DNA from: an uncultured bacterium
Lineage (GTDB): Bacteria; Verrucomicrobiota; Kiritimatiellia; RFP12; UBA1067
Direction of reading: 5' to 3'
DNA: 64,000 bases
NCBI GenBank assembly: GCA_902799385.1
Contig: CADCAK010000001.1
Coordinates: 30,670-94,669 of the forward strand
Shown: positions 1 through 64,000 of the stretch, one piece after another
Layout: each line of letters starts with the position of its first letter
How positions within the stretch are numbered: the stretch's first letter is position 1
Translations under genes and position numbers: made by a program
Notes under the pieces: model-generated
Told to the model about the DNA's origin: nothing
Seen by the model: only the letters and a program-made list of their open reading frames with translations
The model's database searches: none

Positions 1-8
1 GGTGTGAT

Positions 9-1235
9 GTGTTTCATTTGACCAAGGGTGGTGATTTTTGGAAAAAGATTGAGAAGCAGATACGTGAATGTACATGTAAATTCTTACCGGTAATGACAAG
101 GGTCTCAAACAGTCGTGAAGGGGTTATGCAGGAGATTGCAGTAGCAAAGAGTGTGGGCAAGAGTCTAAATGACAACGATTTCATCATTCCTCTTCGGATT
201 GATCCAAATTTGGCATTTGGCGATTTTGATCCACGATTAATTACTTGTAATGGGGTTGATTTTACGACTTCCTGGGCAGAAGGTTTTGCTGAGCTGATAA
301 AAAATCTCAATGAACTTAAATGCCCGAAAAATGGAGATATGTCTGATGGTGCTGCAATCTATGAACGTACGATACTTGGAAAATTTAGTACTGTAGAGCG
401 TGAAGAAGTTTTTGACTCGAATTGGTTTTTGATGACAAATCTTCCTTTGACGATAAACTTTTGTCCTCTAAAAGGCGATGGGAAAATGGGCGAATGGGAT
501 TTTCCTGTGTTGCAGTACAAGAATCATTTTGTCTCGTTTGTAGATAGAGATGGGATGCCATCAGAAATATGTCAATTGCTGGTTGCTGATGTGACCCCGA
601 TTAAGTTCAACATCAAAGATTTCTTGAGGGCAAATAAAGATTGTGAGTTTATAAAATACGGATCATTTAAATGGTTGGTTATTGGACTTCTTGCAAAGGT
701 CTTTGATCTGAGCTTGCGAAATCAGTTCGGCGTCAGTACCAAGAAGATGTCGAATAGGCAAATGGCCTTTTTCTACCAAACAGGTGTTTTGGAAAAGAAC
801 AAAAAGGACCGAATAGCATTAGTTGGAAAACATAAAAGCTTGAAATGGCATTTTGCAGTTTCAGGGAATGTTAGACTGTTTCCCGCCCCTATGATTCAAT
901 TCAAGACGCATGTATTATTTTCAAAAAATGGATTTGATGTTAATCTTGATGACCATACTTCTCATGTCGCGAGACGGTCACTTGGTAAACGATGGTGGAA
1001 CAAAGAGTGGCATTCTAGATTAATGGCATTTGTGTCTACTTTGGTTAACTCACCTGATGGAGTAATAATGCTACAAGAAGGGGTTCAATTGCCTGTTGCG
1101 TTAAACTCCAAGCCTGTTCAATTTAAATCCAGAGTTGCATATGATGAGCCAGGGTCAGAGGCCAACTTGGAAGATGCCCTCATTGATGATGTGGATGATG
1201 AGTTAATGACAACGGAATCTGAGGAGGATGATTAA
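9..1235 (+). CDS. 5'-truncated gene; C-terminal end of a TIR-like domain followed by an APAZ-like domain (partner of short pAgo; SPARTA-type TIR-APAZ)
   Basis: ORF runs off the window start. N-terminal visible part (KFLPVMTRVSNSREGVMQEIAVAK..FIIPLRID) resembles the distal helices/strands of a TIR domain, followed by ~350 aa. It overlaps by 8 nt and is translationally coupled to a MID-PIWI short Argonaute gene, the canonical SPARTA arrangement. Confidence 0.5.
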   Translation: MFHLTKGGDFWKKIEKQIRECTCKFLPVMTRVSNSREGVMQEIAVAKSVGKSLNDNDFIIPLRIDPNLAFGDFDPRLITCNGVDFTTSWAEGFAELIKNLNELKCPKNGDMSDGAAIYERTILGKFSTVEREEVFDSNWFLMTNLPLTINFCPLKGDGKMGEWDFPVLQYKNHFVSFVDRDGMPSEICQLLVADVTPIKFNIKDFLRANKDCEFIKYGSFKWLVIGLLAKVFDLSLRNQFGVSTKKMSNRQMAFFYQTGVLEKNKKDRIALVGKHKSLKWHFAVSGNVRLFPAPMIQFKTHVLFSKNGFDVNLDDHTSHVARRSLGKRWWNKEWHSRLMAFVSTLVNSPDGVIMLQEGVQLPVALNSKPVQFKSRVAYDEPGSEANLEDALIDDVDDELMTTESEEDD

Positions 1236-2769
1236 TATGTTATCACTTCCGATTGAGTACATTGAAGAGCCAAAGATTGTCTTTGGGCATGGACAGCGAA
1301 TGTGTGATCCGCGTGACGGATTGTCCTTCTTCGGTCCGATAGAGAATGGTCCGCTTGAGATAAGAAGCGGTGTCGTTGGTTCTAGCAATGCCTTAAGAAT
1401 ATTCAAGTCATATATTGAGAGAATTCGTAGGCCAGTTTATAATGCAAATACGATAACGAGGCCATTTTTCCCAGGTTTTGAATCTGTATTCAATTGTAAA
1501 TGGAATACAAACACGATTTTGTTTAAAGAAGTTACCAAAGAAAGTGTGATGGCCGCTTTGGCTCAGCAAAATAGGAACATTCGGACATATGATGCGGTAA
1601 CGCTTTTCTTGAACCCGATTCTTAGGGCGGGGGATGAAGATTCCAGTGTTAATATGTGGTTTGTTATTGTTCCAGATGAGATATATCAATACTGCCGCCC
1701 AAAATCAGCAGCGCCAAACGAATTAGAGCTTCGTAAACCGTTGCTGACTAAACGAGAAGCCAGTAAATTCGTGCCGGAGAATTGGCTTTTCGCTGAAATG
1801 CGGAAAGAGGATGAGTTGAAGCAGCTTGAGCAAAAAAAGTATTTGTATGACGCCCAATTCCATGATCAGTTTAAGGCACGATTGTTAGAGCGGCAAATAC
1901 CTACGCAAATTATACGCGAAAGCACGTTGGATTGGCAGAACTATGTGAATTCAAAGGGAAAGCCAATCAGAAACTATTCTGCAATTGAAGGTCATCTGGC
2001 TTGGACGTTATCCACGACTGTATATTACAAGGCAGGTGGTAAGCCTTGGCAGCTTTCAGATGTGAGACCAGGTGTGTGCTATCTAGGCCTTGTATATAAG
2101 AAATATGAGTATTCGGCCAACGAGCGTTATGCATGCTGCGCGGCACAGATGTTTTTAAATAATGGCGACGGCACTATTTTTAAGGGTGAGCTTGGCCCAT
2201 GGTACAATCCTAAATCTGGGGAATTTCATCTGCAGACGAAAGCGGCTAGGTCATTATTGCAAAAAGCGGTTGAGTCATATCGTGAAACGACTGGGAATTA
2301 TCCCAAAGAATTATTTATACATGCGCGAACCCATTTCAACAACGAAGAATGGTCGGCATTTTTGGACGTCGTTCCCACAGGGACAAGAATCGTTGGCATT
2401 ACCATAGACCCGAAACCGATATTAAAGTTATATAGGTTGGATAGTCGATATCCAATTATGCGAGGGATGTTACTTAAGCATGATGAGAGGCGTGCGTTGT
2501 TATGGACGAAGGGGTTTGTTCCAAGAATCCAAACCGCATTGGGCTTGGAAACACCGTCGCCATTAGATATTCGAATTGACAAGGGAGATGCCGATATCGA
2601 TGTAGTTGTCCGAGATATACTTGCATTAACGAAATTGAATTATAATGCTTGTTTGTATGGTGATGGTTTGCCTGTGACTTTGCGTTTTGCCGATAAGATT
2701 GGGAATATCCTCACGGCAACGGCGGAGCAAACCACTTGCCCTCCCTTGTCATTCAAATTTTACATCTAA
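1228..2769 (+). CDS. short prokaryotic Argonaute (MID + catalytically inactive PIWI)
   Basis: 513 aa. MID-like nucleotide pocket region (..TVYYKAGGKPWQL..). PIWI C-terminus (..GDGLPVTLRFADKIGNILTA) resembles pAgo C-terminal anchoring motifs. No obvious DEDX tetrad. Start overlaps the upstream APAZ gene stop. Confidence 0.6.
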   Translation: MINMLSLPIEYIEEPKIVFGHGQRMCDPRDGLSFFGPIENGPLEIRSGVVGSSNALRIFKSYIERIRRPVYNANTITRPFFPGFESVFNCKWNTNTILFKEVTKESVMAALAQQNRNIRTYDAVTLFLNPILRAGDEDSSVNMWFVIVPDEIYQYCRPKSAAPNELELRKPLLTKREASKFVPENWLFAEMRKEDELKQLEQKKYLYDAQFHDQFKARLLERQIPTQIIRESTLDWQNYVNSKGKPIRNYSAIEGHLAWTLSTTVYYKAGGKPWQLSDVRPGVCYLGLVYKKYEYSANERYACCAAQMFLNNGDGTIFKGELGPWYNPKSGEFHLQTKAARSLLQKAVESYRETTGNYPKELFIHARTHFNNEEWSAFLDVVPTGTRIVGITIDPKPILKLYRLDSRYPIMRGMLLKHDERRALLWTKGFVPRIQTALGLETPSPLDIRIDKGDADIDVVVRDILALTKLNYNACLYGDGLPVTLRFADKIGNILTATAEQTTCPPLSFKFYI

Positions 2770-2778
2770 GGTGCTGCC

Positions 2779-4035
2779 ATGATGAATAGCTCATATAGGA
2801 TGACTGAAGTTGGGCTTCTCCCTGAGGATTGGGATGCAAAGCGGTTTTCAGAGTGCTTCACTCTGGTTCGGAATAACACTTATGCTCGTGAGTGCCTGAC
2901 CGATCATCCCGGTTCGGTGGCGAATGTCCATTATGGAGACGTGCTGATCAAGTACGGAGCCGTTCTTGACTTCGCGAAGAATGCTGTGCCTTACCTTAAG
3001 TCCGATGTGAAACCGAATAAGGATATGCTGAGAGATGGGGATCTGGTCTTTGCCGATACGGCGGAGGACGAGGCGGTTGGTAAGGCTGTTGAGGTACAGG
3101 GGTTGAAGTCTCGCATGGCGGTTGCGGGATTACATACTGTCGCAAGCCGCCCTCATGATGGTTTGTTTGCGCAACGGTATCTTGGCTATTACATCAATTC
3201 TGCAGCTTACCACAACCAGTTGCTGCCTTTGATCACTGGCACGAAAGTTTCATCCGTTTCTAGGGCAGGTTTTCTGGCAACATACGTGGCCATACCGCCA
3301 AAGAGTGAGCAGCGGCGGATAGCGGGGGCGTTGTCGGATGTCGATGAGTTGATTTCGGCGTTGGGGAAACTCATTGAGAAAAAGCGCAACATCAAGACCG
3401 GCGCGATGCAAGAACTGCTCACCGGCAAAACCCGCCTCCCCGGCTTCGGTGGCAAGTGGGTGGAGAAGAGGTTGGGTGATTGGGGGATGCTTATTCGAGA
3501 AACAGAGAATCCTCTGGAGTTCCCTGATAAACTTTTTGTTGAATATAGTATGCCCGCTTTTGATGCGGGGAAGACACCACAAATAGTGATTGGCAAAAGC
3601 ATGTTAAGTAGTCGCACAAAGATACATGGTGAGGTTCTTTTATTCAACAAGCTAAATGTTCGACAGCGACGAATTTGGCATGTTGAATTATGCCCTGATA
3701 ATGCGATTTGCTCATCGGAGTTTCTACCTTACTATTCTGACACCATCGACCTTCGGCTGCTAGCTTATGCGCTTGACACAGAACAAAGTACTAAACATTT
3801 TATTGATGTGTCTAAAGGCACATCAAACAGCCAAAAACGCATATCTCCGCAAGAGTTTGAAGATTTTAGAGTGATGTTGCCCCCCACTCTCCCCGAGCAG
3901 CGCGCGATTGCGGCGGTGCTAACAGACATCGACGCGGAGATCGCGGCGCTTGAGGCCGACCGTGCGAAATACGAGCGCATCAAATCCGGCATGATGCAGG
4001 AACTGTTGACGGGCAAGACGAGATTGAAGCCATGA
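2779..4035 (+). CDS. hsdS: type I restriction-modification specificity subunit HsdS
   Basis: Two target-recognition halves, each ending in the conserved HsdS linker EQRRIA..L..D..I..L....K.(A)MQELLTGKTRL (present twice). Confidence 0.9.
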   Translation: MMNSSYRMTEVGLLPEDWDAKRFSECFTLVRNNTYARECLTDHPGSVANVHYGDVLIKYGAVLDFAKNAVPYLKSDVKPNKDMLRDGDLVFADTAEDEAVGKAVEVQGLKSRMAVAGLHTVASRPHDGLFAQRYLGYYINSAAYHNQLLPLITGTKVSSVSRAGFLATYVAIPPKSEQRRIAGALSDVDELISALGKLIEKKRNIKTGAMQELLTGKTRLPGFGGKWVEKRLGDWGMLIRETENPLEFPDKLFVEYSMPAFDAGKTPQIVIGKSMLSSRTKIHGEVLLFNKLNVRQRRIWHVELCPDNAICSSEFLPYYSDTIDLRLLAYALDTEQSTKHFIDVSKGTSNSQKRISPQEFEDFRVMLPPTLPEQRAIAAVLTDIDAEIAALEADRAKYERIKSGMMQELLTGKTRLKP

Positions 4036-5327
4036 TTGATGTGCAAAATAGCGAAGTGAGGCAGGAGGTGAAGCACCACATGGGGCGGCGGTGCTTCAAC
4101 TGGGATTATTCCTCACGCTGCATCTACATGATCACGACCACTCTTGCTGACAGGTCGCGGCCTGTTTTGGGGCAGGTTGTCGGCGAGGGCGAGGAATGGC
4201 GGGTCGAGCCGAGCGAGATTGGGCTGATTGTCGAGCAATGCTGGCGCGAGATTCCGCGGCAGTGGCCGGGGGTTGAGATAATCGAGAGCCAGCTGATGCC
4301 AGAGCACTTCCACGGCATTATCTTTGTGAAAGAGCAGCAGACGAAAAAGCTTGGCAATATCATCGGGAGCTTCAAGTCGAAAAGCACGAGCCGCGCAGGG
4401 GTGGTGGGGTTGTGGGCGCCTGGGTATGTTGACTTGATTCTCTTTCGCGCGGGGCAGCTTGAGAAGATGATCGCCTATATCCGCGATAACCCGCGGCGGC
4501 TTGGCATAAAGTTGACACACCCTGAGCTTTTCAAGGTAGCGCGAGATATTGAGATAGACTTGGGCACATACGCCCAAGCGCAGAACCGCGCGCGCCCAAG
4601 CGTAGGACATGCAAGTGGCGAAGCGCAGAACCGCCCGCGTCAAAGCGCAGAACCTAGCGTCGGTGTTATTCCCTCTTGGCGCGGCCCGTCTAAGGGCCAT
4701 TTTATGGCGATTGGCAGCCACTTTCTTTTGGCGCGGCCGATTATTTGCCAGATTCAATGCTCGCGCTCTTTCTTCGCCTACAAGCGCCGCCGGTTGCCGG
4801 GCGGTTGGCAAATCTGCCGCGATTCCGCCGGCAAGCCGATTGTTGAGAAATCAACGCCTGAATTCGAGGAAAAGGCGACCGCCGCCATGCGCGCGGCGGC
4901 GCAGGGCGCGGTATTGCTGAGCCCATGCATCAGCCATGGCGAGCGCGAGATCGCCCGCCGAGCCTTTGAGTCAGGGCACCGCGTGATAACATTGCAGAAC
5001 AAAGGCTTTTCGCCGCTCTACAAACCGGGCGGCAAGCTCTTCGAGACGTGCGCAGCGGGCAACTTGTTGATGCTCGCTCCGATTGGCTGGCCGTATGTGC
5101 CGGGCGAGAAAGCGATGACGCGCCATGAGGCGCAGGTCTTAAATCGCATTGCCCAGCTCATAGCCGATGACGGCGCGGTTGAAATCGACTACAAAGGCGT
5201 TGTGCTGAGCGGCATCGACGAGGCGGTTGCGCAAGCAGTGGCGGGGGTGGACTTCGCCGCACGCGGCGAGGAACTTGGGCGCACGCGCCCAAGCGCAGGA
5301 CAGAACCGCGCACGCGGCGAAATCTAG
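4032..5327 (+). CDS. RayT/IS200-like Y1 (HUH) transposase-domain protein with ~265-aa C-terminal extension
   Basis: N-terminal 165 aa match the COG1943/Y1_Tnp pattern: HuH motif (MPEHFHGIIFV) and catalytic Tyr region (LWAPGYVDLILF...IAYIRDNP). Start overlaps the hsdS stop (ATGA). The C-terminal region is non-repetitive and protein-like but unassigned; a DprA/SLOG-like Rossmann domain is possible but speculative. Confidence 0.55.
   Translation: MIDVQNSEVRQEVKHHMGRRCFNWDYSSRCIYMITTTLADRSRPVLGQVVGEGEEWRVEPSEIGLIVEQCWREIPRQWPGVEIIESQLMPEHFHGIIFVKEQQTKKLGNIIGSFKSKSTSRAGVVGLWAPGYVDLILFRAGQLEKMIAYIRDNPRRLGIKLTHPELFKVARDIEIDLGTYAQAQNRARPSVGHASGEAQNRPRQSAEPSVGVIPSWRGPSKGHFMAIGSHFLLARPIICQIQCSRSFFAYKRRRLPGGWQICRDSAGKPIVEKSTPEFEEKATAAMRAAAQGAVLLSPCISHGEREIARRAFESGHRVITLQNKGFSPLYKPGGKLFETCAAGNLLMLAPIGWPYVPGEKAMTRHEAQVLNRIAQLIADDGAVEIDYKGVVLSGIDEAVAQAVAGVDFAARGEELGRTRPSAGQNRARGEI
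4571..4659. repeat. REP-like GC-rich imperfect repeats (consensus CGCCCAAGCGCAGAACCGCGC), several copies
   Basis: Copies at 4571-4593, 4594-4607 (partial), 4618-4639 and 4641-4659, inside the 3' half of the RayT-like ORF. Confidence 0.6.
5286..5316. repeat. additional copy of the REP-like CGCCCAAGCGCAG(GAC)AGAACCGCGC repeat just upstream of hsdR
   Basis: Same motif as the 4571-4659 repeats. Confidence 0.55.
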
Positions 5328-5346
5328 GAAGGAAGGATCTAGGGAT

Positions 5347-8300
5347 ATGGAAAACAATAAGGTTGAAGGCGAGGTTTTGCGTCCGAGCGCGAGCGCTGGG
5401 GTTGCCCCCGAGCGAGCGGTTCAAGATCGCATCATTGAGCTTCTGAGAACAAAGCTTGGCTATGAGTATCTTGGCAATTTGTCGGAGCGCGAGAACACCT
5501 GTCTCGATAGGCAGGCGCTGAAGGAGTTTCTTGTCGGCAAGCAGAAGCTCGAGCCTGCATACGCCGACCGTGCAATAGCCGAGCTCGGGAAGCGCATGGC
5601 ATGCCCGAGTCAGGCCGACCTCTATAGCGTAAACAAAGAAGTGTATCTGACGCTCAGATACCCGATGCCGGTCGCCACCGAGCCGGGCAAGCCGATGAAA
5701 CAGGTTTATTTCATCGACTGGCAGCATCCGCTCGAAAACAACTTCTCCATAGCCGAGGAAGTGACGGTAAGACGGCAGATCGCGGCAAACGGCCATCGCC
5801 GGCCTGATGTCGTGATCTGGGTCAATGGCATTGCCCTTTGCGTGATCGAGCTAAAGAAGGCGAATGTGAGCGTGGCCGAGGGAATTCGCCAGAACTACCG
5901 CAATCAGCAAGAGGGGGAGATACCGGCGTTTTTTGCCGCGGCGCAGCTCTTGATGGCGGGCAATGAATCGGAAGGGCTCAAGTATGCGACTACGCTTACG
6001 CCCGAGAAGTACTGGTTGAAGTGGAAAGAGCCGTGTGGCAATCCGTGCGCAGCGCCGAGGTGGGGAAAGTCGGAGATAAAGCCGCTTGTCGATCGTCTGT
6101 TTGCGCAGATGCTCGACAAGGAGCGGTTGCTCGCCTTTATACACGATGGCGTTGTGTTTGACGGTGGCGTTAAGAAGGTGATGCGGCCCGCGCAGTTTTT
6201 CGCGCTGGAGGCGGCGAAGCCGCGTATCATGCGCAAGGAGTCGGGCATCATCTGGCATTCGCAGGGCTCGGGCAAGTCGCTTACGATGGTGTGGCTCGCG
6301 CAGTGGATCAAGGAGCATCGGTCTGATGCGCGGGTGGTGATAATCACCGACCGCGACGAACTCGACAAGCAGATCACAAACGGCTTCAAGGAGGCCGGCG
6401 AGAAGCCATATCGCGCGACAAGCGGCGCCGACTTGATAGCAACATTGAATGGGTCTCGCGAGCGGCTGATCACAACTTTGATTCACAAATTTGGCGCGAA
6501 CGGGCCAAAGGAGAAGCTTGATGCCCGAGAGCGCAGACTGCGGGGCGAAAGGTCGGTTGCGGTTTACCTGAAGGAACTTGCCGACAAGTTGCCGCCAGGT
6601 TTCAAGGCGAAGGGCGATATCTTTGTTTTCGTCGACGAGTGCCATCGTACGCAAGGCGGCGTGATGAATCTTGCCATGAAGAAGATCATGGGCCCGGACG
6701 TGATGCTGATCGGCTTTACGGGGACGCCGCTTCTTAAGAGCGAGAAAGGCGCGCTTACGAGCTATGCCAATTTTGGGCCGTTCATCCATACCTACAAATT
6801 CGACGAGGCGGTAGAAGATGGCGTCGTGCTTGATCTGCGCTACGAGGCGCGCGACATCGAGCAGAACCTTGCCGAAGACGTGACATTTGACTCAATCTTC
6901 GAGCGCAAAACCAAGAACCTTCTTCCCGCCAAGAAGGAAGAGTTGAAGAAGCGATGGGCGAGGATGCAGAATCTCTTTTCGGCGAAAGAGCGCGTACAGC
7001 GCATCGTCACCGACATCTGCATGGACATGGGGATCAAGCCCGCGCTGCGCGAAGGGTGGGGCAATGCAATGCTGGTTTGCGAGTCGGTTTACCAGGCCTA
7101 TCGTTTCTGGGCGATGTTCAGCGACGTGCTCTCGCCGCTCAAGGACAAATGCGCCGTTGTCACAAGCTACGGCGGCGACGAGCCCGGTCTTTCCGAGGCG
7201 TTCACCGGCGAGCAGCTTACGGAAGCCGAGTACAAGCACAGGATGAATCTTGCCATGCGCGGCGACAAGACACCAGAGGATTTCGAGGAGTGGGCGAAGA
7301 AGGAGTTTGTCGAACACCCGGCGAAGATGAAGCTGCTTATCGTGGTCGACAAGCTGCTGACCGGCTTTGACGCGCCGCCCGCAACCTATCTCTACATCGA
7401 CAAGAAGATGGAAGACCACAATCTCTTCCAGGCGATTTGCCGCGTCAACAGGCTCAACGGCGAAAAGAAACGCTATGGCTACATAATCGACTACAAGCAT
7501 CTTTTCGAAAGCATAAGGGGCGCGGTCGAAGACTACACCAACGGCGCGTTCAAGAACTTCGAAAAAGAAGATGTCGAGGGGCTCCTCAAGGGCCGGCTTG
7601 AAGAAGGTCGCAAGGCGCTTGAAGCGGCTCTTGAACGGTGCGATATTCTTTCGGAACCGGTACTGCCGCCGAAGGGTCTCGACGAATATTGCGATTACTT
7701 CCTCGCCAATGACGGGGATTTGCAGCAGCGTGAAGATTTCTACCAGGCTTGCATCGCCGCGGTAAGGGCTTGGAGCGACATCGCGCAGGAAACTGACGAG
7801 GCCGGCTACTCCCCCGCCGAGGCGGCTGCGCTAAAGGAGAAGGTGCGCAACTACGACATGCTGCGCGAGGCGATCATGAAGCGAGCCGGCGATTTCGTGG
7901 ACCTCAAGCTCTACGATGCCGAGATGCGATCGCTTCTCGACAATTTCGTCACGGCCAAGCATGCGTTGAAACTCGCCGACCTCGAGGAGCTTTCGTTTCT
8001 CGATCTGATAAAAATCGACAAAGACAACGGAGGTTCGGTTGATTCCGACGTTGAGTCCGATGTCGGCGGCGAGAGAGGTGTTGCCGAAACGCTTGTGGCT
8101 AACGTCAGACGCTACATCTTCAGAAAGAAAGAGACCAATCCAGCCGAGTACCGCAAGTTCTCGGAACGCATCAACAGGCTTCTCGAAGACTACCGCAAGG
8201 AGAAGATCGAATACGGAAAGCTACTCGCGGAAATCGCCAAGATGGGCAAAGAACTGAAAGGCGATTCGACTGCTGCCGATCCGCGGTTAGACACAGAGGC

Positions 8301-8544
8301 CAAGCGAAGCCTCTGCGACAACCTGGGCGGCGATGCTGACCTTGCGCTCAAGGTCTTCGAGGCCGTTGGCGCAAGCGCCAAGCCCGGCTTTCGGAGGAAT
8401 GCCATACGGCGCAGGAAAGTCGAGATGGCCATCGAGGACGCCTTGCAGGGAACTGATTTCAACCCGCTTGCCGTCTACCAGATAGTGGAACACCAAAGTG
8501 AGTTCGACGCAGACTCCTACATGAGCGATGACCCTTGGATGTAG
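5347..8544 (+). CDS. hsdR: type I restriction enzyme R subunit HsdR
   Basis: N-terminal PD-(D/E)xK nuclease region (VIELKKANVSVAEGIRQNYRNQ), SF2 helicase motif I (GSGKSLTMVWLAQ) and DEAH-like motif II (VFVDECHRTQ). Start chosen at M41 of the track ORF, with an AGGAAGGA RBS. Confidence 0.9.
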   Translation: MENNKVEGEVLRPSASAGVAPERAVQDRIIELLRTKLGYEYLGNLSERENTCLDRQALKEFLVGKQKLEPAYADRAIAELGKRMACPSQADLYSVNKEVYLTLRYPMPVATEPGKPMKQVYFIDWQHPLENNFSIAEEVTVRRQIAANGHRRPDVVIWVNGIALCVIELKKANVSVAEGIRQNYRNQQEGEIPAFFAAAQLLMAGNESEGLKYATTLTPEKYWLKWKEPCGNPCAAPRWGKSEIKPLVDRLFAQMLDKERLLAFIHDGVVFDGGVKKVMRPAQFFALEAAKPRIMRKESGIIWHSQGSGKSLTMVWLAQWIKEHRSDARVVIITDRDELDKQITNGFKEAGEKPYRATSGADLIATLNGSRERLITTLIHKFGANGPKEKLDARERRLRGERSVAVYLKELADKLPPGFKAKGDIFVFVDECHRTQGGVMNLAMKKIMGPDVMLIGFTGTPLLKSEKGALTSYANFGPFIHTYKFDEAVEDGVVLDLRYEARDIEQNLAEDVTFDSIFERKTKNLLPAKKEELKKRWARMQNLFSAKERVQRIVTDICMDMGIKPALREGWGNAMLVCESVYQAYRFWAMFSDVLSPLKDKCAVVTSYGGDEPGLSEAFTGEQLTEAEYKHRMNLAMRGDKTPEDFEEWAKKEFVEHPAKMKLLIVVDKLLTGFDAPPATYLYIDKKMEDHNLFQAICRVNRLNGEKKRYGYIIDYKHLFESIRGAVEDYTNGAFKNFEKEDVEGLLKGRLEEGRKALEAALERCDILSEPVLPPKGLDEYCDYFLANDGDLQQREDFYQACIAAVRAWSDIAQETDEAGYSPAEAAALKEKVRNYDMLREAIMKRAGDFVDLKLYDAEMRSLLDNFVTAKHALKLADLEELSFLDLIKIDKDNGGSVDSDVESDVGGERGVAETLVANVRRYIFRKKETNPAEYRKFSERINRLLEDYRKEKIEYGKLLAEIAKMGKELKGDSTAADPRLDTEAKRSLCDNLGGDADLALKVFEAVGASAKPGFRRNAIRRRKVEMAIEDALQGTDFNPLAVYQIVEHQSEFDADSYMSDDPWM

Positions 8545-8548
8545 TGTC

Positions 8549-9256
8549 ATGACTATTGCCGGAATACAGATTGAAGTCGAGCGAAAGAAGATCAAGCACA
8601 CGCATCTTGCCGTCTATCCGCCGGATGCTAGGGTACATGTCTCTGCGCCAGATGATCTTTCCGACCGCGATTTGAGAAGTTTTCTTGCATCCAAGATTGG
8701 CTGGATACGCGACCAGCGGAAGACTGTTCTTTGCCAGCCTCGCCAGGCGCGCCGGGAGTATGTGAGCGGAGAGAGCATTTATTGCCTTGGCCGCAGGTAT
8801 AAACTATTGGTTGTCGTGGAAGATCGTTATGCGACGGAAAAGATGACGTGGGGCGGCAACAAGCTGTCGTTGTACGTGCGGGAGGGCGCTTCACGAGGGC
8901 ATAAGGAGAGGATCGTCGAATCATGGCAGAAGGCGATGTTGGGTGAGTCTCTTGCGGGCAAGATGAAAGGATGGTGCAGAAAGTTGAAGCTTGCTCTTCC
9001 AGAAATCGAAATAAGAAAGATGAAGACCCGGTGGGCGAGTTGTCTTCAGAAACGCGGCAAGATCGTTTTCAACGCCGCGCTTGGAAGAGTGCCCGCAAGA
9101 TGCATTGAGTATGTGGTCGTACATGAGCTGACGCATTTCGAGGTGTCGAACCACTCCAGAGCGTTTGTAGAGCTTATGGACAGGCGATTGCCGCGCTGGA
9201 GGATCTTGCGGAAAGAACTTAATGATTTTATCGCCATGCCGATGGAGGAGGTATAA
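8549..9256 (+). CDS. DUF45/YgjP-like (M48/WLM-like) zinc metallo-hydrolase, commonly linked to hsdR
   Basis: C-terminal HExxH-containing motif IEYVVVHELTHFEVSNHSRAFVELM and the WASC motif (KTRWASC). Located immediately downstream of hsdR. Confidence 0.8.
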   Translation: MTIAGIQIEVERKKIKHTHLAVYPPDARVHVSAPDDLSDRDLRSFLASKIGWIRDQRKTVLCQPRQARREYVSGESIYCLGRRYKLLVVVEDRYATEKMTWGGNKLSLYVREGASRGHKERIVESWQKAMLGESLAGKMKGWCRKLKLALPEIEIRKMKTRWASCLQKRGKIVFNAALGRVPARCIEYVVVHELTHFEVSNHSRAFVELMDRRLPRWRILRKELNDFIAMPMEEV

Positions 9257-9257
9257 T

Positions 9258-10019
9258 ATGGCCAAGAAGCGGGAAAGCAATTTCAAGAAGAATGGAGTTT
9301 CAAGCGAACTCCTGCCGCGCGAGCAGATGGAGCGTGCGGCGAGTCCGCACGACCTAAAGGACGAGGCCGTTCTTGCGATACTGCTCAAGACAGGTGCGCC
9401 TGGCTGTGACGTCTTGGAACTCGCAAGGCGGCTCATCCGGGCGTTTGGTTGCATTCAAGACCTTGTAACCGCCGATTGGCGTACGCTGGTCGCAAAGATA
9501 TCCGACTACAACAAAAAGAACCCAGAAGCTCCCATCAAGGGTATTGGAAAAGTCAAGGCGCTTGAGCTGGCTGCAGCGTTTGAACTCGGGTATCGCCGTC
9601 TTCGCGTTAAGCCTGACGATCTCAAGAAGATGCGTGTCGCAACCGCAGACGACGCATACGAAGTGTTCAAGTTCATTGCCCAGGAGGGCGACGTTCTGGA
9701 GAACTTCTGGGTATTGCCTTTGACGGCGAAGCGAGTTCCGATCTGTGAGCCGATCAGAATTGCACGAGGGCAAGCCAACACGTCATATGTGATGCCGCGA
9801 GATGTCTTCCGAGAGGCCATCAAATGGGATGCCCACTGCATAATGGTGGCGCACAATCATCCAAGCGGAGACCACACTCCGTCAGAAGGCGACATCGAAA
9901 CGACGCGGCAGCTGATGGCGATGTCCAAAGACCTCGGCATTCCGCTTCTTGATCACTTGGTTGTCTCGTCCTTAGGCTATTCCTCGATACGAGACTACAT
10001 AAGGCGAGGCTCAGTCTAG
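9258..10019 (+). CDS. radC: RadC-like JAB/MPN domain protein
   Basis: JAMM motif HNHPSGDHTPSEGDIETTRQL....GIPLLDHLVV and an HhH-like N-terminus. GGAGGAGG RBS. Start at M13 of the track ORF. Confidence 0.85.
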   Translation: MAKKRESNFKKNGVSSELLPREQMERAASPHDLKDEAVLAILLKTGAPGCDVLELARRLIRAFGCIQDLVTADWRTLVAKISDYNKKNPEAPIKGIGKVKALELAAAFELGYRRLRVKPDDLKKMRVATADDAYEVFKFIAQEGDVLENFWVLPLTAKRVPICEPIRIARGQANTSYVMPRDVFREAIKWDAHCIMVAHNHPSGDHTPSEGDIETTRQLMAMSKDLGIPLLDHLVVSSLGYSSIRDYIRRGSV

Positions 10020-10046
10020 TCTCAACAGGGAGTCAACAGGGTCAGA

Positions 10047-10091
10047 TTTGCTGCGGAGTCATCTGTCTGACCCTGTTGGTTCCGGTACTTC
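10047..10091 (+). terminator. inverted repeat (13-bp stem CAACAGGGTCAGA / TCTGACCCTGTTG, 19-nt loop) downstream of radC
   Basis: Perfect 13-bp inverted repeat right after the radC stop. No strong U-tract, so it may be a terminator or a processing hairpin. Confidence 0.3.
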
Positions 10092-10225
10092 TCCCAGAGC
10101 CGGCGGATCCGAACAGCCTGCCGCCAGAACCCGACGACGGCGACATGCCGTTCTGAGATTTGTGCAAAGCTGTAAAGCATTGTCAGATTTTGCCGCGGGG
10201 AGCGAGTAAGGGGTAGAAAGGGATA

Positions 10226-10768
10226 TTGCCTGTAGTGAAATACTGTGCGCTGGCTTTGGTTTTGCTGACGGTGGGTGGATGCGCCTACCGCGATGCGCTT
10301 GTGCTTGAAAACGGCGAGAAAGTCGACTCGCTCTATTACCACGAAAGCCGCATGCCAGATGAGGTGATGGTTGAGATGTGGATCGATTTCAATGCGCGGC
10401 GGTTTCGGTTCAAGTGTGGATTGCATGACGCCATGGGCTGGGAATCCTGCCGGTTTGACGGGATGCGGTTGGATCTTGCCCTTGAAGGGCGTGAGTGGCG
10501 AAGACTCGTACATAATGTCGAACAGGCACATGTCGAGGCCTGGCCGGGAATTGACGCGAGTCGGGCTGCGTCGGCAGTGGATACGACGGCATATTACCTG
10601 CGGCTGCGAGCCGGCGACAAGACCATAGAGAGATTTGCCGTTGGCGCTGCGCCAAAGAAATTCGAGGGAATCCAGTCCGTAATCCAGTTCGCGCTGTCGC
10701 ACAAAGACCTTTACATGTTGCCAGGGGACGTGCCCAGCGGCGGGCATTTGCCCGCGGGCGCAGAATAA
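10226..10768 (+). CDS. hypothetical lipoprotein
   Basis: N-terminal lipobox-like signal ..KYCALALVLLTVGGC. TTG start at 10226 or in-frame GTG at 10235, preceded by AAGGGG. The long antisense ORF over the same region is presumed spurious (high GC). Confidence 0.5.
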   Translation: MPVVKYCALALVLLTVGGCAYRDALVLENGEKVDSLYYHESRMPDEVMVEMWIDFNARRFRFKCGLHDAMGWESCRFDGMRLDLALEGREWRRLVHNVEQAHVEAWPGIDASRAASAVDTTAYYLRLRAGDKTIERFAVGAAPKKFEGIQSVIQFALSHKDLYMLPGDVPSGGHLPAGAE

Positions 10769-11249
10769 AACATGGCGCAAAGTTTTCCAAAAAGTTGGCG
10801 CACGCCCTTGCGCCCCCGGTGCAAATATGAGACAATATATCTGCTCTCCGGAATTGAACTCTGTGGCGACAGAGGTACGAACGGGGGCCTTGAAAGCCGT
10901 TGGGTTGAAACCGATGGAGCCCTGCTGAGAACGGATCGAAAAGCCTGAAGGGTGGGCGGACGGTCCGGGAGGGGGCGCTGATGTCGGGAACCGCGGCGGC
11001 CGATTTGGAACGTGATGGAGGAGGCTTCCTCCGCGGGTTTGAGCGCGATAAGCGCAGCCTAAGCGTCGTCGGCATCTGGCGAGGCATCGCCTATTCCAAA
11101 ATGCTGCGACGACGTGTGTCGTCGGTGAAACGGCAACAAGTCCTGCACAGGCGGGAGAAAGGAATAGGTCATGAGTTATGACATAAGGATTAGGCGGAAG
11201 ACGGGAGGGCCGGTCGAATTCCGGCAGCCGCATTGCATAATCCTAAGCG

Positions 11250-11492
11250 TTGCAATCCGTTTACAAGCAGTCGTACGAACTACAACGACCGATTGTTGCC
11301 GATATGTGCGCAAACGCCGATAACGTCAGCGAAGATGAATTGGCGCATTGTTTTGATCGCGTGCTGGACATTTCATATACAGACTACGGCATGAGGCTTT
11401 TCAACAAATTGTGCAGGGCTTTCAAAGCAAGATATCCAGTTTGTGTGACGGATTATATAAAAATCCAAAAGGAGATTTATGGGGACGATTAA
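11250..11492 (+). CDS. small hypothetical protein (80 aa from TTG; 62 aa if from ATG 11304)
   Basis: ORF with protein-like composition directly upstream of the AlbA_2 gene. No recognisable domain. Confidence 0.3.
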   Translation: MQSVYKQSYELQRPIVADMCANADNVSEDELAHCFDRVLDISYTDYGMRLFNKLCRAFKARYPVCVTDYIKIQKEIYGDD

Positions 11493-11631
11493 GAATGTCT
11501 TGTGCCCACTATCTGAAGGTCGGCAGATTGGCGGCGCGAGACAAGGCGTATCATCCGCGGTCGTAGGTCGATTGCCTGTCCGTGCGAGGATGGAATGTGG
11601 CATAATTTCGACAAAAGCGCAAGGAGTGGGG

Positions 11632-13134
11632 ATGAAGCGAGACGAAAACCAGACGGTCGAGTACAAGGAGTCCTGGCACGAGAAGTACCTGGAGTGGATC
11701 TGCGGCTACGCGAACGCCAAGGGCGGGACGCTGTACATCGGCATAGAGGACGGAACCAAGAAGCCCGTCGGCGTCAGGAATCCCAACAAGCTGATGGAGG
11801 ACATCCCCAACTCCATACGCAACACGATGGGCATCGTGGCCGACGTCGCTTTGCTCAAGAAGCAGGGCAAGGATGTTATACGTATTAAGGTTGCGGCAAG
11901 CGCCTTCCCCGTCAGCTATCAGGGACGCTTCCACTATCGGACGGGATCGGTCAAGATGCTGCTGACAGGCCCGGCCCTTACGCAGTTCCTGATGGAGAAG
12001 TCAGGACAGCAATGGGACTGCATATCATGCTTCGGAGGACATCGTGCGTCCGATTTCACTTTTATTGCGCTCAAGAACCTCTATGAAAAGGCGAGTGGGT
12101 CGAAATTGACAAAGGAGGACATGCTTTCCTTTGGCCTTGTCACAGAGGCGGGCGTCATGACCAATACTGGCGCGCTGCTGGCCGACGAGTCGCCGATTCG
12201 ACATTCCCGCGTTTTCTGCACACGCTGGAACGGACTCGACATGACGGCAGGCGTTATGGATGCTGCCGACGACCAGGAATATAGTGGCGGACTTCTACAG
12301 TTGCTCAAATATGCAGAGGACTTTGTCCGCCTCCACTCCCGCCGCGCGTGGCACAAGCGTCCGACAGACCGCGTGAACTTCCGCGAGTATCCCGAACGCT
12401 CTGTTCAGGAGATGCTCATCAACGGACTCGTTCACCGCGACTACCTTGAGACAGGTAGCGAAGTCCATGTTGATATCTTCGACGATCGAATGGAAATAAC
12501 CTCCCCAGGCGGTATGCCGGGCGACCGCAAGGTTCAGGAGTATCCGAACATTCGGCGGATTCCGTCGCGTCGCCGCAATAAGTGCCTTGCGGATATGTTT
12601 GAACGGCTCGATCTCATGGAACGCAAGGGCAGCGGGTTCAAGAAGCTCAACGAGGACTACGAGAAACTGTCGGTCAACCTTGGGAAACGCATGCCCGTCC
12701 TTGAGTCCGAGAGTGACTACTTTCGCGTTACACTGCCGAATCTTCTCTATGGATTCACAGACGAACAGCTCGTCGCAGCCGTCGACAACTCGTCATACGG
12801 AGTGCCGAAGAGTGAGACGCTATCACTCGCGACCCACCATGATACCCACCATGATGCCCACCATGATACCCACCATGATGTGTTGCCGCTTAAACCAAAT
12901 GAAACCAAGCTTTTGAAGGTGCTGTCATTACAAAGAGAACTCAGCGCCACCGACTTGCGTAAGGCTATGAAACTTAGGAATGCGCCGGACTTTAGAGAGC
13001 GCTATCTCCGGCCGCTTTCTCGCGACGGATACATTGAGTTCACATTGCCGAACGCTAAGAAATCCAAACTTCAGAAGTATCGGCTGACGGACAAAGGACG
13101 TGCCGCGCTGTCGGCAAATACGTATAAGTCATAA
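11632..13134 (+). CDS. AlbA_2 (Schlafen-like) + HATPase_c_4 ATP-binding transcriptional regulator-like protein
   Basis: N-terminal AlbA_2 motif ESWHEKYLEWICGYANAKGGTLYIGIEDGTKKPVGV. C-terminal HATPase_c_4 region LINGLVHRDY..GSEVHVDIFDDRMEITSPGG. C-terminal HTH. AAGGAG RBS before ATG 11632. Confidence 0.8.
   Translation: MKRDENQTVEYKESWHEKYLEWICGYANAKGGTLYIGIEDGTKKPVGVRNPNKLMEDIPNSIRNTMGIVADVALLKKQGKDVIRIKVAASAFPVSYQGRFHYRTGSVKMLLTGPALTQFLMEKSGQQWDCISCFGGHRASDFTFIALKNLYEKASGSKLTKEDMLSFGLVTEAGVMTNTGALLADESPIRHSRVFCTRWNGLDMTAGVMDAADDQEYSGGLLQLLKYAEDFVRLHSRRAWHKRPTDRVNFREYPERSVQEMLINGLVHRDYLETGSEVHVDIFDDRMEITSPGGMPGDRKVQEYPNIRRIPSRRRNKCLADMFERLDLMERKGSGFKKLNEDYEKLSVNLGKRMPVLESESDYFRVTLPNLLYGFTDEQLVAAVDNSSYGVPKSETLSLATHHDTHHDAHHDTHHDVLPLKPNETKLLKVLSLQRELSATDLRKAMKLRNAPDFRERYLRPLSRDGYIEFTLPNAKKSKLQKYRLTDKGRAALSANTYKS
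12833..12880 (+). repeat. 4 x 12-bp tandem repeat (CCCACCATGATR) encoding a His-rich HHDTHHDAHHDTHHD tract inside the AlbA_2 gene
   Basis: Direct reading of sequence. In frame, near the C-terminus. Confidence 0.75.
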
Positions 13135-13189
13135 GACAGTAGTCGCTCGGCATACCGCCTGAGAAGTTTGGCATTGCCGATGACGCTGA

Positions 13190-13335
13190 GGAGGTTGCTA
13201 AAAAGGCGGAAGAGGTTGCTAAAAAGGCGGAAACTGCGGAAAGTGCGCAGGCAGGGGCAGAAAGTAAGCAGACAGGGGCGGAAAATGCGCAGACAGGGGC
13301 AGAAAGTAAGCAGACAGGGGCGGAAAGTGCGCAGA
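13190..13335 (+). repeat. tandem 21-bp repeat array (2 x GAGGTTGCTAAAAAGGCGGAA, then 4 x CAGACAGGGGCRGAAARTRMG)
   Basis: Direct reading. The units are multiples of 3 and are open in the frame of the downstream HTH ORF (7-aa repeats AESKQTG/AENAQTG), but no ATG/GTG/TTG start precedes them. Confidence 0.7.
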
Positions 13336-13337
13336 GA

Positions 13338-13996
13338 ATGATTCGGGTCGAAGCAATGATAGATTCTTTCTTTACCAACGCGATTCGATCTGACGCACGT
13401 CGAAATATGGTGGCGACTCTTGATTGCCTAATAAGGCATCCAGAGTATTCTGCTGCAAAGGTTGCAAAAGAGTTGGGTCTGTCGCAGAGTGCCACACAGA
13501 AGATCATGAGGATGTTGCAGAAAGCCGGGTTGCTACGACGCGAAGGACCGGATTTTGGAGGACGTTGGGCCATCAATGGCCTTAAAAAACCTCCACAGGC
13601 AACCTATGCGGATTCGCCAATGCCTCCGGCGGGCGGATGCTAATCGGCGTTGCCGACGACAAGAAAGGCAATGAGGTTGTCGGCGTCGCTGACTGGAAAT
13701 CGCTGTTTGAAAACATACCCAACCTGATGCGAGACACCATGGTGAGGGTGGGCGCCGCACCAGATGCAATTGTGGCAGATCAGGCAAAGTCGGATGGGCC
13801 GATAAACGGACCAATAAACAAGCGGGTGCTTCAATTCGTTCGGGAGCATGCCGGTTGCAAACGTGCGGATATTGCAAACTGGATTGGTGTTTCGTTGATG
13901 TCTTTGAAACGTGCACTTGAGGGGCTTTCCGCTGAGATTCAATATCGAGGAAGCAAAAAAACAGGAGGGTACTTCCCAAGGGCGAGTAAGGAGTAG
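13338..13996 (+). pseudogene. fragmented AlbA_2/HTH regulator paralog (HTH ORF 13338-13643; AlbA_2-motif + wHTH ORF 13586/13637-13996 in a different frame)
   Basis: ORF1 carries an HTH (AAKVAKELGLSQSATQKIMRMLQKAGLLRREG). Upstream of ORF2's ATG, in ORF2's frame, lies FANASGGRMLIGVADDKKGNEVVGVAD, which mirrors YANAKGGTLYIGIEDGTKKPVGV of the intact paralog. The domain order is scrambled and the size is truncated relative to the intact gene. Confidence 0.4.
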
Positions 13997-14045
13997 AAAG
14001 GAGAGATCGTGAAAAAGAATTTCATTTGGATTGTGAGGCGCACTG

Positions 14046-14183
14046 ATGGATGCTGATTTCTATCCGGAGGGATGGAGTGCGTTTGAAGACATGGGCGGCG
14101 ACGGCAAAGGAGACGCCGGTTGCGGATGCTTATTCCTGGTGGTCTTTTTGATTGGAATTCTGGTGGCATTGTTGAAGAAGTAG
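14046..14183 (+). CDS. candidate 45-aa small membrane peptide (acidic N-terminus, single C-terminal TM helix, KK terminus)
   Basis: ATG..TAG ORF MDADFYPEGWSAFEDMGGDGKGDAGCGCLFLVVFLIGILVALLKK. Not in the ORF track because it is <60 aa. Confidence 0.3.
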   Translation: MDADFYPEGWSAFEDMGGDGKGDAGCGCLFLVVFLIGILVALLKK

Positions 14184-14227
14184 GCGGTATAAACTGCTGC
14201 TTTAAGAATTTCCGCAAATCGTTCTCA

Positions 14228-14276
14228 AATCTCCAACTCCAACTCATCCCTCCAACTCCAACTCTCCAACTCCAAG
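14228..14276. repeat. simple repeat (CTCCAACT-like units)
   Basis: tctccaactccaactcatccctccaactccaactctccaactccaag. Confidence 0.6.
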
Positions 14277-14296
14277 CTTTCGCGGTTGATGTGTCG

Positions 14297-14419
14297 TGTA
14301 GTTTTCAAAACAGGACTGGCGTAGTTTTCAAAACAGGACTCTCCCGGCAATTGCGAACCCCTTGATTTTATTGTGTTTTTGTTATGTAGCAAGCTTGTTG
14401 GGAGTCCTGTTTTGCTCGG
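14297..14419. repeat. two tandem copies of the IS terminal repeat (GTAGTTTTCAAAACAGGACT) plus an inverted partner (GAGTCCTGTTTTG at 14401), giving a ~100-bp MITE-like inverted-repeat unit (14320-14419)
   Basis: CAAAACAGGACTC at 14332-14344 is the exact reverse complement of GAGTCCTGTTTTG at 14402-14414. The same motif forms the ends of the adjacent IS. Confidence 0.5.
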
Positions 14420-14428
14420 ATTCAGCCG

Positions 14429-15820
14429 TGTAGTTATCAAAAGTGGACTATCGTGGCCTCGTCGGTGTTGTCCTTGGGGTGTTTCCTGTCCGTGAACAGA
14501 ACGACGGGGTATGTGCCGTGCTTCGGGTAGTCCTTGACGATTGAGCGCGAGCCGTCGGTGTGCGAACACAGATAGGCCCGGGACCCGACGGGGGCGTTGA
14601 CCGTAACCTCGTCGAGGCCAATCCTGACTCTTCGACCTTTTCCGACGACAGTCGGCTCGATGACTGACCAGACGTATTCCCACCATGGCTCCGCTGGTTT
14701 GGGCCTAAGCTTGTTCCGGCCATCCCTGACCGCCTTGTCCCACGCCTCCATGCCCGTCATCCCGGTTTCGCGGTTGAGGTCGTGCTCCGAGTTCCACACG
14801 ATGAGAGGCCATATCTCGGAGTTGGCCTTGTCGAGATCTGCAGGGACGCCGATCCTTGCGAAATGGGCGGGAAGCCTGTCTTGCCATATCTGGTGCCGTC
14901 GTTCGATCTTCCCCTTTGACTCTGGGGAGTTTGCGAAGACCAGCGTGACCCCGTAGAACTTAAGCCGAGACGCGAGGCGTGTCAGGTGCCTGCCGTCCTG
15001 GCTCTTGAAGAAGGAAGCCTGGTCGACGTATATCTGCAGCGGCAGCCCGTAGCGCTCGAACGACTCCTTGAGGAAGTCGATGTATGCCGCCAGGTTCTCG
15101 TGGGCGTAGACCTTGCCTCCGACCTGTCTGCGGCTTGCGTCGTCAAGCATGTTCAGCATTGGAAGGCATTCGGATCCTTCCCCGAACCACCTGTACGGTG
15201 TCGCGTCGAGCTGCCACAGCTCGCCGACGTTGAGCCTCTGCCAGCGCCTCGTGTGGCACGTAGGCCTGTCCTTCGGCTTCGGGCGCGAGAGCCCCTGCGA
15301 GATGGCCCACAGCCTGACCTGCGCACGGTCCAGCCTCGCGGCGAGTCCAAGCCTGACGGCCTCGGATGCGGCAAAGGCGAAGGAGGCTGGCGGCCTCGTG
15401 GAAAGGGCCTGGCGGAGGAACGCCTTCAGCTCCTCCGTCCAAGGCGCCTTGTGTGCCCCGCCAGAGCTCGAAGGCATCCAGTCCTCGCCGCGGCGGATGG
15501 CGGAGAGCCACTCCTTGCGGATGGCGAACAGGCGGCTCCGCGAAAGACCGAGTTCGCTGCACGCCTGTTCCGATGTCATCGATCCGGCATTGAACGTTTC
15601 AAGCACATGCCTCAACAGCGGCAGTGCAATTCTCTGGTGTAGTTGCTTGCTCATGATAGCGAGCATGGTACAGGATTTTTGGCCGGAGGGGAAGGGGAGT
15701 GCGCTCGGCCCTTCGGGCCGCCCCTTCGGGGACGCTTCTCCCCTTCCCCTCCGGCCATCCCAGCAATATGCCAAACATCAAAGTAAAGCCTAAAGGCAGA
15801 GTCCTGTTTTGATTTCACCC
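14429..15820 (-). mobile_element. IS481-like insertion sequence (rve DDE transposase) with imperfect terminal inverted repeats
   Basis: Ends GTGTAGTTATCAAAAGTGGACT (14429-14450) and GAGTCCTGTTTTGATTTCACC (15798-15818) are imperfect inverted repeats (about 14/20). A single transposase ORF lies between them. Confidence 0.55.
14437..15774 (-). CDS. DDE transposase (integrase core/rve domain, N-terminal HTH), IS481-like
   Basis: W..D.T(x).... DDASRR...D....SPESKGKIER: D, D and the rve E. N-terminal HTH (TSEQACSELGLSRSRLFAIRKEW). Confidence 0.85.
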   Translation of the reverse strand: MAYCWDGRRGRGEASPKGRPEGPSALPFPSGQKSCTMLAIMSKQLHQRIALPLLRHVLETFNAGSMTSEQACSELGLSRSRLFAIRKEWLSAIRRGEDWMPSSSGGAHKAPWTEELKAFLRQALSTRPPASFAFAASEAVRLGLAARLDRAQVRLWAISQGLSRPKPKDRPTCHTRRWQRLNVGELWQLDATPYRWFGEGSECLPMLNMLDDASRRQVGGKVYAHENLAAYIDFLKESFERYGLPLQIYVDQASFFKSQDGRHLTRLASRLKFYGVTLVFANSPESKGKIERRHQIWQDRLPAHFARIGVPADLDKANSEIWPLIVWNSEHDLNRETGMTGMEAWDKAVRDGRNKLRPKPAEPWWEYVWSVIEPTVVGKGRRVRIGLDEVTVNAPVGSRAYLCSHTDGSRSIVKDYPKHGTYPVVLFTDRKHPKDNTDEATIVHF

Positions 15821-15849
15821 CGACACCGGATGCGGTGAAGGTGTGAATA

Positions 15850-15858
15850 TGGTATAAT
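15850..15858 (+). promoter_or_regulatory. extended -10 element TGGTATAAT
   Basis: Followed by AAGGAGG and a 52-aa ORF. The same 25-bp TATGGTATAATTTG..AAGGAGG-like cassette recurs at 16017-16040 ahead of fic. Confidence 0.45.
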
Positions 15859-15875
15859 TTTGCGATAAGGAGGAT

Positions 15876-16031
15876 ATGATAACGAAGAGCGAATTGGAAA
15901 AACTGCTTGCGTCTACTGAGACGTGCCGTGTCGAACGATTCAAGTCTGCGACGGACAAGAACAAGTTCGGCGAGGCCGAGACGGGGGAAGTCGGTCGTGC
16001 TGGCGCCAGTTCGGATTATGGTATAATTTGA
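15876..16031 (+). pseudogene. 52-aa ORF resembling the N-terminus of AlbA_2-family proteins (remnant)
   Basis: MITKSELEKLLASTETCRVERFKS.. resembles the E..VEFK N-terminal signature of AlbA_2 proteins. It ends inside the duplicated promoter cassette of fic. Confidence 0.3.
16019..16027 (+). promoter_or_regulatory. extended -10 element TGGTATAAT upstream of fic
   Basis: TATGGTATAATTTGAAGAGGAAGG then ATG at 16047. Confidence 0.5.
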
Positions 16032-16046
16032 AGAGGAAGGTCGAAG

Positions 16047-17039
16047 ATGAAGAAGATCGAATACATTCCGAAGTTTACGGTTAGCGGCAAGGCGATGCGG
16101 CTCATTATGGAGATTGCCGCCGCATTAGAACGATACAAAATCGTGATGGAGGGGTCTGATGGCGTGCGGCTCAGAAAGCTCAATCACATTCGTACGATTC
16201 GTGGGACGACGGCCATCGAGGGAAACACGCTGACCGAGGAGCAGATCACAGCCGTGCTGGCGGGGAAGCGCGTGGTGGCAACGCGGCGCGAAATTGACGA
16301 AGTGAAAGGTGCCCATCGCGCCTATGCGAAGATTGAGTCGTTCAATGCGTATTCGGTTAAGGATCTCTTAAAGGCGCACGCGTTGATGACGAAGGGGCTT
16401 GTTGAGAAGCCGGGCGAATTCCGCAAGTGTGCCGTGGGGGTGATGAATGGCGCGGGTGAAGTCGTGCATCTTGCTCCGCGTTTTGAACTCGTTCCTGGGC
16501 TGATGGATGATTTGTTTGCGTGGCTTGCCGATTCAGAAGAGCCAGTGCTTATAAAGAGTTGCGTCTTTCACTGGTGCTTCGAGGACATTCATCCATTTCC
16601 AGACGGCAATGGGCGCACTGGACGCCTTTGGCAGACCGTGTTGCTCGGCTCGTGGAATCCGCTCTTTTACGGCGCGCCAATTGAGAACATCGTATGGGCG
16701 CATCAGTCGGAGTATTATGCAGCGATACGGGCGGTTGAAGAGCACGACATGGACATCGCTCCGTTCATTGAGTTCATGCTTGACAAGATTCTTCGGACAC
16801 TGAAGGCCAAGGGTGAAGCGTATGAGGCAGGGGAAGAAAGTAGGGTTAAGAGTAGGGATAAAAGTAGGGATAAGGTGTTGTGCCTTTTGCGCAGGCAGCC
16901 TGATTTGACCCAAGCAGAGCTTGCTAATGCGTTGGGACTGACGGTAAAAGCGATTGAGAAGATCATTCGTCAGTTGAGAGATGCCAATCTCATAAAGCGC
17001 GAGGGCGGCAAGAAATTCGGACGCTGGATTGTGGCGTAG
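16047..17039 (+). CDS. fic: Fic family protein (class II, N-terminal inhibitory helix) with C-terminal HTH
   Basis: Fic motif HPFPDGNGRTGR. Intramolecular inhibitory (S/T)xxxE(G/N) motif TAIEGN near the N-terminus. C-terminal winged-HTH (QAELANALGLTVKAIEKIIRQL). Confidence 0.9.
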   Translation: MKKIEYIPKFTVSGKAMRLIMEIAAALERYKIVMEGSDGVRLRKLNHIRTIRGTTAIEGNTLTEEQITAVLAGKRVVATRREIDEVKGAHRAYAKIESFNAYSVKDLLKAHALMTKGLVEKPGEFRKCAVGVMNGAGEVVHLAPRFELVPGLMDDLFAWLADSEEPVLIKSCVFHWCFEDIHPFPDGNGRTGRLWQTVLLGSWNPLFYGAPIENIVWAHQSEYYAAIRAVEEHDMDIAPFIEFMLDKILRTLKAKGEAYEAGEESRVKSRDKSRDKVLCLLRRQPDLTQAELANALGLTVKAIEKIIRQLRDANLIKREGGKKFGRWIVA

Positions 17040-17143
17040 AGAATGAGCAAGTCCACACAGATTGTTACGTTGGGAGATACCTCAAGCCTTGATCTGCCCA
17101 AGGTCGGGTTTCTGTCGTCGCGCTGAAGCAGGAGCGCTCGGGG

Positions 17144-17881
17144 CTACGAGGGCTGGACGAGAGATGCCGCCGCGAGGGACGAGATGCGCTCGGGACGCGG
17201 CGCTTCTGCCGAGAGGTCTACGAACGTAGCGCCGAGGCGGTTGGCGGCGGCTGTCCAGCGGGCGGTGTGCGCCTCGAGCGCGGCGTGGTACTTCGATAGG
17301 GCGTCAGAGTCCATCGTCATTTCGCGCCGTTCCCCAGTCTCGGAATCGACGAGCTCGAACGCGCCGGCGGCGGGAGGGTCTGCCTCTTCGCGCGAGAGGA
17401 CGCGCACGATGGCGAGCGCGGCGGAGTTGTGCGCAAGACGGACGAGGATTGCGTCGGGATCCTCGTCGAAAAGCGTGTCTGTTATGTAGACACGCACGGC
17501 TCGCGGGGTCTTTGGATGTTCCCTGTAGACGACGCGGCAGCCGTCGGCGGCGGTGGAGAGAAGCCCGAAGAGCCAGTCTGCGCAGGCAGACTTGGTGGGC
17601 GGCGTCTCCATTGACGCAGAGCGGTCGCGAAACACCTCTACGACGGGTGCCACTTCCTCCCTACGCACCCGCACGACTTCTCGTCCCGTCCGCGCGAGGA
17701 CCGTCCAGTCGAGGTTGCGGAGATCGTCGCCCGGCGTGTAGTCGCGGTAGTCCTGGAATTCGAGCGACTCGCCTGCGCGGGAACCGAGGCGCGAGCCGAC
17801 GCCGCCCCTCAGCGCGAGGCGCGGCAGGAGGAACCTGAGTCCCCGCCCGTCTTCGCGCCCATTCTGTTCGGCTTCCGTCAT
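17144..17881 (-). CDS. DUF58 domain protein (MoxR-associated)
   Basis: LEFQDYRDYTPGDDLRNLDWTVLARTGREVVR matches the DUF58 signature (F.x.REY..GDD.R.IDWK..AR). ATGA overlap with the upstream ABC permease. The track ORF's N-terminal extension is judged spurious. Confidence 0.75.
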   Translation of the reverse strand: MTEAEQNGREDGRGLRFLLPRLALRGGVGSRLGSRAGESLEFQDYRDYTPGDDLRNLDWTVLARTGREVVRVRREEVAPVVEVFRDRSASMETPPTKSACADWLFGLLSTAADGCRVVYREHPKTPRAVRVYITDTLFDEDPDAILVRLAHNSAALAIVRVLSREEADPPAAGAFELVDSETGERREMTMDSDALSKYHAALEAHTARWTAAANRLGATFVDLSAEAPRPERISSLAAASLVQPS

Positions 17882-19266
17882 TTCGGCCTGCGGTATGTTC
17901 TGAATGCCCTTACGGACGAAATGACGATCACGCAGAGGGAGAACAGGAGCAGCAGTCCGTAGCTCGTGAGGTGCGCCGCCGGCTTTTCCGCTACGCCCGC
18001 GAAGTTGCACGGCAGCATCGCCACGAGGTCTTCCTCGATTGCGTCGATTTCCGCCATGAACGAGAGGATGGAGACGGCGATGATGTAGGCGATGAAGAGG
18101 GCGGTGACGAGTCGGAAGCGCCTGTCGTCGCATTTCCTGCTGCGCAGTATCGCGCCCGCGATCACCGGAACGCCTGTCAGCTCGGCGAGGTCGGCCCAGA
18201 GAATCAGGGAGTGGTCGTTCCCCGTCTCGAGCGCGGAGTACGTTCCGCCTGCGACGGCGATTATGATCGCGGCGAAGAGCATCCCCGGCACGGCGCCTGT
18301 CGCGAACGGGAACGAGAAGAGGCGGCCGAATAAGTTGCGCGGAACATTCGACTTCGCGGCTCTCGGGATTTCGCGGGAGGTAAGCGACGAGGTGAGCATC
18401 AGTATGCCGCCGATCACGACCCATGCTATGCACCACGCCCTATAGCTCCAGATGGCGGCCGGCGCGGAGACGACGAACAGCGCGAATACCACGCGTCTGA
18501 ACGGACGGTCCGCGTCAACGTACCTCGGCGCGAGCTGGGAGGCGCAGAACGCGCGCACGAAAAGGACCAGCGCGGCGAGAATGGCGGCATAGCCCAGGAT
18601 GGATGCGATGTACGACGGCTCCTCGACGGGTGCGGCGCCTCCGAAATGCCTGTGGGAGACAGACACCGCGGTTACAATGCCCGGCACGACGAAGGTCATT
18701 GCGAAGAAGAGCCCGACCGTCATTATAACGCGCAGCGGAACGGCGACCGGCCTGCACGCGATGACGAGCGAAAGCGAGAACATCGCGATGGCGTAGCCGA
18801 ACAGGGCGAGCGGCGTGAGGAACACCTGCTCGAGCGTGATGCCGCGCAGGAGGTAGGCGAAGATGAAGAACGGCATTGCCGTGGCGACGGCGGACGCTAT
18901 CAGTATGGCGGTCGAGACGAGCCGTCCGCCTACTATGTTCGCGGGCGTTAGCGTCGTGGTGAACTCGAGTCCGGGCCCGTTCCTGTTCGTGTCGAGGATC
19001 GCCTTCATCGCCGCGTAGAACGGTATGCCGAGGCATGCGACGATTCCCGTGATCACGGCGACCATCGTGAACGGCCCCTCGCCGATTCCGCTCCCGAACG
19101 CGATGTCCTCGGCGGAGCGCTTGCCCATGGCCGTCGCGACCGCGAGCATGGTGAAGCCGAAGAGTATGGCGGGATAGAGTGCGAAGCTCCAGGTGATTAC
19201 GCGCGAGCGGACGAGCTGGCGAAGTTCGCGGAGCGCGACGGGGTTCAGCGAGAATGGGTTTTTCAT
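17878..19266 (-). CDS. ABC-2 type transporter permease (polytopic membrane protein)
   Basis: ~12 predicted TM segments. Immediately downstream of, and overlapping, the ABC ATPase gene. Start at MKNPFSLNP. Confidence 0.65.
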   Translation of the reverse strand: MKNPFSLNPVALRELRQLVRSRVITWSFALYPAILFGFTMLAVATAMGKRSAEDIAFGSGIGEGPFTMVAVITGIVACLGIPFYAAMKAILDTNRNGPGLEFTTTLTPANIVGGRLVSTAILIASAVATAMPFFIFAYLLRGITLEQVFLTPLALFGYAIAMFSLSLVIACRPVAVPLRVIMTVGLFFAMTFVVPGIVTAVSVSHRHFGGAAPVEEPSYIASILGYAAILAALVLFVRAFCASQLAPRYVDADRPFRRVVFALFVVSAPAAIWSYRAWCIAWVVIGGILMLTSSLTSREIPRAAKSNVPRNLFGRLFSFPFATGAVPGMLFAAIIIAVAGGTYSALETGNDHSLILWADLAELTGVPVIAGAILRSRKCDDRRFRLVTALFIAYIIAVSILSFMAEIDAIEEDLVAMLPCNFAGVAEKPAAHLTSYGLLLLFSLCVIVISSVRAFRTYRRPK

Positions 19267-20177
19267 GCGAGTGCTCCTTTCGTCACGTGCATGAACACGT
19301 CTTCGAGGCGGCCCGCCTCGGATGTAAAGTGGATCGGGACAAGGCCTTTCGCGAAAAGCTCCTTCGCGAGACTCTCCGCCGCGTCGTCGCCTGCGTCTAT
19401 GCGCACGCGGAAACCCGCGCCGGAGAGCTCCGCCTCCTTGACCGACGGCATTTCGAGGAGCTTCGCGAGGATTGCCTCGCCGCCTTCCGAGTTGAACTTT
19501 AGGCGAATCCACGCGGTCTCGTCCTTGAAGTCGGTGGAAAGCCTTCTGCCGCGCTCGATTATGACGGAAGTGGTGCACATCTCCTCGAGTTCGCTCAGGA
19601 TGTGCGACGAGATGAGTATTGCCTTGCCCTGCTCGGCGAGGGCGCGGACAAGCTCCCTCAGCTCGATGCGGGCGCGCGGGTCAAGCCCGTTGGCTGGTTC
19701 GTCCATGACGATAACCTGGGGATCGTGGACGAGCGCGCGCGCGAGCGAGACGCGCTGCTTCATCCCCTTCGAGAGCTCGCGCAGCGTCTTGTCGCGGAAC
19801 GAGACGAGCCCGGTGAAGTCCTCCACTCCGTTGATCGCGTCCGCGAGCTCCTTGCCGCGGAGGCCGTAGGCGCGTCCGAAGAAGTCGAGGTATTCGTCTA
19901 CCGTGGTGTCCGAGCGGTTCGGGAGGTCGTCAGGCATGAAGCCAACCGCGCGGTGCGCGAGCGACGGGTCGTCGAGGATGGATTTCCCGTCGATCAGGAT
20001 GTCGCCTGAATCGGGAACGTCGAGCGTCGCGAGCATGCGCATCGTAGTCGTCTTTCCGGCACCGTTGGGTCCCACGAAGCCGACGACTTCGCCCGACGTG
20101 AACGAGAACGAGAGGTCGTCAACCGCCTTGAATCCGCGCTGGAAGACGCGCGTGAGGTGAAGTAGCTCTACTTTCAT
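19263..20177 (-). CDS. ABC transporter ATP-binding protein
   Basis: Walker A GPNGAGKTT, signature LSKGMKQRVSLARAL, Walker B VIVMDEPANGLD. Confidence 0.9.
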   Translation of the reverse strand: MKVELLHLTRVFQRGFKAVDDLSFSFTSGEVVGFVGPNGAGKTTTMRMLATLDVPDSGDILIDGKSILDDPSLAHRAVGFMPDDLPNRSDTTVDEYLDFFGRAYGLRGKELADAINGVEDFTGLVSFRDKTLRELSKGMKQRVSLARALVHDPQVIVMDEPANGLDPRARIELRELVRALAEQGKAILISSHILSELEEMCTTSVIIERGRRLSTDFKDETAWIRLKFNSEGGEAILAKLLEMPSVKEAELSGAGFRVRIDAGDDAAESLAKELFAKGLVPIHFTSEAGRLEDVFMHVTKGALA

Positions 20178-21958
20178 TTCTCCTCCTTTCCGCCGTCTTC
20201 GGCAATGCGTCCCGCGACAACCGCCTCCGCAGTTTCGTATGTCTCGCGCGATGCGAGCGGGGAGGGGAAGAACGGCGAGCCCGCGAGACGGACGACGTAT
20301 GTCCTGTCGGGCAGAAGCAGCTTGTCCTTCTCGATAAGCTCTGTGATGTCCTTCCAGTTGCGTCCGTACGACGTTCCCTTTTCGAAAAGCGTCTCGTGCG
20401 GAAGCGGCGCATTTGCCGCGGCCTTGTCCGGAAGCGGTTCGCCTTTGACAGTCGCCTGCTCGCCGGGAGCGAGAGCCGGCACTTTGTAGCGGCTGTTGCC
20501 GAACCTGGCGGTTCCTCCCGTGACCGGTACGCCGAGGAGGTTGGCGAAGACGAGATCGCCGTCCTGCGCCGGCCTGACGTCGAGCCTTTCCGACCGGCGC
20601 TCGGCGCGCTCGAAGTCGAAGAACGTTGCGGTAAGCGGCTTTATCCAGTCGCCGGAGAGGCGGCAGCTCTCGCCGAAGGACGCGGTGAACCTTTCGTTTC
20701 CGCGTCCGCGCAGGCGGAAGGAGACGTCGGAAGGAATCGACATCTCCTTGGTCACGTTCCCCGGCGCGAACACGGCGAACTGCCCGCGCGTCACGGCAAG
20801 GCGGCTTTCGGGGTCAAGAATCGTGACGGACTGAATCCGCACTGTCGGCGTCGTGCCGTATGCGATGAGCGCTATGGCCGCCACGACGAGCGTCAGGGCG
20901 AAGGCAGTTCCCGGAAGCGCCGCGAGGATAAGAAGACGCCTGTTGCGCTTTGCGCAAACGAAGACGATTCCCGGCATCGCAATGAACGCGACGAGAAGAA
21001 GCAGGAAGACGAGGAGACCGACTGGCAGCGACTTGCCGACGTTTATCGGAACACATGCGTGGTTCTCTGTAAAATGGGAATCAGGCGTGCCGCTGTAGTA
21101 GTATTTTTGCACGTTTAGGTCGCCGATGCGCCGCTTCTGCGCGGCATCCGCCGTTGCCTGAATGTTGGACGGAACAGACTTGCCGTCTGCGAATGTGATC
21201 ACCGCGCCGCCGAGAATGTCGAACGCCCGAAGCGCCGCGCGTGACTCCTCGGGGAGAGCGTCCGCGACTTCCTTCGTCATGCACACGGCGTCGAAGGGCA
21301 GGTATGCGCGGAAGTCGCGCGGCCAGTCCGCCGCGTCTCGGCGCAGCTCGACGGAGTTGAAGTCGTGTTTGAACGCGGGCAGCACGGCGTCGCGGACTAT
21401 TCCTGCGGAGAGCAGGAGATTCACCTCGTTCTCGACGGTGTGTCCGTATGAGGCATAGTTATAAGCCGAGACTCTGCTTGACAGCTGGAGTGGCTCGCTT
21501 TTTGGTCCGTTGCTGCTTGGGGGCTTCGCCTCAAACAAGGAGATGGAGCTCTCGCCGTAGCCGTAGCCGTCTTCAACTGTGAACACGCCCGGCAGCGTAA
21601 TGGTGGCGGAAGCTCCCGGGCCGAGGGCGACGGTTCTTGTGGACAGCGCGGAGCGCGGGGCTTGGACGCTGACTTGTATAGTGCGCGGGAAGGGGAGGGT
21701 GTTTCGCAGCGCGATGCGACTGAGCGGCGCGTCGTGAGTTATATCCGAGCCGACGACAGTCTCGTCGCGGTATTCGAGCGCGTCTATCATCGAGCAGCTT
21801 TTCCATGAAGCCGGGCTGAGGACTGCGGTGGAGCCGCCGATCTCCTTCTTTTCCGTTTTCGGATCCGGCACTATCGACAGCGCCTTTGCGGGAATTACCG
21901 TAGAAAACGCGGCGAGGGCGGCTGCGAAAAGAAGAACGGATTTTCTGTGTATTGTCAT
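20174..21958 (-). CDS. GldG-like ABC-transporter auxiliary membrane protein (N-terminal signal/TM, large exported domain, C-terminal TM pair)
   Basis: Signal-like N-terminus MTIHRKSVLLFAAALAAFSTVIPAKA. C-terminal hydrophobic helices (LPVGLLVFLLLLVAFIAMPGIV...LILAALPGTAFALTLVVAAIALIAY). Sits between MoxR and the ABC ATPase. Assignment is by architecture and context only. Confidence 0.4.
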   Translation of the reverse strand: MTIHRKSVLLFAAALAAFSTVIPAKALSIVPDPKTEKKEIGGSTAVLSPASWKSCSMIDALEYRDETVVGSDITHDAPLSRIALRNTLPFPRTIQVSVQAPRSALSTRTVALGPGASATITLPGVFTVEDGYGYGESSISLFEAKPPSSNGPKSEPLQLSSRVSAYNYASYGHTVENEVNLLLSAGIVRDAVLPAFKHDFNSVELRRDAADWPRDFRAYLPFDAVCMTKEVADALPEESRAALRAFDILGGAVITFADGKSVPSNIQATADAAQKRRIGDLNVQKYYYSGTPDSHFTENHACVPINVGKSLPVGLLVFLLLLVAFIAMPGIVFVCAKRNRRLLILAALPGTAFALTLVVAAIALIAYGTTPTVRIQSVTILDPESRLAVTRGQFAVFAPGNVTKEMSIPSDVSFRLRGRGNERFTASFGESCRLSGDWIKPLTATFFDFERAERRSERLDVRPAQDGDLVFANLLGVPVTGGTARFGNSRYKVPALAPGEQATVKGEPLPDKAAANAPLPHETLFEKGTSYGRNWKDITELIEKDKLLLPDRTYVVRLAGSPFFPSPLASRETYETAEAVVAGRIAEDGGKEEK

Positions 21959-22001
21959 ATCTTTTATCCCTAAAACATCTCTGTGCCTCTGTGTTAAAAA
22001 A

Positions 22002-22967
22002 TTACTCCGCCACAGGAACTGAATCGAGGATGCGTTGGGCGACATCTTCGGACGTGACGCCGTCCAAGGAGGCGCGATAGTCGAGGACGAGGCGGTGGTT
22101 GAGGACTGGAAGCGCGACGGCGCGGACATCGTCAAACCCGACCGAGGGCCTGCCGTCGAGGAGCGCGAAGGCGCGAGCCGACTCCGCAAGCGCAATCGCC
22201 GCGCGAGGCGAGGCGCCGTACTTTACATGCTCCGCTCCGTGCGTCGCGGCGACGAGGCGTCCGATCCACGCGGCGACCGCCTCGGGCAGCACGACGCGCG
22301 AGGCGGTGTCGAACGCGCGCGCAAGCGCGTCCTTCGAGAGCGAGAAGCCGGGATCGGGCATCTTGCCCTGTGCGCGCGAAGAGATGATAGCCGTCAGCGT
22401 CGCGGCGTCCGGCGAGCCGACGTGGAGGCGGAAGAGGAATCGGTCGGTCTGCGCTTCAGGAAGTGGATATGTTCCTTCGAGCTCTATCGGGTTCTGGCTC
22501 GCGAGGACGAAGAAGGGTTCCGGCAGCGGGCGCGTCACGCCCATAAGCGTGACTGAGCGCTCCTGCATTGTTTCGAGGAGAGCCGACTGAGTCTTGGGCG
22601 AGGCGCGGTTGATTTCGTCCGCAAGGAGCAGGTTGCAGAACACAGGCCCCGGCTTGAACGCCATTTCGCGCGAGCCGTCGGGCCGCGTCTCGAGGATGTG
22701 CGAGCCGACGATGTCGGACGGCATCAGGTCTGGCGTGAACTGGATGCGCTTCGCGTCGAGCTCGAGTATCTTGGCGAGCGCGGTGACGAGCGCCGTCTTG
22801 CCGAGACCGGGAAGTCCCTCAAGGAGAATGTGCCCGCGCGCGAGGATTCCTGCGAGCACGAGCCGGTGCAGCGCGGGGCGTCCGAGCAGCATCGAGTCGA
22901 GAGCGGCGAGCGTGCGGTCGAGGTCCTGCTTTACAGGCGCTATTTCATCTGGGGATAGAAGCGTCAT
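22002..22967 (-). CDS. MoxR-family AAA+ ATPase
   Basis: Walker A LEGLPGLGKT, Walker B LLADEINRASPKTQSALLE, sensor region. ~320 aa, typical MoxR size. Confidence 0.9.
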   Translation of the reverse strand: MTLLSPDEIAPVKQDLDRTLAALDSMLLGRPALHRLVLAGILARGHILLEGLPGLGKTALVTALAKILELDAKRIQFTPDLMPSDIVGSHILETRPDGSREMAFKPGPVFCNLLLADEINRASPKTQSALLETMQERSVTLMGVTRPLPEPFFVLASQNPIELEGTYPLPEAQTDRFLFRLHVGSPDAATLTAIISSRAQGKMPDPGFSLSKDALARAFDTASRVVLPEAVAAWIGRLVAATHGAEHVKYGASPRAAIALAESARAFALLDGRPSVGFDDVRAVALPVLNHRLVLDYRASLDGVTSEDVAQRILDSVPVAE

Positions 22968-24097
22968 GGCTGTTTCCTTTCTGTCTCGAAAAATCTCTTC
23001 ACCGTCCCGCGATGGCGCGGGGCGACCGTGCGGTTCACCGAGGTCCCTGCGGAGCGGCCGCCGATTGCCGCCGCGCCGCGCTTGGAAGCCTCGCCTTTCG
23101 CGGTCGGGTCCTCCTGCGAAATAGACTCGCCGAGCTTTCCCTCCTCGGCGTTCTTGCCCGGCTTCAGCTCCTTCGCGTTGTCGTCGTATTTTGAGTCGCC
23201 GAGCTCGGAGGGGTCGGTCCACGACATCTCCGCGTCGCCGCGACCGCGCTCGGGAGACCCCGCGCCTGGAGTCTCGCATTGCTCTTCGCATTCACCCTCT
23301 TCGCCGGGACGCTCCTCTCCGTTCGGGCAGGAGCCCGCGCACGACTCGTCAAGCATCTTCTGGAACTCCTTCGCCGCTTCTGGGTCGTTGGCGATTCGCG
23401 CGAGCGCGTCGGAGTCCTGCACGACTCTCTTTAGCGCTTCGCTGTTCAGCTCAAGCAGCGCGGCGACTCTCTCGCGCAGGCGTTCTGCGGCGTCGAGGGC
23501 CGCGCCCGGGTCGGAGGGGTCGGCGGCGGCCTCTATGCGCTTCAGTTCCTCGGCGAGTTCCTCTATAGTCTCGGGTTCGAGCGACTCCTCTTCGCGTATG
23601 TCCTCTATCTCGTTTCTTATGTCGGCCGTGATGTCGGGGAAGGTGCGCGGCGCGGAAGGAGCTGCCGCCGCGAACCAGCTTGCCGGTACGGTGAAGGCGA
23701 CGGCGAGCACGAGAAGGGCGAGGACGTATTTGGGGACATGGCGGCGAATCCTGACCGGGACCTTGGCGGCGACAGGGGCGGGGCGCTGCCACGCATCGGC
23801 GCCTGGTAGGCCTTCGACGAGCAGCAGCCCGCCAGCGTGGGTCGCGTCCTCGGTAAGCGCGGCACATGCGCCGCGAGAGGGAGTGCGGCGCAGGGCAAGA
23901 AGCGCACCTGCGAGCGAGCAGAGCGGAACCAGCGCGAGCGAGGCGGGAGTCCATGCCGGGGCGGGATGCACCAGCGCGCGCAGGGCGAGCACGACAGCCG
24001 CCGAAACGAGGCACCCGCAAAGGCCACCTGCACAGGCGCCTTCGACGGCAAGTGCGCGCATAAACGCGCGTCTCGTCGGATCGTTCAACAAAGCCAT
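22964..24097 (-). CDS. hypothetical membrane protein with acidic/Cys-rich C-terminal region
   Basis: Overlaps the MoxR start. Several TM helices in the N-terminal half. No recognisable domain. Start uncertain in this high-GC region. Confidence 0.4.
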   Translation of the reverse strand: MALLNDPTRRAFMRALAVEGACAGGLCGCLVSAAVVLALRALVHPAPAWTPASLALVPLCSLAGALLALRRTPSRGACAALTEDATHAGGLLLVEGLPGADAWQRPAPVAAKVPVRIRRHVPKYVLALLVLAVAFTVPASWFAAAAPSAPRTFPDITADIRNEIEDIREEESLEPETIEELAEELKRIEAAADPSDPGAALDAAERLRERVAALLELNSEALKRVVQDSDALARIANDPEAAKEFQKMLDESCAGSCPNGEERPGEEGECEEQCETPGAGSPERGRGDAEMSWTDPSELGDSKYDDNAKELKPGKNAEEGKLGESISQEDPTAKGEASKRGAAAIGGRSAGTSVNRTVAPRHRGTVKRFFETERKQP

Positions 24098-24297
24098 GCC
24101 GGATATTATACTAAATTTTCGCCGCCGATGCTTTGCCGTAAGTCGACGGAAAAATTAGTTGAAGAAACTAGTTAAAACCAGTTGCATACACTTGTGACGG
24201 AAGAGCTTGCTCTATGACTGATAATATGATATCATTTCATAAAATACGACACGATGGTAGGATTGCTTTCAAGAGATGACGGAAAAGTTTAGTCGAC

Positions 24298-26262
24298 TTG
24301 AAGAAAGGCACGAAAATGAGAACACTATGCGTAACAATCTTCGCGGTGGCTGTGTGCGTTGCGGCGAATGCTGCCGATGTAGCAGACTTGGTTGACATGC
24401 GGATCGGCACAGGACGCGCCACGGGCAGCAACGTCCTCGGGCCGTGTGTGCCGCACAGCTCCGCGCATCCTTCGCCAGACTCGCTCTGGCCTTCACCGCA
24501 CAAGAAGCCGAAGGCCGCGCGGCATGGCTTCGGCCCGCCTACGAGCGGGTGGTGGCCTGGCGACAAGGTAATCGGCTTCTCGCAGCTTCACGCGCAGGGT
24601 ACGGGCGGCGTGCCAAGCTACGGCATTTTTCGCTATGTCTGCGAGCCATCCGACATGGAGATGCTCGAGGCACATCCCTATTGCTTGCGTGTCCGTCTCT
24701 CCAGTGCCGGCGGCGCTCCGCTTGATGTCGCCGTCGCGCCGACCGCGCATGGCGCGATATACGATGTCAGGACTGCGGACGGAAAGCCCGTCCAGCTTCC
24801 GCTGAACCGCCGATGCAAGCTTGCCAAGGACGATTGCGTTAACGAGCGCGGCGAATTCACGGGCAACTGGAACCCCGCGCCGTATCGCTGCTACGCTCAC
24901 GACGAGACGGACGGCGGGCTACACCGCATAGCCGTCTCGTTCAAGAGCGACGAACAGGCAAGGGAGTATTTCGCCTCGGAGCTTGCGGGGAAGTCGTTTG
25001 ACGACATCGCCGCCTCCGCAAGGTCGCTATGGGAAGCTTCGCTTTCTCGCGTCCGCATTGAAGGCGTCGACGACGCGGAGAAAAGGCGTTTCTATTCGCA
25101 TCTCGCGCAGACTTTCATTCAGCCGCGAGACAGGACTGCGGACGGCATAGGATGGGATGATCACTACACGCTTTGGGATACGTGGCGCACGCTCTTTCCG
25201 CTGATGGCGATCGTCGATCCCGATGCGCTCGCCGCGAATGTAAACGCGTTTGCCGGCCGCTTCGAGCGAAACGGACGGTGCGACTCGTGCTACACGCAGG
25301 GAAAGGACTACAAGGTAGGGCAGGGCGGCGACGAGGCGGACTGCGTAATCGCCGACGCATGGGCGAAGAAGGTCTCTGGCATAGACTGGACTCGTGTCGT
25401 GCCACTTCTCGAAAGCCGCTGGAAAGGACGCACGCGGGAGTACCGCGAATGTGGCTTTGCCGTGGATGGCTTGGCAGAAGGGTATTGCCGGCGGTTCAAG
25501 TCCGGCTCGGCGACGATGAACTTCGCCTACCAGGACTGGTGCTGCGCCGAAGTTCTGGAAGGGCTTGGCAGAAGGGAAATGGCGGCGAAGTTCCGGGCGC
25601 GTTCTGGCAGCTGGACGAACGTGTGGGATTCTTCCGCCGTAGATGCGCAAAGCGGTATTCGCGGGTTTGCCCGCGCCCGACGGAAGGACGGATCGTTTTC
25701 TGCGACAAACCCGCGCGAGGGCTTCAACACGGACTTCTACGAAGCCAGCTGTTGGGAGTATTCGCTTTTCGCGCCGCACGACATTTCCGGGCTTGTCGCA
25801 CGATGCGGCGGAAAGGAGGCGTTCTGCGGCAGAGTCTTGTATGCGCTTGAAAACGGTCTCGTAGATTTCGGCAATGAACCTGGGTTTCACATTCCGTGGC
25901 TTTTCTCCTACGCAGGGCGAGGCGATCTCGTTACGAAGTGGGCGCATAAAGTGGAAACCCTTTTCAAGGGTGACGAACTCCCAGGCGACAACGACTCTGG
26001 CGCGATGTGTGCGCTCTTCGTCTTTCTCAAGCTTGGGTTCTTCCCTGTGGCGGGGCAAGACATATACATAATGCACGGCAGTGCGTATCCTAAGATAGAA
26101 ATAGCGTTGCCTGGCGGAAAGACGTTTGCAATAAGGACGAAAGGCAAAGGCGACGTGGTGAAGTACGTGACATTGAACGGCAAGCTGCACGACCCTCTCT
26201 TTCTCCACCACTCAGAAATTGTCTCCGGCGGTGAGTTGGTGTTTGAGTTCGCGGGGGACTAA
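24298..26262 (+). CDS. glycoside hydrolase family 92 (alpha-mannosidase), secreted
   Basis: GH92 hallmark segments GNEPGFHIPWLFSYAG and GDNDSGAMCALFVFLKLGFFP. N-terminal signal peptide. Confidence 0.8.
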   Translation: MKKGTKMRTLCVTIFAVAVCVAANAADVADLVDMRIGTGRATGSNVLGPCVPHSSAHPSPDSLWPSPHKKPKAARHGFGPPTSGWWPGDKVIGFSQLHAQGTGGVPSYGIFRYVCEPSDMEMLEAHPYCLRVRLSSAGGAPLDVAVAPTAHGAIYDVRTADGKPVQLPLNRRCKLAKDDCVNERGEFTGNWNPAPYRCYAHDETDGGLHRIAVSFKSDEQAREYFASELAGKSFDDIAASARSLWEASLSRVRIEGVDDAEKRRFYSHLAQTFIQPRDRTADGIGWDDHYTLWDTWRTLFPLMAIVDPDALAANVNAFAGRFERNGRCDSCYTQGKDYKVGQGGDEADCVIADAWAKKVSGIDWTRVVPLLESRWKGRTREYRECGFAVDGLAEGYCRRFKSGSATMNFAYQDWCCAEVLEGLGRREMAAKFRARSGSWTNVWDSSAVDAQSGIRGFARARRKDGSFSATNPREGFNTDFYEASCWEYSLFAPHDISGLVARCGGKEAFCGRVLYALENGLVDFGNEPGFHIPWLFSYAGRGDLVTKWAHKVETLFKGDELPGDNDSGAMCALFVFLKLGFFPVAGQDIYIMHGSAYPKIEIALPGGKTFAIRTKGKGDVVKYVTLNGKLHDPLFLHHSEIVSGGELVFEFAGD

Positions 26263-26321
26263 GGTGGCATGGCGAAGGCGCGAAAATGATATAATAGTGA
26301 TAAAAAACCAAGGAGCGGAAA

Positions 26322-26894
26322 ATGTTTGAACAGACAGTCGAGGCGCTGAAGAGGCGCGGGTTTGAGGTAGAGGCGGTGGCGACGAAGCAAGAGGCGCTTG
26401 CGCTTGTCATGAAGGAGGCCGAGTCGGCTGCGAGCGTCGGCTGGGGCGGTAGCGAGACGATCAAGGAGATCGGCGCGCGCGCGCGGCTCGTCGAGAGCGG
26501 CAAGGAGATTCGCGACCACCAGCTCGTGTGCGACCTCTTCCTTCTCTCTGCCAACGCCATCACGGCCGACGGCCGCATCGTAAACATCGACGGCATCGGC
26601 AACCGCATCGCGGCGTCGATCCATGGCCCGAAGCGTGTCGTCTATGTCATCGGCAGCAACAAGATGGTTGACGGCGGCCTCGACGAGGCGATTGCGCGCA
26701 TCAGGCGCTGTGCCTGCCCGCCGAACGCGAAGCGGCTCGGCAAGCGCACGCCCTGCGGGCTCGCGGGCGCGTGCGTCGGCGGCGAGGGGTGCGACTCGCC
26801 CGACAGGATGTGCAAGGTGACGGCGGTCTTCGACCGCAGGCCCACTGGCACGCCAACCAAGGTAATTCTCGTAGATGAAGACCTCGGCTACTGA
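26322..26894 (+). CDS. LUD-domain (lactate-utilization LutC-like) protein with C-terminal Cys cluster
   Basis: LUD-like core LFLLSANAITADGRIVNIDGIGNRIAASIHGPKRVVYVIG. Cys-rich tail CACPPNAKRLGKRTPCGLAGACVGGEGC. Confidence 0.5.
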   Translation: MFEQTVEALKRRGFEVEAVATKQEALALVMKEAESAASVGWGGSETIKEIGARARLVESGKEIRDHQLVCDLFLLSANAITADGRIVNIDGIGNRIAASIHGPKRVVYVIGSNKMVDGGLDEAIARIRRCACPPNAKRLGKRTPCGLAGACVGGEGCDSPDRMCKVTAVFDRRPTGTPTKVILVDEDLGY

Positions 26895-26990
26895 GAATTT
26901 TGGTATAACATCCGCTACCAGCGGTGTGAAGGTCCGGCGACCTCTGGGTGGAGGGTCATGTGGCCCTTGAAAATTTTTTAAAATACCCCA

Positions 26991-27020
26991 TTGACAGTCA
27001 TCCCCCAAATGGGGTATAAT
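26991..27020 (+). promoter_or_regulatory. sigma70-type promoter (TTGACA -35, 18-nt spacer, TATAAT -10) with upstream A/T tract
   Basis: ttgacaGTCATCCCCCAAATGGGGtataat. Drives the secreted-protein gene starting at 27054. Confidence 0.55.
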
Positions 27021-27053
27021 ACGCGGCGAAAACCTCTCAAAGGGAGAATCAGA

Positions 27054-28049
27054 ATGAAAGCAGAGAAAGTTCTTGGATTTGCCGTGTGCGCATTCGCGTG
27101 CACGATGGGTTCCGCATTTGCTAATGAGACAAATGGTTGGTTTGGTGTGACTGCCGACACGGCGATTAACACGTACAACTGCAGTACGTCAGGAGTAGCT
27201 ACTGTAAGTGATAGCAAGATTGTTCTCGACAACGACATGTCCTCGCCGTTCGTGGTCAGCAACTTTACTGCGGCTTCAACGAGCGACGGCATTGTCAAGC
27301 TTACCGCTACTGCGCGTCTCACACCAAGCAGCACCAACGACTTTACCGAGGTTTCAGCCGATGCGAAGGCCGGTTTTGCGGTTGGCATCGATGGCTATAA
27401 CAATACGAATTTCTACGGCTATGCTAATGGGGCGTGGCATAAGTTGACGGGTACTGTGGCGGGGGTGGGCGAGGATACGACGTTTTCGTTGCTCCTCAAT
27501 TATCGTGATGGCAAGGTAAGTTTCTTCCAGGGCGATGGTATTCTTCTTGATGAAAGTAGCACCACGGAGTTTGACCTCGAAGGTGCTGATGCCCTTAACG
27601 GCATCAATGCCTATGGCAATGGCTCTATTACCTCGATTACCGGAGGCTACGAAGTCGCAGTCGCGGCGTATGGTGGTAAGAAGTATGGCTCGGTTGCCGA
27701 TGCAAAGGTTGCTGGTGGCACCGGGTCGGACATTAAGAAAGTCAATGATACTGGTGCTGTTATAGACAAGACTACAGCGGACAATGGTCTTTCGGTGGCT
27801 GTTTGCATGGCTCTTGGCCTGGACATAGATAGTTCAACTGCCAACATTGCGGTTGCGCCGGTTGACACAGATACGGCTCCGGATGCAATTACGCTTAAGA
27901 TCAATGTTGATAGTGCGCCAGAAGCTTCTGCGGTGCGGTATGCTGTTCAAGAAAGTAAAGCAGCCTCTCCTACGTACTATGATAAACCCGATCAGGTTCA
28001 GATTCCGCTTGAAGCTGGAACCTACACCATCACTCCGGTGCTGAAGTAA
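27054..28049 (+). CDS. secreted hypothetical protein (signal peptide)
   Basis: MKAEKVLGFAVCAFACTMGSAFA signal. Ser/Thr/Asp-rich mature part. Confidence 0.6.
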   Translation: MKAEKVLGFAVCAFACTMGSAFANETNGWFGVTADTAINTYNCSTSGVATVSDSKIVLDNDMSSPFVVSNFTAASTSDGIVKLTATARLTPSSTNDFTEVSADAKAGFAVGIDGYNNTNFYGYANGAWHKLTGTVAGVGEDTTFSLLLNYRDGKVSFFQGDGILLDESSTTEFDLEGADALNGINAYGNGSITSITGGYEVAVAAYGGKKYGSVADAKVAGGTGSDIKKVNDTGAVIDKTTADNGLSVAVCMALGLDIDSSTANIAVAPVDTDTAPDAITLKINVDSAPEASAVRYAVQESKAASPTYYDKPDQVQIPLEAGTYTITPVLK

Positions 28050-28070
28050 ACTTCTTAAAGGAAAACAACA

Positions 28071-28769
28071 ATGAAAAAGACAATTGCAATTCTCTTTGCG
28101 CTCGTGTCTGCGGCAGCATTCGCCGGAATGGACGATTTGCTCATTTCGTTCTATACACTAGGCCCCGACAAGTATGCCGATGGAACCGATGTTCAGATTG
28201 GCGAGTGCTACTCGCTTGTCGGTACGGATGCCAAAGGCAATAAGGATATCGTCCTTAACTATCAGACGCTGACGGCGGGTAAATGTTCGCCAGTTGTATA
28301 TATGGTAGACAAGGGTACGGCTTCAAAGTATGTCGAGTGGAGTGTCTATCTAACAGATACGCGCGACTTCGCGACCGACAGTAAGCCAGCTGGCCTTGAT
28401 GAAAAGGGACAGCCAAAGGTTAAGAATGTTCAGGCCCCGATTGTAGCATCTGTGGCCACTTCCGATGGAAAGTTTGCTACGGAGACGGCAAAAGAGGGCG
28501 TTTCTGCTGGTGCGTACGATCTTGATGCGGCTAAAGTTCCCCAGCCTAAGATCGAGGGAATTAGGGTTGCAAATGCTAAGGTCTACGTAACTGTCAGCAA
28601 CACTCGCCCGTTCGTTGGTTACGCGCTTGTCTATGGTGATGACGTGACTAAATTCTCTCCGCCTCCGTCGACAGGAACGAATGGAGATGTCTCTGCAGAT
28701 GGTGTTATTGAGCTTGTTGCAGACAAACAGGACGGCGCTCAGTTCTTTAAGGTTTCCACCGTTAAGTAA
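28071..28769 (+). CDS. secreted hypothetical protein
   Basis: MKKTIAILFALVSAAAFA signal peptide. RBS AAGGAAAACAACA. Confidence 0.6.
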   Translation: MKKTIAILFALVSAAAFAGMDDLLISFYTLGPDKYADGTDVQIGECYSLVGTDAKGNKDIVLNYQTLTAGKCSPVVYMVDKGTASKYVEWSVYLTDTRDFATDSKPAGLDEKGQPKVKNVQAPIVASVATSDGKFATETAKEGVSAGAYDLDAAKVPQPKIEGIRVANAKVYVTVSNTRPFVGYALVYGDDVTKFSPPPSTGTNGDVSADGVIELVADKQDGAQFFKVSTVK

Positions 28770-28786
28770 GATTTGGAGGTATAAAA

Positions 28787-29521
28787 ATGAAAAAACTTCT
28801 TTCGATGACTGTTGCCTCCCTTGCGCTTGCAGTGGTGGCTGATTCTACATATTCGCCGATAACAGTTAAGGTCGATACGTTTGTGCCTGCAAGCGCGAAT
28901 GTGATTATACCAGTTCCTTTCTCGACTATAGGATCGACGGAAGGTAGTGTTTCTGTTCACGACCTCGTGAAAGCAGCAAATCTGCCAGACGACACTATGC
29001 TTTATTATTTCAATGGCGCAAGCACTAATTATCTGGCGTGGATCAAGCTGGGCTCTGCTTGGACCATTTCAGGAATCTCGGCAACGAGTATTAATAACGT
29101 TCCGATGTCCCCAGGGTCTGAGACAGTCAATGTGTCAGTAGGTAGTGCGCTTTGGCTTGTTTTTCCTGCGGGAACCGATCTCAGCAAGCAGAAGGTGGTC
29201 TTTTATGGCGGCACTCCTGCAACAACGACTTCCACGGTAAACTTGAGTCAGATCAATCTCCTCAGCAACCCAACGAAGTCAACCGTGACAGGCGCGACGC
29301 TGGAGAGCAAGCTTGAATTCGCGCAAAAAGGAGATAGGATTCGGCTGATTACCGCTGATTTTAGCGGGGAGTATGTTAAATATGTTAATGATGATGAATC
29401 ATATTGGATGCAGAACACTGGTACTGGCTATGTGAAAGTTCAATTGCCGAGCATTGCGTCTTATCAAGGTTTTTGGTACATTCCAAACTCACGGAGCGGA
29501 ACGCAAGAAATTAACTGGTAA
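28787..29521 (+). CDS. secreted hypothetical protein
   Basis: MKKLLSMTVASLALAVVA signal peptide. GGAGG RBS. Confidence 0.6.
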   Translation: MKKLLSMTVASLALAVVADSTYSPITVKVDTFVPASANVIIPVPFSTIGSTEGSVSVHDLVKAANLPDDTMLYYFNGASTNYLAWIKLGSAWTISGISATSINNVPMSPGSETVNVSVGSALWLVFPAGTDLSKQKVVFYGGTPATTTSTVNLSQINLLSNPTKSTVTGATLESKLEFAQKGDRIRLITADFSGEYVKYVNDDESYWMQNTGTGYVKVQLPSIASYQGFWYIPNSRSGTQEINW

Positions 29522-29567
29522 CACGGTTTGTAACCCCAAAACTAAAGCTACTTAAAGAACTAGATCT

Positions 29568-30050
29568 ATGAAACAATTGCTGATAATATTGGTGGCTGTT
29601 GCAGGTATAGCTGCTCATGCTGACTATCTTTACTGGATGGTAGGAAGCAATCCGCAGGCTGGCGAAACCATTACAGGTGATCCAACGGATTTTACTTGGA
29701 CCGAGGCGAAGCTTTATGCAGATGGTGAAGCGGTTAGTGGCGCAACGCTGACTTCTGATGCATGGAGGCAATATCAGGACCTTGGTGGTTATGCCTATGC
29801 TAGCATTGGTGATAATTATGATGCCAAGTCATTCACGATTGAGTTGTTTAGCGGCGATCAGTGGCTTGCTAGGTCTGCTGCCGTTTCCGGTAGTTTATTG
29901 GGACAGTTCATTACGACTGGTATGTCGCTGAATCCTGTTGCGGGTGGATGGGTCGCAACTTCCTACGCCGTTCCGGAGCCGACCAGTGGCTTGCTCTTCC
30001 TGCTCGGCGGGATGCTTCTTGGCCTGAAGCGTCGTCGTCAGAAGGTCTGA
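29568..30050 (+). CDS. PEP-CTERM sorting-domain protein
   Basis: C-terminus VPEPTSGLLFLLGGMLLGLKRRRQKV has the PEP motif, a TM helix and a basic cluster. N-terminal signal peptide. Confidence 0.8.
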   Translation: MKQLLIILVAVAGIAAHADYLYWMVGSNPQAGETITGDPTDFTWTEAKLYADGEAVSGATLTSDAWRQYQDLGGYAYASIGDNYDAKSFTIELFSGDQWLARSAAVSGSLLGQFITTGMSLNPVAGGWVATSYAVPEPTSGLLFLLGGMLLGLKRRRQKV

Positions 30051-30133
30051 GCAAGGCTGACAAATGTGAGCAAAGTGCAAGATGCCGTGATGGTGTCTTG
30101 CATTTTTCTTTGAAAACCTAAACTTGGAAGACT

Positions 30134-32443
30134 ATGGACAATAACATCTTTGACACTGACAAGCTCGGCAAGCGCGACGTTAGCCTTGCGACTCTCACTG
30201 GCATCGGCTTTTTCTTCGTCTACATGATCTTCTCTCCGCGTGGGCTTGACCCTTCGCTCTGGAACGATATGGCGGTGGCGGCGGGGATATGGAAGCCCGA
30301 TACCGTCGTCTCCGGACTGTGGCGGGTCATGACCAGCTGGCTGCTCTCCATGCTCGGGCCGGAATACATCACCAATACGCTCAGAATCATCGGCGCCGCA
30401 GTAGGCGGCATAGCGGTGTTCTTCGTATACCTGATCGTCCGCCAGATTCTCGCCTACCTTACGCGGGTGAAGGACTTCTCCAACTGGACGTGGATTGCAC
30501 CGTTCTTCACGGCGTGCGCGGCTATATGCTTCGGCTCGGGCGACGCAATGTTCCGCATGCTCTCCCCCCTGTCGCCGAATGCGTTTCGCTTCCTCGCACT
30601 GCTCTTCTCGCTTTACCTCTTCCTCCGCTTCGTCAAGGCCGGGGGCGTGTGGCGCGTCCTGCTGTCGATGTTCTTCGCCGGCATGCTTGCCGCCGAGACG
30701 CTCGTCGGGCTTGCCCTCGTCGCCGCCTACTACCTTGTCGAGCGCCTTTCGCTCGCCGCCGCTATCAACGGAAAGATACAGGTGGAAGCCTCCCCCGAAA
30801 AGCACCTCGCGTTCATGCCCCGCTGGCGGATGTTCTTCTCGTTCGTGTTTGGCGCCGCCATCGTGATGGGGCTGAACATCGCAATATTTGTTGCCTGGGG
30901 CGGACTTGACGCAAACGGATGGACCGGCTTCGACCTCGCCTTCAGGTACGTCGTGAACTACTACGATCTCCTTGTGTCCGCAGCTTCGCCCGTCGGCTGG
31001 GTCCTCGCGATCACGTTCTCGCTCCTGCCGCTCGTCGTGTCGCTCGTCCTCTTCCCGATGCTCTGCCGCAACACCGAGCCGCTTAACTTCAGGCTCGGCC
31101 TCATCCTCCTTTTCGCAGGGTTGCTCGCCCTGCTGCAGTGCGGCCTTCTGCCGTACACGCGCCTCTGGTCGCTCTCGTCGGGTGCGGTCGAGATAAACTC
31201 CGAGTTCCTCGAGTGCGTGTTCATGCTCATGACCGCAATCTCCCTCGCCCTCGCTACGTCGTGCTTCGCGCTCGGCTGCCAGGACGTATACTTCTTCGAC
31301 GAGGACGACGGCACCTTCAAGGTCGCGGGACCGCGCGGCCCCGTGATGCGCAACCTCGTCCAGATCGTCGTCATCGTCTGCGCGCTGCCGCTGCTGGTGC
31401 GCCTGTACCGGCCCGTGGAGACCGAATTGAGGTCCGTCGTCTACGAGGCGGTGGCCGAGACCGTGCGCGAATGCGGCGACGCGAAGTTCATCTTCACCGA
31501 CGGGCGGCTCGACGCGGGCATAGAGCTCCTCGCCGCGAAGTCAGGCTCCCAGCTGAAGCCGCTCAACATGATGAGCGGCCCCTCGCAGTGGCAGGTCAAC
31601 ATGCGCACGCGGCACTTCGCCGAGGGCACGCCCGACCGTGCGTCGGCCGAGGTGGGCGTCCCCGTCCTCCTGCGCGTCTGGGCGGGCGAGATGACGAATG
31701 GAATGGACAACGCCGCCATCCAGCTCGGCTTCGAGTTCTGGCGCAGGGCCAGAAAGCCGCTGCCGAAGTGCTCTGGCTTCATCGCGCGCGACAAGGGGCT
31801 TTCCGACGCCGATGTCGAGCGCGGCGTAGCCATCGCAAATGCCCTCGCCGCCCGCATAATCAAGGCCGCGAAGGAGCATCCGCACCTGGTCGTCTCGCCT
31901 GCCCTGCGCAGCGCCGTGTCGGCCGTGTCGTGGCGCATATCGCGTTTCGCCCGCATGAGGGACGACGAGCGGCTGGCTAACGAGCTCGACGAGTGGAACG
32001 ACGCGGTCAAGCACATGATGCGCCTCATCGAATACGAGCGCATGCGCACGTTCATGCAGATGACGCCCTACGAGGGGCTTAAGCTTGCCCTGCGCCGCGC
32101 GGACTTCGTCGAGGCGCGCAAGTACGGCGCGACGGTCCTGCAGATCGACCCAGACGACCCCGAGGCGAACTTCGGCACGGGCATGGCGTTTCTTATGGAG
32201 GAGAAGTACAAGGACGCGGAGTTCTACCTTGAGCGCACCCTCGTCAAGCGCCCCGACGAACCTGCCGTCCTCAACAACCTCTCGATAATCTTCCGCAAGA
32301 CGAACCGCCTCGACAAGTCGCTCGAATACGTCAAGAAGGCGTACGAGCTCGCCCCCGGAAACGAGGAGATCGCCCGCACCCTGAAGGACACCGAACGCGC
32401 GGTCACGAAGCGCAACGAGGCGCTCAAGTCGGCGTTCAGGTGA
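30134..32443 (+). CDS. large polytopic membrane protein with C-terminal TPR repeats
   Basis: >=10 TM helices in the first ~420 aa. The C-terminal ~300 aa have TPR-like repeats (..GTGMAFLMEEKYKDAEFYLERTL..LNNLSIIFRKTNRLDKSLEYVKKAYELAPGN..). Function unassigned; O-antigen-ligase/glycosyltransferase-like architecture. Confidence 0.65.
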   Translation: MDNNIFDTDKLGKRDVSLATLTGIGFFFVYMIFSPRGLDPSLWNDMAVAAGIWKPDTVVSGLWRVMTSWLLSMLGPEYITNTLRIIGAAVGGIAVFFVYLIVRQILAYLTRVKDFSNWTWIAPFFTACAAICFGSGDAMFRMLSPLSPNAFRFLALLFSLYLFLRFVKAGGVWRVLLSMFFAGMLAAETLVGLALVAAYYLVERLSLAAAINGKIQVEASPEKHLAFMPRWRMFFSFVFGAAIVMGLNIAIFVAWGGLDANGWTGFDLAFRYVVNYYDLLVSAASPVGWVLAITFSLLPLVVSLVLFPMLCRNTEPLNFRLGLILLFAGLLALLQCGLLPYTRLWSLSSGAVEINSEFLECVFMLMTAISLALATSCFALGCQDVYFFDEDDGTFKVAGPRGPVMRNLVQIVVIVCALPLLVRLYRPVETELRSVVYEAVAETVRECGDAKFIFTDGRLDAGIELLAAKSGSQLKPLNMMSGPSQWQVNMRTRHFAEGTPDRASAEVGVPVLLRVWAGEMTNGMDNAAIQLGFEFWRRARKPLPKCSGFIARDKGLSDADVERGVAIANALAARIIKAAKEHPHLVVSPALRSAVSAVSWRISRFARMRDDERLANELDEWNDAVKHMMRLIEYERMRTFMQMTPYEGLKLALRRADFVEARKYGATVLQIDPDDPEANFGTGMAFLMEEKYKDAEFYLERTLVKRPDEPAVLNNLSIIFRKTNRLDKSLEYVKKAYELAPGNEEIARTLKDTERAVTKRNEALKSAFR

Positions 32444-32886
32444 TGAAGGCGCTCGTACAGCGGGTGTCCGAGGCGAGCGTCACAATCGACGGCGAGGTCG
32501 TCGCCGAGATTGGCACGGGCTACCTCGTGCTCTTCGGCGTGACCCACGGCGACACCGCCGAGATGGCCGACAGGCTCGCGTCGCGCGTCGTCAAGCTGCG
32601 CATCTTCGAGGATGGGGACGGCAAGACGAACAGGTCCATTGAGGACGTCGCTGGCTCCGTCATTGTCGTCTCGCAGTTCACGCTCTACGCCGACACCGAC
32701 CACGGCAACCGACCCGGCTTCTCCGGCGCCGCGCGGCCCGACCTCGCGATTCCGCTCTACGAGCGCTTCGTCGGCGACCTTCGCGCCGCGCTCGGCCCAG
32801 ACAGGGTCGGCACGGGCCGCTTCGGCGCCGACATGAAAGTCCGCCTCCTGAACGACGGCCCGTTCACGGTGGAGCTGCGCGGATAG
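32443..32886 (+). CDS. dtd: D-aminoacyl-tRNA deacylase
   Basis: MKALVQRV...SQFTL..D...GNRPGFS...LYERF...NDGPFT; collinear with Dtd over full length. Confidence 0.9.
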   Translation: MKALVQRVSEASVTIDGEVVAEIGTGYLVLFGVTHGDTAEMADRLASRVVKLRIFEDGDGKTNRSIEDVAGSVIVVSQFTLYADTDHGNRPGFSGAARPDLAIPLYERFVGDLRAALGPDRVGTGRFGADMKVRLLNDGPFTVELRG

Positions 32887-32987
32887 CGTACGTTGTTTGT
32901 GGCCTGAAGGCGCGAAAATGTGGTATAATATCCGCTGTCGTCATGCGTGACGGCAAATTCCATGATAAACTCTACGGAAGACACGAA

Positions 32988-34154
32988 ATGAACTACAAGT
33001 ACAACTGCCTCAATCCGATTGCGGACTGCGGGCTCAACAACCTGGGCGAGAACTACGCCCGCACGGAGAAGTTCGAAGAGGCCGACGCCGTCTTCGTAAG
33101 AAGCGCCAAGATGGACGAGCTCGTCCCGGGCCCCAACCTTCTCGCGGTCGCCCGCGCCGGCGCTGGCGTCAACAACATCCCGCACGCCGAATACGCCAAG
33201 AAGGGCATCGTCGTGTTCAATACGCCCGGCGCTAACGCCAACGGCGTCAAGGAGCTCGTGATCGCCGCGATGCTGCTCGCGAGCCGCGACATCTTGGGCG
33301 GCGTCGAGTGGGTCAAGGAGAATGCCGCCGATCCAGCAATCGGCAAGACCGCAGAGAAGGCCAAGAAGGCGTTCGCGGGAACGGAGATACAGGGCAAGAA
33401 GCTCGGCGTGATTGGCCTTGGCGCAATCGGCCAGAAGGTCGCCAACGCCGCCGTCGAGCTCGGCATGGAGGTGTTCGGCTACGACCCGTACCTCTCGGTT
33501 GACGCCGCATGGCAGCTCGACCACGCAGTGAAGCACTGCAAGAACGTCGAGGCAATCTACCGCTCCTGCGACTTCATAACGATCCACGTCCCCGCGCTCG
33601 AGTCCACCAAGGGCATGATCAACGCCGACGCGCTCGCCATGATGAAGCGCGGCGTCATCGTCATAAACGCGGCGCGCGACGCCCTCGTCAACGAGAAGGA
33701 CATGCTCGCCGCAATCGAGTCCGGCAAGGTGCGCAGGTATGTGTCCGACTTCCCCAACGCGACGACCGCTGGCCAGAAGGGCTGCATCGTCATCCCTCAC
33801 CTCGGCGCGTCCACCGAGGAGGCCGAGGACAACTGCGCGGTTATGGCCGTCAGGGAGATGCGCGACTTCCTCGAGAACGGGAACATCGTCAACTCCGTGA
33901 ACTACCCGGCGTGCTCGCTCGGCGTCCCAACCAGGGCCGGGCGCGTCGCCATCTGCCACAAGAACGTCGCGAACATGATCGGCCAGTTCACATCGATCCT
34001 CGGCAACGCCAAGGTCAACATCGACGCGATCGCGAACAAGAGCCGCGGCGACTTCGCGTACACTCTCATCGACACCGACTCGGCGATTCCGGCGGATGTC
34101 GTGAGGTCGCTTGAGTCGAGCGACGCAGTAATCCGCGTCAGGATCGTCAAGTAG
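32988..34154 (+). CDS. serA: D-3-phosphoglycerate dehydrogenase (2-hydroxyacid dehydrogenase + ACT domain)
   Basis: NAD-binding GVIGLGAIGQKVA, catalytic region. C-terminal ACT-like regulatory domain. Confidence 0.85.
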   Translation: MNYKYNCLNPIADCGLNNLGENYARTEKFEEADAVFVRSAKMDELVPGPNLLAVARAGAGVNNIPHAEYAKKGIVVFNTPGANANGVKELVIAAMLLASRDILGGVEWVKENAADPAIGKTAEKAKKAFAGTEIQGKKLGVIGLGAIGQKVANAAVELGMEVFGYDPYLSVDAAWQLDHAVKHCKNVEAIYRSCDFITIHVPALESTKGMINADALAMMKRGVIVINAARDALVNEKDMLAAIESGKVRRYVSDFPNATTAGQKGCIVIPHLGASTEEAEDNCAVMAVREMRDFLENGNIVNSVNYPACSLGVPTRAGRVAICHKNVANMIGQFTSILGNAKVNIDAIANKSRGDFAYTLIDTDSAIPADVVRSLESSDAVIRVRIVK

Positions 34155-34165
34155 GGCGGGGTTCA

Positions 34166-35344
34166 ATGGGCTACGCAAGGAGAAAGTCTTCCGAATCCGG
34201 GGCGGCAGTCGCGCCTGTGCCGGCGGCTTCCCCTCGCGCGGCCCAGCCCTCGAAGCCCGCGCAGTCGATCTGGAACATGCAGCTCGGGGGTGCGAAGCAG
34301 AAGACCGCGATGAAGCCCGTCGAGGTCCTGCTCTTCACTTCCGAGCTCGCCGACCTTATCGAGGCCGGCATGACGCTTGGCCAGGCGCTCCAGGCGCTCG
34401 CCAACCAGGGCGAGGAGAACTCGGCCCAGCGCTACGTCTGCCAGGACCTCTGCGACCGCATCGTGCGCGGCGAGACGTTCTCCGACGCCTGCGCGCACCA
34501 CCCCAAGACGTTCCCGCCGCTCTACTCGAGCATGATTCGCGCGGGCGAGGCGTCGGGCGCGCTCGTCGAGGTCATGCGCCGCCTGGCCGACCACTACGAG
34601 CGCTACGACAACATGCGCGGCAAGATCAAGAGCGCGATGTCGTATCCCGTGATCGTGCTCTGCTTCGGCATCGCCGCCGTCATCGGCGCGCTCGTGTGGA
34701 TCATACCGAAGTTCAAGAAGGTGTTCGACTCGATGGGCGCGTCCCTTCCCCTGCCGACGCGGATGCTCATCGGCCTGTCCGAGTTCTTCATCCACTACGG
34801 CTGGGTGCTCGCCATCGCCGCCGTCGTGTTCTTCGTCTGGTTCAGGAAGTGGAAGGACACTCCGGCCGGAAGGGCGGTGATCGACGGCTGGAAGCTCAAG
34901 GCCCCGCTCGTCAAGGGCATTGTCGCGGCCGGCGCCTATTCGTCGCTCGCCTACACCCTCAAGACCCTTCTCTCGAACGGCGTGAACGTCCTCCAGGCGC
35001 TCAAGATCTCCGAGGAGACCTGCAACAACGCCGTGATCGCCGAGGCGCTTGCGACGGCGCGGCGCCGCGTCACCGACGGCACGTCCATCTCGGGGCCGCT
35101 TGCGTCCTCGGGAGTGTTTCCGCGCATGATGACCGACATGCTCGCGGTCGGCGAGCAGGCGGGCGACATGGTCGCCTCGCTCGAACACATAGGCAAGCGC
35201 TACCAGAAGGACATGGACCGCAACATAACGACCTTTACCAACGCGCTTGAGCCGATTCTCATCGTACTTATCGCCGGCGCGGTCGGTTTCGTGGCCATCG
35301 CAATCCTGATGGCCGTCTTCCAGGTGTCCTCGTCGCTCGGGTGA
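34166..35344 (+). CDS. gspF: type II secretion/type IV pilus platform protein (GspF/PilC family)
   Basis: Two GspF repeats with a TM helix between them (..PLYSSMIRAGEASGAL... and ..PRMMTDMLAVGEQAGDM..). ~390 aa. Confidence 0.8.
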   Translation: MGYARRKSSESGAAVAPVPAASPRAAQPSKPAQSIWNMQLGGAKQKTAMKPVEVLLFTSELADLIEAGMTLGQALQALANQGEENSAQRYVCQDLCDRIVRGETFSDACAHHPKTFPPLYSSMIRAGEASGALVEVMRRLADHYERYDNMRGKIKSAMSYPVIVLCFGIAAVIGALVWIIPKFKKVFDSMGASLPLPTRMLIGLSEFFIHYGWVLAIAAVVFFVWFRKWKDTPAGRAVIDGWKLKAPLVKGIVAAGAYSSLAYTLKTLLSNGVNVLQALKISEETCNNAVIAEALATARRRVTDGTSISGPLASSGVFPRMMTDMLAVGEQAGDMVASLEHIGKRYQKDMDRNITTFTNALEPILIVLIAGAVGFVAIAILMAVFQVSSSLG

Positions 35345-35348
35345 AACG

Positions 35349-36263
35349 ATGGAGCGCACGGTCGAGGACATTGGCGCGAAGATGGACGCCCTCGGGGCGT
35401 GGGAGGCGGTTGCGCCGTACAACTGGGTCGTCTGCCCCAAGGGAACCGTGTTCCCCTATTTCTGTTCGATGATGAAGGGCGACGGCAATCCCGTGAACGT
35501 GCGCTTCATGATGGTCGAGGGCTGGCAGAGCTTCCACGACTACGTGCGCACGCGCATCGACTCAAGCTTCGGCTTCTATTCCTCCCCGATGGAGCTGCCG
35601 CACTTCGAGCTGGTGTTCGCGTCCGGCGGGACGGTGCGGCTCTTCAGGCACGATCCTTGCTTCATGCCCCGCCTCGCCACCGACGCCGAGCGCGCGTTCT
35701 GCGCGAAGATACTCTGGGAGTCGTACGGCGTGATGATGCGCGTTGAGTCCGACGCCGAGCTTCCGCTGAAGTTCGCGTCCGAGAAGGCGATGTTCGCGCG
35801 CGTCGAGGGCGAGGGCGGCGCCTGGACCGACAGGGCGCTGCCGATTCCCGATCCCCGTCCGCACGTCGAAAGCGTCACTTTCGCCAAGGCCGACCTCGCC
35901 CGGGCGAAGGACCTGCCTTTCGCCGCAGGGGAAAGGGTCGCCGTAGATTTCGCGCTTGTCGTCGGCCTTTCGACGAAGGAACCGAGGCCGCGTTGCGTCT
36001 ACCGCCTTTCGGCGTACGACGCCGCGACGGGCGAGCAGTTCGTGTCCGACGCCGTCTCGCCGGTCCCGGACGGCGGCCTTCGCGCGATGTGGGAGTCCGT
36101 CGCGCCGCGCCTTCTGGGACATATCCTCGCCCGCGGCCGCATACCGGGCGAGGTAATGGTGCGCTCGCAGAGGCTCTTCAGGCTGCTACGTCCGCTTTGC
36201 CTCGACCTTCCGTTTAAGCTGTCCCTTCATGACTCGTTGCCGGGAGTTGCCGCAAATGCTTGA
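35349..36263 (+). CDS. hypothetical protein
   Basis: Non-repetitive ORF tightly packed between gspF and dedA. No recognisable domain. Confidence 0.45.
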   Translation: MERTVEDIGAKMDALGAWEAVAPYNWVVCPKGTVFPYFCSMMKGDGNPVNVRFMMVEGWQSFHDYVRTRIDSSFGFYSSPMELPHFELVFASGGTVRLFRHDPCFMPRLATDAERAFCAKILWESYGVMMRVESDAELPLKFASEKAMFARVEGEGGAWTDRALPIPDPRPHVESVTFAKADLARAKDLPFAAGERVAVDFALVVGLSTKEPRPRCVYRLSAYDAATGEQFVSDAVSPVPDGGLRAMWESVAPRLLGHILARGRIPGEVMVRSQRLFRLLRPLCLDLPFKLSLHDSLPGVAANA

Positions 36264-36957
36264 GACTATCGCATCGCACCTCGATTCAATCGCATCCCTC
36301 GCGCCGACGTGGGGGCTCGCGCTCGTGTTCGTATTCATGGCCATAGAGTCGAGCTTCATACCGTTTCCGAGCGAGGTCGTGATGGTTCCAGCGGGCTTTC
36401 TCGCGGCGCGCGGCGAACTCGGGCTTCCGCCAGCCGCCGCGCTCGCGGCCGCAGTAGCGGTCGGCGTCGTCGGCTCGCTCGCGGGCGCGTTCGCGAACTA
36501 CTATCTTGCGCACTGGCTCGGCAGGCCGTTCCTCGAAAAGTACGGGAAGTACTTCTTCGTGAAGCCCGAGCCCCTTGCACGCGCCTGCGAGGTGTTCAAC
36601 CGCTACGGCGCGGCGACGACGTTCGTGTGCCGCCTCGTTCCAGTCATACGGCAGTTGATCTCCATTCCCGCCGGGATATCGCGCATGCCGGTTTTCTCCT
36701 TCGCGCTCTTCACCGGTCTCGGCGCCGGGATATGGACGGCGATACTCGCGGCAATCGGCTTCGGCATCGGCCGTTCCACGGCGGACATATCGTATCTCGA
36801 ACTTTGCGAGAGGGGCAAGGACATGGCCTCTGCGCATCTCCCGCTCGTAATAGGCGGTGCGGTCCTGCTCGTCGCGCTTTACTTCATTGCCTCGAAGCTC
36901 GTAATGGGAAAGAACACATCGGCCGCCTTGCGGCGGACCTCAGGGAAGGAGAAGTGA
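36256..36957 (+). CDS. dedA: DedA/VTT (SNARE-associated) family membrane protein
   Basis: ..FMAIESSFIPFPSEVVMVPAGFLAA..GAFANYYLAHWLGRPFLEKYGKYFFVKPE..FNRYGAATTFVCRLVPVIR. Confidence 0.8.
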   Translation: MLETIASHLDSIASLAPTWGLALVFVFMAIESSFIPFPSEVVMVPAGFLAARGELGLPPAAALAAAVAVGVVGSLAGAFANYYLAHWLGRPFLEKYGKYFFVKPEPLARACEVFNRYGAATTFVCRLVPVIRQLISIPAGISRMPVFSFALFTGLGAGIWTAILAAIGFGIGRSTADISYLELCERGKDMASAHLPLVIGGAVLLVALYFIASKLVMGKNTSAALRRTSGKEK

Positions 36958-36958
36958 C

Positions 36959-37831
36959 ATGTTGCTGGAAGTCGAACATCTGCGCGTTGCGTTTCGCATG
37001 GAGGGGGTTCTCTCCGTCCCGGTGCGCGACGTTTCGTTTTCCGTGCCCGAGAACGGGCGCGTCGCGCTCGTCGGCGAGTCGGGCTGCGGCAAGTCCCTGA
37101 CGTCGCTCGCCGTCGGCGGGCTCGTGGACCGCGCCGAGATATCGGGGATGATCTCCGGCTCCCCGCGCATCGCGTACATCTTCCAGAACCCGATGCAGTC
37201 GCTGAACCCGGTGATGCGCGTGGGCAAGCAGATCGTCGAGGGCCTTCGCAGGGCGGATCCTTCCATCTCCGACAAGTCGGCGGAAGCCCGCGTCCTCCAG
37301 CTGCTTGAGTCTGTCGGGCTTCCCAGCGCCACGACGCGCAAGTTCCCGTGCGAACTTTCCGGCGGGCAGCAGCAGCGCGTCATGATCGCGATGGCGCTCG
37401 CGCAGGAGCCGGACCTGCTCATTGCCGACGAGCCGACGACGGCGCTCGACGTGACTACGCAGAAGGAAGTGCTCGACCTCGTCAACCGCGTCGCGGACGA
37501 ACACAAGACGGCTGTCCTGCTCATCACGCACAATCTCGGGCTCGTCGCGCAGTATTCCAAGTACGTCAACGTGATGTACGCGGGCGAGATCATCGAGAGG
37601 GGAACTGTCCCCGAAGTCCTCGGCAGTCCGATACATCCATATACGCAGGGGCTTCTCGCCGCAGTGCCGCGCCTCGACCTTCCGAAGGACTCTCCGCTCG
37701 TCGGAATCCCCGGGACGGTTCCTCCGCCTACGGATTGGCCGAGCGGCTGCGCATTCCACCCGCGCTGTCCAAAGGCGACGGCGGAGTGCGCACGGGCTGT
37801 AGCCAAGTCTTGTATGACTGCGCTTCGCTGA
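36959..37831 (+). CDS. ABC transporter ATP-binding protein, oligopeptide/dipeptide (DppD/OppD-like) type
   Basis: Walker A GESGCGKS, signature LSGGQQQRVMIAMAL, Walker B LLIADEPTTALD, C-terminal oligo_HPY motif IHPYTQGLL. Confidence 0.85.
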   Translation: MLLEVEHLRVAFRMEGVLSVPVRDVSFSVPENGRVALVGESGCGKSLTSLAVGGLVDRAEISGMISGSPRIAYIFQNPMQSLNPVMRVGKQIVEGLRRADPSISDKSAEARVLQLLESVGLPSATTRKFPCELSGGQQQRVMIAMALAQEPDLLIADEPTTALDVTTQKEVLDLVNRVADEHKTAVLLITHNLGLVAQYSKYVNVMYAGEIIERGTVPEVLGSPIHPYTQGLLAAVPRLDLPKDSPLVGIPGTVPPPTDWPSGCAFHPRCPKATAECARAVAKSCMTALR

Positions 37832-37921
37832 CCGCAACAGGCGGTGGTGCGTATTGCAGATTCGGGCAGACGGGGCCACAACAGATTGTGTAGCAGAAAA
37901 TAAAAAAACACAATTTCCCCC

Positions 37922-37950
37922 TTGCGCGCCACAACAAATATTGGTATATT
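37922..37950 (+). promoter_or_regulatory. sigma70-type promoter (TTGCGC, 17-nt spacer, TGGTATATT) for hup
   Basis: cTTGCGCgccacaacaaatatTGGTATATT. Confidence 0.5.
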
Positions 37951-38016
37951 ATAAGCCAAAGCACAAGGGATGGTATCTCGCGTGCATCACTAGTGAAAAA
38001 ACAAAGGATCAAAAAA

Positions 38017-38310
38017 ATGGCTAAGAAAGTTCCCGCTACCAAGTCCGAGATCATGGCTGCCATCGCTGAGGCCGCTGGCATCAGCAAGAAGCAGGCCGTT
38101 GCTGCCTACGACGAGCTCCTCAAGATCGCCTATGCTGGCGCCAAGGGTCCGAAGGGCATTATGCTCCCTGGCCTCGGCAAGATGCTCAAGGCGAAGAGCA
38201 AGGCTCGCCTCGGCCGCAATCCCGCGACTGGCGAGACGATCAAGATCCCTGCCCGCACGAAGGCGAAATTCCGCCTCTGCAAGGCCGCGAAGGACGCTGT
38301 CCTCGCCTAA
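38017..38310 (+). CDS. hup: HU family DNA-binding protein
   Basis: ..GLGKMLKAKSKARLGRNPATGETIKIPARTKAKFRLCKAAKDAV; HU arm signature R.GRNP.TGE.I.I.A. Confidence 0.9.
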   Translation: MAKKVPATKSEIMAAIAEAAGISKKQAVAAYDELLKIAYAGAKGPKGIMLPGLGKMLKAKSKARLGRNPATGETIKIPARTKAKFRLCKAAKDAVLA

Positions 38311-38375
38311 GGCAAGGAGCATCGCACGATGCATCGGACGCGGGTTCCACGGAGCCCGCGTTTGTTTTTGGAATC

Positions 38376-40940
38376 ATGGTAAAGTCCGGCATAACTCAAG
38401 ACGAGGTGATCTCGTGGGGCGGCGAAGACGTCTTCAACAAGGCGTTGCCCATTGTGACATCCGGCGACGTACACGATGTCGCCTACAACGACGAGACGCT
38501 TGAGATCAGCGGCAAGATCGAGCAGCCGAGCGGATGGGACATGCCTGTCTCGTTCTTCCTGAAGCCCGGCGGCCGCATCGAGTCGCATTGCCCGTGCGAC
38601 ACGAATAGGCGCTTCGGCATGGTGTGCCAGCATGTCGTCGCCGTTGGCTATGCGCTCGTCGTCAGCGAGATGGACGACATCGAGGAAGAGAAGCCGCGCG
38701 GCGTGCGCGCTGAGGAGCCGGACGAGCCGCAGGAGGAAGAGGACTTCATCGAAGTCGAGACGAAGCCGAAGTTCTCGGCGTTTGTCGCCGGTTCTCGTGC
38801 GTCTCTCTCAATAGAGATCGACGCGCACTACGGCGAGATCGAGTTCCCGGTCTGCTCGGTGCAGAGCCCGCGGACAGTCTACCTTCCAGATCCCGACGAT
38901 CCGCTCGTTAGGCGCGTGCGCTCGATGAAGACGGAGCGCGAGGCGGTGAAGGCCGTCGAGAAGTGGGGCTTTTCCCCTGGGTACAACGACGGTGATCTGC
39001 GGCTTTACATCACCGACCCGCAGAAGGTGCTCAACTTCCTCGGCGCAGGGCTTCCCGCGCTAAGGCGCAAGGGCTGGCGCATAGACCTCGCCGACAAGCT
39101 CATGGAGCTTACGGACGCGATGCCGTCGGTCGTGCCCGTCGTCACTGTGCGCGACGCGCCGAACGGCGCGTTCGATGTCTCGTATGCGTTTGACGCGATG
39201 GGCCACGATGTCTCGCCGGTCGAGATACAGGCCGCGCTGAACCGGGGCGACGGCTACATCATGAAGGACGGGGCCGTCGTCCTTCTCGACAACTCAGCAA
39301 TTGAGTCTATGCACGGCGTCTTCCGCGACTGCGCGCCGTCCCAGAACGGCGCGGCGGCCGGGTGGTTCCGCGTCGATTCCGTCCATGCGCCGTACGTAAA
39401 GGCGTCGCTCGATCTTCTCGACTGCATCGACCTCGATGATTCCGCCGCGCGACGCTGGCGCGAGACTGCGGCGGCGAGGAACCGCGACTCCGGCGCGAAG
39501 TTCGAGCCGGTCGCGCTCGGGCCGCTCGACAATGTCTTGAGGCCCTACCAGAAGCAGGGCGTATACTGGATGCGCTTCCTCGAGAATGCGGGGCTTTCTG
39601 GGCTTCTCGCGGACGAGATGGGGCTTGGAAAGACGCTCCAGACTTTGACTTGGCTTTCGTTACCGAGAGCGGGAAGAGGGAATAGGGAAGAGGGAATAGG
39701 GAAGAGGGAAGAGAGAAGAGAGAAGAGGGAGAGTCCCTCGCTCATTGTTTGTCCAACGTCGCTTGTGCGCAATTGGGAAGCGGAGGCGAAGAAGTTTACG
39801 CCGTGGCTGAAGGTCCTCGTCGTGTCCGGGCCGGATCGCGCTGACACTTTCGGGCTTATCGACTCGTCTGATGTCGTCGTCACTTCCTACGCGCTTCTCC
39901 AGCGCGACTTCGAGGACGCGTACCTCGGGCACAAATTCTCCGCCGTCGTGCTTGACGAGGCGCAGCACATCAAGAACAGGCAGACGAAGAACGCGAAGTC
40001 TGTGAAGATGCTCGACGCCGAGCGGCGTCTCGTCCTCACCGGCACGCCTGTCGAGAACTCTGTCGCGGACGTCTGGTCGATCTTCGACTTCCTCATGCCC
40101 GACTACCTTGGCGACTACGAGACGTTCAAGGCGAATTTCGAGGAGCCGATCGCCGACGGCGGCGCGGCGGGAGAGGAGGCGCAGGCGCGGCTTAAGCGCA
40201 AGCTGCATCCTTTCATCATGCGTCGCCTCAAGAAGACGGTTGCTAAGGACCTTCCCGACAAGATTGTGAAAGTCTCCTACTGCCCGATGTCGGAGGACTC
40301 GCAGCGCGAATACAACGAGGCGCTTGCGAAGACGCGGCGCCAGGCGGGAGACGCGATACGCGAGAAGGGCTTTGCGAAGTCGAAGTTCGAGATCCTTGCG
40401 ATGCTCATGAAGCTGCGGCAGATCGCCTCGCGCGCGAAGCTCGAGGCGTTCCTGGAGCAGCTTGAGAGCGCGATAGAGGGCGGGCACAAGATACTCGTCT
40501 TCTCGCAGTTCGTGAAGATGCTCGGGACTATAGCCGAGGAACTGAAGGAACGTGGCGTTCCGTTCTGCTATCTCGACGGCTCGACGAAGGATCGCCTTGG
40601 CGAGTGCAACCGATTCAACCGCTCGCCCGAGATACCGGTGTTCCTCATTTCGCTCATGGCTGGCGGCACGGGGCTCAACCTCACGGGCGCAGACATGGTG
40701 ATGCACTACGATCCGTGGTGGAACCCGGCGGTAGAGGATCAGGCGACTGACCGCGCCCATCGAATCGGGCAGAAGAAGACGGTGTACGTCATGAAGATGA
40801 TTGCGTCGGGTTCAATTGAAGAGAAGGTTCTCGCGCTTCAGCGCCGCAAGCAGGCGGTGATTTCCGCTACAGTCTCTACGACCGACGAGGCGGTGATGGA
40901 GCGTCTCACTGCCGACGATCTCGCCGCGCTCTTGTCGTAG
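38376..40940 (+). CDS. SNF2-family helicase with N-terminal SWIM zinc finger
   Basis: SWIM CPCDTNRRFGMVCQHVVAV. SNF2 motif I LLADEMGLGKTLQT, motif II VLDEAQHIKN, helicase-C (..GGTGLNLTGADMVMHYDPWWNPAVEDQATDRAHRIGQ). Confidence 0.85.
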   Translation: MVKSGITQDEVISWGGEDVFNKALPIVTSGDVHDVAYNDETLEISGKIEQPSGWDMPVSFFLKPGGRIESHCPCDTNRRFGMVCQHVVAVGYALVVSEMDDIEEEKPRGVRAEEPDEPQEEEDFIEVETKPKFSAFVAGSRASLSIEIDAHYGEIEFPVCSVQSPRTVYLPDPDDPLVRRVRSMKTEREAVKAVEKWGFSPGYNDGDLRLYITDPQKVLNFLGAGLPALRRKGWRIDLADKLMELTDAMPSVVPVVTVRDAPNGAFDVSYAFDAMGHDVSPVEIQAALNRGDGYIMKDGAVVLLDNSAIESMHGVFRDCAPSQNGAAAGWFRVDSVHAPYVKASLDLLDCIDLDDSAARRWRETAAARNRDSGAKFEPVALGPLDNVLRPYQKQGVYWMRFLENAGLSGLLADEMGLGKTLQTLTWLSLPRAGRGNREEGIGKREERREKRESPSLIVCPTSLVRNWEAEAKKFTPWLKVLVVSGPDRADTFGLIDSSDVVVTSYALLQRDFEDAYLGHKFSAVVLDEAQHIKNRQTKNAKSVKMLDAERRLVLTGTPVENSVADVWSIFDFLMPDYLGDYETFKANFEEPIADGGAAGEEAQARLKRKLHPFIMRRLKKTVAKDLPDKIVKVSYCPMSEDSQREYNEALAKTRRQAGDAIREKGFAKSKFEILAMLMKLRQIASRAKLEAFLEQLESAIEGGHKILVFSQFVKMLGTIAEELKERGVPFCYLDGSTKDRLGECNRFNRSPEIPVFLISLMAGGTGLNLTGADMVMHYDPWWNPAVEDQATDRAHRIGQKKTVYVMKMIASGSIEEKVLALQRRKQAVISATVSTTDEAVMERLTADDLAALLS
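39667..39735 (+). repeat. purine-rich GGGAAGAGGGAATAGGGAAGAG... microsatellite-like insertion inside the helicase ORF (encodes RAGRGNREEGIGKREERREKRE)
   Basis: Direct reading. Sits between SNF2 motif I and Ia, in frame. Confidence 0.7.
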
Positions 40941-40991
40941 CATCTTGGAATGCGCATGAACCTTTTGGAGTTGAGTGGCGTTCTAAATGGT

Positions 40992-43148
40992 ATGAAAAGC
41001 AAAATTGTTGTTGTTTGCGCCGCTGTTGCAGGCGCATTGACCGGAATGGGAGAAGAAGCAGGCGCAAACGCCTCGACTAACGCAGTGGCCGACTTGGGAA
41101 CGGTCGTCGTCGAGGGCTCTGCTCTCTCAAAGTACCGGCCCGAGACGGTGGATGGCGCGACTTTCACCGACCTCGCGCCCGAGAAGTCGCCGACAGTCGT
41201 CGATACGCTGACCGAGGACTTCATCCGCGAGCACAACCCAACTGACCTTCACGACTTGCTGCGCTACGTCCCCGGGATCGAGACGGGCGGCAAGTCTCTT
41301 CTCGTCCGCCAGCCGGGGACGTTCCAGATACGCGGCATGGGCGGCACAGAGCCTGCCTTCGACGGCGTCGTGCCGATTGGTAGCGGTGCGGGACTTTTCA
41401 TGGATCCGTTCCTTATGGAGCGCGTCGAAATCGTGAAGGGCCCGATTGGTTCGCTTTCCGGCGGCGCGGGCGCGCAGCAGAACAACTCGGGCGCGGGCGG
41501 CTCGGTAAACATGTACCTGAAGGGCGCCAACTTCCGCGGAGACAGGATCGACTTCCAGGAGAACACCTCCGTCGGGCGCAACACCTGGCGCCAGCGCGGC
41601 ATGATCGACGCGAACGAGGTCTATGGCGACGACAAGTTTGCTGTCCGCGCAATCGGCGCGTTCGACGTTTTCTCGCCTGCCTATCTTGGCAAGGGCTCGC
41701 AGAAGGGCGCCGACCCTCGACAGTCTTACACGATTGCGCCGTCGTTCGCGTGGCGCCCCGTCGAGAACGTGACGATTGGGCTCAAGTCGATGTTCCAGAA
41801 GACCGACCAGCCGAGCTACATCGGAATTCCCGTCTGGCACGGACGGCCCGGCGGTGGATATAGCTGGTACGAGTCGTCGTGCCGCAAGGGCGACCGCTCT
41901 AAGTACGACTCGATGTACATTAACCCATACGTCGATTGGCAGGTCACGGACGACTGGCTTCTCAAGTTTGGCGGCGCGTTCATGTTCTCCGACTGGGAGC
42001 AGAGGACGCGCGAGCCGTACATGGCGAACGCCGAACTCGCCAATTTCTACAAGACAGGCGAGTGGACGAGCGGCGAGAAGTACATGACGTCGGGCTTTTC
42101 CGAGTCCGATCGCATAAGCCGCAGCTACAACCTCTACGCGCGCTCGGTCTACACGAAGGAGGAGCTACCGTGGGGTTTCAGGAACACGCTCGTCTTCCAG
42201 CCCGACTTCTGGTACCGCGAATCGACTACGGGCTTCGGCGCTCCCGTTACGCGCTACGGCGCGACGCTCCAGGACTCGCTCGGCTGGGGTTGGGTGACGC
42301 TCCTTGGCGGCCTGCGCTACGACTACTTCACGGAGAATCCTCAGACGACTACCGCGTCCAACGGCACGACCACGCACTACCAGCGCGCAAACGAGTTCGC
42401 GTTCTCGCCGCGTGGCGGTCTCACGGTCCAGCCGCTCGATTGGCTCGTCTTCTTCGGCAACCTCTCGCAGACGACTACGCCGACACTCGGCTACCGCGAC
42501 GCCGACGGCAACAGGCCGACCGACCCTTGGACGGCGACGCAGATGGAAGGCGGCTTCCGCGTCCGTCCCGTCGAGAAGCTCTGGTTCTCGGCTTCGGTCT
42601 ACCGCATCGACCAGCGCAATACGCCTGTCGCCGAGACGGTCGGGAGCGACACGTACTACTATTTCGAGGGCAAGAGCAACTCGCGCGGCGTAGAGCTTTC
42701 GCTTGCGGGCGACATCACCGAGAACTGGACGGTCCTCGCGATGTACGCGTACAACCACTACGAAAACCGGAGCGCGACGGGAACAGCGCCGTCGGTCTTT
42801 CGCCGCAACCCCAACCACACGTTCTCGCTGAATACCTCCTACCGGTTCGACTGCTGCGACATCCTTCGCGACGTCGTTGTCGGTTGCGGCTACCGCTTCC
42901 GCTCGAAGAGCTTTGCGACTTTCCGCGGCTCCTTCGTAGACGACAACCTCTACTTCGCGCACAGCCATGTCTTCGACGTCAACGTGTCCGTTCCGCTGAC
43001 GAAGTTCGGCGGGCCCGAGGACTGGACGCTGACGCTCGGCATCCGCAACCTCTTCGGAGAGAAGTACTTCGAGTCCGCGCGTCACTTCTACGAGTGCCTT
43101 GTCGGCGAGCCGCGCACGTTCGAGATCGGGCTCCGCGCGAGATTCTGA
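40992..43148 (+). CDS. TonB-dependent outer-membrane receptor
   Basis: Signal peptide. Plug region (..LLRYVPGI..VEIVKGP.GSLSG). C-terminal beta-barrel ending ..EIGLRARF (terminal aromatic). Confidence 0.75.
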   Translation: MKSKIVVVCAAVAGALTGMGEEAGANASTNAVADLGTVVVEGSALSKYRPETVDGATFTDLAPEKSPTVVDTLTEDFIREHNPTDLHDLLRYVPGIETGGKSLLVRQPGTFQIRGMGGTEPAFDGVVPIGSGAGLFMDPFLMERVEIVKGPIGSLSGGAGAQQNNSGAGGSVNMYLKGANFRGDRIDFQENTSVGRNTWRQRGMIDANEVYGDDKFAVRAIGAFDVFSPAYLGKGSQKGADPRQSYTIAPSFAWRPVENVTIGLKSMFQKTDQPSYIGIPVWHGRPGGGYSWYESSCRKGDRSKYDSMYINPYVDWQVTDDWLLKFGGAFMFSDWEQRTREPYMANAELANFYKTGEWTSGEKYMTSGFSESDRISRSYNLYARSVYTKEELPWGFRNTLVFQPDFWYRESTTGFGAPVTRYGATLQDSLGWGWVTLLGGLRYDYFTENPQTTTASNGTTTHYQRANEFAFSPRGGLTVQPLDWLVFFGNLSQTTTPTLGYRDADGNRPTDPWTATQMEGGFRVRPVEKLWFSASVYRIDQRNTPVAETVGSDTYYYFEGKSNSRGVELSLAGDITENWTVLAMYAYNHYENRSATGTAPSVFRRNPNHTFSLNTSYRFDCCDILRDVVVGCGYRFRSKSFATFRGSFVDDNLYFAHSHVFDVNVSVPLTKFGGPEDWTLTLGIRNLFGEKYFESARHFYECLVGEPRTFEIGLRARF

Positions 43149-43252
43149 CGGGCGGCGTCTACCGCGATTTCCTTTAGGGTGTGGCCGGGTGGCATTGACT
43201 AACGCCATCAAAATGAGGTATAATATGCCCTCATCAACGAAAGGAAAGCAAA

Positions 43253-43732
43253 ATGTCTATTCTCATCGGTTTCCTCTATGTGGTAGAAGTTCTTGTCTGC
43301 ATTCTTCTGGCAATGGTCGTAATGCTTCAGAAGCCGAAGGAAGGCGGCCTAGGCGGCGCTTTTGGCGGCGGGATGCTTGAGGCTTCGCTCGGTGCCGACG
43401 CTGGCAACGTCCTCATCCGCACCACGGCCATTCTCGGCGCAATCTTCCTTGTCAACACTCTTGTGCTTGCGCGTCTCACTTCGACCGTCCACTCCCGCAG
43501 CCTGATGGCTCGCGAGGCGGAGCCTGTGGCCGAGACTGCCCCTGCGCTTCCTGCGGCACCGGAGCTTCCGGCTGCGGCACCCGAACTTCCTGCGGCTCCC
43601 GAAGCGCCTGCGCCTGTCGCGCCAGCGCCCGCCGCACCTGCACCCGCACCTGCGCCCGCCGCACCCGCACCCGCGCCTGCGCCTGTCGCACCCGCACCCG
43701 CGCCTGCGCCTGTCGCGCCTGACGCGAAGTGA
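43253..43732 (+). CDS. secG: preprotein translocase subunit SecG with Pro/Ala-rich C-terminal extension
   Basis: SecG core MLQKPKEGGLGGAFGGG and a second TM. ~70-aa tail of (PA/PE/PV) repeats from imperfect GC-rich DNA repeats at 43545-43725. Confidence 0.7.
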   Translation: MSILIGFLYVVEVLVCILLAMVVMLQKPKEGGLGGAFGGGMLEASLGADAGNVLIRTTAILGAIFLVNTLVLARLTSTVHSRSLMAREAEPVAETAPALPAAPELPAAAPELPAAPEAPAPVAPAPAAPAPAPAPAAPAPAPAPVAPAPAPAPVAPDAK

Positions 43733-43740
43733 GGTGCGCT

Positions 43741-44784
43741 ATGAAGGTCCTCGTCACCGGCGGTTCGGGCTTTCTCGGCATCAATCTCATTCGTTTTCTC
43801 CGCACCAAGGGCGTGGAGGAGATTCGCGTCCTCGACATAGCAGATTTCGACTATCCCGAAAAGTCCGAGCCGTGGCTTAAGTTCACTCTGGGCGACGTGC
43901 GCGACATTCCGGCTGTCGAGAAGTGCGTCGAGGGCTGCGACATCGTCGTTCACTGCGCTGCGGCGCTCCCGCTCTACTCCGAGAAGGACATCTTCACGAC
44001 CGAGGTTGACGGCTGCCGCAACGTCCTCGCTGCGTGTCGCAAGTTCGGCTGCGACAGGATGGTGCAGATTTCATCTACCGCCGTCTACGGTGTTCCGAAG
44101 AAGCATCCGATCTACGAGACCGATCCGCTGGTTGGCGTCGGTCCATACGGGCAGGCCAAGATCGACGCCGAGGAAATCTGCCGCGCGGCGATAAAGGAAG
44201 GGTACTGCGTCTCGATTATCCGCCCGAAGAGCTTCATCGGCCCAGAGCGGCTTGGTGTATTCGCGCTTTTCTACGACTGGGCGTACACTGGCCACGGCTT
44301 CCCGATGATCGGCAGCGGCAACAACCGCTACCAGCTGATGGACGTCGACGACCTCGATCATGCGATCTGGAACGCGATGACTTATCCAAAGGACAAGGTC
44401 GCGACCGAGTTCAACATTGGCGCGAAGGAGTTCACGACGATGAAGGAGGACTACCAGGCGGTCCTCGATCACGCCGGCCACGGCAAGAAGATTCGCGGCA
44501 CGCCCGTGAAGCCGATAGTCTTCATCCTTCGCATCCTCGAAAAGCTCCATCTCTCGCCGCTCTATCCGTGGGTGTACGAGACGGCTTCCACCGACTCGTT
44601 CGTCTCAATAGAGAAGGCCGAGAAGATACTCGACTTCAAGCCCCAGCATTCCAACAAGCAGGCGCTTATCCGCAACTACGACTGGTACGTAGAGCACCTC
44701 TCCGAGTTCCAGGGCAAGTCCGGCGTCTCCCACCGCGTTCCGTGGAAGCAAGGGCTTCTTGCTGTGGCAAAGTGGTTTTTCTGA
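43741..44784 (+). CDS. NAD-dependent epimerase/dehydratase (extended SDR)
   Basis: VTGGSGFLG Rossmann motif, catalytic YGQAK. Confidence 0.85.
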   Translation: MKVLVTGGSGFLGINLIRFLRTKGVEEIRVLDIADFDYPEKSEPWLKFTLGDVRDIPAVEKCVEGCDIVVHCAAALPLYSEKDIFTTEVDGCRNVLAACRKFGCDRMVQISSTAVYGVPKKHPIYETDPLVGVGPYGQAKIDAEEICRAAIKEGYCVSIIRPKSFIGPERLGVFALFYDWAYTGHGFPMIGSGNNRYQLMDVDDLDHAIWNAMTYPKDKVATEFNIGAKEFTTMKEDYQAVLDHAGHGKKIRGTPVKPIVFILRILEKLHLSPLYPWVYETASTDSFVSIEKAEKILDFKPQHSNKQALIRNYDWYVEHLSEFQGKSGVSHRVPWKQGLLAVAKWFF

Positions 44785-44791
44785 TTGCACG

Positions 44792-46102
44792 ATGAGCGAT
44801 TCCCGGCAACGGCGCAAGTCCCTCGATTTCCTGCAAATGCTCGCGGCGAGGCGACGCTTCGGCATGAGGCCGTCCCTCGACGCGATCAGCGGCACATGTG
44901 CCGCGCTCGGCGATCCTCAGAAAAAGCTACGTGCGATTCATGTCGCAGGCACGAACGGGAAAGGCGCGGTCTGCGCGATGGTCGACGCGTGCCTCAGGGC
45001 CGATGGCCTTAAGACTTGCAGATACACGTCGCCCCATCTCGTAAGGGTAAACGAGCGGTTTTTCGTGGACGGAAGACCCGTCGACGACGCGACTCTCGAA
45101 CGCGCGGCGGATAAGGTCTTTCACGCCGATTCCGACACAAACCCGCAACTTACCTTCTTCGAGGCGCTGACGGCCGTCGCGTTCATCGCCTTCACCGAGG
45201 CGAAGTGCGACTACGCCGTTCTCGAGACGGGGCTTGGCGGCCGGCTTGACGCGACGAACATCTGCGTGCCGGAGATTTGCGTAATAACGAAGATCGGGCT
45301 CGACCACTGCGACTGGCTTGGCGACACCGTCGAGAAGATTGCGGCGGAAAAGGCGGGGATAATAAAGAAGGGCGTGCCCATTGTCCTTGGGAAGAACGAT
45401 ACTGAGGTCGTTGCGGTAGTGAAATCCCGCGCAAACGAGGTCGGCGCGCCATTCTTCTACGCGCCTGACATGGCGGACGAATCGGAAATTCCAGATGGCT
45501 TCTCCCTTGAAGGCGCGTTCAACCGCGAGAACGCCGTCACCGCTCTCGCAGCGCTTAAAGTCCTCAAGAAGGGCTCGCGTGACGGGCTCTTGGATGTCGT
45601 CTGGCCGGGGCGGTTCCAGAGGGTTGGGCGCTTCATCATAGACGGCGCGCACAATCCTCCGGCGGCCCGTGCGCTTGTCGCCGCGCTTCGTAAATACGCA
45701 CCTTTCGCGGGGTCTGTCCCCACGCTTATCGCCGGCTTTTGTGGCGACAAGGACGTTGGCGAGGTTCTCTCGATTCTCGCACCGCTGGTGACAAGGGGAT
45801 TTGCCGTCAAGACAAACAACCCGCGTTCGCTCTCCGCCGAGGAGACGGCGGCGAAAATGCGCGAGGCCGGTATCGACGCAGTTGCGTGTCCGTCGCTCAA
45901 AGAGGCGATCCGCAGGGCATCTCCCGCACCCGGCACTAGGCACCAGCGGCGGAGCCGCGCAAGCACCAGCGGCGGAGCCGCGCAAGCACCGCTCACCCTC
46001 ATTTGCGGTTCGCTGTTCCTCGCAGGCGAGGCGCTTGCCGAGCTTGGCGCCTTTCCGTGGCAGGCAGACCGTTTCGATGCGGCAGAAATCCTGAAGGTTT
46101 GA
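44792..46102 (+). CDS. folC: bifunctional folylpolyglutamate synthase/dihydrofolate synthase
   Basis: Mur-ligase P-loop HVAGTNGKG, DGAHNP. Contains a 2 x 23-bp tandem duplication at 45936-45981. Confidence 0.85.
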   Translation: MSDSRQRRKSLDFLQMLAARRRFGMRPSLDAISGTCAALGDPQKKLRAIHVAGTNGKGAVCAMVDACLRADGLKTCRYTSPHLVRVNERFFVDGRPVDDATLERAADKVFHADSDTNPQLTFFEALTAVAFIAFTEAKCDYAVLETGLGGRLDATNICVPEICVITKIGLDHCDWLGDTVEKIAAEKAGIIKKGVPIVLGKNDTEVVAVVKSRANEVGAPFFYAPDMADESEIPDGFSLEGAFNRENAVTALAALKVLKKGSRDGLLDVVWPGRFQRVGRFIIDGAHNPPAARALVAALRKYAPFAGSVPTLIAGFCGDKDVGEVLSILAPLVTRGFAVKTNNPRSLSAEETAAKMREAGIDAVACPSLKEAIRRASPAPGTRHQRRSRASTSGGAAQAPLTLICGSLFLAGEALAELGAFPWQADRFDAAEILKV

Positions 46103-46116
46103 TATAATCTACGGCG

Positions 46117-47433
46117 ATGAAGAAGAAGAGAGGAACGCTCGCACTCGTCTCGCTCGGCTGCGCCAAGAACGCAGTTGACTTGCAGGTCATGGCCGGCAAT
46201 CTCCTGAAAGAGGGCTGGGCTCTTTCTCCCGATCCCGACTGTGCGGACGTCGTCATTGTCAACACCTGCTCCTTCATCGCATCGGCTCGCGAGGAGGCGG
46301 AGGCCGAGATACTTCGCGCGATTGAGCTCAAGAAAATCGGCCGCTACGGAAAGGTCGTCGTCGCGGGATGCTATCCGCAGAGATATCCCGAGCTGAAGGG
46401 CGCGTTCCCCGGCGTCGACGAGTGGGGGGGCGTGCCGAAGGGCTGGATCGAGCCGAAGATGCCTGCGCTTCGCCTCACCGGAAAGGCGTTTGCATACCTC
46501 AAGATCGCCGAGGGCTGCGCGCACCGCTGCGCCTACTGCGCGATTCCGCTAATCCGCGGCAAGTACCGCTCGCGCCCGCTCAGGTCGATACTAAAGGAGG
46601 CGCGTTCGCTCGTTGCGACAGGGTGCCGCGAAATCAACGTCATAGCCCAGGACCCGATGCTCTGGCGCGAGGGGAAGAAGTCGCTTCCCGATCTCCTCTG
46701 GGCGCTCGACAAGATTCCTGGCGACTTCTGGGTGCGCGTCCTCTACAGCTACCCGAGCGAGATATCCGACGATTTCCTCGTATGGATGCTCACGTCGAAA
46801 CACGCCGTCCGCTACATCGATGTGCCGCTCCAGCACACCGTTCCCGAAGTCCTCGAGAAGATGAACCGCAAGGCCGCGATAGACGATTCGCTTGCGGCAG
46901 CCGAGTTCCTGCGCGGCGTCGTTCCAGGGGTCACGCTGAGGACGACGATAATGACCGGTTTCCCCGGCGAGACGGAATCGCGCTTCAGGAAGCTCATGGC
47001 CGACTTGCGGCGCATGCAGTTCGACCACCTCGGCTGCTTCGCCTATTCGCCCGAGAAGGGCACGAAGGGCGCGCTGCTTGGAGGGCGTCCTTCGCGCGCG
47101 GTCGCGCTCGCCCGAGAGAAGGCGGTGATGGGGCTTGCGAAGGAGATTTGGAGAGCTCGCTCCAAGAGGTTGGTCGGAAAGACTTTCCGCGCGCTCGTCG
47201 TCGCGCCTGGCGTGGCGCGGCTTGAGTCGCAGGCGCCAGATGTTGACGGAGTGACGTATATTACGGGGAACGGGGAACGTAACCGCCCCTTGCGGGGGTT
47301 TGCGACCCATGGGGAAGCAAACACGCCGAGCGAAGCGAGTGCCGAGGGAATGGGTAACGGGCATGTCGGCGAATTCGTCGATGTCCGCATAGAGAAGGTC
47401 GAGGGCTTCGACTTCAGGGGAAAGGTCGTTTGA
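46117..47433 (+). CDS. rimO: ribosomal protein S12 methylthiotransferase RimO (MiaB-like radical SAM)
   Basis: MTTase N-terminus (LGCAKN..VNTCSF). Radical-SAM CAHRCAYCAIP. TRAM-like C-terminus with a Gly/Asn/Glu-rich insertion (GNGERN...GMGNG). Confidence 0.85.
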   Translation: MKKKRGTLALVSLGCAKNAVDLQVMAGNLLKEGWALSPDPDCADVVIVNTCSFIASAREEAEAEILRAIELKKIGRYGKVVVAGCYPQRYPELKGAFPGVDEWGGVPKGWIEPKMPALRLTGKAFAYLKIAEGCAHRCAYCAIPLIRGKYRSRPLRSILKEARSLVATGCREINVIAQDPMLWREGKKSLPDLLWALDKIPGDFWVRVLYSYPSEISDDFLVWMLTSKHAVRYIDVPLQHTVPEVLEKMNRKAAIDDSLAAAEFLRGVVPGVTLRTTIMTGFPGETESRFRKLMADLRRMQFDHLGCFAYSPEKGTKGALLGGRPSRAVALAREKAVMGLAKEIWRARSKRLVGKTFRALVVAPGVARLESQAPDVDGVTYITGNGERNRPLRGFATHGEANTPSEASAEGMGNGHVGEFVDVRIEKVEGFDFRGKVV

Positions 47434-48371
47434 AGATGCGCCGCCCGATTCCATACGTCAACGAGGAAGTCTCGAACAGGGATCTCAAGTACTACATCTT
47501 CGACTGGGACGACAACATCCTCCACATGCCGACGCGCATCAAGATGGAGCATCGCGACTCCGTCGACAGTCCGTGGAAGCTGGTGGAAGTCTCGACCGCC
47601 ACCTTTGCGCTCGTCCGCGCCGACGAGGAACACTATCGCGCTCCCGGCGGAGTGTGGGCCGACGCGTTCAAGAACTTCGAGGACGCGCCTGGGCGCGACA
47701 ACTTCATCGAGGACACGATTGCGGCGCTTGAGAAGATAGAGCACGGCGAGAAGCCGTCGCCGAGCTTCTATACGTTCAAGAAGACCTTGATCGAGGGTCG
47801 CATTTTCGCCATCGTGACGGCTCGCGGCCATGCGCCCGAGACGATAGAGAGGGCGGTGAGGGTGTTCATCAAGTACGTCCTTTCCGAAGAGGAGCGCGAG
47901 ACGATGATGTCGAACCTTCGGGGCTACCGTCAGTGGATCGACGGCGTCGGCGACGGCGAGTTTGGCACCGATGCGGAGGAGCTCGACTACTACCTCGGCA
48001 TGTGCCGCTACTCCGCCGTCACTTTCGAGGGCTTCAAGGAACGCATGCGCGCGGATCCGATCTACCAGGAGAAACTTGCGGTCGCGCCGACGGCTGCGAA
48101 GCCCGAGCTTGCGAAGGAGTTCGCGATACGCGACTTCGTGGAGCACATCTTCCACATGCTGAGGCGCAACGGCACTTCAAGCCGCGCCGTCTCGATTGGC
48201 TTTTCCGACGACGACAAGGGCAACGTGAAGTGTGTTTCCGACTACATCCGTTCGGAGCTTTCGAAGCGCTTCGAGGGGATCAAGTTCGTAGTCTACGACA
48301 CTTCGGACCGCTCGCTCGGCAAGGGCCGCAAGGTCTGCGTCTCAGGCCAGCTCAACCTGCCGGGATTCTGA
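47430..48371 (+). CDS. hypothetical protein, possible HAD-like hydrolase
   Basis: Motif-I-like FDWDDNIL, Thr in AIVTARG, DD in GFSDDDKGN. Weak assignment. ATGA overlap with rimO. Confidence 0.45.
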   Translation: MKMRRPIPYVNEEVSNRDLKYYIFDWDDNILHMPTRIKMEHRDSVDSPWKLVEVSTATFALVRADEEHYRAPGGVWADAFKNFEDAPGRDNFIEDTIAALEKIEHGEKPSPSFYTFKKTLIEGRIFAIVTARGHAPETIERAVRVFIKYVLSEEERETMMSNLRGYRQWIDGVGDGEFGTDAEELDYYLGMCRYSAVTFEGFKERMRADPIYQEKLAVAPTAAKPELAKEFAIRDFVEHIFHMLRRNGTSSRAVSIGFSDDDKGNVKCVSDYIRSELSKRFEGIKFVVYDTSDRSLGKGRKVCVSGQLNLPGF

Positions 48372-48990
48372 CAAACCTGCGGATATCGACGGGCAGCAGG
48401 TTCGCGGCGGCAAGGTCGGCAAGAGGTCGCCATTCGAACCCGATCCAGTCTTCCTGCGCCGAGACGTCGCCATTACCGATTGAAAGCTCGTAGACGAGGT
48501 TTATCTCGCAGTGCCTTTCGCCGTGCTGAAGGAAGGTGCTCTCGACGACGCCGAGGAACTTCCCGGCCGTAGAGTCGAGCCCAGTCTCTTCCTTCATTTC
48601 GCGGACAAGCGCCTCTGCGCCCGTCTCGCCAAACTCGATGTGCCCGCCGGGGAGATAGGTAGAGGCCGCGCCCTTGCCCCGGCAGAGCAGGACTTTGCCG
48701 TCCTTCACGCACACGCCGCGCGCAATCGTCTCGATCTCGCCTCGCGCACCGGCGAAGAGCCGCTCCCAGATGGCGCAGACCGTGTCGCGTTTTGCAGGCG
48801 GAACTGCCGCCGCGACGCGCGCAAGTATCTCGCGCTCTCGCTCCTTGTCGATGCGCGGCGCGCCCTCGCGGATTTTCAGCTCGCGGATGCGGTCGGTGAC
48901 GGCAAAGCGCCGCCTGAGCGCGGCGAGAATCGCGTCGTCCGCCGCGTCGACTTCATTTCTCAACTCGTCCAGTTCGCTCATTTTCCACAT
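48352..48990 (-). CDS. chorismate mutase (AroQ) - NUDIX hydrolase fusion protein
   Basis: AroQ N-terminus ELDELRNEVDAADDAILAALRRRFAVTDRIRELK. NUDIX box GGHIEFGETGAEALVREMKEETGL. Confidence 0.7.
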   Translation of the reverse strand: MWKMSELDELRNEVDAADDAILAALRRRFAVTDRIRELKIREGAPRIDKEREREILARVAAAVPPAKRDTVCAIWERLFAGARGEIETIARGVCVKDGKVLLCRGKGAASTYLPGGHIEFGETGAEALVREMKEETGLDSTAGKFLGVVESTFLQHGERHCEINLVYELSIGNGDVSAQEDWIGFEWRPLADLAAANLLPVDIRRFVRIPAG

Positions 48991-50047
48991 GCCCCGCTTC
49001 AGTCGGATTCTCCTGCATCTGTTTAAGCGCCTTGATTGTCTCGGCGCGCTCGGCAGCTTTTTGCCGCGCACTTTCCTCTCTTTCGCGGAGCCCCGTCTTG
49101 ACGCCGAAGAACCCGCAGGTCGCATAGGCAAGGACGCCAAGCAAAAGCAGCGCTACGACAAACCAGCGCGTTGGGCCACGGCGGATGCCCTCGGGCAAAT
49201 CGTACGGCTCGGCCGTGCGAACCCAGAAGGTAGTCATTGCGACCGGCAGGAAAAGCCTGCCGAAACTTGCAAAGAGGTCTGCGAGAAACATCACGGACGT
49301 CCGCGCTAACGCGGTGCCGGACGGCGCGGGCAGACCCGCCATCTCACCCCTCGCGTACCATGCCGCAAGCGAGCTTGGAATCGCGGAGATTCCCCCCGTG
49401 ACAAGCCATGCGGCGACAATCAGGAGGATGCAGCATGCAACCCGGCCGTGCACGAAACGCCACGACTCGCCCATTGCCGTCGTGCCCATGATCGGATGGA
49501 TGGCGCTTAAGATGACGGCGAAGCTCCAGCGCACGAGTATCCAGACGATGGCAACGACCAACGGAGCCAATATGATGCACGCGATAATGGCGGAAAACGC
49601 CGACGCCGAGCCGCCAACCTGGGTAAGCGGTGCGTTGGATACAAAGATCATTACGATGACAAGCGCAATGACTGCCACGGCGACAAGCGCGACATCGACG
49701 GCCATGCGCAGCCACCCCGTCGCCATCATGCGCCCCCAGGCAGCGGTGAGCCCCCCGCCGGACGGACGGCGCTGGCCGGTGCACTTTAGAAACACGCGGT
49801 CCACGACAAGCGCGACTGCGACGAGCCCGAGCGTCAGGTCGAGCGCCAGAGCGACAAGGTTCTCGTACCTGAGGTTGGCAAGGCTCCCCGCGCCGCTCGA
49901 CGCGGCATAATGCCTGTAGAGCGCCATCAGAAGCTGGAGCGGGATGAATACGGCCAGCAGCAGCGGATAGCGCTCCTTGACGACCTGCCAGTAGACGTGA
50001 AGCGCCTCGATCAGCGTTTCCCAGACATTTGCGGAGTAGCGTTTCAT
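48953..50047 (-). CDS. hypothetical polytopic membrane protein
   Basis: ~8 TM helices. Lies in the minus-strand operon between the SPFH genes and the chorismate mutase-NUDIX gene. Confidence 0.5.
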   Translation of the reverse strand: MKRYSANVWETLIEALHVYWQVVKERYPLLLAVFIPLQLLMALYRHYAASSGAGSLANLRYENLVALALDLTLGLVAVALVVDRVFLKCTGQRRPSGGGLTAAWGRMMATGWLRMAVDVALVAVAVIALVIVMIFVSNAPLTQVGGSASAFSAIIACIILAPLVVAIVWILVRWSFAVILSAIHPIMGTTAMGESWRFVHGRVACCILLIVAAWLVTGGISAIPSSLAAWYARGEMAGLPAPSGTALARTSVMFLADLFASFGRLFLPVAMTTFWVRTAEPYDLPEGIRRGPTRWFVVALLLLGVLAYATCGFFGVKTGLREREESARQKAAERAETIKALKQMQENPTEAGHVENERTGRVEK

Positions 50048-50063
50048 GGAGTTTTCAGGGTCC

Positions 50064-51857
50064 TTACTTCTTGCCTTGTGCCGGAATTGCGAGGGACGCG
50101 CCCTTCATGTCCGTCCAAAGCGTTCCCTCGCCGGAGTGGATCACGCGGATGTTGACGGCGGGGTTGAGCGCGTCGGCAAACACGAGATCCGCCCAAAGCG
50201 ACGGATCCTTGAACGCAGAGGCGCGGCGCTTGATGCCGAGCGCTTCCTCGTTCTCGACAAGGAACTTCGCCTTGACCTCTGCGGAGCCGCGCGTCTCGGT
50301 GATCTTCGCCTGTATCTTCGCGCATTCGAGGTCGATTTCCGCCGCCTTGAGCTTCGTTTCGGCGTTTATCTCGGCGACGTCCTTCTTCATCTCGGCGGCG
50401 ACGGTCGCTACGAGCTTCGCCGTCTCCTGTTCGACCTCGCGCTTAAGTTGGTCGACCTTGGCGACTTCGGTGTTCAGTTCGGCTCGGCGCTTTTCCGTGT
50501 CCTGCTGAGTCTTGTTGGTAAGGTCCTGCTCCTTCGCGACGGCAGCGGACTGGATCGGCGCAAGAATTTCTTCGGGAACTTCGACATGGCGGACGATCGC
50601 GTTCCTGACGAGGATGTGCTTTTCGCCGAGGACGCGCACGAGCTCGGCCGTCATCTCCTCCTGGAACTTCTGGCGGCCTTCGCCGTCGATGAATTCGCGT
50701 GCCTTGTAGTCCGAGCCCTTCATGCGCGAGATCGAGAGGATCTGCGGCATGATGATCTTCGAGACGACTGCGGGAAGGTCGCCGTAGAGCATGAATATCT
50801 TGGAGATCTTCTCGGGCATAAGCTCGAACTCTACCGTCATGTCGAGCATGATCGCAAAGCCGTCGGATGACGGGAACTGCACGAACTGGTTCATGCCGAA
50901 AGCGACCGAGTCGTTTGCCGGGAGCTGCGACTGCCCGACGGGCGCGCGCTGCTGCGCCGGCGCGGCGGCACCGGTGACCGCGGAGGAAACGGTTGACAGA
51001 TAACGGTTGCCGCTCGCGCTCTTGCGCGCGGTCGGCGCACGGGAGAGCGAATTGAGCGAGAAGTTGTTGCGGGCGGAATCTTCGTCGACGATTCCGAGGT
51101 CGGCGTTCTGCGTCACGTACTCCGCGCGCTTCTGCACCTGCTTCTGAAGCGTCATTCGCTGCAGCTCGTCGAGTCCGTTCGCGCTCTGGCTCTGCGCCTT
51201 CGTGAGGACGACCGTTCCCGACTTGCCGACGATGGACACCTGGTTCATGCCGATTTCGACGACGTCAACCTGGTATGCGCGGGGGTTCACATAGTAAAGC
51301 CCAGGCTGCAGGACCTTCTCCATGACGCCTTTTTCGCCAGGGCCGGCGAACGAGCCAGCCGCGGCGGGCTTTCCGGTCTGGCTCGTCACGACGCCGACAT
51401 AGCCGATCGGGATGTTTATCGCGCTCATCACCTTGACGTCGTATCCCTCTGGATTGAGGCGATACCTGCCGGGGCCAAGTACATCCTTCCACACGCCCTT
51501 CGAGTCGCGGTCGGGCGCAAGAATCTCGCCCGGGGCAAGTTCGCGGCCGTTCTTCGAGGTAACGACGCCGACGGAGCCGGCAGGAATCGTAATCGCCGCG
51601 ACGATGCGCCAGTCGTGCGTGACGGGGTTGAGGAAATGGCGTCCTTCCCCGAGAGGGATTCTCTGGACGCCTTTCTGCCCCGGCTCTGCGAGAATTGCGC
51701 CAGGCGGCAGTTCGTCGCCGGTCTTCGAAGTGACGATGGCCATCTCGCCCGGACCAACATAGACCCTGCAGAAGATCCAGACGAACGCGAACGCGCCAAG
51801 CACGAACAAGGCGGCCGCTGCAACAAGCACAGATGCGAACTTTCCGAAGTTATTCAT
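50064..51857 (-). CDS. SPFH/Band-7 domain membrane protein with N-terminal repeated beta-modules and C-terminal coiled coil
   Basis: N-terminal TM anchor. Three repeats of VGVVTS..G..L..GE.L....KGV...VL.PG.Y.LNP. SPFH-like core. Lys/Glu/Ala-rich coiled coil. Confidence 0.65.
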   Translation of the reverse strand: MNNFGKFASVLVAAAALFVLGAFAFVWIFCRVYVGPGEMAIVTSKTGDELPPGAILAEPGQKGVQRIPLGEGRHFLNPVTHDWRIVAAITIPAGSVGVVTSKNGRELAPGEILAPDRDSKGVWKDVLGPGRYRLNPEGYDVKVMSAINIPIGYVGVVTSQTGKPAAAGSFAGPGEKGVMEKVLQPGLYYVNPRAYQVDVVEIGMNQVSIVGKSGTVVLTKAQSQSANGLDELQRMTLQKQVQKRAEYVTQNADLGIVDEDSARNNFSLNSLSRAPTARKSASGNRYLSTVSSAVTGAAAPAQQRAPVGQSQLPANDSVAFGMNQFVQFPSSDGFAIMLDMTVEFELMPEKISKIFMLYGDLPAVVSKIIMPQILSISRMKGSDYKAREFIDGEGRQKFQEEMTAELVRVLGEKHILVRNAIVRHVEVPEEILAPIQSAAVAKEQDLTNKTQQDTEKRRAELNTEVAKVDQLKREVEQETAKLVATVAAEMKKDVAEINAETKLKAAEIDLECAKIQAKITETRGSAEVKAKFLVENEEALGIKRRASAFKDPSLWADLVFADALNPAVNIRVIHSGEGTLWTDMKGASLAIPAQGKK

Positions 51858-53323
51858 TTCGCACCTCCTTTCTCGGTGGCGAAAGTGCTTTTGGCGGGAA
51901 TCCCCATCATCTCGCGCGGATCGTCGGCTGTCACGACATCCGTCACGCGCGGCGCCGTCTTCTCGTAAAGCCGAGCCCTAAGGTAGTCGCGCTCGTCGGC
52001 ATAGACCGCGACTTCGCGCTTCATGACCTCGGCCTCGGCGGTCGTCCGCGCCTCGACAACCTTGCGATCGGCCTCCGCCTTGGCGAGCTTCGCTGCGGCC
52101 TCGGCCTCGGCGGCCTTTAGCTCTGTCGCGGCGACCGTCAGACGCGTCTCGGCGGCGATAGTGACTTCTGCCCTCGACTGCTCGGCGGCGATCTTCTTCT
52201 GGATGCGCTCTGTCTCTGCCGCGACGACCTTGGAGTTGCGCTCGGCGAGCGACTTCTGCTTGCCGAGCTCGGCGAGCGACTTCGCCTGAACAATCTGCTG
52301 GTCGATCTTCTTCGCTTCCTGGACGGCGAGTTCGCGTGCGCGGATGATCGCCGCCACTTCCTGCGGCGCGAAGATGTCGCGGATGAGGACGGAGTTGAGC
52401 GAGATGCCCCACGGCGCGCAGACGCCCTTAAGGTACGCCTCAAGCGAATTTTGGAACGCCTGACGAGACTCGCCGACGATGAACTCGGTCGCGACCTTCT
52501 TAGAGCCTTCGATGCGCGAAAAGCCGCGCGCAGAGGGAAGGATGATCTTCTGGAGAATGTCGTCCATGTCGCCGACCTCGTGCGAGAGGAGCGCGACCTT
52601 GTCGAGCTGCAGGTTGAACTCAAGCGTTCCCTCGGCCTGCACCGTGAAGCCGTCCTGCGTGAGGAACGTTATCGCGTCGGCACCGGAAAGCTCGAAGCGC
52701 TGGCTCTGCACGTTCACGATCGAAACGGAGTAGAGGAAGGGATTGAGTCGGTGCGTTCCTTCCTTGAGAATCCCATCCGTCACGCCCTTGGCACCCTTGC
52801 CGACGAGAAAGCCCGTTCCAGTAGCGGCGTCGGCGCCTTCGGAAAGGATGTCTGCTCCCGTGAGCCGCGTCACGACGCCGACGTGGCCGGGCTTGATCGT
52901 GATGTCGTCGTAGAGCTTGACGTCGTAGGCAAAGGGGTTTATGCGGTGGCGGCCAGTGCCGAGGACATCGCAGACGATGCCCTTGAAGGAGTCGTCGCGG
53001 GCGATTATCTCGCCTGCGGGAAGGTCCTTGCCGAACTTCCTCACGAGGACGCCGAACTTCCCTGCGGGAATATCCATCGCGCGGAAGTACTTCCACTCCC
53101 ACGTCCACGGATTGCGGAAGTAGCGGCCTTCAGGCAGCACGTCCGCCTGTATGCCCTTGTATTCGGGCCCAGGCGAGAGAATCGCCTCCGGCGGGAGGTC
53201 CTTCCCCGTCTTCTTCATGAGGACGGCTATCTGCCCGTTCTCGGGCTCGATGCGCCAACCCCACCATATCCACGCCGCGAACACGACGAACGCGGCCGGA
53301 ACGACTGCTGCAATGGCTTTCAT
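51854..53323 (-). CDS. SPFH/Band-7 domain membrane protein, paralog of the downstream gene
   Basis: Same architecture (TM, repeated G(K/V)FGV..G..LP.GEI......KG....VL..G.HR.NPF modules, SPFH core, AEAK-rich coiled coil). Overlaps the downstream paralog start. Confidence 0.65.
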   Translation of the reverse strand: MKAIAAVVPAAFVVFAAWIWWGWRIEPENGQIAVLMKKTGKDLPPEAILSPGPEYKGIQADVLPEGRYFRNPWTWEWKYFRAMDIPAGKFGVLVRKFGKDLPAGEIIARDDSFKGIVCDVLGTGRHRINPFAYDVKLYDDITIKPGHVGVVTRLTGADILSEGADAATGTGFLVGKGAKGVTDGILKEGTHRLNPFLYSVSIVNVQSQRFELSGADAITFLTQDGFTVQAEGTLEFNLQLDKVALLSHEVGDMDDILQKIILPSARGFSRIEGSKKVATEFIVGESRQAFQNSLEAYLKGVCAPWGISLNSVLIRDIFAPQEVAAIIRARELAVQEAKKIDQQIVQAKSLAELGKQKSLAERNSKVVAAETERIQKKIAAEQSRAEVTIAAETRLTVAATELKAAEAEAAAKLAKAEADRKVVEARTTAEAEVMKREVAVYADERDYLRARLYEKTAPRVTDVVTADDPREMMGIPAKSTFATEKGGAK

Positions 53324-53339
53324 GGGTTCTCCTTGTGTT

Positions 53340-55127
53340 TTAGCCAAGCGCGGCCTTGATTGCCTCAAGAGCCGCGTCTGGCGCGACGATCTGCATCTTC
53401 GACTTGTCCTCATCGCGGCGCTTGATCTCGACGCCGCCGTTGGCAAGCCCCTTCGCGCCGACGACGACGCGGACAGGGAAGCCGATCAGGTCGGCATCCT
53501 TGAACTTGACGCCGGGACGCTCCGCGCGGTCGTCGACGATTACGTCGATTCCGGCCGCCTCAAGCGCAGACTCGAGATCGTCTGCGACCTTCGTTACGTC
53601 TGGCTTGTCGGGATCGAGGTTCTCGACGATGACCTGGTACGGCGCGACAGACGCGGGCCAGATTATGCCGTCCTTGTCGTGGCATTGCTCGATGACCGCC
53701 TGGAGCGTGCGGGAAACGCCGACGCCGTAGCAGCCCATGATCATCACATGGTCTTCGAGCTTGTCGTTCTTGTAGACGGCGTTGAACGCGGCGGAATACT
53801 TCGTACCGAGCTTAAAGACCTGCCCGACTTCGATGCCGCGCTTGATTGCCATGGGCTTGCCGCACTTCGCGCAGATGTCGCCGTCCTTCACGATTACGAG
53901 ATCGGCGTAGTCCGCGTCCGCGATCTTCGCGTCGCGCGCGAGGTCAACGTTCTTGAGGTGGAAGTCGTCCTTGTTCGCGCCGACGATGCGTCCCTTCGCG
54001 CCCTTGAGCGCGATGTCAGCGACAATCCTGAGCGACGCGTCCGCAGGAGCGACGGGGCCGACGAAGCCCGCGTTCGCGCCGGTCGCCTTAAGGACGGTGC
54101 CGAAATCGGCAAGCGCGACGGACTTCGCGCCGAGGAAGCGCTTTAGCTTCACCTCGTTCACGTCGCGATCACCCTGAACGCACACCATAACCGGCTTGCC
54201 GTCGGCAACATAAACGAGAGACTTGACGAAACGGTCGGCGGGAAGGCCGAGGAAAGAGGCGACCTCTTCGATCGTCTTGGCGTTGGGCGTCGCGACCTCT
54301 TCGCAGGCGTCTCCGTTCCCCATTCCCGCTTCCCCGTTCCCCGTTCCCCATTCCCACCCCTCTAGCGACCGCTCGCGCGGCTCGCTTCGCTCGGGGGATA
54401 CGTTCCCCATCTTCCGTTCCGCCTTCTCGAGATTCGCAGCGTAGCCGCAGCCGTCGCAGAACGCGATGCCGTCTTCGCCAGCGTCGGCAAGGACGTGGAA
54501 CTCGTGCGTCATCGAATCGCCCATGTCGCCGCCGTCGGCCTGCACGGGAACGGCCTTGAGCCCGCAGCGCGCGTAGATGCGCTCGTAGGCGTGGTACATG
54601 TTCCAGTAGCTCTTGTCCGCGCCCTCGGCGTCAGTGTCGAAGGAGTAGGCGTCCTTCATGAGAAATTCCTTGGAGCGCATGAGCCCGAACCTCGGGCGCG
54701 TCTCGTCGCGGAACTTCCACTGGATCTGGTAGATCGTGACGGGCAGCTGGCGATAGGAGCTGACGAGCGACTTCGCGAGGTCGGTGAAGACCTCCTCGGC
54801 GGTGGGGCCGAGCGCGAACTCGTGCTCGCCTCTATCGCGGAGCTTGAACATGTTCGGGCCCATCGTGTCCCAGCGGCCCGTGGTGCGCCAGAGCTCGGCG
54901 GGCTGGAGTATCGGCGAGACGATTTCGAGCGCGCCCGCGCGGTCCATCTCATCGCGGACGATCTCCATGATTTTCTTGAGCGAGCGCATGCCGAGCGGCA
55001 GGTACGCGTAGAGCCCGCCCGCGACCTTGCGCGCGAGCCCCGCGCGCATCAGGAGCCTGTGAGAGTCGATTTCGGCGTCGCCGGGATTCTCCCGGAGCGT
55101 CTGTATGAGAGATTTCGTCCATTTCAT
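53340..55127 (-). CDS. proS: proline--tRNA ligase
   Basis: Class II aaRS motifs, C-terminal anticodon-binding domain. Contains a Gly/Asn/Glu-rich insertion WEWGTGNGEAGMGNGD from a GGGAAYGGGGAAC repeat at 54300-54360. Start at MKWTKSLIQTL. Confidence 0.9.
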   Translation of the reverse strand: MKWTKSLIQTLRENPGDAEIDSHRLLMRAGLARKVAGGLYAYLPLGMRSLKKIMEIVRDEMDRAGALEIVSPILQPAELWRTTGRWDTMGPNMFKLRDRGEHEFALGPTAEEVFTDLAKSLVSSYRQLPVTIYQIQWKFRDETRPRFGLMRSKEFLMKDAYSFDTDAEGADKSYWNMYHAYERIYARCGLKAVPVQADGGDMGDSMTHEFHVLADAGEDGIAFCDGCGYAANLEKAERKMGNVSPERSEPRERSLEGWEWGTGNGEAGMGNGDACEEVATPNAKTIEEVASFLGLPADRFVKSLVYVADGKPVMVCVQGDRDVNEVKLKRFLGAKSVALADFGTVLKATGANAGFVGPVAPADASLRIVADIALKGAKGRIVGANKDDFHLKNVDLARDAKIADADYADLVIVKDGDICAKCGKPMAIKRGIEVGQVFKLGTKYSAAFNAVYKNDKLEDHVMIMGCYGVGVSRTLQAVIEQCHDKDGIIWPASVAPYQVIVENLDPDKPDVTKVADDLESALEAAGIDVIVDDRAERPGVKFKDADLIGFPVRVVVGAKGLANGGVEIKRRDEDKSKMQIVAPDAALEAIKAALG

Positions 55128-55136
55128 GATGGGGAT

Positions 55137-55173
55137 ATTATACCAAATCCTCGCGCGTGAAATTTGGTATACT
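55137..55173. promoter_or_regulatory. divergent back-to-back extended -10 promoters: ATTATACCA (proS, minus strand) and TGGTATACT (tcdA, plus strand)
   Basis: The minus-strand TGGTATAAT (plus coordinates 55137-55145) ends 9 nt before the proS ATG (55127). The plus-strand TGGTATACT (55165-55173) ends 9 nt before the tcdA ATG (55183). No SD sequences, so both look leaderless or near-leaderless. Confidence 0.5.
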
Positions 55174-55182
55174 TTACCGCGA

Positions 55183-55938
55183 ATGAAACATCCAGCCATA
55201 TTCAGACGGACGGAGCTGATGCTCGGAACCGAGGCCCTCGACGCGCTCGCTGGCACGAAAGTCGCAGTGTTCGGGCTCGGCGGCGTGGGTAGCTGGTGCG
55301 TCGAGTCGCTCGTCAGGTCAGGTATCGGGAAACTGCTCCTCGTGGACTTCGACCGCGTCTGCATCACGAACGTGAACAGGCAGCTGATGGCCACGACGAA
55401 GACCGCTGGGCAAGTCAAGGCGGATGTCCTCGCAAAGCGGCTGAAGGAGATCAACCCCCTCGTCGAACTCGACGTGCGCCAGCAGATATACTCGCCCGAG
55501 ACGGCCGGGGAATTCGCGCTGGACGAATACGACTACGTCATAGACGCGATAGACTCCCTCGACTGCAAGGCGGCGCTAATACGCCATGCGCTCTCGATTC
55601 CGACGGTGACGCTCTTCGCCTCGATGGGCGCGGCGCTGAAGATGGATCCCTTCCAAATCCGCGCAACCGAGTTCCGCAAGGTCGAAGGCGACGGCTTAGC
55701 GCGCGCGCTTCGCACCAAATTCAAGAAGACAGGCGGCATGCCGACGCGAAAGTTCAAATGCGTGTGGAGCCCGGAACGCCGCGAGAACCTTGGGACGGCA
55801 GACAACGACGGCGAATCCAAGAAGCGCGTCAACGGAACGGTCGCGCACACGACGGCGATCTTCGGCTTTGCGCTCGCAGGACTCGTCGTTCAAGACGTCG
55901 AACGCAAAATTGGAAGTCTAACTTCTAAGAATGTTTAG
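55183..55938 (+). CDS. tcdA: tRNA threonylcarbamoyladenosine dehydratase (ThiF/E1-like, TcdA/CsdL)
   Basis: E1-like Rossmann motif VFGLGGVGS. ~250 aa, matching YgdL/TcdA size. Confidence 0.8.
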   Translation: MKHPAIFRRTELMLGTEALDALAGTKVAVFGLGGVGSWCVESLVRSGIGKLLLVDFDRVCITNVNRQLMATTKTAGQVKADVLAKRLKEINPLVELDVRQQIYSPETAGEFALDEYDYVIDAIDSLDCKAALIRHALSIPTVTLFASMGAALKMDPFQIRATEFRKVEGDGLARALRTKFKKTGGMPTRKFKCVWSPERRENLGTADNDGESKKRVNGTVAHTTAIFGFALAGLVVQDVERKIGSLTSKNV

Positions 55939-55980
55939 CCACAAAGAACACAAAGCTCACAAAGAGCATGGCTAAAGGGC

Positions 55981-56547
55981 TCAGAGTATTTTCTTAAGTT
56001 GCTTGTCTGCGGCAGAGGCGACCTTGTCGAAAAGCGAATTTCCGTGCGCGTCCATCGCGACCACGCCGCGAAAGCCCTCTACCTCGAAATGCCAGCACGC
56101 CTCGGCCGCGCCGAACTTGTCGAGAAGGTCAACGCCCGCGACCTTCTTCACAGAGGCGGCGTAAAGCGCGCCCGCGCCGCCAACTGCCTGAACGTAGACG
56201 CAGCCGTGCTTCTTCATGGCGGCGAGAGTCGCGTCGTCCATGCCGCCCTTGCCGATTATGATGCGGACGCCAGACGACTTGATGAAGGCGGGCTCGTATG
56301 GGTTTTCCCTGACGCTCGTCGTCGGCCCTGCCGAGACGACTTCCCAGCCGTTCTCGCGCTTGACGCACACGGGCCCGCAATGGTAGAGCGCACCATCATG
56401 GAAGTCGACGGGGATCTTCCCGCCGTCGGCGAAGAACTTGTGAAACTTGTCTCGCCCGGTGTGGATTAGGCCGGAAATGACCACGGAATCGCCCGCCTTC
56501 AGCGAACGTATCCGCTTCTCGTCAAATGGATGTTTCAGCTCTTTCAT
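55981..56547 (-). CDS. Fe-S hydro-lyase beta subunit (fumarate hydratase class I / tartrate dehydratase beta)
   Basis: ~190 aa. GRDKFHKFFADGG....GPVCVKRENGW..SAGPTTS.RENPYEP....GVRIIIGKGGM matches the FumB/TtdB C-terminal domain family. No alpha subunit adjacent. Confidence 0.7.
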   Translation of the reverse strand: MKELKHPFDEKRIRSLKAGDSVVISGLIHTGRDKFHKFFADGGKIPVDFHDGALYHCGPVCVKRENGWEVVSAGPTTSVRENPYEPAFIKSSGVRIIIGKGGMDDATLAAMKKHGCVYVQAVGGAGALYAASVKKVAGVDLLDKFGAAEACWHFEVEGFRGVVAMDAHGNSLFDKVASAADKQLKKIL

Positions 56548-57824
56548 GGCGTTGATGACAATATTGTGCCATCTTCGCCATCGCCTGTCAAGAAGCAAAG
56601 GCCCATTTCTCCATACGCAAAGTTTTTTACGACTCTTCGTTCACCGTTTCCGGTTTTCAGTCCGATCGCCTCTGCGACGGCTGCACCGTATGCCCTGGCG
56701 AGGGACATCATGCCGTAGTCGTTGGGGTGGACGCCGTCGACCGTCCCCTCCAGGTCGTTTGCATACATCTTGTCCTTGGAGAGGTAGACAAGGTTCTTCC
56801 ACCCTTCGGACACGAGTTTCTCGTACACCGACCTGAGATAGACGTCCTTTGCGCACGGGCCGCCGCAGTACACGTCGCACTGCTCCGCCATGACGATGGG
56901 AACGCCAGGACGCTTCGCGCGGAGGTTGCGGATGAACGGCTCGTAGTTTTCGTCCATGTTGCGTCCTGCGCACGCCCTGGCGTCGTTTGACATGCGCATG
57001 TTGTGCAGGCAGTCGAGTACATAGCAGCTTGCGTCAATGCGGGCGAGGTGCTCGCTCATCTCGTATTCCATCACGCCGGACCCGGAAAAGCCAAGGTTGA
57101 CCACGGGCACGTCCAGTTCTCGCCCGACGATATTGACGAACGACATCCCCGGACGCGACGCGCAGCCGCCGTGCGTGATGGAGGTGCCGTAGAACACGAC
57201 GGGCTTCTCAACGCCGCTCTTGCGCGGTGGAAGCGCGTGAACCGCCGCGTTTGTCTCCACTCCAAGCGCAAATTTCTTCACGCCGTTGTAGAGAGGCAGG
57301 TTCACTAGACAAGGCGTGCCGGGCGACCACGGCAGCTCGAGCTGGGCGCCGGAAGGTTTCTCTATGCGACCGGTCTTGACATACAGCCAGCGCCCACGCG
57401 CCGCGTCGAACCGGTAGACGTCGATGCCGCTCATGCCGGACTTCGGCATGTGGTCCATCGACATCCATCCGGCGTTGTAGGGCACCCACTTGAAGAAAAG
57501 CCTCTTTGAGTCGGTGGAGAAGCGGAACTGCATTCCGGACGTGTGGTGCTTCATGTTCCTGACTCCCTTGTTGACATTTGTCGACACCCCAGAAGGCAGT
57601 CGGTCGTAATAGTGGTCCACGTCGTCGAACGCGCGGCCTTCGATCGGAAGAATCTTTCCGTCGATCCACTTTATCCCGTTCGTGACCGAGATCCCGTCCA
57701 CCGACATGTTGGGATCATATTCGGCGATGTTCCCGGCGGCGCCAAACGCGGATAGGGACGCCAGCGCCATGGCCGCGAACATGACGGACGTTGCATGCTT
57801 CTTGTTCGTGATCTTCGTTTTCAT
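56544..57824 (-). CDS. secreted SGNH/GDSL-family hydrolase (esterase) with N-terminal beta-sandwich domain
   Basis: Signal peptide MKTKITNKKHATSVMFAAMALASLSAFGA. Block I GTSITHG, catalytic DxxH-like DGVHPND near the C-terminus. ATGA overlap with the downstream gene. An alternative upstream ATG at 57863 abuts a TATACT box. Confidence 0.7.
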   Translation of the reverse strand: MKTKITNKKHATSVMFAAMALASLSAFGAAGNIAEYDPNMSVDGISVTNGIKWIDGKILPIEGRAFDDVDHYYDRLPSGVSTNVNKGVRNMKHHTSGMQFRFSTDSKRLFFKWVPYNAGWMSMDHMPKSGMSGIDVYRFDAARGRWLYVKTGRIEKPSGAQLELPWSPGTPCLVNLPLYNGVKKFALGVETNAAVHALPPRKSGVEKPVVFYGTSITHGGCASRPGMSFVNIVGRELDVPVVNLGFSGSGVMEYEMSEHLARIDASCYVLDCLHNMRMSNDARACAGRNMDENYEPFIRNLRAKRPGVPIVMAEQCDVYCGGPCAKDVYLRSVYEKLVSEGWKNLVYLSKDKMYANDLEGTVDGVHPNDYGMMSLARAYGAAVAEAIGLKTGNGERRVVKNFAYGEMGLCFLTGDGEDGTILSSTP

Positions 57825-57877
57825 GATTTTCTTTGCCTCGTATGGCTTGTTGAATTTCCTCATAGTATATCATAAGA

Positions 57878-58092
57878 TGGTATAATATGGTTATGAGCAT
57901 ACGAATCCCCCTTGTCAATTGCATAAATATAAATGGTATAATATGCACTATATGAAGTTGGGCAGATATAGGAAAAGCAGCAAGCCAGTCGCAATGTGCG
58001 ACCGGTCTGCTCTGTTCGGCTTCACGAATCCGACCTCTACCGAAATCCCGCGCATCAAAAAGTCGGCATTTGTGCAAGGTTAAATGGTATAA
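57878..58092 (+). promoter_or_regulatory. cluster of three TGGTATAAT extended -10 elements (57878, 57937, 58084) in a 215-bp ORF-poor stretch
   Basis: Direct reading. Only short ORFs follow the first two; the third precedes the ORF6N gene. Confidence 0.4.
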
Positions 58093-58226
58093 TATACGGC
58101 AAAGCGGGAAATGATTATGAGTAGTAGAAAAGCAGTATTTGGCAAGGTTGCGACAATCCCGCGCATGCTGATGCGATATCCTACTCGGATGTCCAGCAGA
58201 GAATCATCTGCATTCGTGACAAGTCT

Positions 58227-58739
58227 GTGATCATCGATGTTGACGTGGCGGCCCTGTACGGGGTCGAGACGAAACATGTCAACCAAGCTGTGCGAAACAA
58301 CCGGGATAAGTTCCCGGCAGACTATGTGTTTGAGTTGACTTCGGGAGAGGTCGAGAATTTGCGGTCAAAAATTTTGACCACAAAATTGTCGTCGAAGAGC
58401 CGGGTCGCGCCTAATGCGTTCACGGAGAAGGGTCTTTATATGCTTGCTACGATTCTCAAAAGCAAGCGGGCGACTGCGGCGACGTTTGCAATCATAGAGA
58501 CGTTTGCGAAGGTGCGTGGACTGAAGTGTGAACTGGTCGAGCTGCACAAGGAGGGCGACAAGCGCAAACAGGCGGACAAGATGCGGCATTTCGGCGAGAC
58601 GCTTGCGGACATCGTAATGCCAGACCTTGAAACCGTCGAAACGGAATCTTCGCTTGAGCTGAACTTCTTCATCGGAAAGATCAAGCATACTGTCCGCCGT
58701 ATCAGGAAAGTGGAGCCGAAGAAAGTCGGGGCGAAATGA
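58227..58739 (+). CDS. ORF6N-domain (KilA-N-related) DNA-binding protein; true N-terminus probably upstream (frameshifted or non-canonical start)
   Basis: ORF6N signature ..DVDVAALYGVETKHVNQAVRNNRDKFPADYVFELTSGEVENLRSKI......APNAFTEKGLYMLATILKSKRA. The conserved preceding segment RIICIRDKSVII is encoded in frame from 58128 but has no ATG/GTG/TTG. An ATG at 58117 is in the +1 frame. Confidence 0.7.
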   Translation: MIIDVDVAALYGVETKHVNQAVRNNRDKFPADYVFELTSGEVENLRSKILTTKLSSKSRVAPNAFTEKGLYMLATILKSKRATAATFAIIETFAKVRGLKCELVELHKEGDKRKQADKMRHFGETLADIVMPDLETVETESSLELNFFIGKIKHTVRRIRKVEPKKVGAK

Positions 58740-58941
58740 AAAACTTCGAATCAAAGAGTTTTTACTTTCAGAGCCGGATAGTGCGCTATGGTGGACAAGT
58801 CGGCTTCACGAACCTGAACGCTGCCGAAATCCGCAATTGAAGCGGAACTTGCGGGGACTAGCTAAAGCGTTGTCGAACGCCTGTTTGCGCGTGGGTCGGG
58901 CTCGCGGCAGTTTTGCCGCGCTGATTTTTGCTATAATATTT

Positions 58942-59147
58942 ACATCCTGCGAGGCGGTATGCGCGACGCGGGGTCATAGTCCGGGAAACGGAACGGTAGG
59001 GGCGCCTCTCCGAGGCGACCGTAACAATCCCGCCGGGCGCTTGTCAATGTAGCATCAAAGCTACACGTCGTTCAGCCAAAATACGACCAATATTTTATTC
59101 CAGAACGACCTGTAAGTGGAGATGCGCCCAGCTGGGCGCATTTTTCT
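58942..59147 (+). ncRNA. candidate small RNA (promoter TGCTATAAT at 58927-58935 to intrinsic terminator at 59122-59147), ~200 nt
   Basis: Extended -10-like TGCTATAAT. No convincing ORF (only a 71-aa ORF lacking an RBS). Ends in a perfect hairpin ATGCGCCCA-GC-TGGGCGCAT followed by TTTTT. Confidence 0.3.
59122..59147 (+). terminator. rho-independent terminator (9-bp perfect stem, 2-nt loop, T5 tract)
   Basis: gATGCGCCCAgcTGGGCGCATTTTTct. Confidence 0.6.
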
Positions 59148-59361
59148 TCATGTATTCTGGAAAGGCCTTTGGTCGGGCTTGGCTGAGTGCATGAGAGGAA
59201 GTGCGCTCTTTTTATGCATGCGAGGCGGTCTCCGCGACTATTTGTGCGCAGAGAGCGAGAGGCCATAACAAGACATGAATAGTGGGTTCCAGGCGTTTGG
59301 ACGCCTTGCCATAATGTTTGTCCTAATTAGCCTTTCGACCGTTGCACATGGAGGCGCGACT

Positions 59362-60252
59362 ATGCGCGCAAGACCATTCGTAAAGTGGGCTGGGGGCAAA
59401 GGACAGTTATTGGAACAGTTGGACGCGCTTTTGCCGAATGATTTTGCGCAAAGAGAGGATCTTGTTTATGTCGAACCTTTTGTCGGCGGTGCTGCGATGC
59501 TTTTCCATGTTCTTGCGAAATACCCAAACATCAAACGAGCTGTCATAAACGATGCTAACTCGGAACTCGTTGCCACGTACAAGACGATTAAGACTAAGCC
59601 TGAAGAGCTGATAGGACGCCTATCCAAGCTGCAAGAAGAATTCAGCAAGTGTGCAACCGAGGAGTTGCGACAAGACATGTATCTCAAGCTGCGAGACAAG
59701 TTCAATTCGCGTAAGAGCGACGAGCTTGAAATGTCGTCGCTTTTCATCTTTCTCAACAAGACATGCTTCAATGGTCTTTATCGGGTCAATTCAAAAGGGG
59801 AATTCAATGTCCCATTTGGGAAGGCGAAAAACCCGACTATCTGCGACGCGGACAACATACGTGCACTTAACAAGGTGTTGCAGAAGGTGATGATATTGAA
59901 TGGCGATTTTGAGGATGTCATGAAATCCGTAAAAGGCAAGGCGTTCTTCTATTTTGATCCTCCATATCGGCCGCTTACACAAAGCGCGGCGTTTACGGCA
60001 TACGCAAAAGGCGGCTTTAATGATGACGAGCAACGGAGGTTGGCACAGTTTTGCCGTAAGCTGGACAGGGCTGGGCACCAGTGGATGCTCTCGAATTCCG
60101 ATCCACATAACATCAATCCAGACGATGATTTCTTTGAAGAACTTTATCAGGGATTTGACATAAAGCGTGTTGTGGCATCTCGCGCCATCAATTCAAAAGG
60201 TGATGGGCGCGGCAAGATAGCAGAACTTGCGATAAGGAACTATGGGGAGTAG
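59362..60252 (+). CDS. Dam-family N6-adenine DNA methyltransferase (GATC-type; DpnM-like)
   Basis: N-terminal RPFVKWAGGK and YVEPFVGGAAMLF (AdoMet site). DPPY catalytic motif. Start at M30 of the track ORF. Confidence 0.85.
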   Translation: MRARPFVKWAGGKGQLLEQLDALLPNDFAQREDLVYVEPFVGGAAMLFHVLAKYPNIKRAVINDANSELVATYKTIKTKPEELIGRLSKLQEEFSKCATEELRQDMYLKLRDKFNSRKSDELEMSSLFIFLNKTCFNGLYRVNSKGEFNVPFGKAKNPTICDADNIRALNKVLQKVMILNGDFEDVMKSVKGKAFFYFDPPYRPLTQSAAFTAYAKGGFNDDEQRRLAQFCRKLDRAGHQWMLSNSDPHNINPDDDFFEELYQGFDIKRVVASRAINSKGDGRGKIAELAIRNYGE

Positions 60253-60257
60253 ATGAC

Positions 60258-61103
60258 ATGAGGAATTTTGATACATGGCTGGCGCAATTTCGTGACAGCA
60301 TTTCAAATTACAGTTATTATACGGATTTTGAAAAGGTCATAGAGAACGCTCGTCCGCTTAAGGCGGAACTGCACACCCTGAATTCTCTTATAGGGTCTAG
60401 CGATATTGAGGCTGAGTTTCGCGCGCTTCTGAAAAACTATCCGTCGATATTGCGCGCAATTCCGATTTTGCTGGCGAAACGGGAGTCTGAGATTTACGCA
60501 AAGGACGATGAGGGTGGTGGTCTCTACCGCTTCGATGTCATGGTGCAGGATGTTGACGAGTATTGTGTATTCATGCGGAAGACTGGCCTTTTCGATCTCA
60601 TATCGAAGCATCTCGTGAATAACCTTTATGATTATGTGATTGGCGTGGAAACAGGATTGGATTCAAACGGTCGTAAGAACAGGGGAGGGCACTTAATGGA
60701 AGACCTTGTTGAAGGATTTCTTAAGCGCGCTGGCGTTGAATATTACAAGGAAATGTACTCTGATGACTTGGTGCATAGATGGGGCATAGACATTTCTGCG
60801 CTGACGAATACGGGAAAGACACTGAAGCGGTTCGACTTTGTTGTTAAGACATCCGCATGCGTATATGCAATAGAGACGAATTTCTATGGAAGCGGCGGTT
60901 CTAAACTGAACGAGACAGCTCGAAGCTACAAGATGTTGGCTGTTGAGGCGCAGAATATCAAAGGGTTTAAGTTCGTGTGGTTTACTGATGGGGCGGGGTG
61001 GAAGAGTGCAAGACAGAACCTTAGGGAGACTTTTGATGTTCTCCCTACTGTGTTCAACATAAAGGAAATGGAAGACGGAGTCATGTCTTCGCTTTTCATC
61101 TAA
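60258..61103 (+). CDS. DpnII/MboI-family type II restriction endonuclease
   Basis: ~280 aa. Collinear with the DpnII family and flanked by two GATC-type MTases. 6-nt spacing after the Dam gene. Confidence 0.75.
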   Translation: MRNFDTWLAQFRDSISNYSYYTDFEKVIENARPLKAELHTLNSLIGSSDIEAEFRALLKNYPSILRAIPILLAKRESEIYAKDDEGGGLYRFDVMVQDVDEYCVFMRKTGLFDLISKHLVNNLYDYVIGVETGLDSNGRKNRGGHLMEDLVEGFLKRAGVEYYKEMYSDDLVHRWGIDISALTNTGKTLKRFDFVVKTSACVYAIETNFYGSGGSKLNETARSYKMLAVEAQNIKGFKFVWFTDGAGWKSARQNLRETFDVLPTVFNIKEMEDGVMSSLFI

Positions 61104-61109
61104 AGAGGG

Positions 61110-61922
61110 ATGTCGCCTTTTTTTACATCAAATGGAAATGACTTTGCTCTCTATCGGGGTGATTGTAGAGAGATTATGCCAGAACTTGGCGGCTATTTCG
61201 ATATGATATTTGCCGATCCGCCGTATTTCCTCTCTAATGGTGGCATGTCTGTACACTCGGGAAAGGCCGTGTGCGTCAACAAGGGCGAGTGGGACAAATC
61301 AAGCGGGTATGCAGAAGATTCGGCATTTAACTATGAGTGGCTAAGGGTGTGCCGTGAGAAGCTGACTGATGCTGGCACAATTTGGGTTTGCGGTACGTTT
61401 CATAACATCTTTTCTGTTGCAAACGCATTGACAGAACTGGACTATCGCATACTTAATGCGATTACGTGGCAGAAGACGAATCCTCCTCCAAATCTGAGTT
61501 GCAGATTCTTCACCCATTCGACGGAAGTTGTTTTATGGGCGCGAAAGACAAAGCGAGTACCACATTATTTTAACTACGATTTGATGCGCCAGTTCGCGGG
61601 CAACAGGCAGATGACCGACGTATGGCGGATGCCTGCAATCGCGCCGTGGGAAAAGACATGCGGCAGACATCCAACGCAAAAGCCGTTGGCATTGGTCGTC
61701 CGCGCGATTCTTGCTTGCACGAAAAAGAGTGCGCGAGTTCTTGATCCATTCGCGGGGAGTGGGACGACAGGCGTAGCGGCAAATCTTGTTGGGCGGCGGT
61801 TTGTCGGAATTGACAGTGAACGCTCATATCTCGACATGGCTGTTAAACGTAGACTTGAGTTTGAACGTGTTCATTCTGAATGGAGCATGAAAATAGCAGA
61901 CTTGCGTATTCTTGGCGAATGA
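61110..61922 (+). CDS. second N6-adenine DNA methyltransferase (DpnA/ParB-methylase-like, beta-class N6 MTase)
   Basis: DPPY (..FADPPYF), HPTQKPLAL, C-terminal AdoMet motif LDPFAGSGTTGVAA. Confidence 0.8.
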   Translation: MSPFFTSNGNDFALYRGDCREIMPELGGYFDMIFADPPYFLSNGGMSVHSGKAVCVNKGEWDKSSGYAEDSAFNYEWLRVCREKLTDAGTIWVCGTFHNIFSVANALTELDYRILNAITWQKTNPPPNLSCRFFTHSTEVVLWARKTKRVPHYFNYDLMRQFAGNRQMTDVWRMPAIAPWEKTCGRHPTQKPLALVVRAILACTKKSARVLDPFAGSGTTGVAANLVGRRFVGIDSERSYLDMAVKRRLEFERVHSEWSMKIADLRILGE

Positions 61923-61943
61923 ACGTTTTGAAATGCCTTATTA

Positions 61944-61952
61944 TGGTATAAT
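61944..61952 (+). promoter_or_regulatory. extended -10 TGGTATAAT placed for a leaderless transcript of the 61959 ORF
   Basis: -10 ends at 61952 and the GTG start is at 61959, so the predicted transcription start site coincides with the start codon. Confidence 0.45.
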
Positions 61953-61958
61953 GTCTGC

Positions 61959-62657
61959 GTGACACAAAAAGAACAGGTGATTGCTGTGCTTGAGAAATGT
62001 GGCGGATTCGCTACATTTACAGAATTGTATCGTCTAGTGGACACATCTCGCTGGGGGACGAAAACAGCGGCAGCGACTATACGGCGTATTGTTCAACAGG
62101 ACGCCAAATGCTTTTATCGAATCGTGCCAGGACAATGGGGCTTGGTGTCAATGCGTAAGCAGATAGAGGGTTCTGGTGCGGATGCTCGCAATCCTAAATA
62201 TACGCATGGGTATTATCAGGGGCCACTTGTGGACATTGGGAACGCGGAGCACTACATGACTTATGTGCCACCGGCAGATCGTAATAGGCAATATTCCCAA
62301 TCCAAACTTGGGGACAAAACGACCCTTCGGCGGATATATGAGTTTACAGGCCAAAAGATACTTCGTAAGGCAAAGACCGTTGACACGATTTGGTTCAATT
62401 GCCGTGAGATGCCAGACTCATTTTTTGAAGTTGAGCATACGACAGACATCCAACATTCTTTAGACAAGTTTTATGAACTTCAAGATTTTAATGCCAAGTT
62501 TTTCATTGTGTCGGACTTGGCAAACAAAGCGCATTTCGATGATTTGCTAAGCTACTCGCATTACCGGGAGATCTGCAAGCGAGTAGAGTTTCGTGATTAT
62601 GCATGGCTTTACAAGTATTACCGGCTTAAGATGGAAGTATCGGGGATGGTGTTGTGA
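61959..62657 (+). CDS. hypothetical protein (possible winged-helix N-terminus), linked to the GATC R-M cassette
   Basis: 232-aa ORF, no recognisable catalytic motif. Translationally coupled to a downstream small ORF (ATGGTGTTGTGAAGTG overlap). Confidence 0.5.
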   Translation: MTQKEQVIAVLEKCGGFATFTELYRLVDTSRWGTKTAAATIRRIVQQDAKCFYRIVPGQWGLVSMRKQIEGSGADARNPKYTHGYYQGPLVDIGNAEHYMTYVPPADRNRQYSQSKLGDKTTLRRIYEFTGQKILRKAKTVDTIWFNCREMPDSFFEVEHTTDIQHSLDKFYELQDFNAKFFIVSDLANKAHFDDLLSYSHYREICKRVEFRDYAWLYKYYRLKMEVSGMVL

Positions 62658-62818
62658 AGTGGGCTGTTGAAATCACTGAGACCTTGCAGACGAGCGTCGA
62701 GATTGAAGCTGAGTCGGCAGAAGATGCCGAGAGGCAAGCGCGAAGTATGTATCGTTGCGGCGACATAGTGCTTGACGCATCGGATTATGTGGATGTCGCT
62801 TTTGACGCGCAACAATGA
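62654..62818 (+). CDS. small acidic protein, DpnD/PcfM-like (54 aa)
   Basis: GTG-start ORF MKWAVEITETLQTSVEIEAESAEDAERQARSMYRCGDIVLDASDYVDVAFDAQQ. Size and pattern resemble DpnD/PcfM small proteins found with Dpn cassettes. Assignment from memory, unverified. Confidence 0.35.
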   Translation: MKWAVEITETLQTSVEIEAESAEDAERQARSMYRCGDIVLDASDYVDVAFDAQQ

Positions 62819-63783
62819 GATTGTGCTTCATGGGCTGGATTCAGGCGGCGGTGGCGATAGTCGTCTGGGGCGTGACGTTCGCGAGTACGCGGGCGCTGCT
62901 GGAGGACTTCTCGTCGCTTGAAATTCTTGTGCTGCGCTTTTCTCTTGCGTGGGTGGCGCTGTGGATGCTGTGTGCGACGAAATGGCGGCGGGCCCGGAGT
63001 GCCCGCCCTACCTGTGTGGCGGACGTTTTGTGCGTCGAGTGGATTTTTGCCGCGATGGGTTTTACTGGGATTGTCGCGTACCAGTTTCTCGAGAATTGCG
63101 CCATCTACTACACGAATGCAAGCAACGTGGCGATTCTCGTCTCATTCGGTCCGATTGTAACGGCGCTTATGGCGAGGGCGTTTGCAAGGGGCGGACAGTT
63201 CTCGCTGCGTCTCGTCGCCGGTTCCATCGTCGCTGTTTGCGGTGTGGCGCTCATCAGCTTCAACGGGCTCGTCGAGTTCGAGTTGCGTCCGATTGGAGAT
63301 GCGATGGCGCTTTGTGCGATGGCTTCTTGGGGTTTCTACTCAATCCTTCTCGATGTCGCGAACGGCCGCGGCGTTCCGCCGCTCGTGGCCATCCGCAAGG
63401 CATTTGGCTGGTCTCTTGCAATGATGGCGCCGGTTGCCGCGTGGGGGATGACGGAGTCCGGAATCTGCGCCCTCGACGGCTCGTTTGCGGTCATTCTCGA
63501 CGCCGCTGTCAACGCGCAGCGATTTGCGAGCTTGGTCAACTGGATGAACATCGCGTTTCTCGGACTCCTCGCGTCCGCGGCAAGCTTCGTGCTTTGGAGT
63601 GCGGCATGCCGGACGATCGGCGTGGTAAAGATGACGGTCTCGCTTTACCTCGCGCCCATTGTGGGCGTCGTTTTCGCCGCGATGTTTCTGGGGGAGAGGG
63701 TGACTCAACTTGAAATCATCGGCGGTTGTGTCATTCTTGTCGGTGTCGCCCTTGCGACAAAAGTCAAAGGAGGTGGGAAATGA
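62815..63783 (+). CDS. DMT-superfamily (EamA-like) transporter
   Basis: 10 TM helices in two EamA-like halves. Confidence 0.8.
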   Translation: MRLCFMGWIQAAVAIVVWGVTFASTRALLEDFSSLEILVLRFSLAWVALWMLCATKWRRARSARPTCVADVLCVEWIFAAMGFTGIVAYQFLENCAIYYTNASNVAILVSFGPIVTALMARAFARGGQFSLRLVAGSIVAVCGVALISFNGLVEFELRPIGDAMALCAMASWGFYSILLDVANGRGVPPLVAIRKAFGWSLAMMAPVAAWGMTESGICALDGSFAVILDAAVNAQRFASLVNWMNIAFLGLLASAASFVLWSAACRTIGVVKMTVSLYLAPIVGVVFAAMFLGERVTQLEIIGGCVILVGVALATKVKGGGK

Positions 63784-64000
63784 GATTTGCCGCGGCAATC
63801 GCGCTAATTTTGCTGAACTCGACAATCTTCGCCGTGACAAACGCAACGGAGGTGGTTTGCTCTCCCACGACCAATGCTGCCCCGGTAAAGGTTTCCAAGA
63901 AGGTGCCAAAACCCGTGCGTCCGCAATGCGAGGCAACGACACTCTCGGGCGCCCGTTGTAAGCGCCATGCTACTGAAGGTTCCAAATACTGCAGCCAGCA
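63780..64000 (+). CDS. 3'-truncated gene for a secreted protein (signal peptide)
   Basis: MRFAAAIALILLNSTIFAVTNA.. with ATGA overlap to the upstream gene. Runs off the window end. Confidence 0.35.
   Translation, partial: MRFAAAIALILLNSTIFAVTNATEVVCSPTTNAAPVKVSKKVPKPVRPQCEATTLSGARCKRHATEGSKYCSQ

Follow-up and report, generated by a model that had tools for sequence, protein, structure and literature searches.

The STRR heptamers of cyanobacteria were reportedly described by Mazel and colleagues in 1990, and heptanucleotide repeats, whose origin has been left unexplained since that year, are not known to be surpassed in abundance by any other class of long simple repeat in prokaryotes. The small dispersed repeats (SDRs) of Nostoc punctiforme, which Elhai and colleagues are said to have described in 2008 (Genome Res 18:1484), are reportedly 21–27 nt long, mainly intergenic, and often nested in other repeats, tandem heptamers included. 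We analyzed a 64-kb stretch of Kiritimatiellae DNA (the whole of it is called the window below), and its repeats are quite probably best explained, as a whole, by heptamer arrays on the sense strand together with two related families of non-autonomous mobile elements inserted in frame. The heptamers of proS and rimO are the flanks of these very small elements, families A and B, which the SDRs, reportedly mobile and under 100 nt as well, resemble. The heptamers of Xanthomonas and Nostoc (GGGNATC and GGGGA(C/T)T) have a strong non-coding bias and are scarce on the coding strand (Rehm et al. 2015, PMC4692102). Like the arrays reported here, they consist of tandem 7-nt units with a G3-4 tract, vary in copy number, and have the potential to form quadruplexes (PMC4692102), but the Kiritimatiellae arrays are mostly genic, sense, and in frame, and some enclose mobile hairpin cores. 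A genome scan for GGGAANN x4 arrays returned mainly Cyanobacteria, Xanthomonadales, Gemmatimonadota, and Acidobacteriota, with most matches outside long ORFs.

Judged by features, the RPEs of Rickettsia (Ogata et al. 2000; PMC10969869) are like families A and B in being short, palindrome-containing, non-autonomous repeats that sit in frame in many unrelated housekeeping ORFs, at surface positions, with no transposase identified (PMC10969869). However, RPEs are ~100–150 bp long and encode a conserved peptide in one frame, whereas the A and B elements measure 69–90 nt, can be translated in either orientation and in more than one frame, carry at both ends G-rich heptamer direct repeats that expand and contract, and are hosted by free-living or gut Kiritimatiellae; their sequences are not expected to be homologous to RPE families. 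The QMITEs of Coxiella burnetii and intragenic MITEs are likewise non-autonomous and make in-frame additions to proteins (PMC5896051; PMC10969869), but their ends are terminal inverted repeats and their insertion usually duplicates the target; A and B showed no sign of either. The two families share with classical MITEs their small size, lack of coding capacity, multiple copies, and unrelated contexts, but no autonomous IS partner sharing their ends was found: across 0.89 Mb of loci, a left end was never separated from a right end by more than 130 nt, as it would be in a long autonomous version. REP/REPIN-RAYT and IS200/IS605-derived elements offer a GC-rich hairpin and a constant 5' junction (PMC3116915, PMC3733652), and further likenesses are the lack of a target duplication (one case here) and the Y1 genes of relatives. 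Unlike REPs, which are extragenic by definition, the A and B elements lie inside ORFs, form no inverted doublets, and show no clear GTAG/CGTC tag in their alignments, CTAG being found in subfamily A1 alone.

The initial annotation had noticed G/A-rich tracts in SNF2, rimO, and proS, and they do lie where it placed them, in frame and on the sense strand (Table 1). Matches to GGGAAYGGGGAA with at most one mismatch number 8 against 0.60 expected; all 8 are inside these three genes, and none of 100 shuffles reached that count. The motif is indeed G/A-rich, but it is not the 12-mer or generic purine microsatellite it had been taken for, as Tandem Repeats Finder (TRF) gives a period of 7 at all three sites, with heptanucleotide units GGGGAAC/GGGAATG and GGGAAGA/GGGAATA. 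A period-7 self-match scan of the window picked out the SNF2 and proS arrays alone, and the same scan found no array in codon-shuffled controls. The initial annotation had overlooked that the period is 7 nt, that there are hairpin cores, and that the inserts of proS and rimO are identical at the level of DNA.

Table 1. Genes, heptamer arrays, and element parts in the window.
Feature	Position	Strand	Basis
SWIM/SNF2-family helicase, 854 aa	38376..40940	+	Pfam SNF2-rel_dom, Helicase_C, SNF2_assoc
Pure heptamer array GGGAAGA/GGGAATA, ~8.6 units (whole SNF2 tract)	39671..39730	+	TRF GGGAAGA x8.6
rimO, 438 aa, methylthiotransferase of ribosomal protein S12	46117..47433	+	Pfam UPF0004, Radical_SAM, TRAM_2; PDB 4JC0
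Whole rimO tract	47263..47361	+	
Left heptamer flank, family B, ACGGGGAACGGGGAACG	47263..47279	+	TRF ACGGGGA x2.4
Family B hairpin core, 67 nt, TAACCGCCCCTTGCGGGGGTTTGCGACCCATGGGGAAGCAAACACGCCGAGCGAAGCGAGTGCCGAG	47280..47346	+	Copies in unrelated flanks; covariance-model match 112.7 bits
Right heptamer flank, family B, GGAATGGGTAACGGG, peptide GMGNG	47347..47361	+	Motif matches; metagenome contexts
proS, 595 aa (start MKWTKS), prolyl-tRNA synthetase of the bacterial type, INS editing domain present	53340..55127	-	
Whole proS tract	54313..54408	-	
Right heptamer array, family A, GGGAATG/GGGGAAC, 6.1 units, WEWGTGNGEAGMGNG	54313..54355	-	TRF CCGTTCC x6.1
Family A hairpin core, 45 nt, TATCCCCCGAGCGAAGCGAGCCGCGCGAGCGGTCGCTAGAGGGGT	54356..54400	-	Covariance-model match 89.5 bits
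Left heptamer unit, family A, GGGGAACG	54401..54408	-	Alignments with relatives; metagenome contexts

Because 7 is not divisible by three, three units (21 nt) make one seven-residue repeat, such as the hydrophilic GNGERGT and GKREEGR, and array lengths in close relatives differ in 21-nt steps. Slipped-strand mispairing would generate such length variants, with selection removing those that break the frame. Roughly one array per 10 kb is present in ~180 kb of Kiritimatiellae sequence that includes the window, a density which suggests that arrays are enriched genome-wide. In the same DNA, 17 of 18 arrays are genic, and the G-rich strand is the sense strand in 15 of the 17, a bias attributable to peptide tolerance: translation of the G-rich strand gives G/E/R/K/N, that of the complement L/F/P. 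Many arrays of relatives are built from other units (GGGAAGA, GGGATGA, GGGATCA, and AACAGTG), and no core was seen within these.

All three inserts occupy loops or linkers and keep the frame, as had been proposed, and the segments are missing from the solved homologues 2J3L, 4JC0, and 1Z63. Ortholog alignment, the check suggested at the outset, shows that many orthologues, and the solved homologues, either have nothing comparable at these places or have another insert, so that the segments are not ancestral ones shared with unrelated lineages. The SNF2 array, translated as GRGNREEGIGKREERREKRE, lies in a loop between helicase motifs I and Ia that is hypervariable across orthologues and corresponds to a 16-aa gap in PDB 1Z63. 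It has no hairpin core, and its GGGAATA units are confined to phases in which TAG falls out of frame. One SNF2 orthologue (P0241) is 97% identical, and the closest SNF2 relative (L001) is exactly 21 nt shorter inside the array. Together with ±21-nt variation of the proS array in relatives (P0003 and P0001 differ by 21 nt) and a 7-aa step between 422-aa and 429-aa forms of RimO, this bears out the slippage part of the lineage-specific insertion process that the initial annotation had envisaged.

In rimO, the purine-rich motifs GNGERN and GMGNGH that had been read as microsatellites are real, but they are not separate repeats; a hairpin core has been inserted, with one of them on each side, and the whole is thus a single composite element of family B. 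Its core is translated as NRPLRGFATHGEANTPSEASAE in the rimO frame. Copies elsewhere are 95–99% identical in unrelated flanks. Of the 15 family B contexts listed, nearly every one has the same left flank, ending in AACG, ahead of the core, and those that deviate do so by a single base. Subfamilies B1 and B2 are distinguished by three compensatory base pairs. The insert is placed at the TRAM turn by comparison with PDB 4JC0. The array-free state of this turn reads VDCDE, which has no similarity to the heptamer units, and local sequence was therefore not the source of the arrays found there. The array-free state of rimO site 1, REGKK, is already like one unit.

The proS product has the Pfam domains tRNA-synt_2b, tRNA_edit, and HGTP_anticodon, with PDB homologues 5ZNJ and 2J3L, and the linker before its editing domain is lengthened, as had been noted, by ~20 aa relative to 2J3L. 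The family A core, read as VSPERSEPRERSLEG in the proS frame, separates the first unit of the array from the second with clean borders. It is missing from the closest proS relatives listed (ProRS 93–96% identical), which do have the array, and when P0001 and P0003 are aligned to it as DNA, a clean gap of 45 nt appears while the number of units stays the same. No donor copy of the 45-nt core was found elsewhere in the window. The proS and rimO inserts share GGGGAACGTAWCC...CGAGCGAAGCGAG...GAGGG at the DNA level, read in different frames, and the family A covariance model matches the family B copy with an E of 0.0095. Covariance-model searches for further diverged A or B copies in the window and the other ~146 kb of Kiritimatiellae loci returned only the two known ones.

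A canonical family A element is ~69 nt long (45-nt core) and a family B element ~90 nt (67-nt core), copies ranging over about 62–90 nt, and both consist of heptamers on either side of a GC-rich hairpin core with CGAGCGAAGCGAG. Part of this sequence, GCGAAGC, is a very stable DNA mini-hairpin. The predicted fold has z = −2.6 for A1, the commonest family A subfamily, and weak z-scores for A2 and A3. There are no terminal inverted repeats: the heptamers at either end run in the same direction (GGGGAACG ... GGGAACGG), and the sole inverted repeat is the internal CCCC/GGGG stem. The left junction AACG|TA, which the search pattern did not impose, is constant in 43 of the 45 contexts listed, with single-base exceptions AGCG|TA (L229) and AATG|TA (L224), whereas the constancy of the right heptamer flank is partly ascertainment because the scan pattern demanded it. 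About 60% of family A copies have minimal flanks, two units to the left and about 1.3 to the right, in unrelated genes. No target-site duplication was seen in the one pair available, window proS and P0001, whose unit counts are equal with and without the core. In Rfam there was no match at the gathering threshold or at E≤1. The 13-mer CGAGCGAAGCGAG had to be discarded as a specific marker, as a Rhodanobacteraceae contig (L077) also has it next to an array of GGGAATG, and about half of the metagenome matches listed are unrelated repeats that merely bear it; family membership was therefore set by full-core identity alone.

The metagenome scan gave more than 120 matches, with at least 52 A or B copies in ~35 flank clusters, counted as independent sites; family A accounts for ~30 contexts outside the window among the matches listed. 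The A and B copies are 94–99% identical to those of the window; similarity to the window is confined to the 90–112-nt element, at 90–99% identity, and the flanks are unrelated. The small in-frame mobile motif that the initial annotation had offered as an option is thus borne out for the proS and rimO cores. The contigs probably belong to Kiritimatiellae themselves, judging from 78.6% amino-acid identity for L166 and from a shared REP. Most copies lie within ORFs, where they face either way and are translated in more than one frame, but only in stop-free ones, although these frame counts are approximate, since the ORF-spanning heuristic mis-assigns the strand in GC-rich DNA (rimO of the window included). 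The Pfam-checked hosts are solid: Pfam domains are found on both sides of an in-frame element in GH2 beta-galactosidase, CarA, MnmE, NuoF, fucosidase, GH95, and GH106, and the GH2 and CarA copies are positioned between Pfam domains. A SAM-methyltransferase site holds a pure array or a full element (L129 vs L166), a second core lies within the array of an existing element in L152, and different cores occur inside heptamer arrays in P0046 and P0248. Two scans of viral contigs for phage carriage of the elements found nothing.

We suggest that such elements would persist in coding DNA because they have a length divisible by three, most of their frames are open, and insertions are limited to tolerant surface loops and linkers, the only ones to escape selection; this may also account for the repeated targeting of the same loops in different lineages. 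The constant left junction and the hairpin are consistent with cores that might move as single-stranded hairpin DNA and insert just 3' of ...GGGGAACG without target duplication, possibly through an HUH (Y1) transposase acting in trans, as for IS200/IS605-derived or REP-type elements. The heptamers might either travel with the element or serve as its landing pad, and loss of a core between direct heptamer flanks could leave a pure array, such as that of SNF2. The A and B elements are most likely selfish, their encoded peptides being passengers and not adaptations. A Y1_Tnp gene does lie beside SNF2 in the close relative L001 (12755–13576). This RAYT/Y1 transposase, the only RAYT seen, was rejected as the driver, as its flanking REP hairpin, GGGGACAGACCCC, is unlike the A and B cores; the adjacency of this REP to arrays is also not consistent. 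A reading of the heptamers as piled-up 7-bp target-site duplications or excision footprints was likewise set aside, given the equal unit number of window proS and P0001, the one testable case.

Transposition of the elements may seed G-rich heptamer arrays at new loci, with core loss leaving a slippage-prone array, and the heptamers would then be both the terminal repeats of the elements and their preferred landing pads; we regard this pair of claims as conceivable but rather doubtful. The reverse order deserves serious consideration, even if we would stop short of calling it probable: slippage alone would make the heptamer arrays, and cores would home in secondarily, by site-specific insertion or by gene conversion via heptamer homology into GGGGAAC arrays, with no part in array origin. 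A proS array common to all close relatives with a core in the window only favors entry of cores into existing arrays, as does the second core of L152, and the SNF2 array and most arrays of relatives are core-free. The abundance of heptamer repeats has also been ascribed to slippage (PMC4692102, PMC4679880). The array-free rimO sites point both ways, with REGKK at site 1 resembling one unit and VDCDE at the TRAM turn resembling none. The minimal flanks shared by ~60% of family A copies are unexpected for entry into arrays of arbitrary size, and units tend to match across two arrays of one gene and to differ between related genomes, which also speaks against arrays that came first.

That the inserts are selected, whether as flexible or charged linkers that tune enzymes or as G-quadruplex regulatory signals in DNA or mRNA, is in our view very unlikely. 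It is true that the arrays follow the G3N4 x4 quadruplex rule, that ViennaRNA predicts an RNA G4 for SNF2 and proS (none for rimO), that G4 formation was shown for the related Xanthomonas and Nostoc repeats (PMC4692102), and that the G-rich strand is so often sense. However, peptide tolerance explains this strand bias, the host genes are functionally unrelated, one element is read in 4–5 frames or orientations (an approximate count) that give unrelated peptides, and presence, length, unit, and even strand differ among close relatives, many of which have nothing at the loop. Ordinary ancestral low-complexity linkers or assembly artefacts are hardly credible as an explanation: ProRS and SNF2 linkers are often variable and metagenome assembly can garble repeats, but the segments are missing from solved homologues and many orthologues, the frame is intact, the period-7 DNA identity crosses reading frames, and the same arrays and elements come from independent assemblies of different samples.

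Families A and B add, beyond Rickettsia and Coxiella, a second clear case of selfish mini-elements colonizing the reading frames of core genes, here those of an aminoacyl-tRNA synthetase, RimO, CarA, MnmE, and NuoF, and near-identical copies at dozens of sites indicate activity. The lengthening of protein loops by selfish DNA is not known from earlier work on this lineage. Two repeat classes that are usually separate, G-rich heptanucleotide microsatellites and hairpin mini-transposons, are joined in these elements, and heptamer arrays can evidently last on the coding strand as seven-residue repeats, against the Xanthomonas and Nostoc pattern. Should the doubtful seeding of arrays by transposition prove true, it would provide a mechanistic origin for heptanucleotide repeats such as the cyanobacterial STRRs and GGGAATC of Xanthomonas, and the elements would amount to a second, independent RPE-like system remodeling protein loops across a whole bacterial class. 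The naturally filled and empty sites offer a chance to find a transposition activity, possibly a new one, that targets 7-nt repeats. In Kiritimatiellae MAGs, the inserts inflate and diversify protein lengths and can mislead orthology and domain annotation; they are likely assembly-break sites and provide hypervariable strain markers in 21-nt steps. The element at the fucosidase site, too, differs by 21 nt between L196 and L215.

The three heptamer tracts, in the SNF2-family helicase gene, rimO and proS, lie where the initial annotation had placed them, and all are on the sense strand and in frame. Allowing at most one mismatch, GGGAAYGGGGAA has eight matches in the window, confined to these three genes, where 0.6 are expected, and none of 100 shuffles matched that count. 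The repeat unit of all three tracts is a heptanucleotide, and a period-7 self-match scan of the window returned the SNF2 and proS arrays only, with none in codon-shuffled controls. Because 7 is not a multiple of 3, 21 nt of heptamers are read in all three phases, giving a seven-residue repeat (GNGERGT or GKREEGR). The other tandem repeats of the window (see table) do not have a period of 7. The G+C content is 44% at 1-4000, 50-54% at 56000-64000 and about 62% elsewhere; GC skew is strongly positive at both of these low-G+C ends, which may be acquired islands.

Features in the window and in related loci (window positions unless a locus is named; array rows from Tandem Repeats Finder)
Feature	Position	Strand	Detail
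SNF2-family helicase gene	38376-40940	+	sense-strand, in-frame tract
SNF2 array	39671-39730		GGGAAGA x8.6
rimO	46117-47433	+	sense-strand, in-frame tract
rimO repeat	47263-47279		GGGGAAC x2.4
rimO core	47280-47346		67 nt
Second rimO hot spot	~46660-46690		AQDPMLWREGKKSLPDLL (amino acids)
Second rimO hot spot, relatives	L130 8794-8839; L131 8851-8898
proS	53340-55127	-	sense-strand, in-frame tract
proS array	54313-54355		GGGGAAC/T x6.1
proS core	54356-54400		45 nt
Family A			45-nt core; subfamilies with different inner hairpins
Family B			67-nt core; subfamilies B1, B2
REP-like hairpin	45709-45721; L001 12555-12567, 13620-13632; L127, L148, L151, L217, L247		GGGGACAGACCCC
Y1 transposase gene	L001 12755-13576		IS200-like
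Tandem repeat	12832-12879		ACCCACCATGAT x4
Tandem repeats	13191-13335		21- and 42-nt units, x2-4.6
Tandem repeat	16839-16874		AGTAGGGATAAG x3
GC-rich block	43547-43726		periods 18, 21, 27 nt
Tandem repeat	45940-45990		perfect 23-nt unit x2.2

Comparison with solved homologues bore out the proposed location of the inserts at loops and linkers. The proS insert lies in the ProRS linker from the catalytic core to the INS editing domain, which exceeds that of 2J3L by about 20 aa; the rimO insert occupies a TRAM-domain beta-turn that is short in 4JC0; and the SNF2 insert falls in the loop joining helicase motifs I and Ia, at a 16-residue gap in 1Z63. By its named homologues, the window belongs to Kiritimatiellae. 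In alignments of 120 relatives per gene, all three positions prove hypervariable: the insert is missing from many relatives (e.g. rimO "VDCDEVGEF", the 406-aa form, and SNF2 "PR-ESLPALIV", the 827-aa form), some contain inserts of 7-aa period built from differing heptamers (GGGGAAC, GGGAAGA, GGGATGA, GGGATCA, GGGGACC, AACAGTG and CCAACCA types), and still others have unrelated sequence. As the inserts are present or absent and differ among orthologues, the segments are not ancestral, and the claim of insertion holds. A neighbour-joining ordering shows rimO inserts present in some and absent from other close relatives at two separate hot spots. The second, in the radical-SAM domain, is array-free in the window but filled in many relatives by KGTGNREQGTE, KGKGKREEGRD, KGSGIGDQGSD or an unrelated EVKVKGEGEQRTLHL insert, and its units tend to match those at the TRAM turn of the same gene. 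The SNF2 loop of one homologue (P0248; L252 ~11270-11480) holds an octamer array, CCCACCAA x ~5, read as PTHQPTNPQTHQ, next to a hairpin core with GGTGCTT x2 on one side and GGTGCAK x2 on the other, so other periods and core families use the same loop.

At the DNA level, the SNF2 array of the window matches that of a 97%-identical relative except for exactly 21 additional nt; the proS genes of homologues P0003 and P0001 also differ by 21 nt, and the 422-aa and 429-aa forms of rimO are one 7-aa repeat apart. Units containing a stop trinucleotide are tolerated out of phase only: SNF2 GGGAATA units avoid the TAG phase, each third unit of sense-strand GGGATGA arrays is altered to TGG or AGA, and a perfect GGGATGA array of seven units is antisense. 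The heptamer period, the 21-nt polymorphism and the in-frame residence are thereby established. The length polymorphism would arise by slippage, with the reading frame filtering the variants, and selection would spare only loop and linker insertions. Two rimO orthologues of 86% nucleotide identity have equal array lengths at both hot spots, but their units have all switched as a set: one carries GGGAACA and GGGGAAC, the other GGGAAGA at each of the two sites. This joint change is concerted evolution.

Relative to its nearest relatives, the window proS has a clean 45-nt insertion between heptamers 1 and 2, with the same number of units with and without this core and, in the one filled/empty pair, no target duplication. 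The rimO tract surrounds its own core. Both cores share GGGGAACG followed by TAWCC on the left and CGAGCGAAGCGAG...GAGG on the right, and since they are translated in different frames, they are related as DNA. The family B copy is detected by a family A covariance model too; B1 and B2 differ by three base pairs altered on both sides, and family A subfamilies retain an outer CCCC/GGGG stem with differing inner self-complementary segments, which establishes a hairpin potential with some covariation.

A metagenome scan with CGAGCGAAGCGAG-N(2-25)-GGGAAYGGG, a pattern that does not set the left flank, matched at least 120 loci. About half of the listed matches are unrelated repeats with the same 13-mer, and at least 52 family A or B copies, in 35 unrelated-flank clusters, are among the matches listed. 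Alignment to the window is limited to the 90-112-nt element (90-99% identity). The core is preceded by AACG in 43 of 45 listed contexts, usually as GGGGAACGGGGAACG, the exceptions being single-base variants (AGCG in L229, AATG in L224). Near-identical cores in multiple copies, with unrelated flanks and a constant left junction, are thus established. The canonical elements (A, 69 nt; B, 90 nt) are multiples of three, each open in 4-5 of 6 frames, and copies occur in stop-free frames only, in at least four frame/orientation combinations. Pfam domains lie on both sides of the element in GH2 beta-galactosidase, CarA, MnmE (two cores in tandem), NuoF, alpha-L-fucosidase, GH95 and GH106. The remaining ~146 kb of Kiritimatiellae loci scanned together with the window yielded no additional copy, which fits recent, lineage-restricted activity. 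The 13-mer CGAGCGAAGCGAG also lies inside several unrelated palindromic repeat families of soil-type metagenomes (L190, L198, L212, L216, L144/L163/L184; e.g. ATCCCGAGCGAAGCGAGGGAT ... ATCCCTCGCTTCGCTCGGGAT), suggesting a hairpin module that has been taken up convergently or more than once.

G-rich heptamer repeats are already known (PMC4692102, PMC4679880), and Rehm et al. 2015 (PMC4692102) found them concentrated in non-coding DNA and under-represented on the coding strand. Among the matches listed, GGGAANN x4 arrays occur in Cyanobacteria, Gemmatimonadota, Xanthomonadales and Acidobacteriota, with one Kiritimatiellae and one Lentisphaerota contig; those outside Kiritimatiellae are mostly not within long ORFs, in agreement with that pattern. 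In about 180 kb of Kiritimatiellae sequence there are 18 arrays, a density near one per 10 kb, and 17 of them are inside genes. The G-rich strand is sense in 15 of these 17, a bias that, at ~10 independent sites, is not statistically secure and for which peptide tolerance is the simplest explanation. The sole intergenic period-7 array among the Kiritimatiellae loci (L130 1847-1879, GGTTTAA x ~4.7) is AT-rich, unlike the G-rich genic ones. One 1017-aa ORF contains an intragenic inverted pair (L128 5500-5575; GGGAAGA-type, then its complement, 12 nt apart), read through in frame (EEGKGKREKGRSADGQLLPSSLFLFPLG). GGGAAYN arrays of Gemmatimonadota and Cyanobacteria (L041 4852-4926; L034 2349-2554; L018) are often inverted pairs around a short spacer, forming hairpins with heptamer-array stems, in contrast to the direct flanks in Kiritimatiellae. 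In-frame mini-elements are likewise known, as RPEs and Coxiella QMITEs (PMC10969869). Within incomplete literature coverage, we found no report that combines such elements with G-rich heptamer repeats, that describes coding-strand heptamer arrays forming 7-aa repeats of core enzymes, or that places any such system in Kiritimatiellae.

The elements may seed arrays or home to existing ones: the proS case points to homing, the uniform minimal flanks and the non-local origin of the units at the rimO turn to seeding. At one methyltransferase site, L129 carries a pure array where L166 carries a complete family A element. Relatives have further cores within heptamer arrays, as in the proS gene of P0046, with a 32-nt hairpin inside GGGGAAY units, and the SNF2 gene of P0248. 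Core insertion might be hairpin-dependent and duplication-free, possibly in the manner of IS200/IS605 or REP elements. No partner enzyme of the A and B elements was found in 0.89 Mb of loci. The Y1 transposase at L001, the locus of the closest SNF2 relative, was rejected as the driver, as its REP differs. This RAYT/REP arrangement, with an inverted GGGGACAGACCCC hairpin pair on both sides of the transposase gene, is inserted directly downstream of SNF2 and is missing from the window. The REP-like hairpin itself (context CGCGGGGACAGACCCCACGAAAG) is shared by the window, relatives and metagenome contigs that carry the elements.
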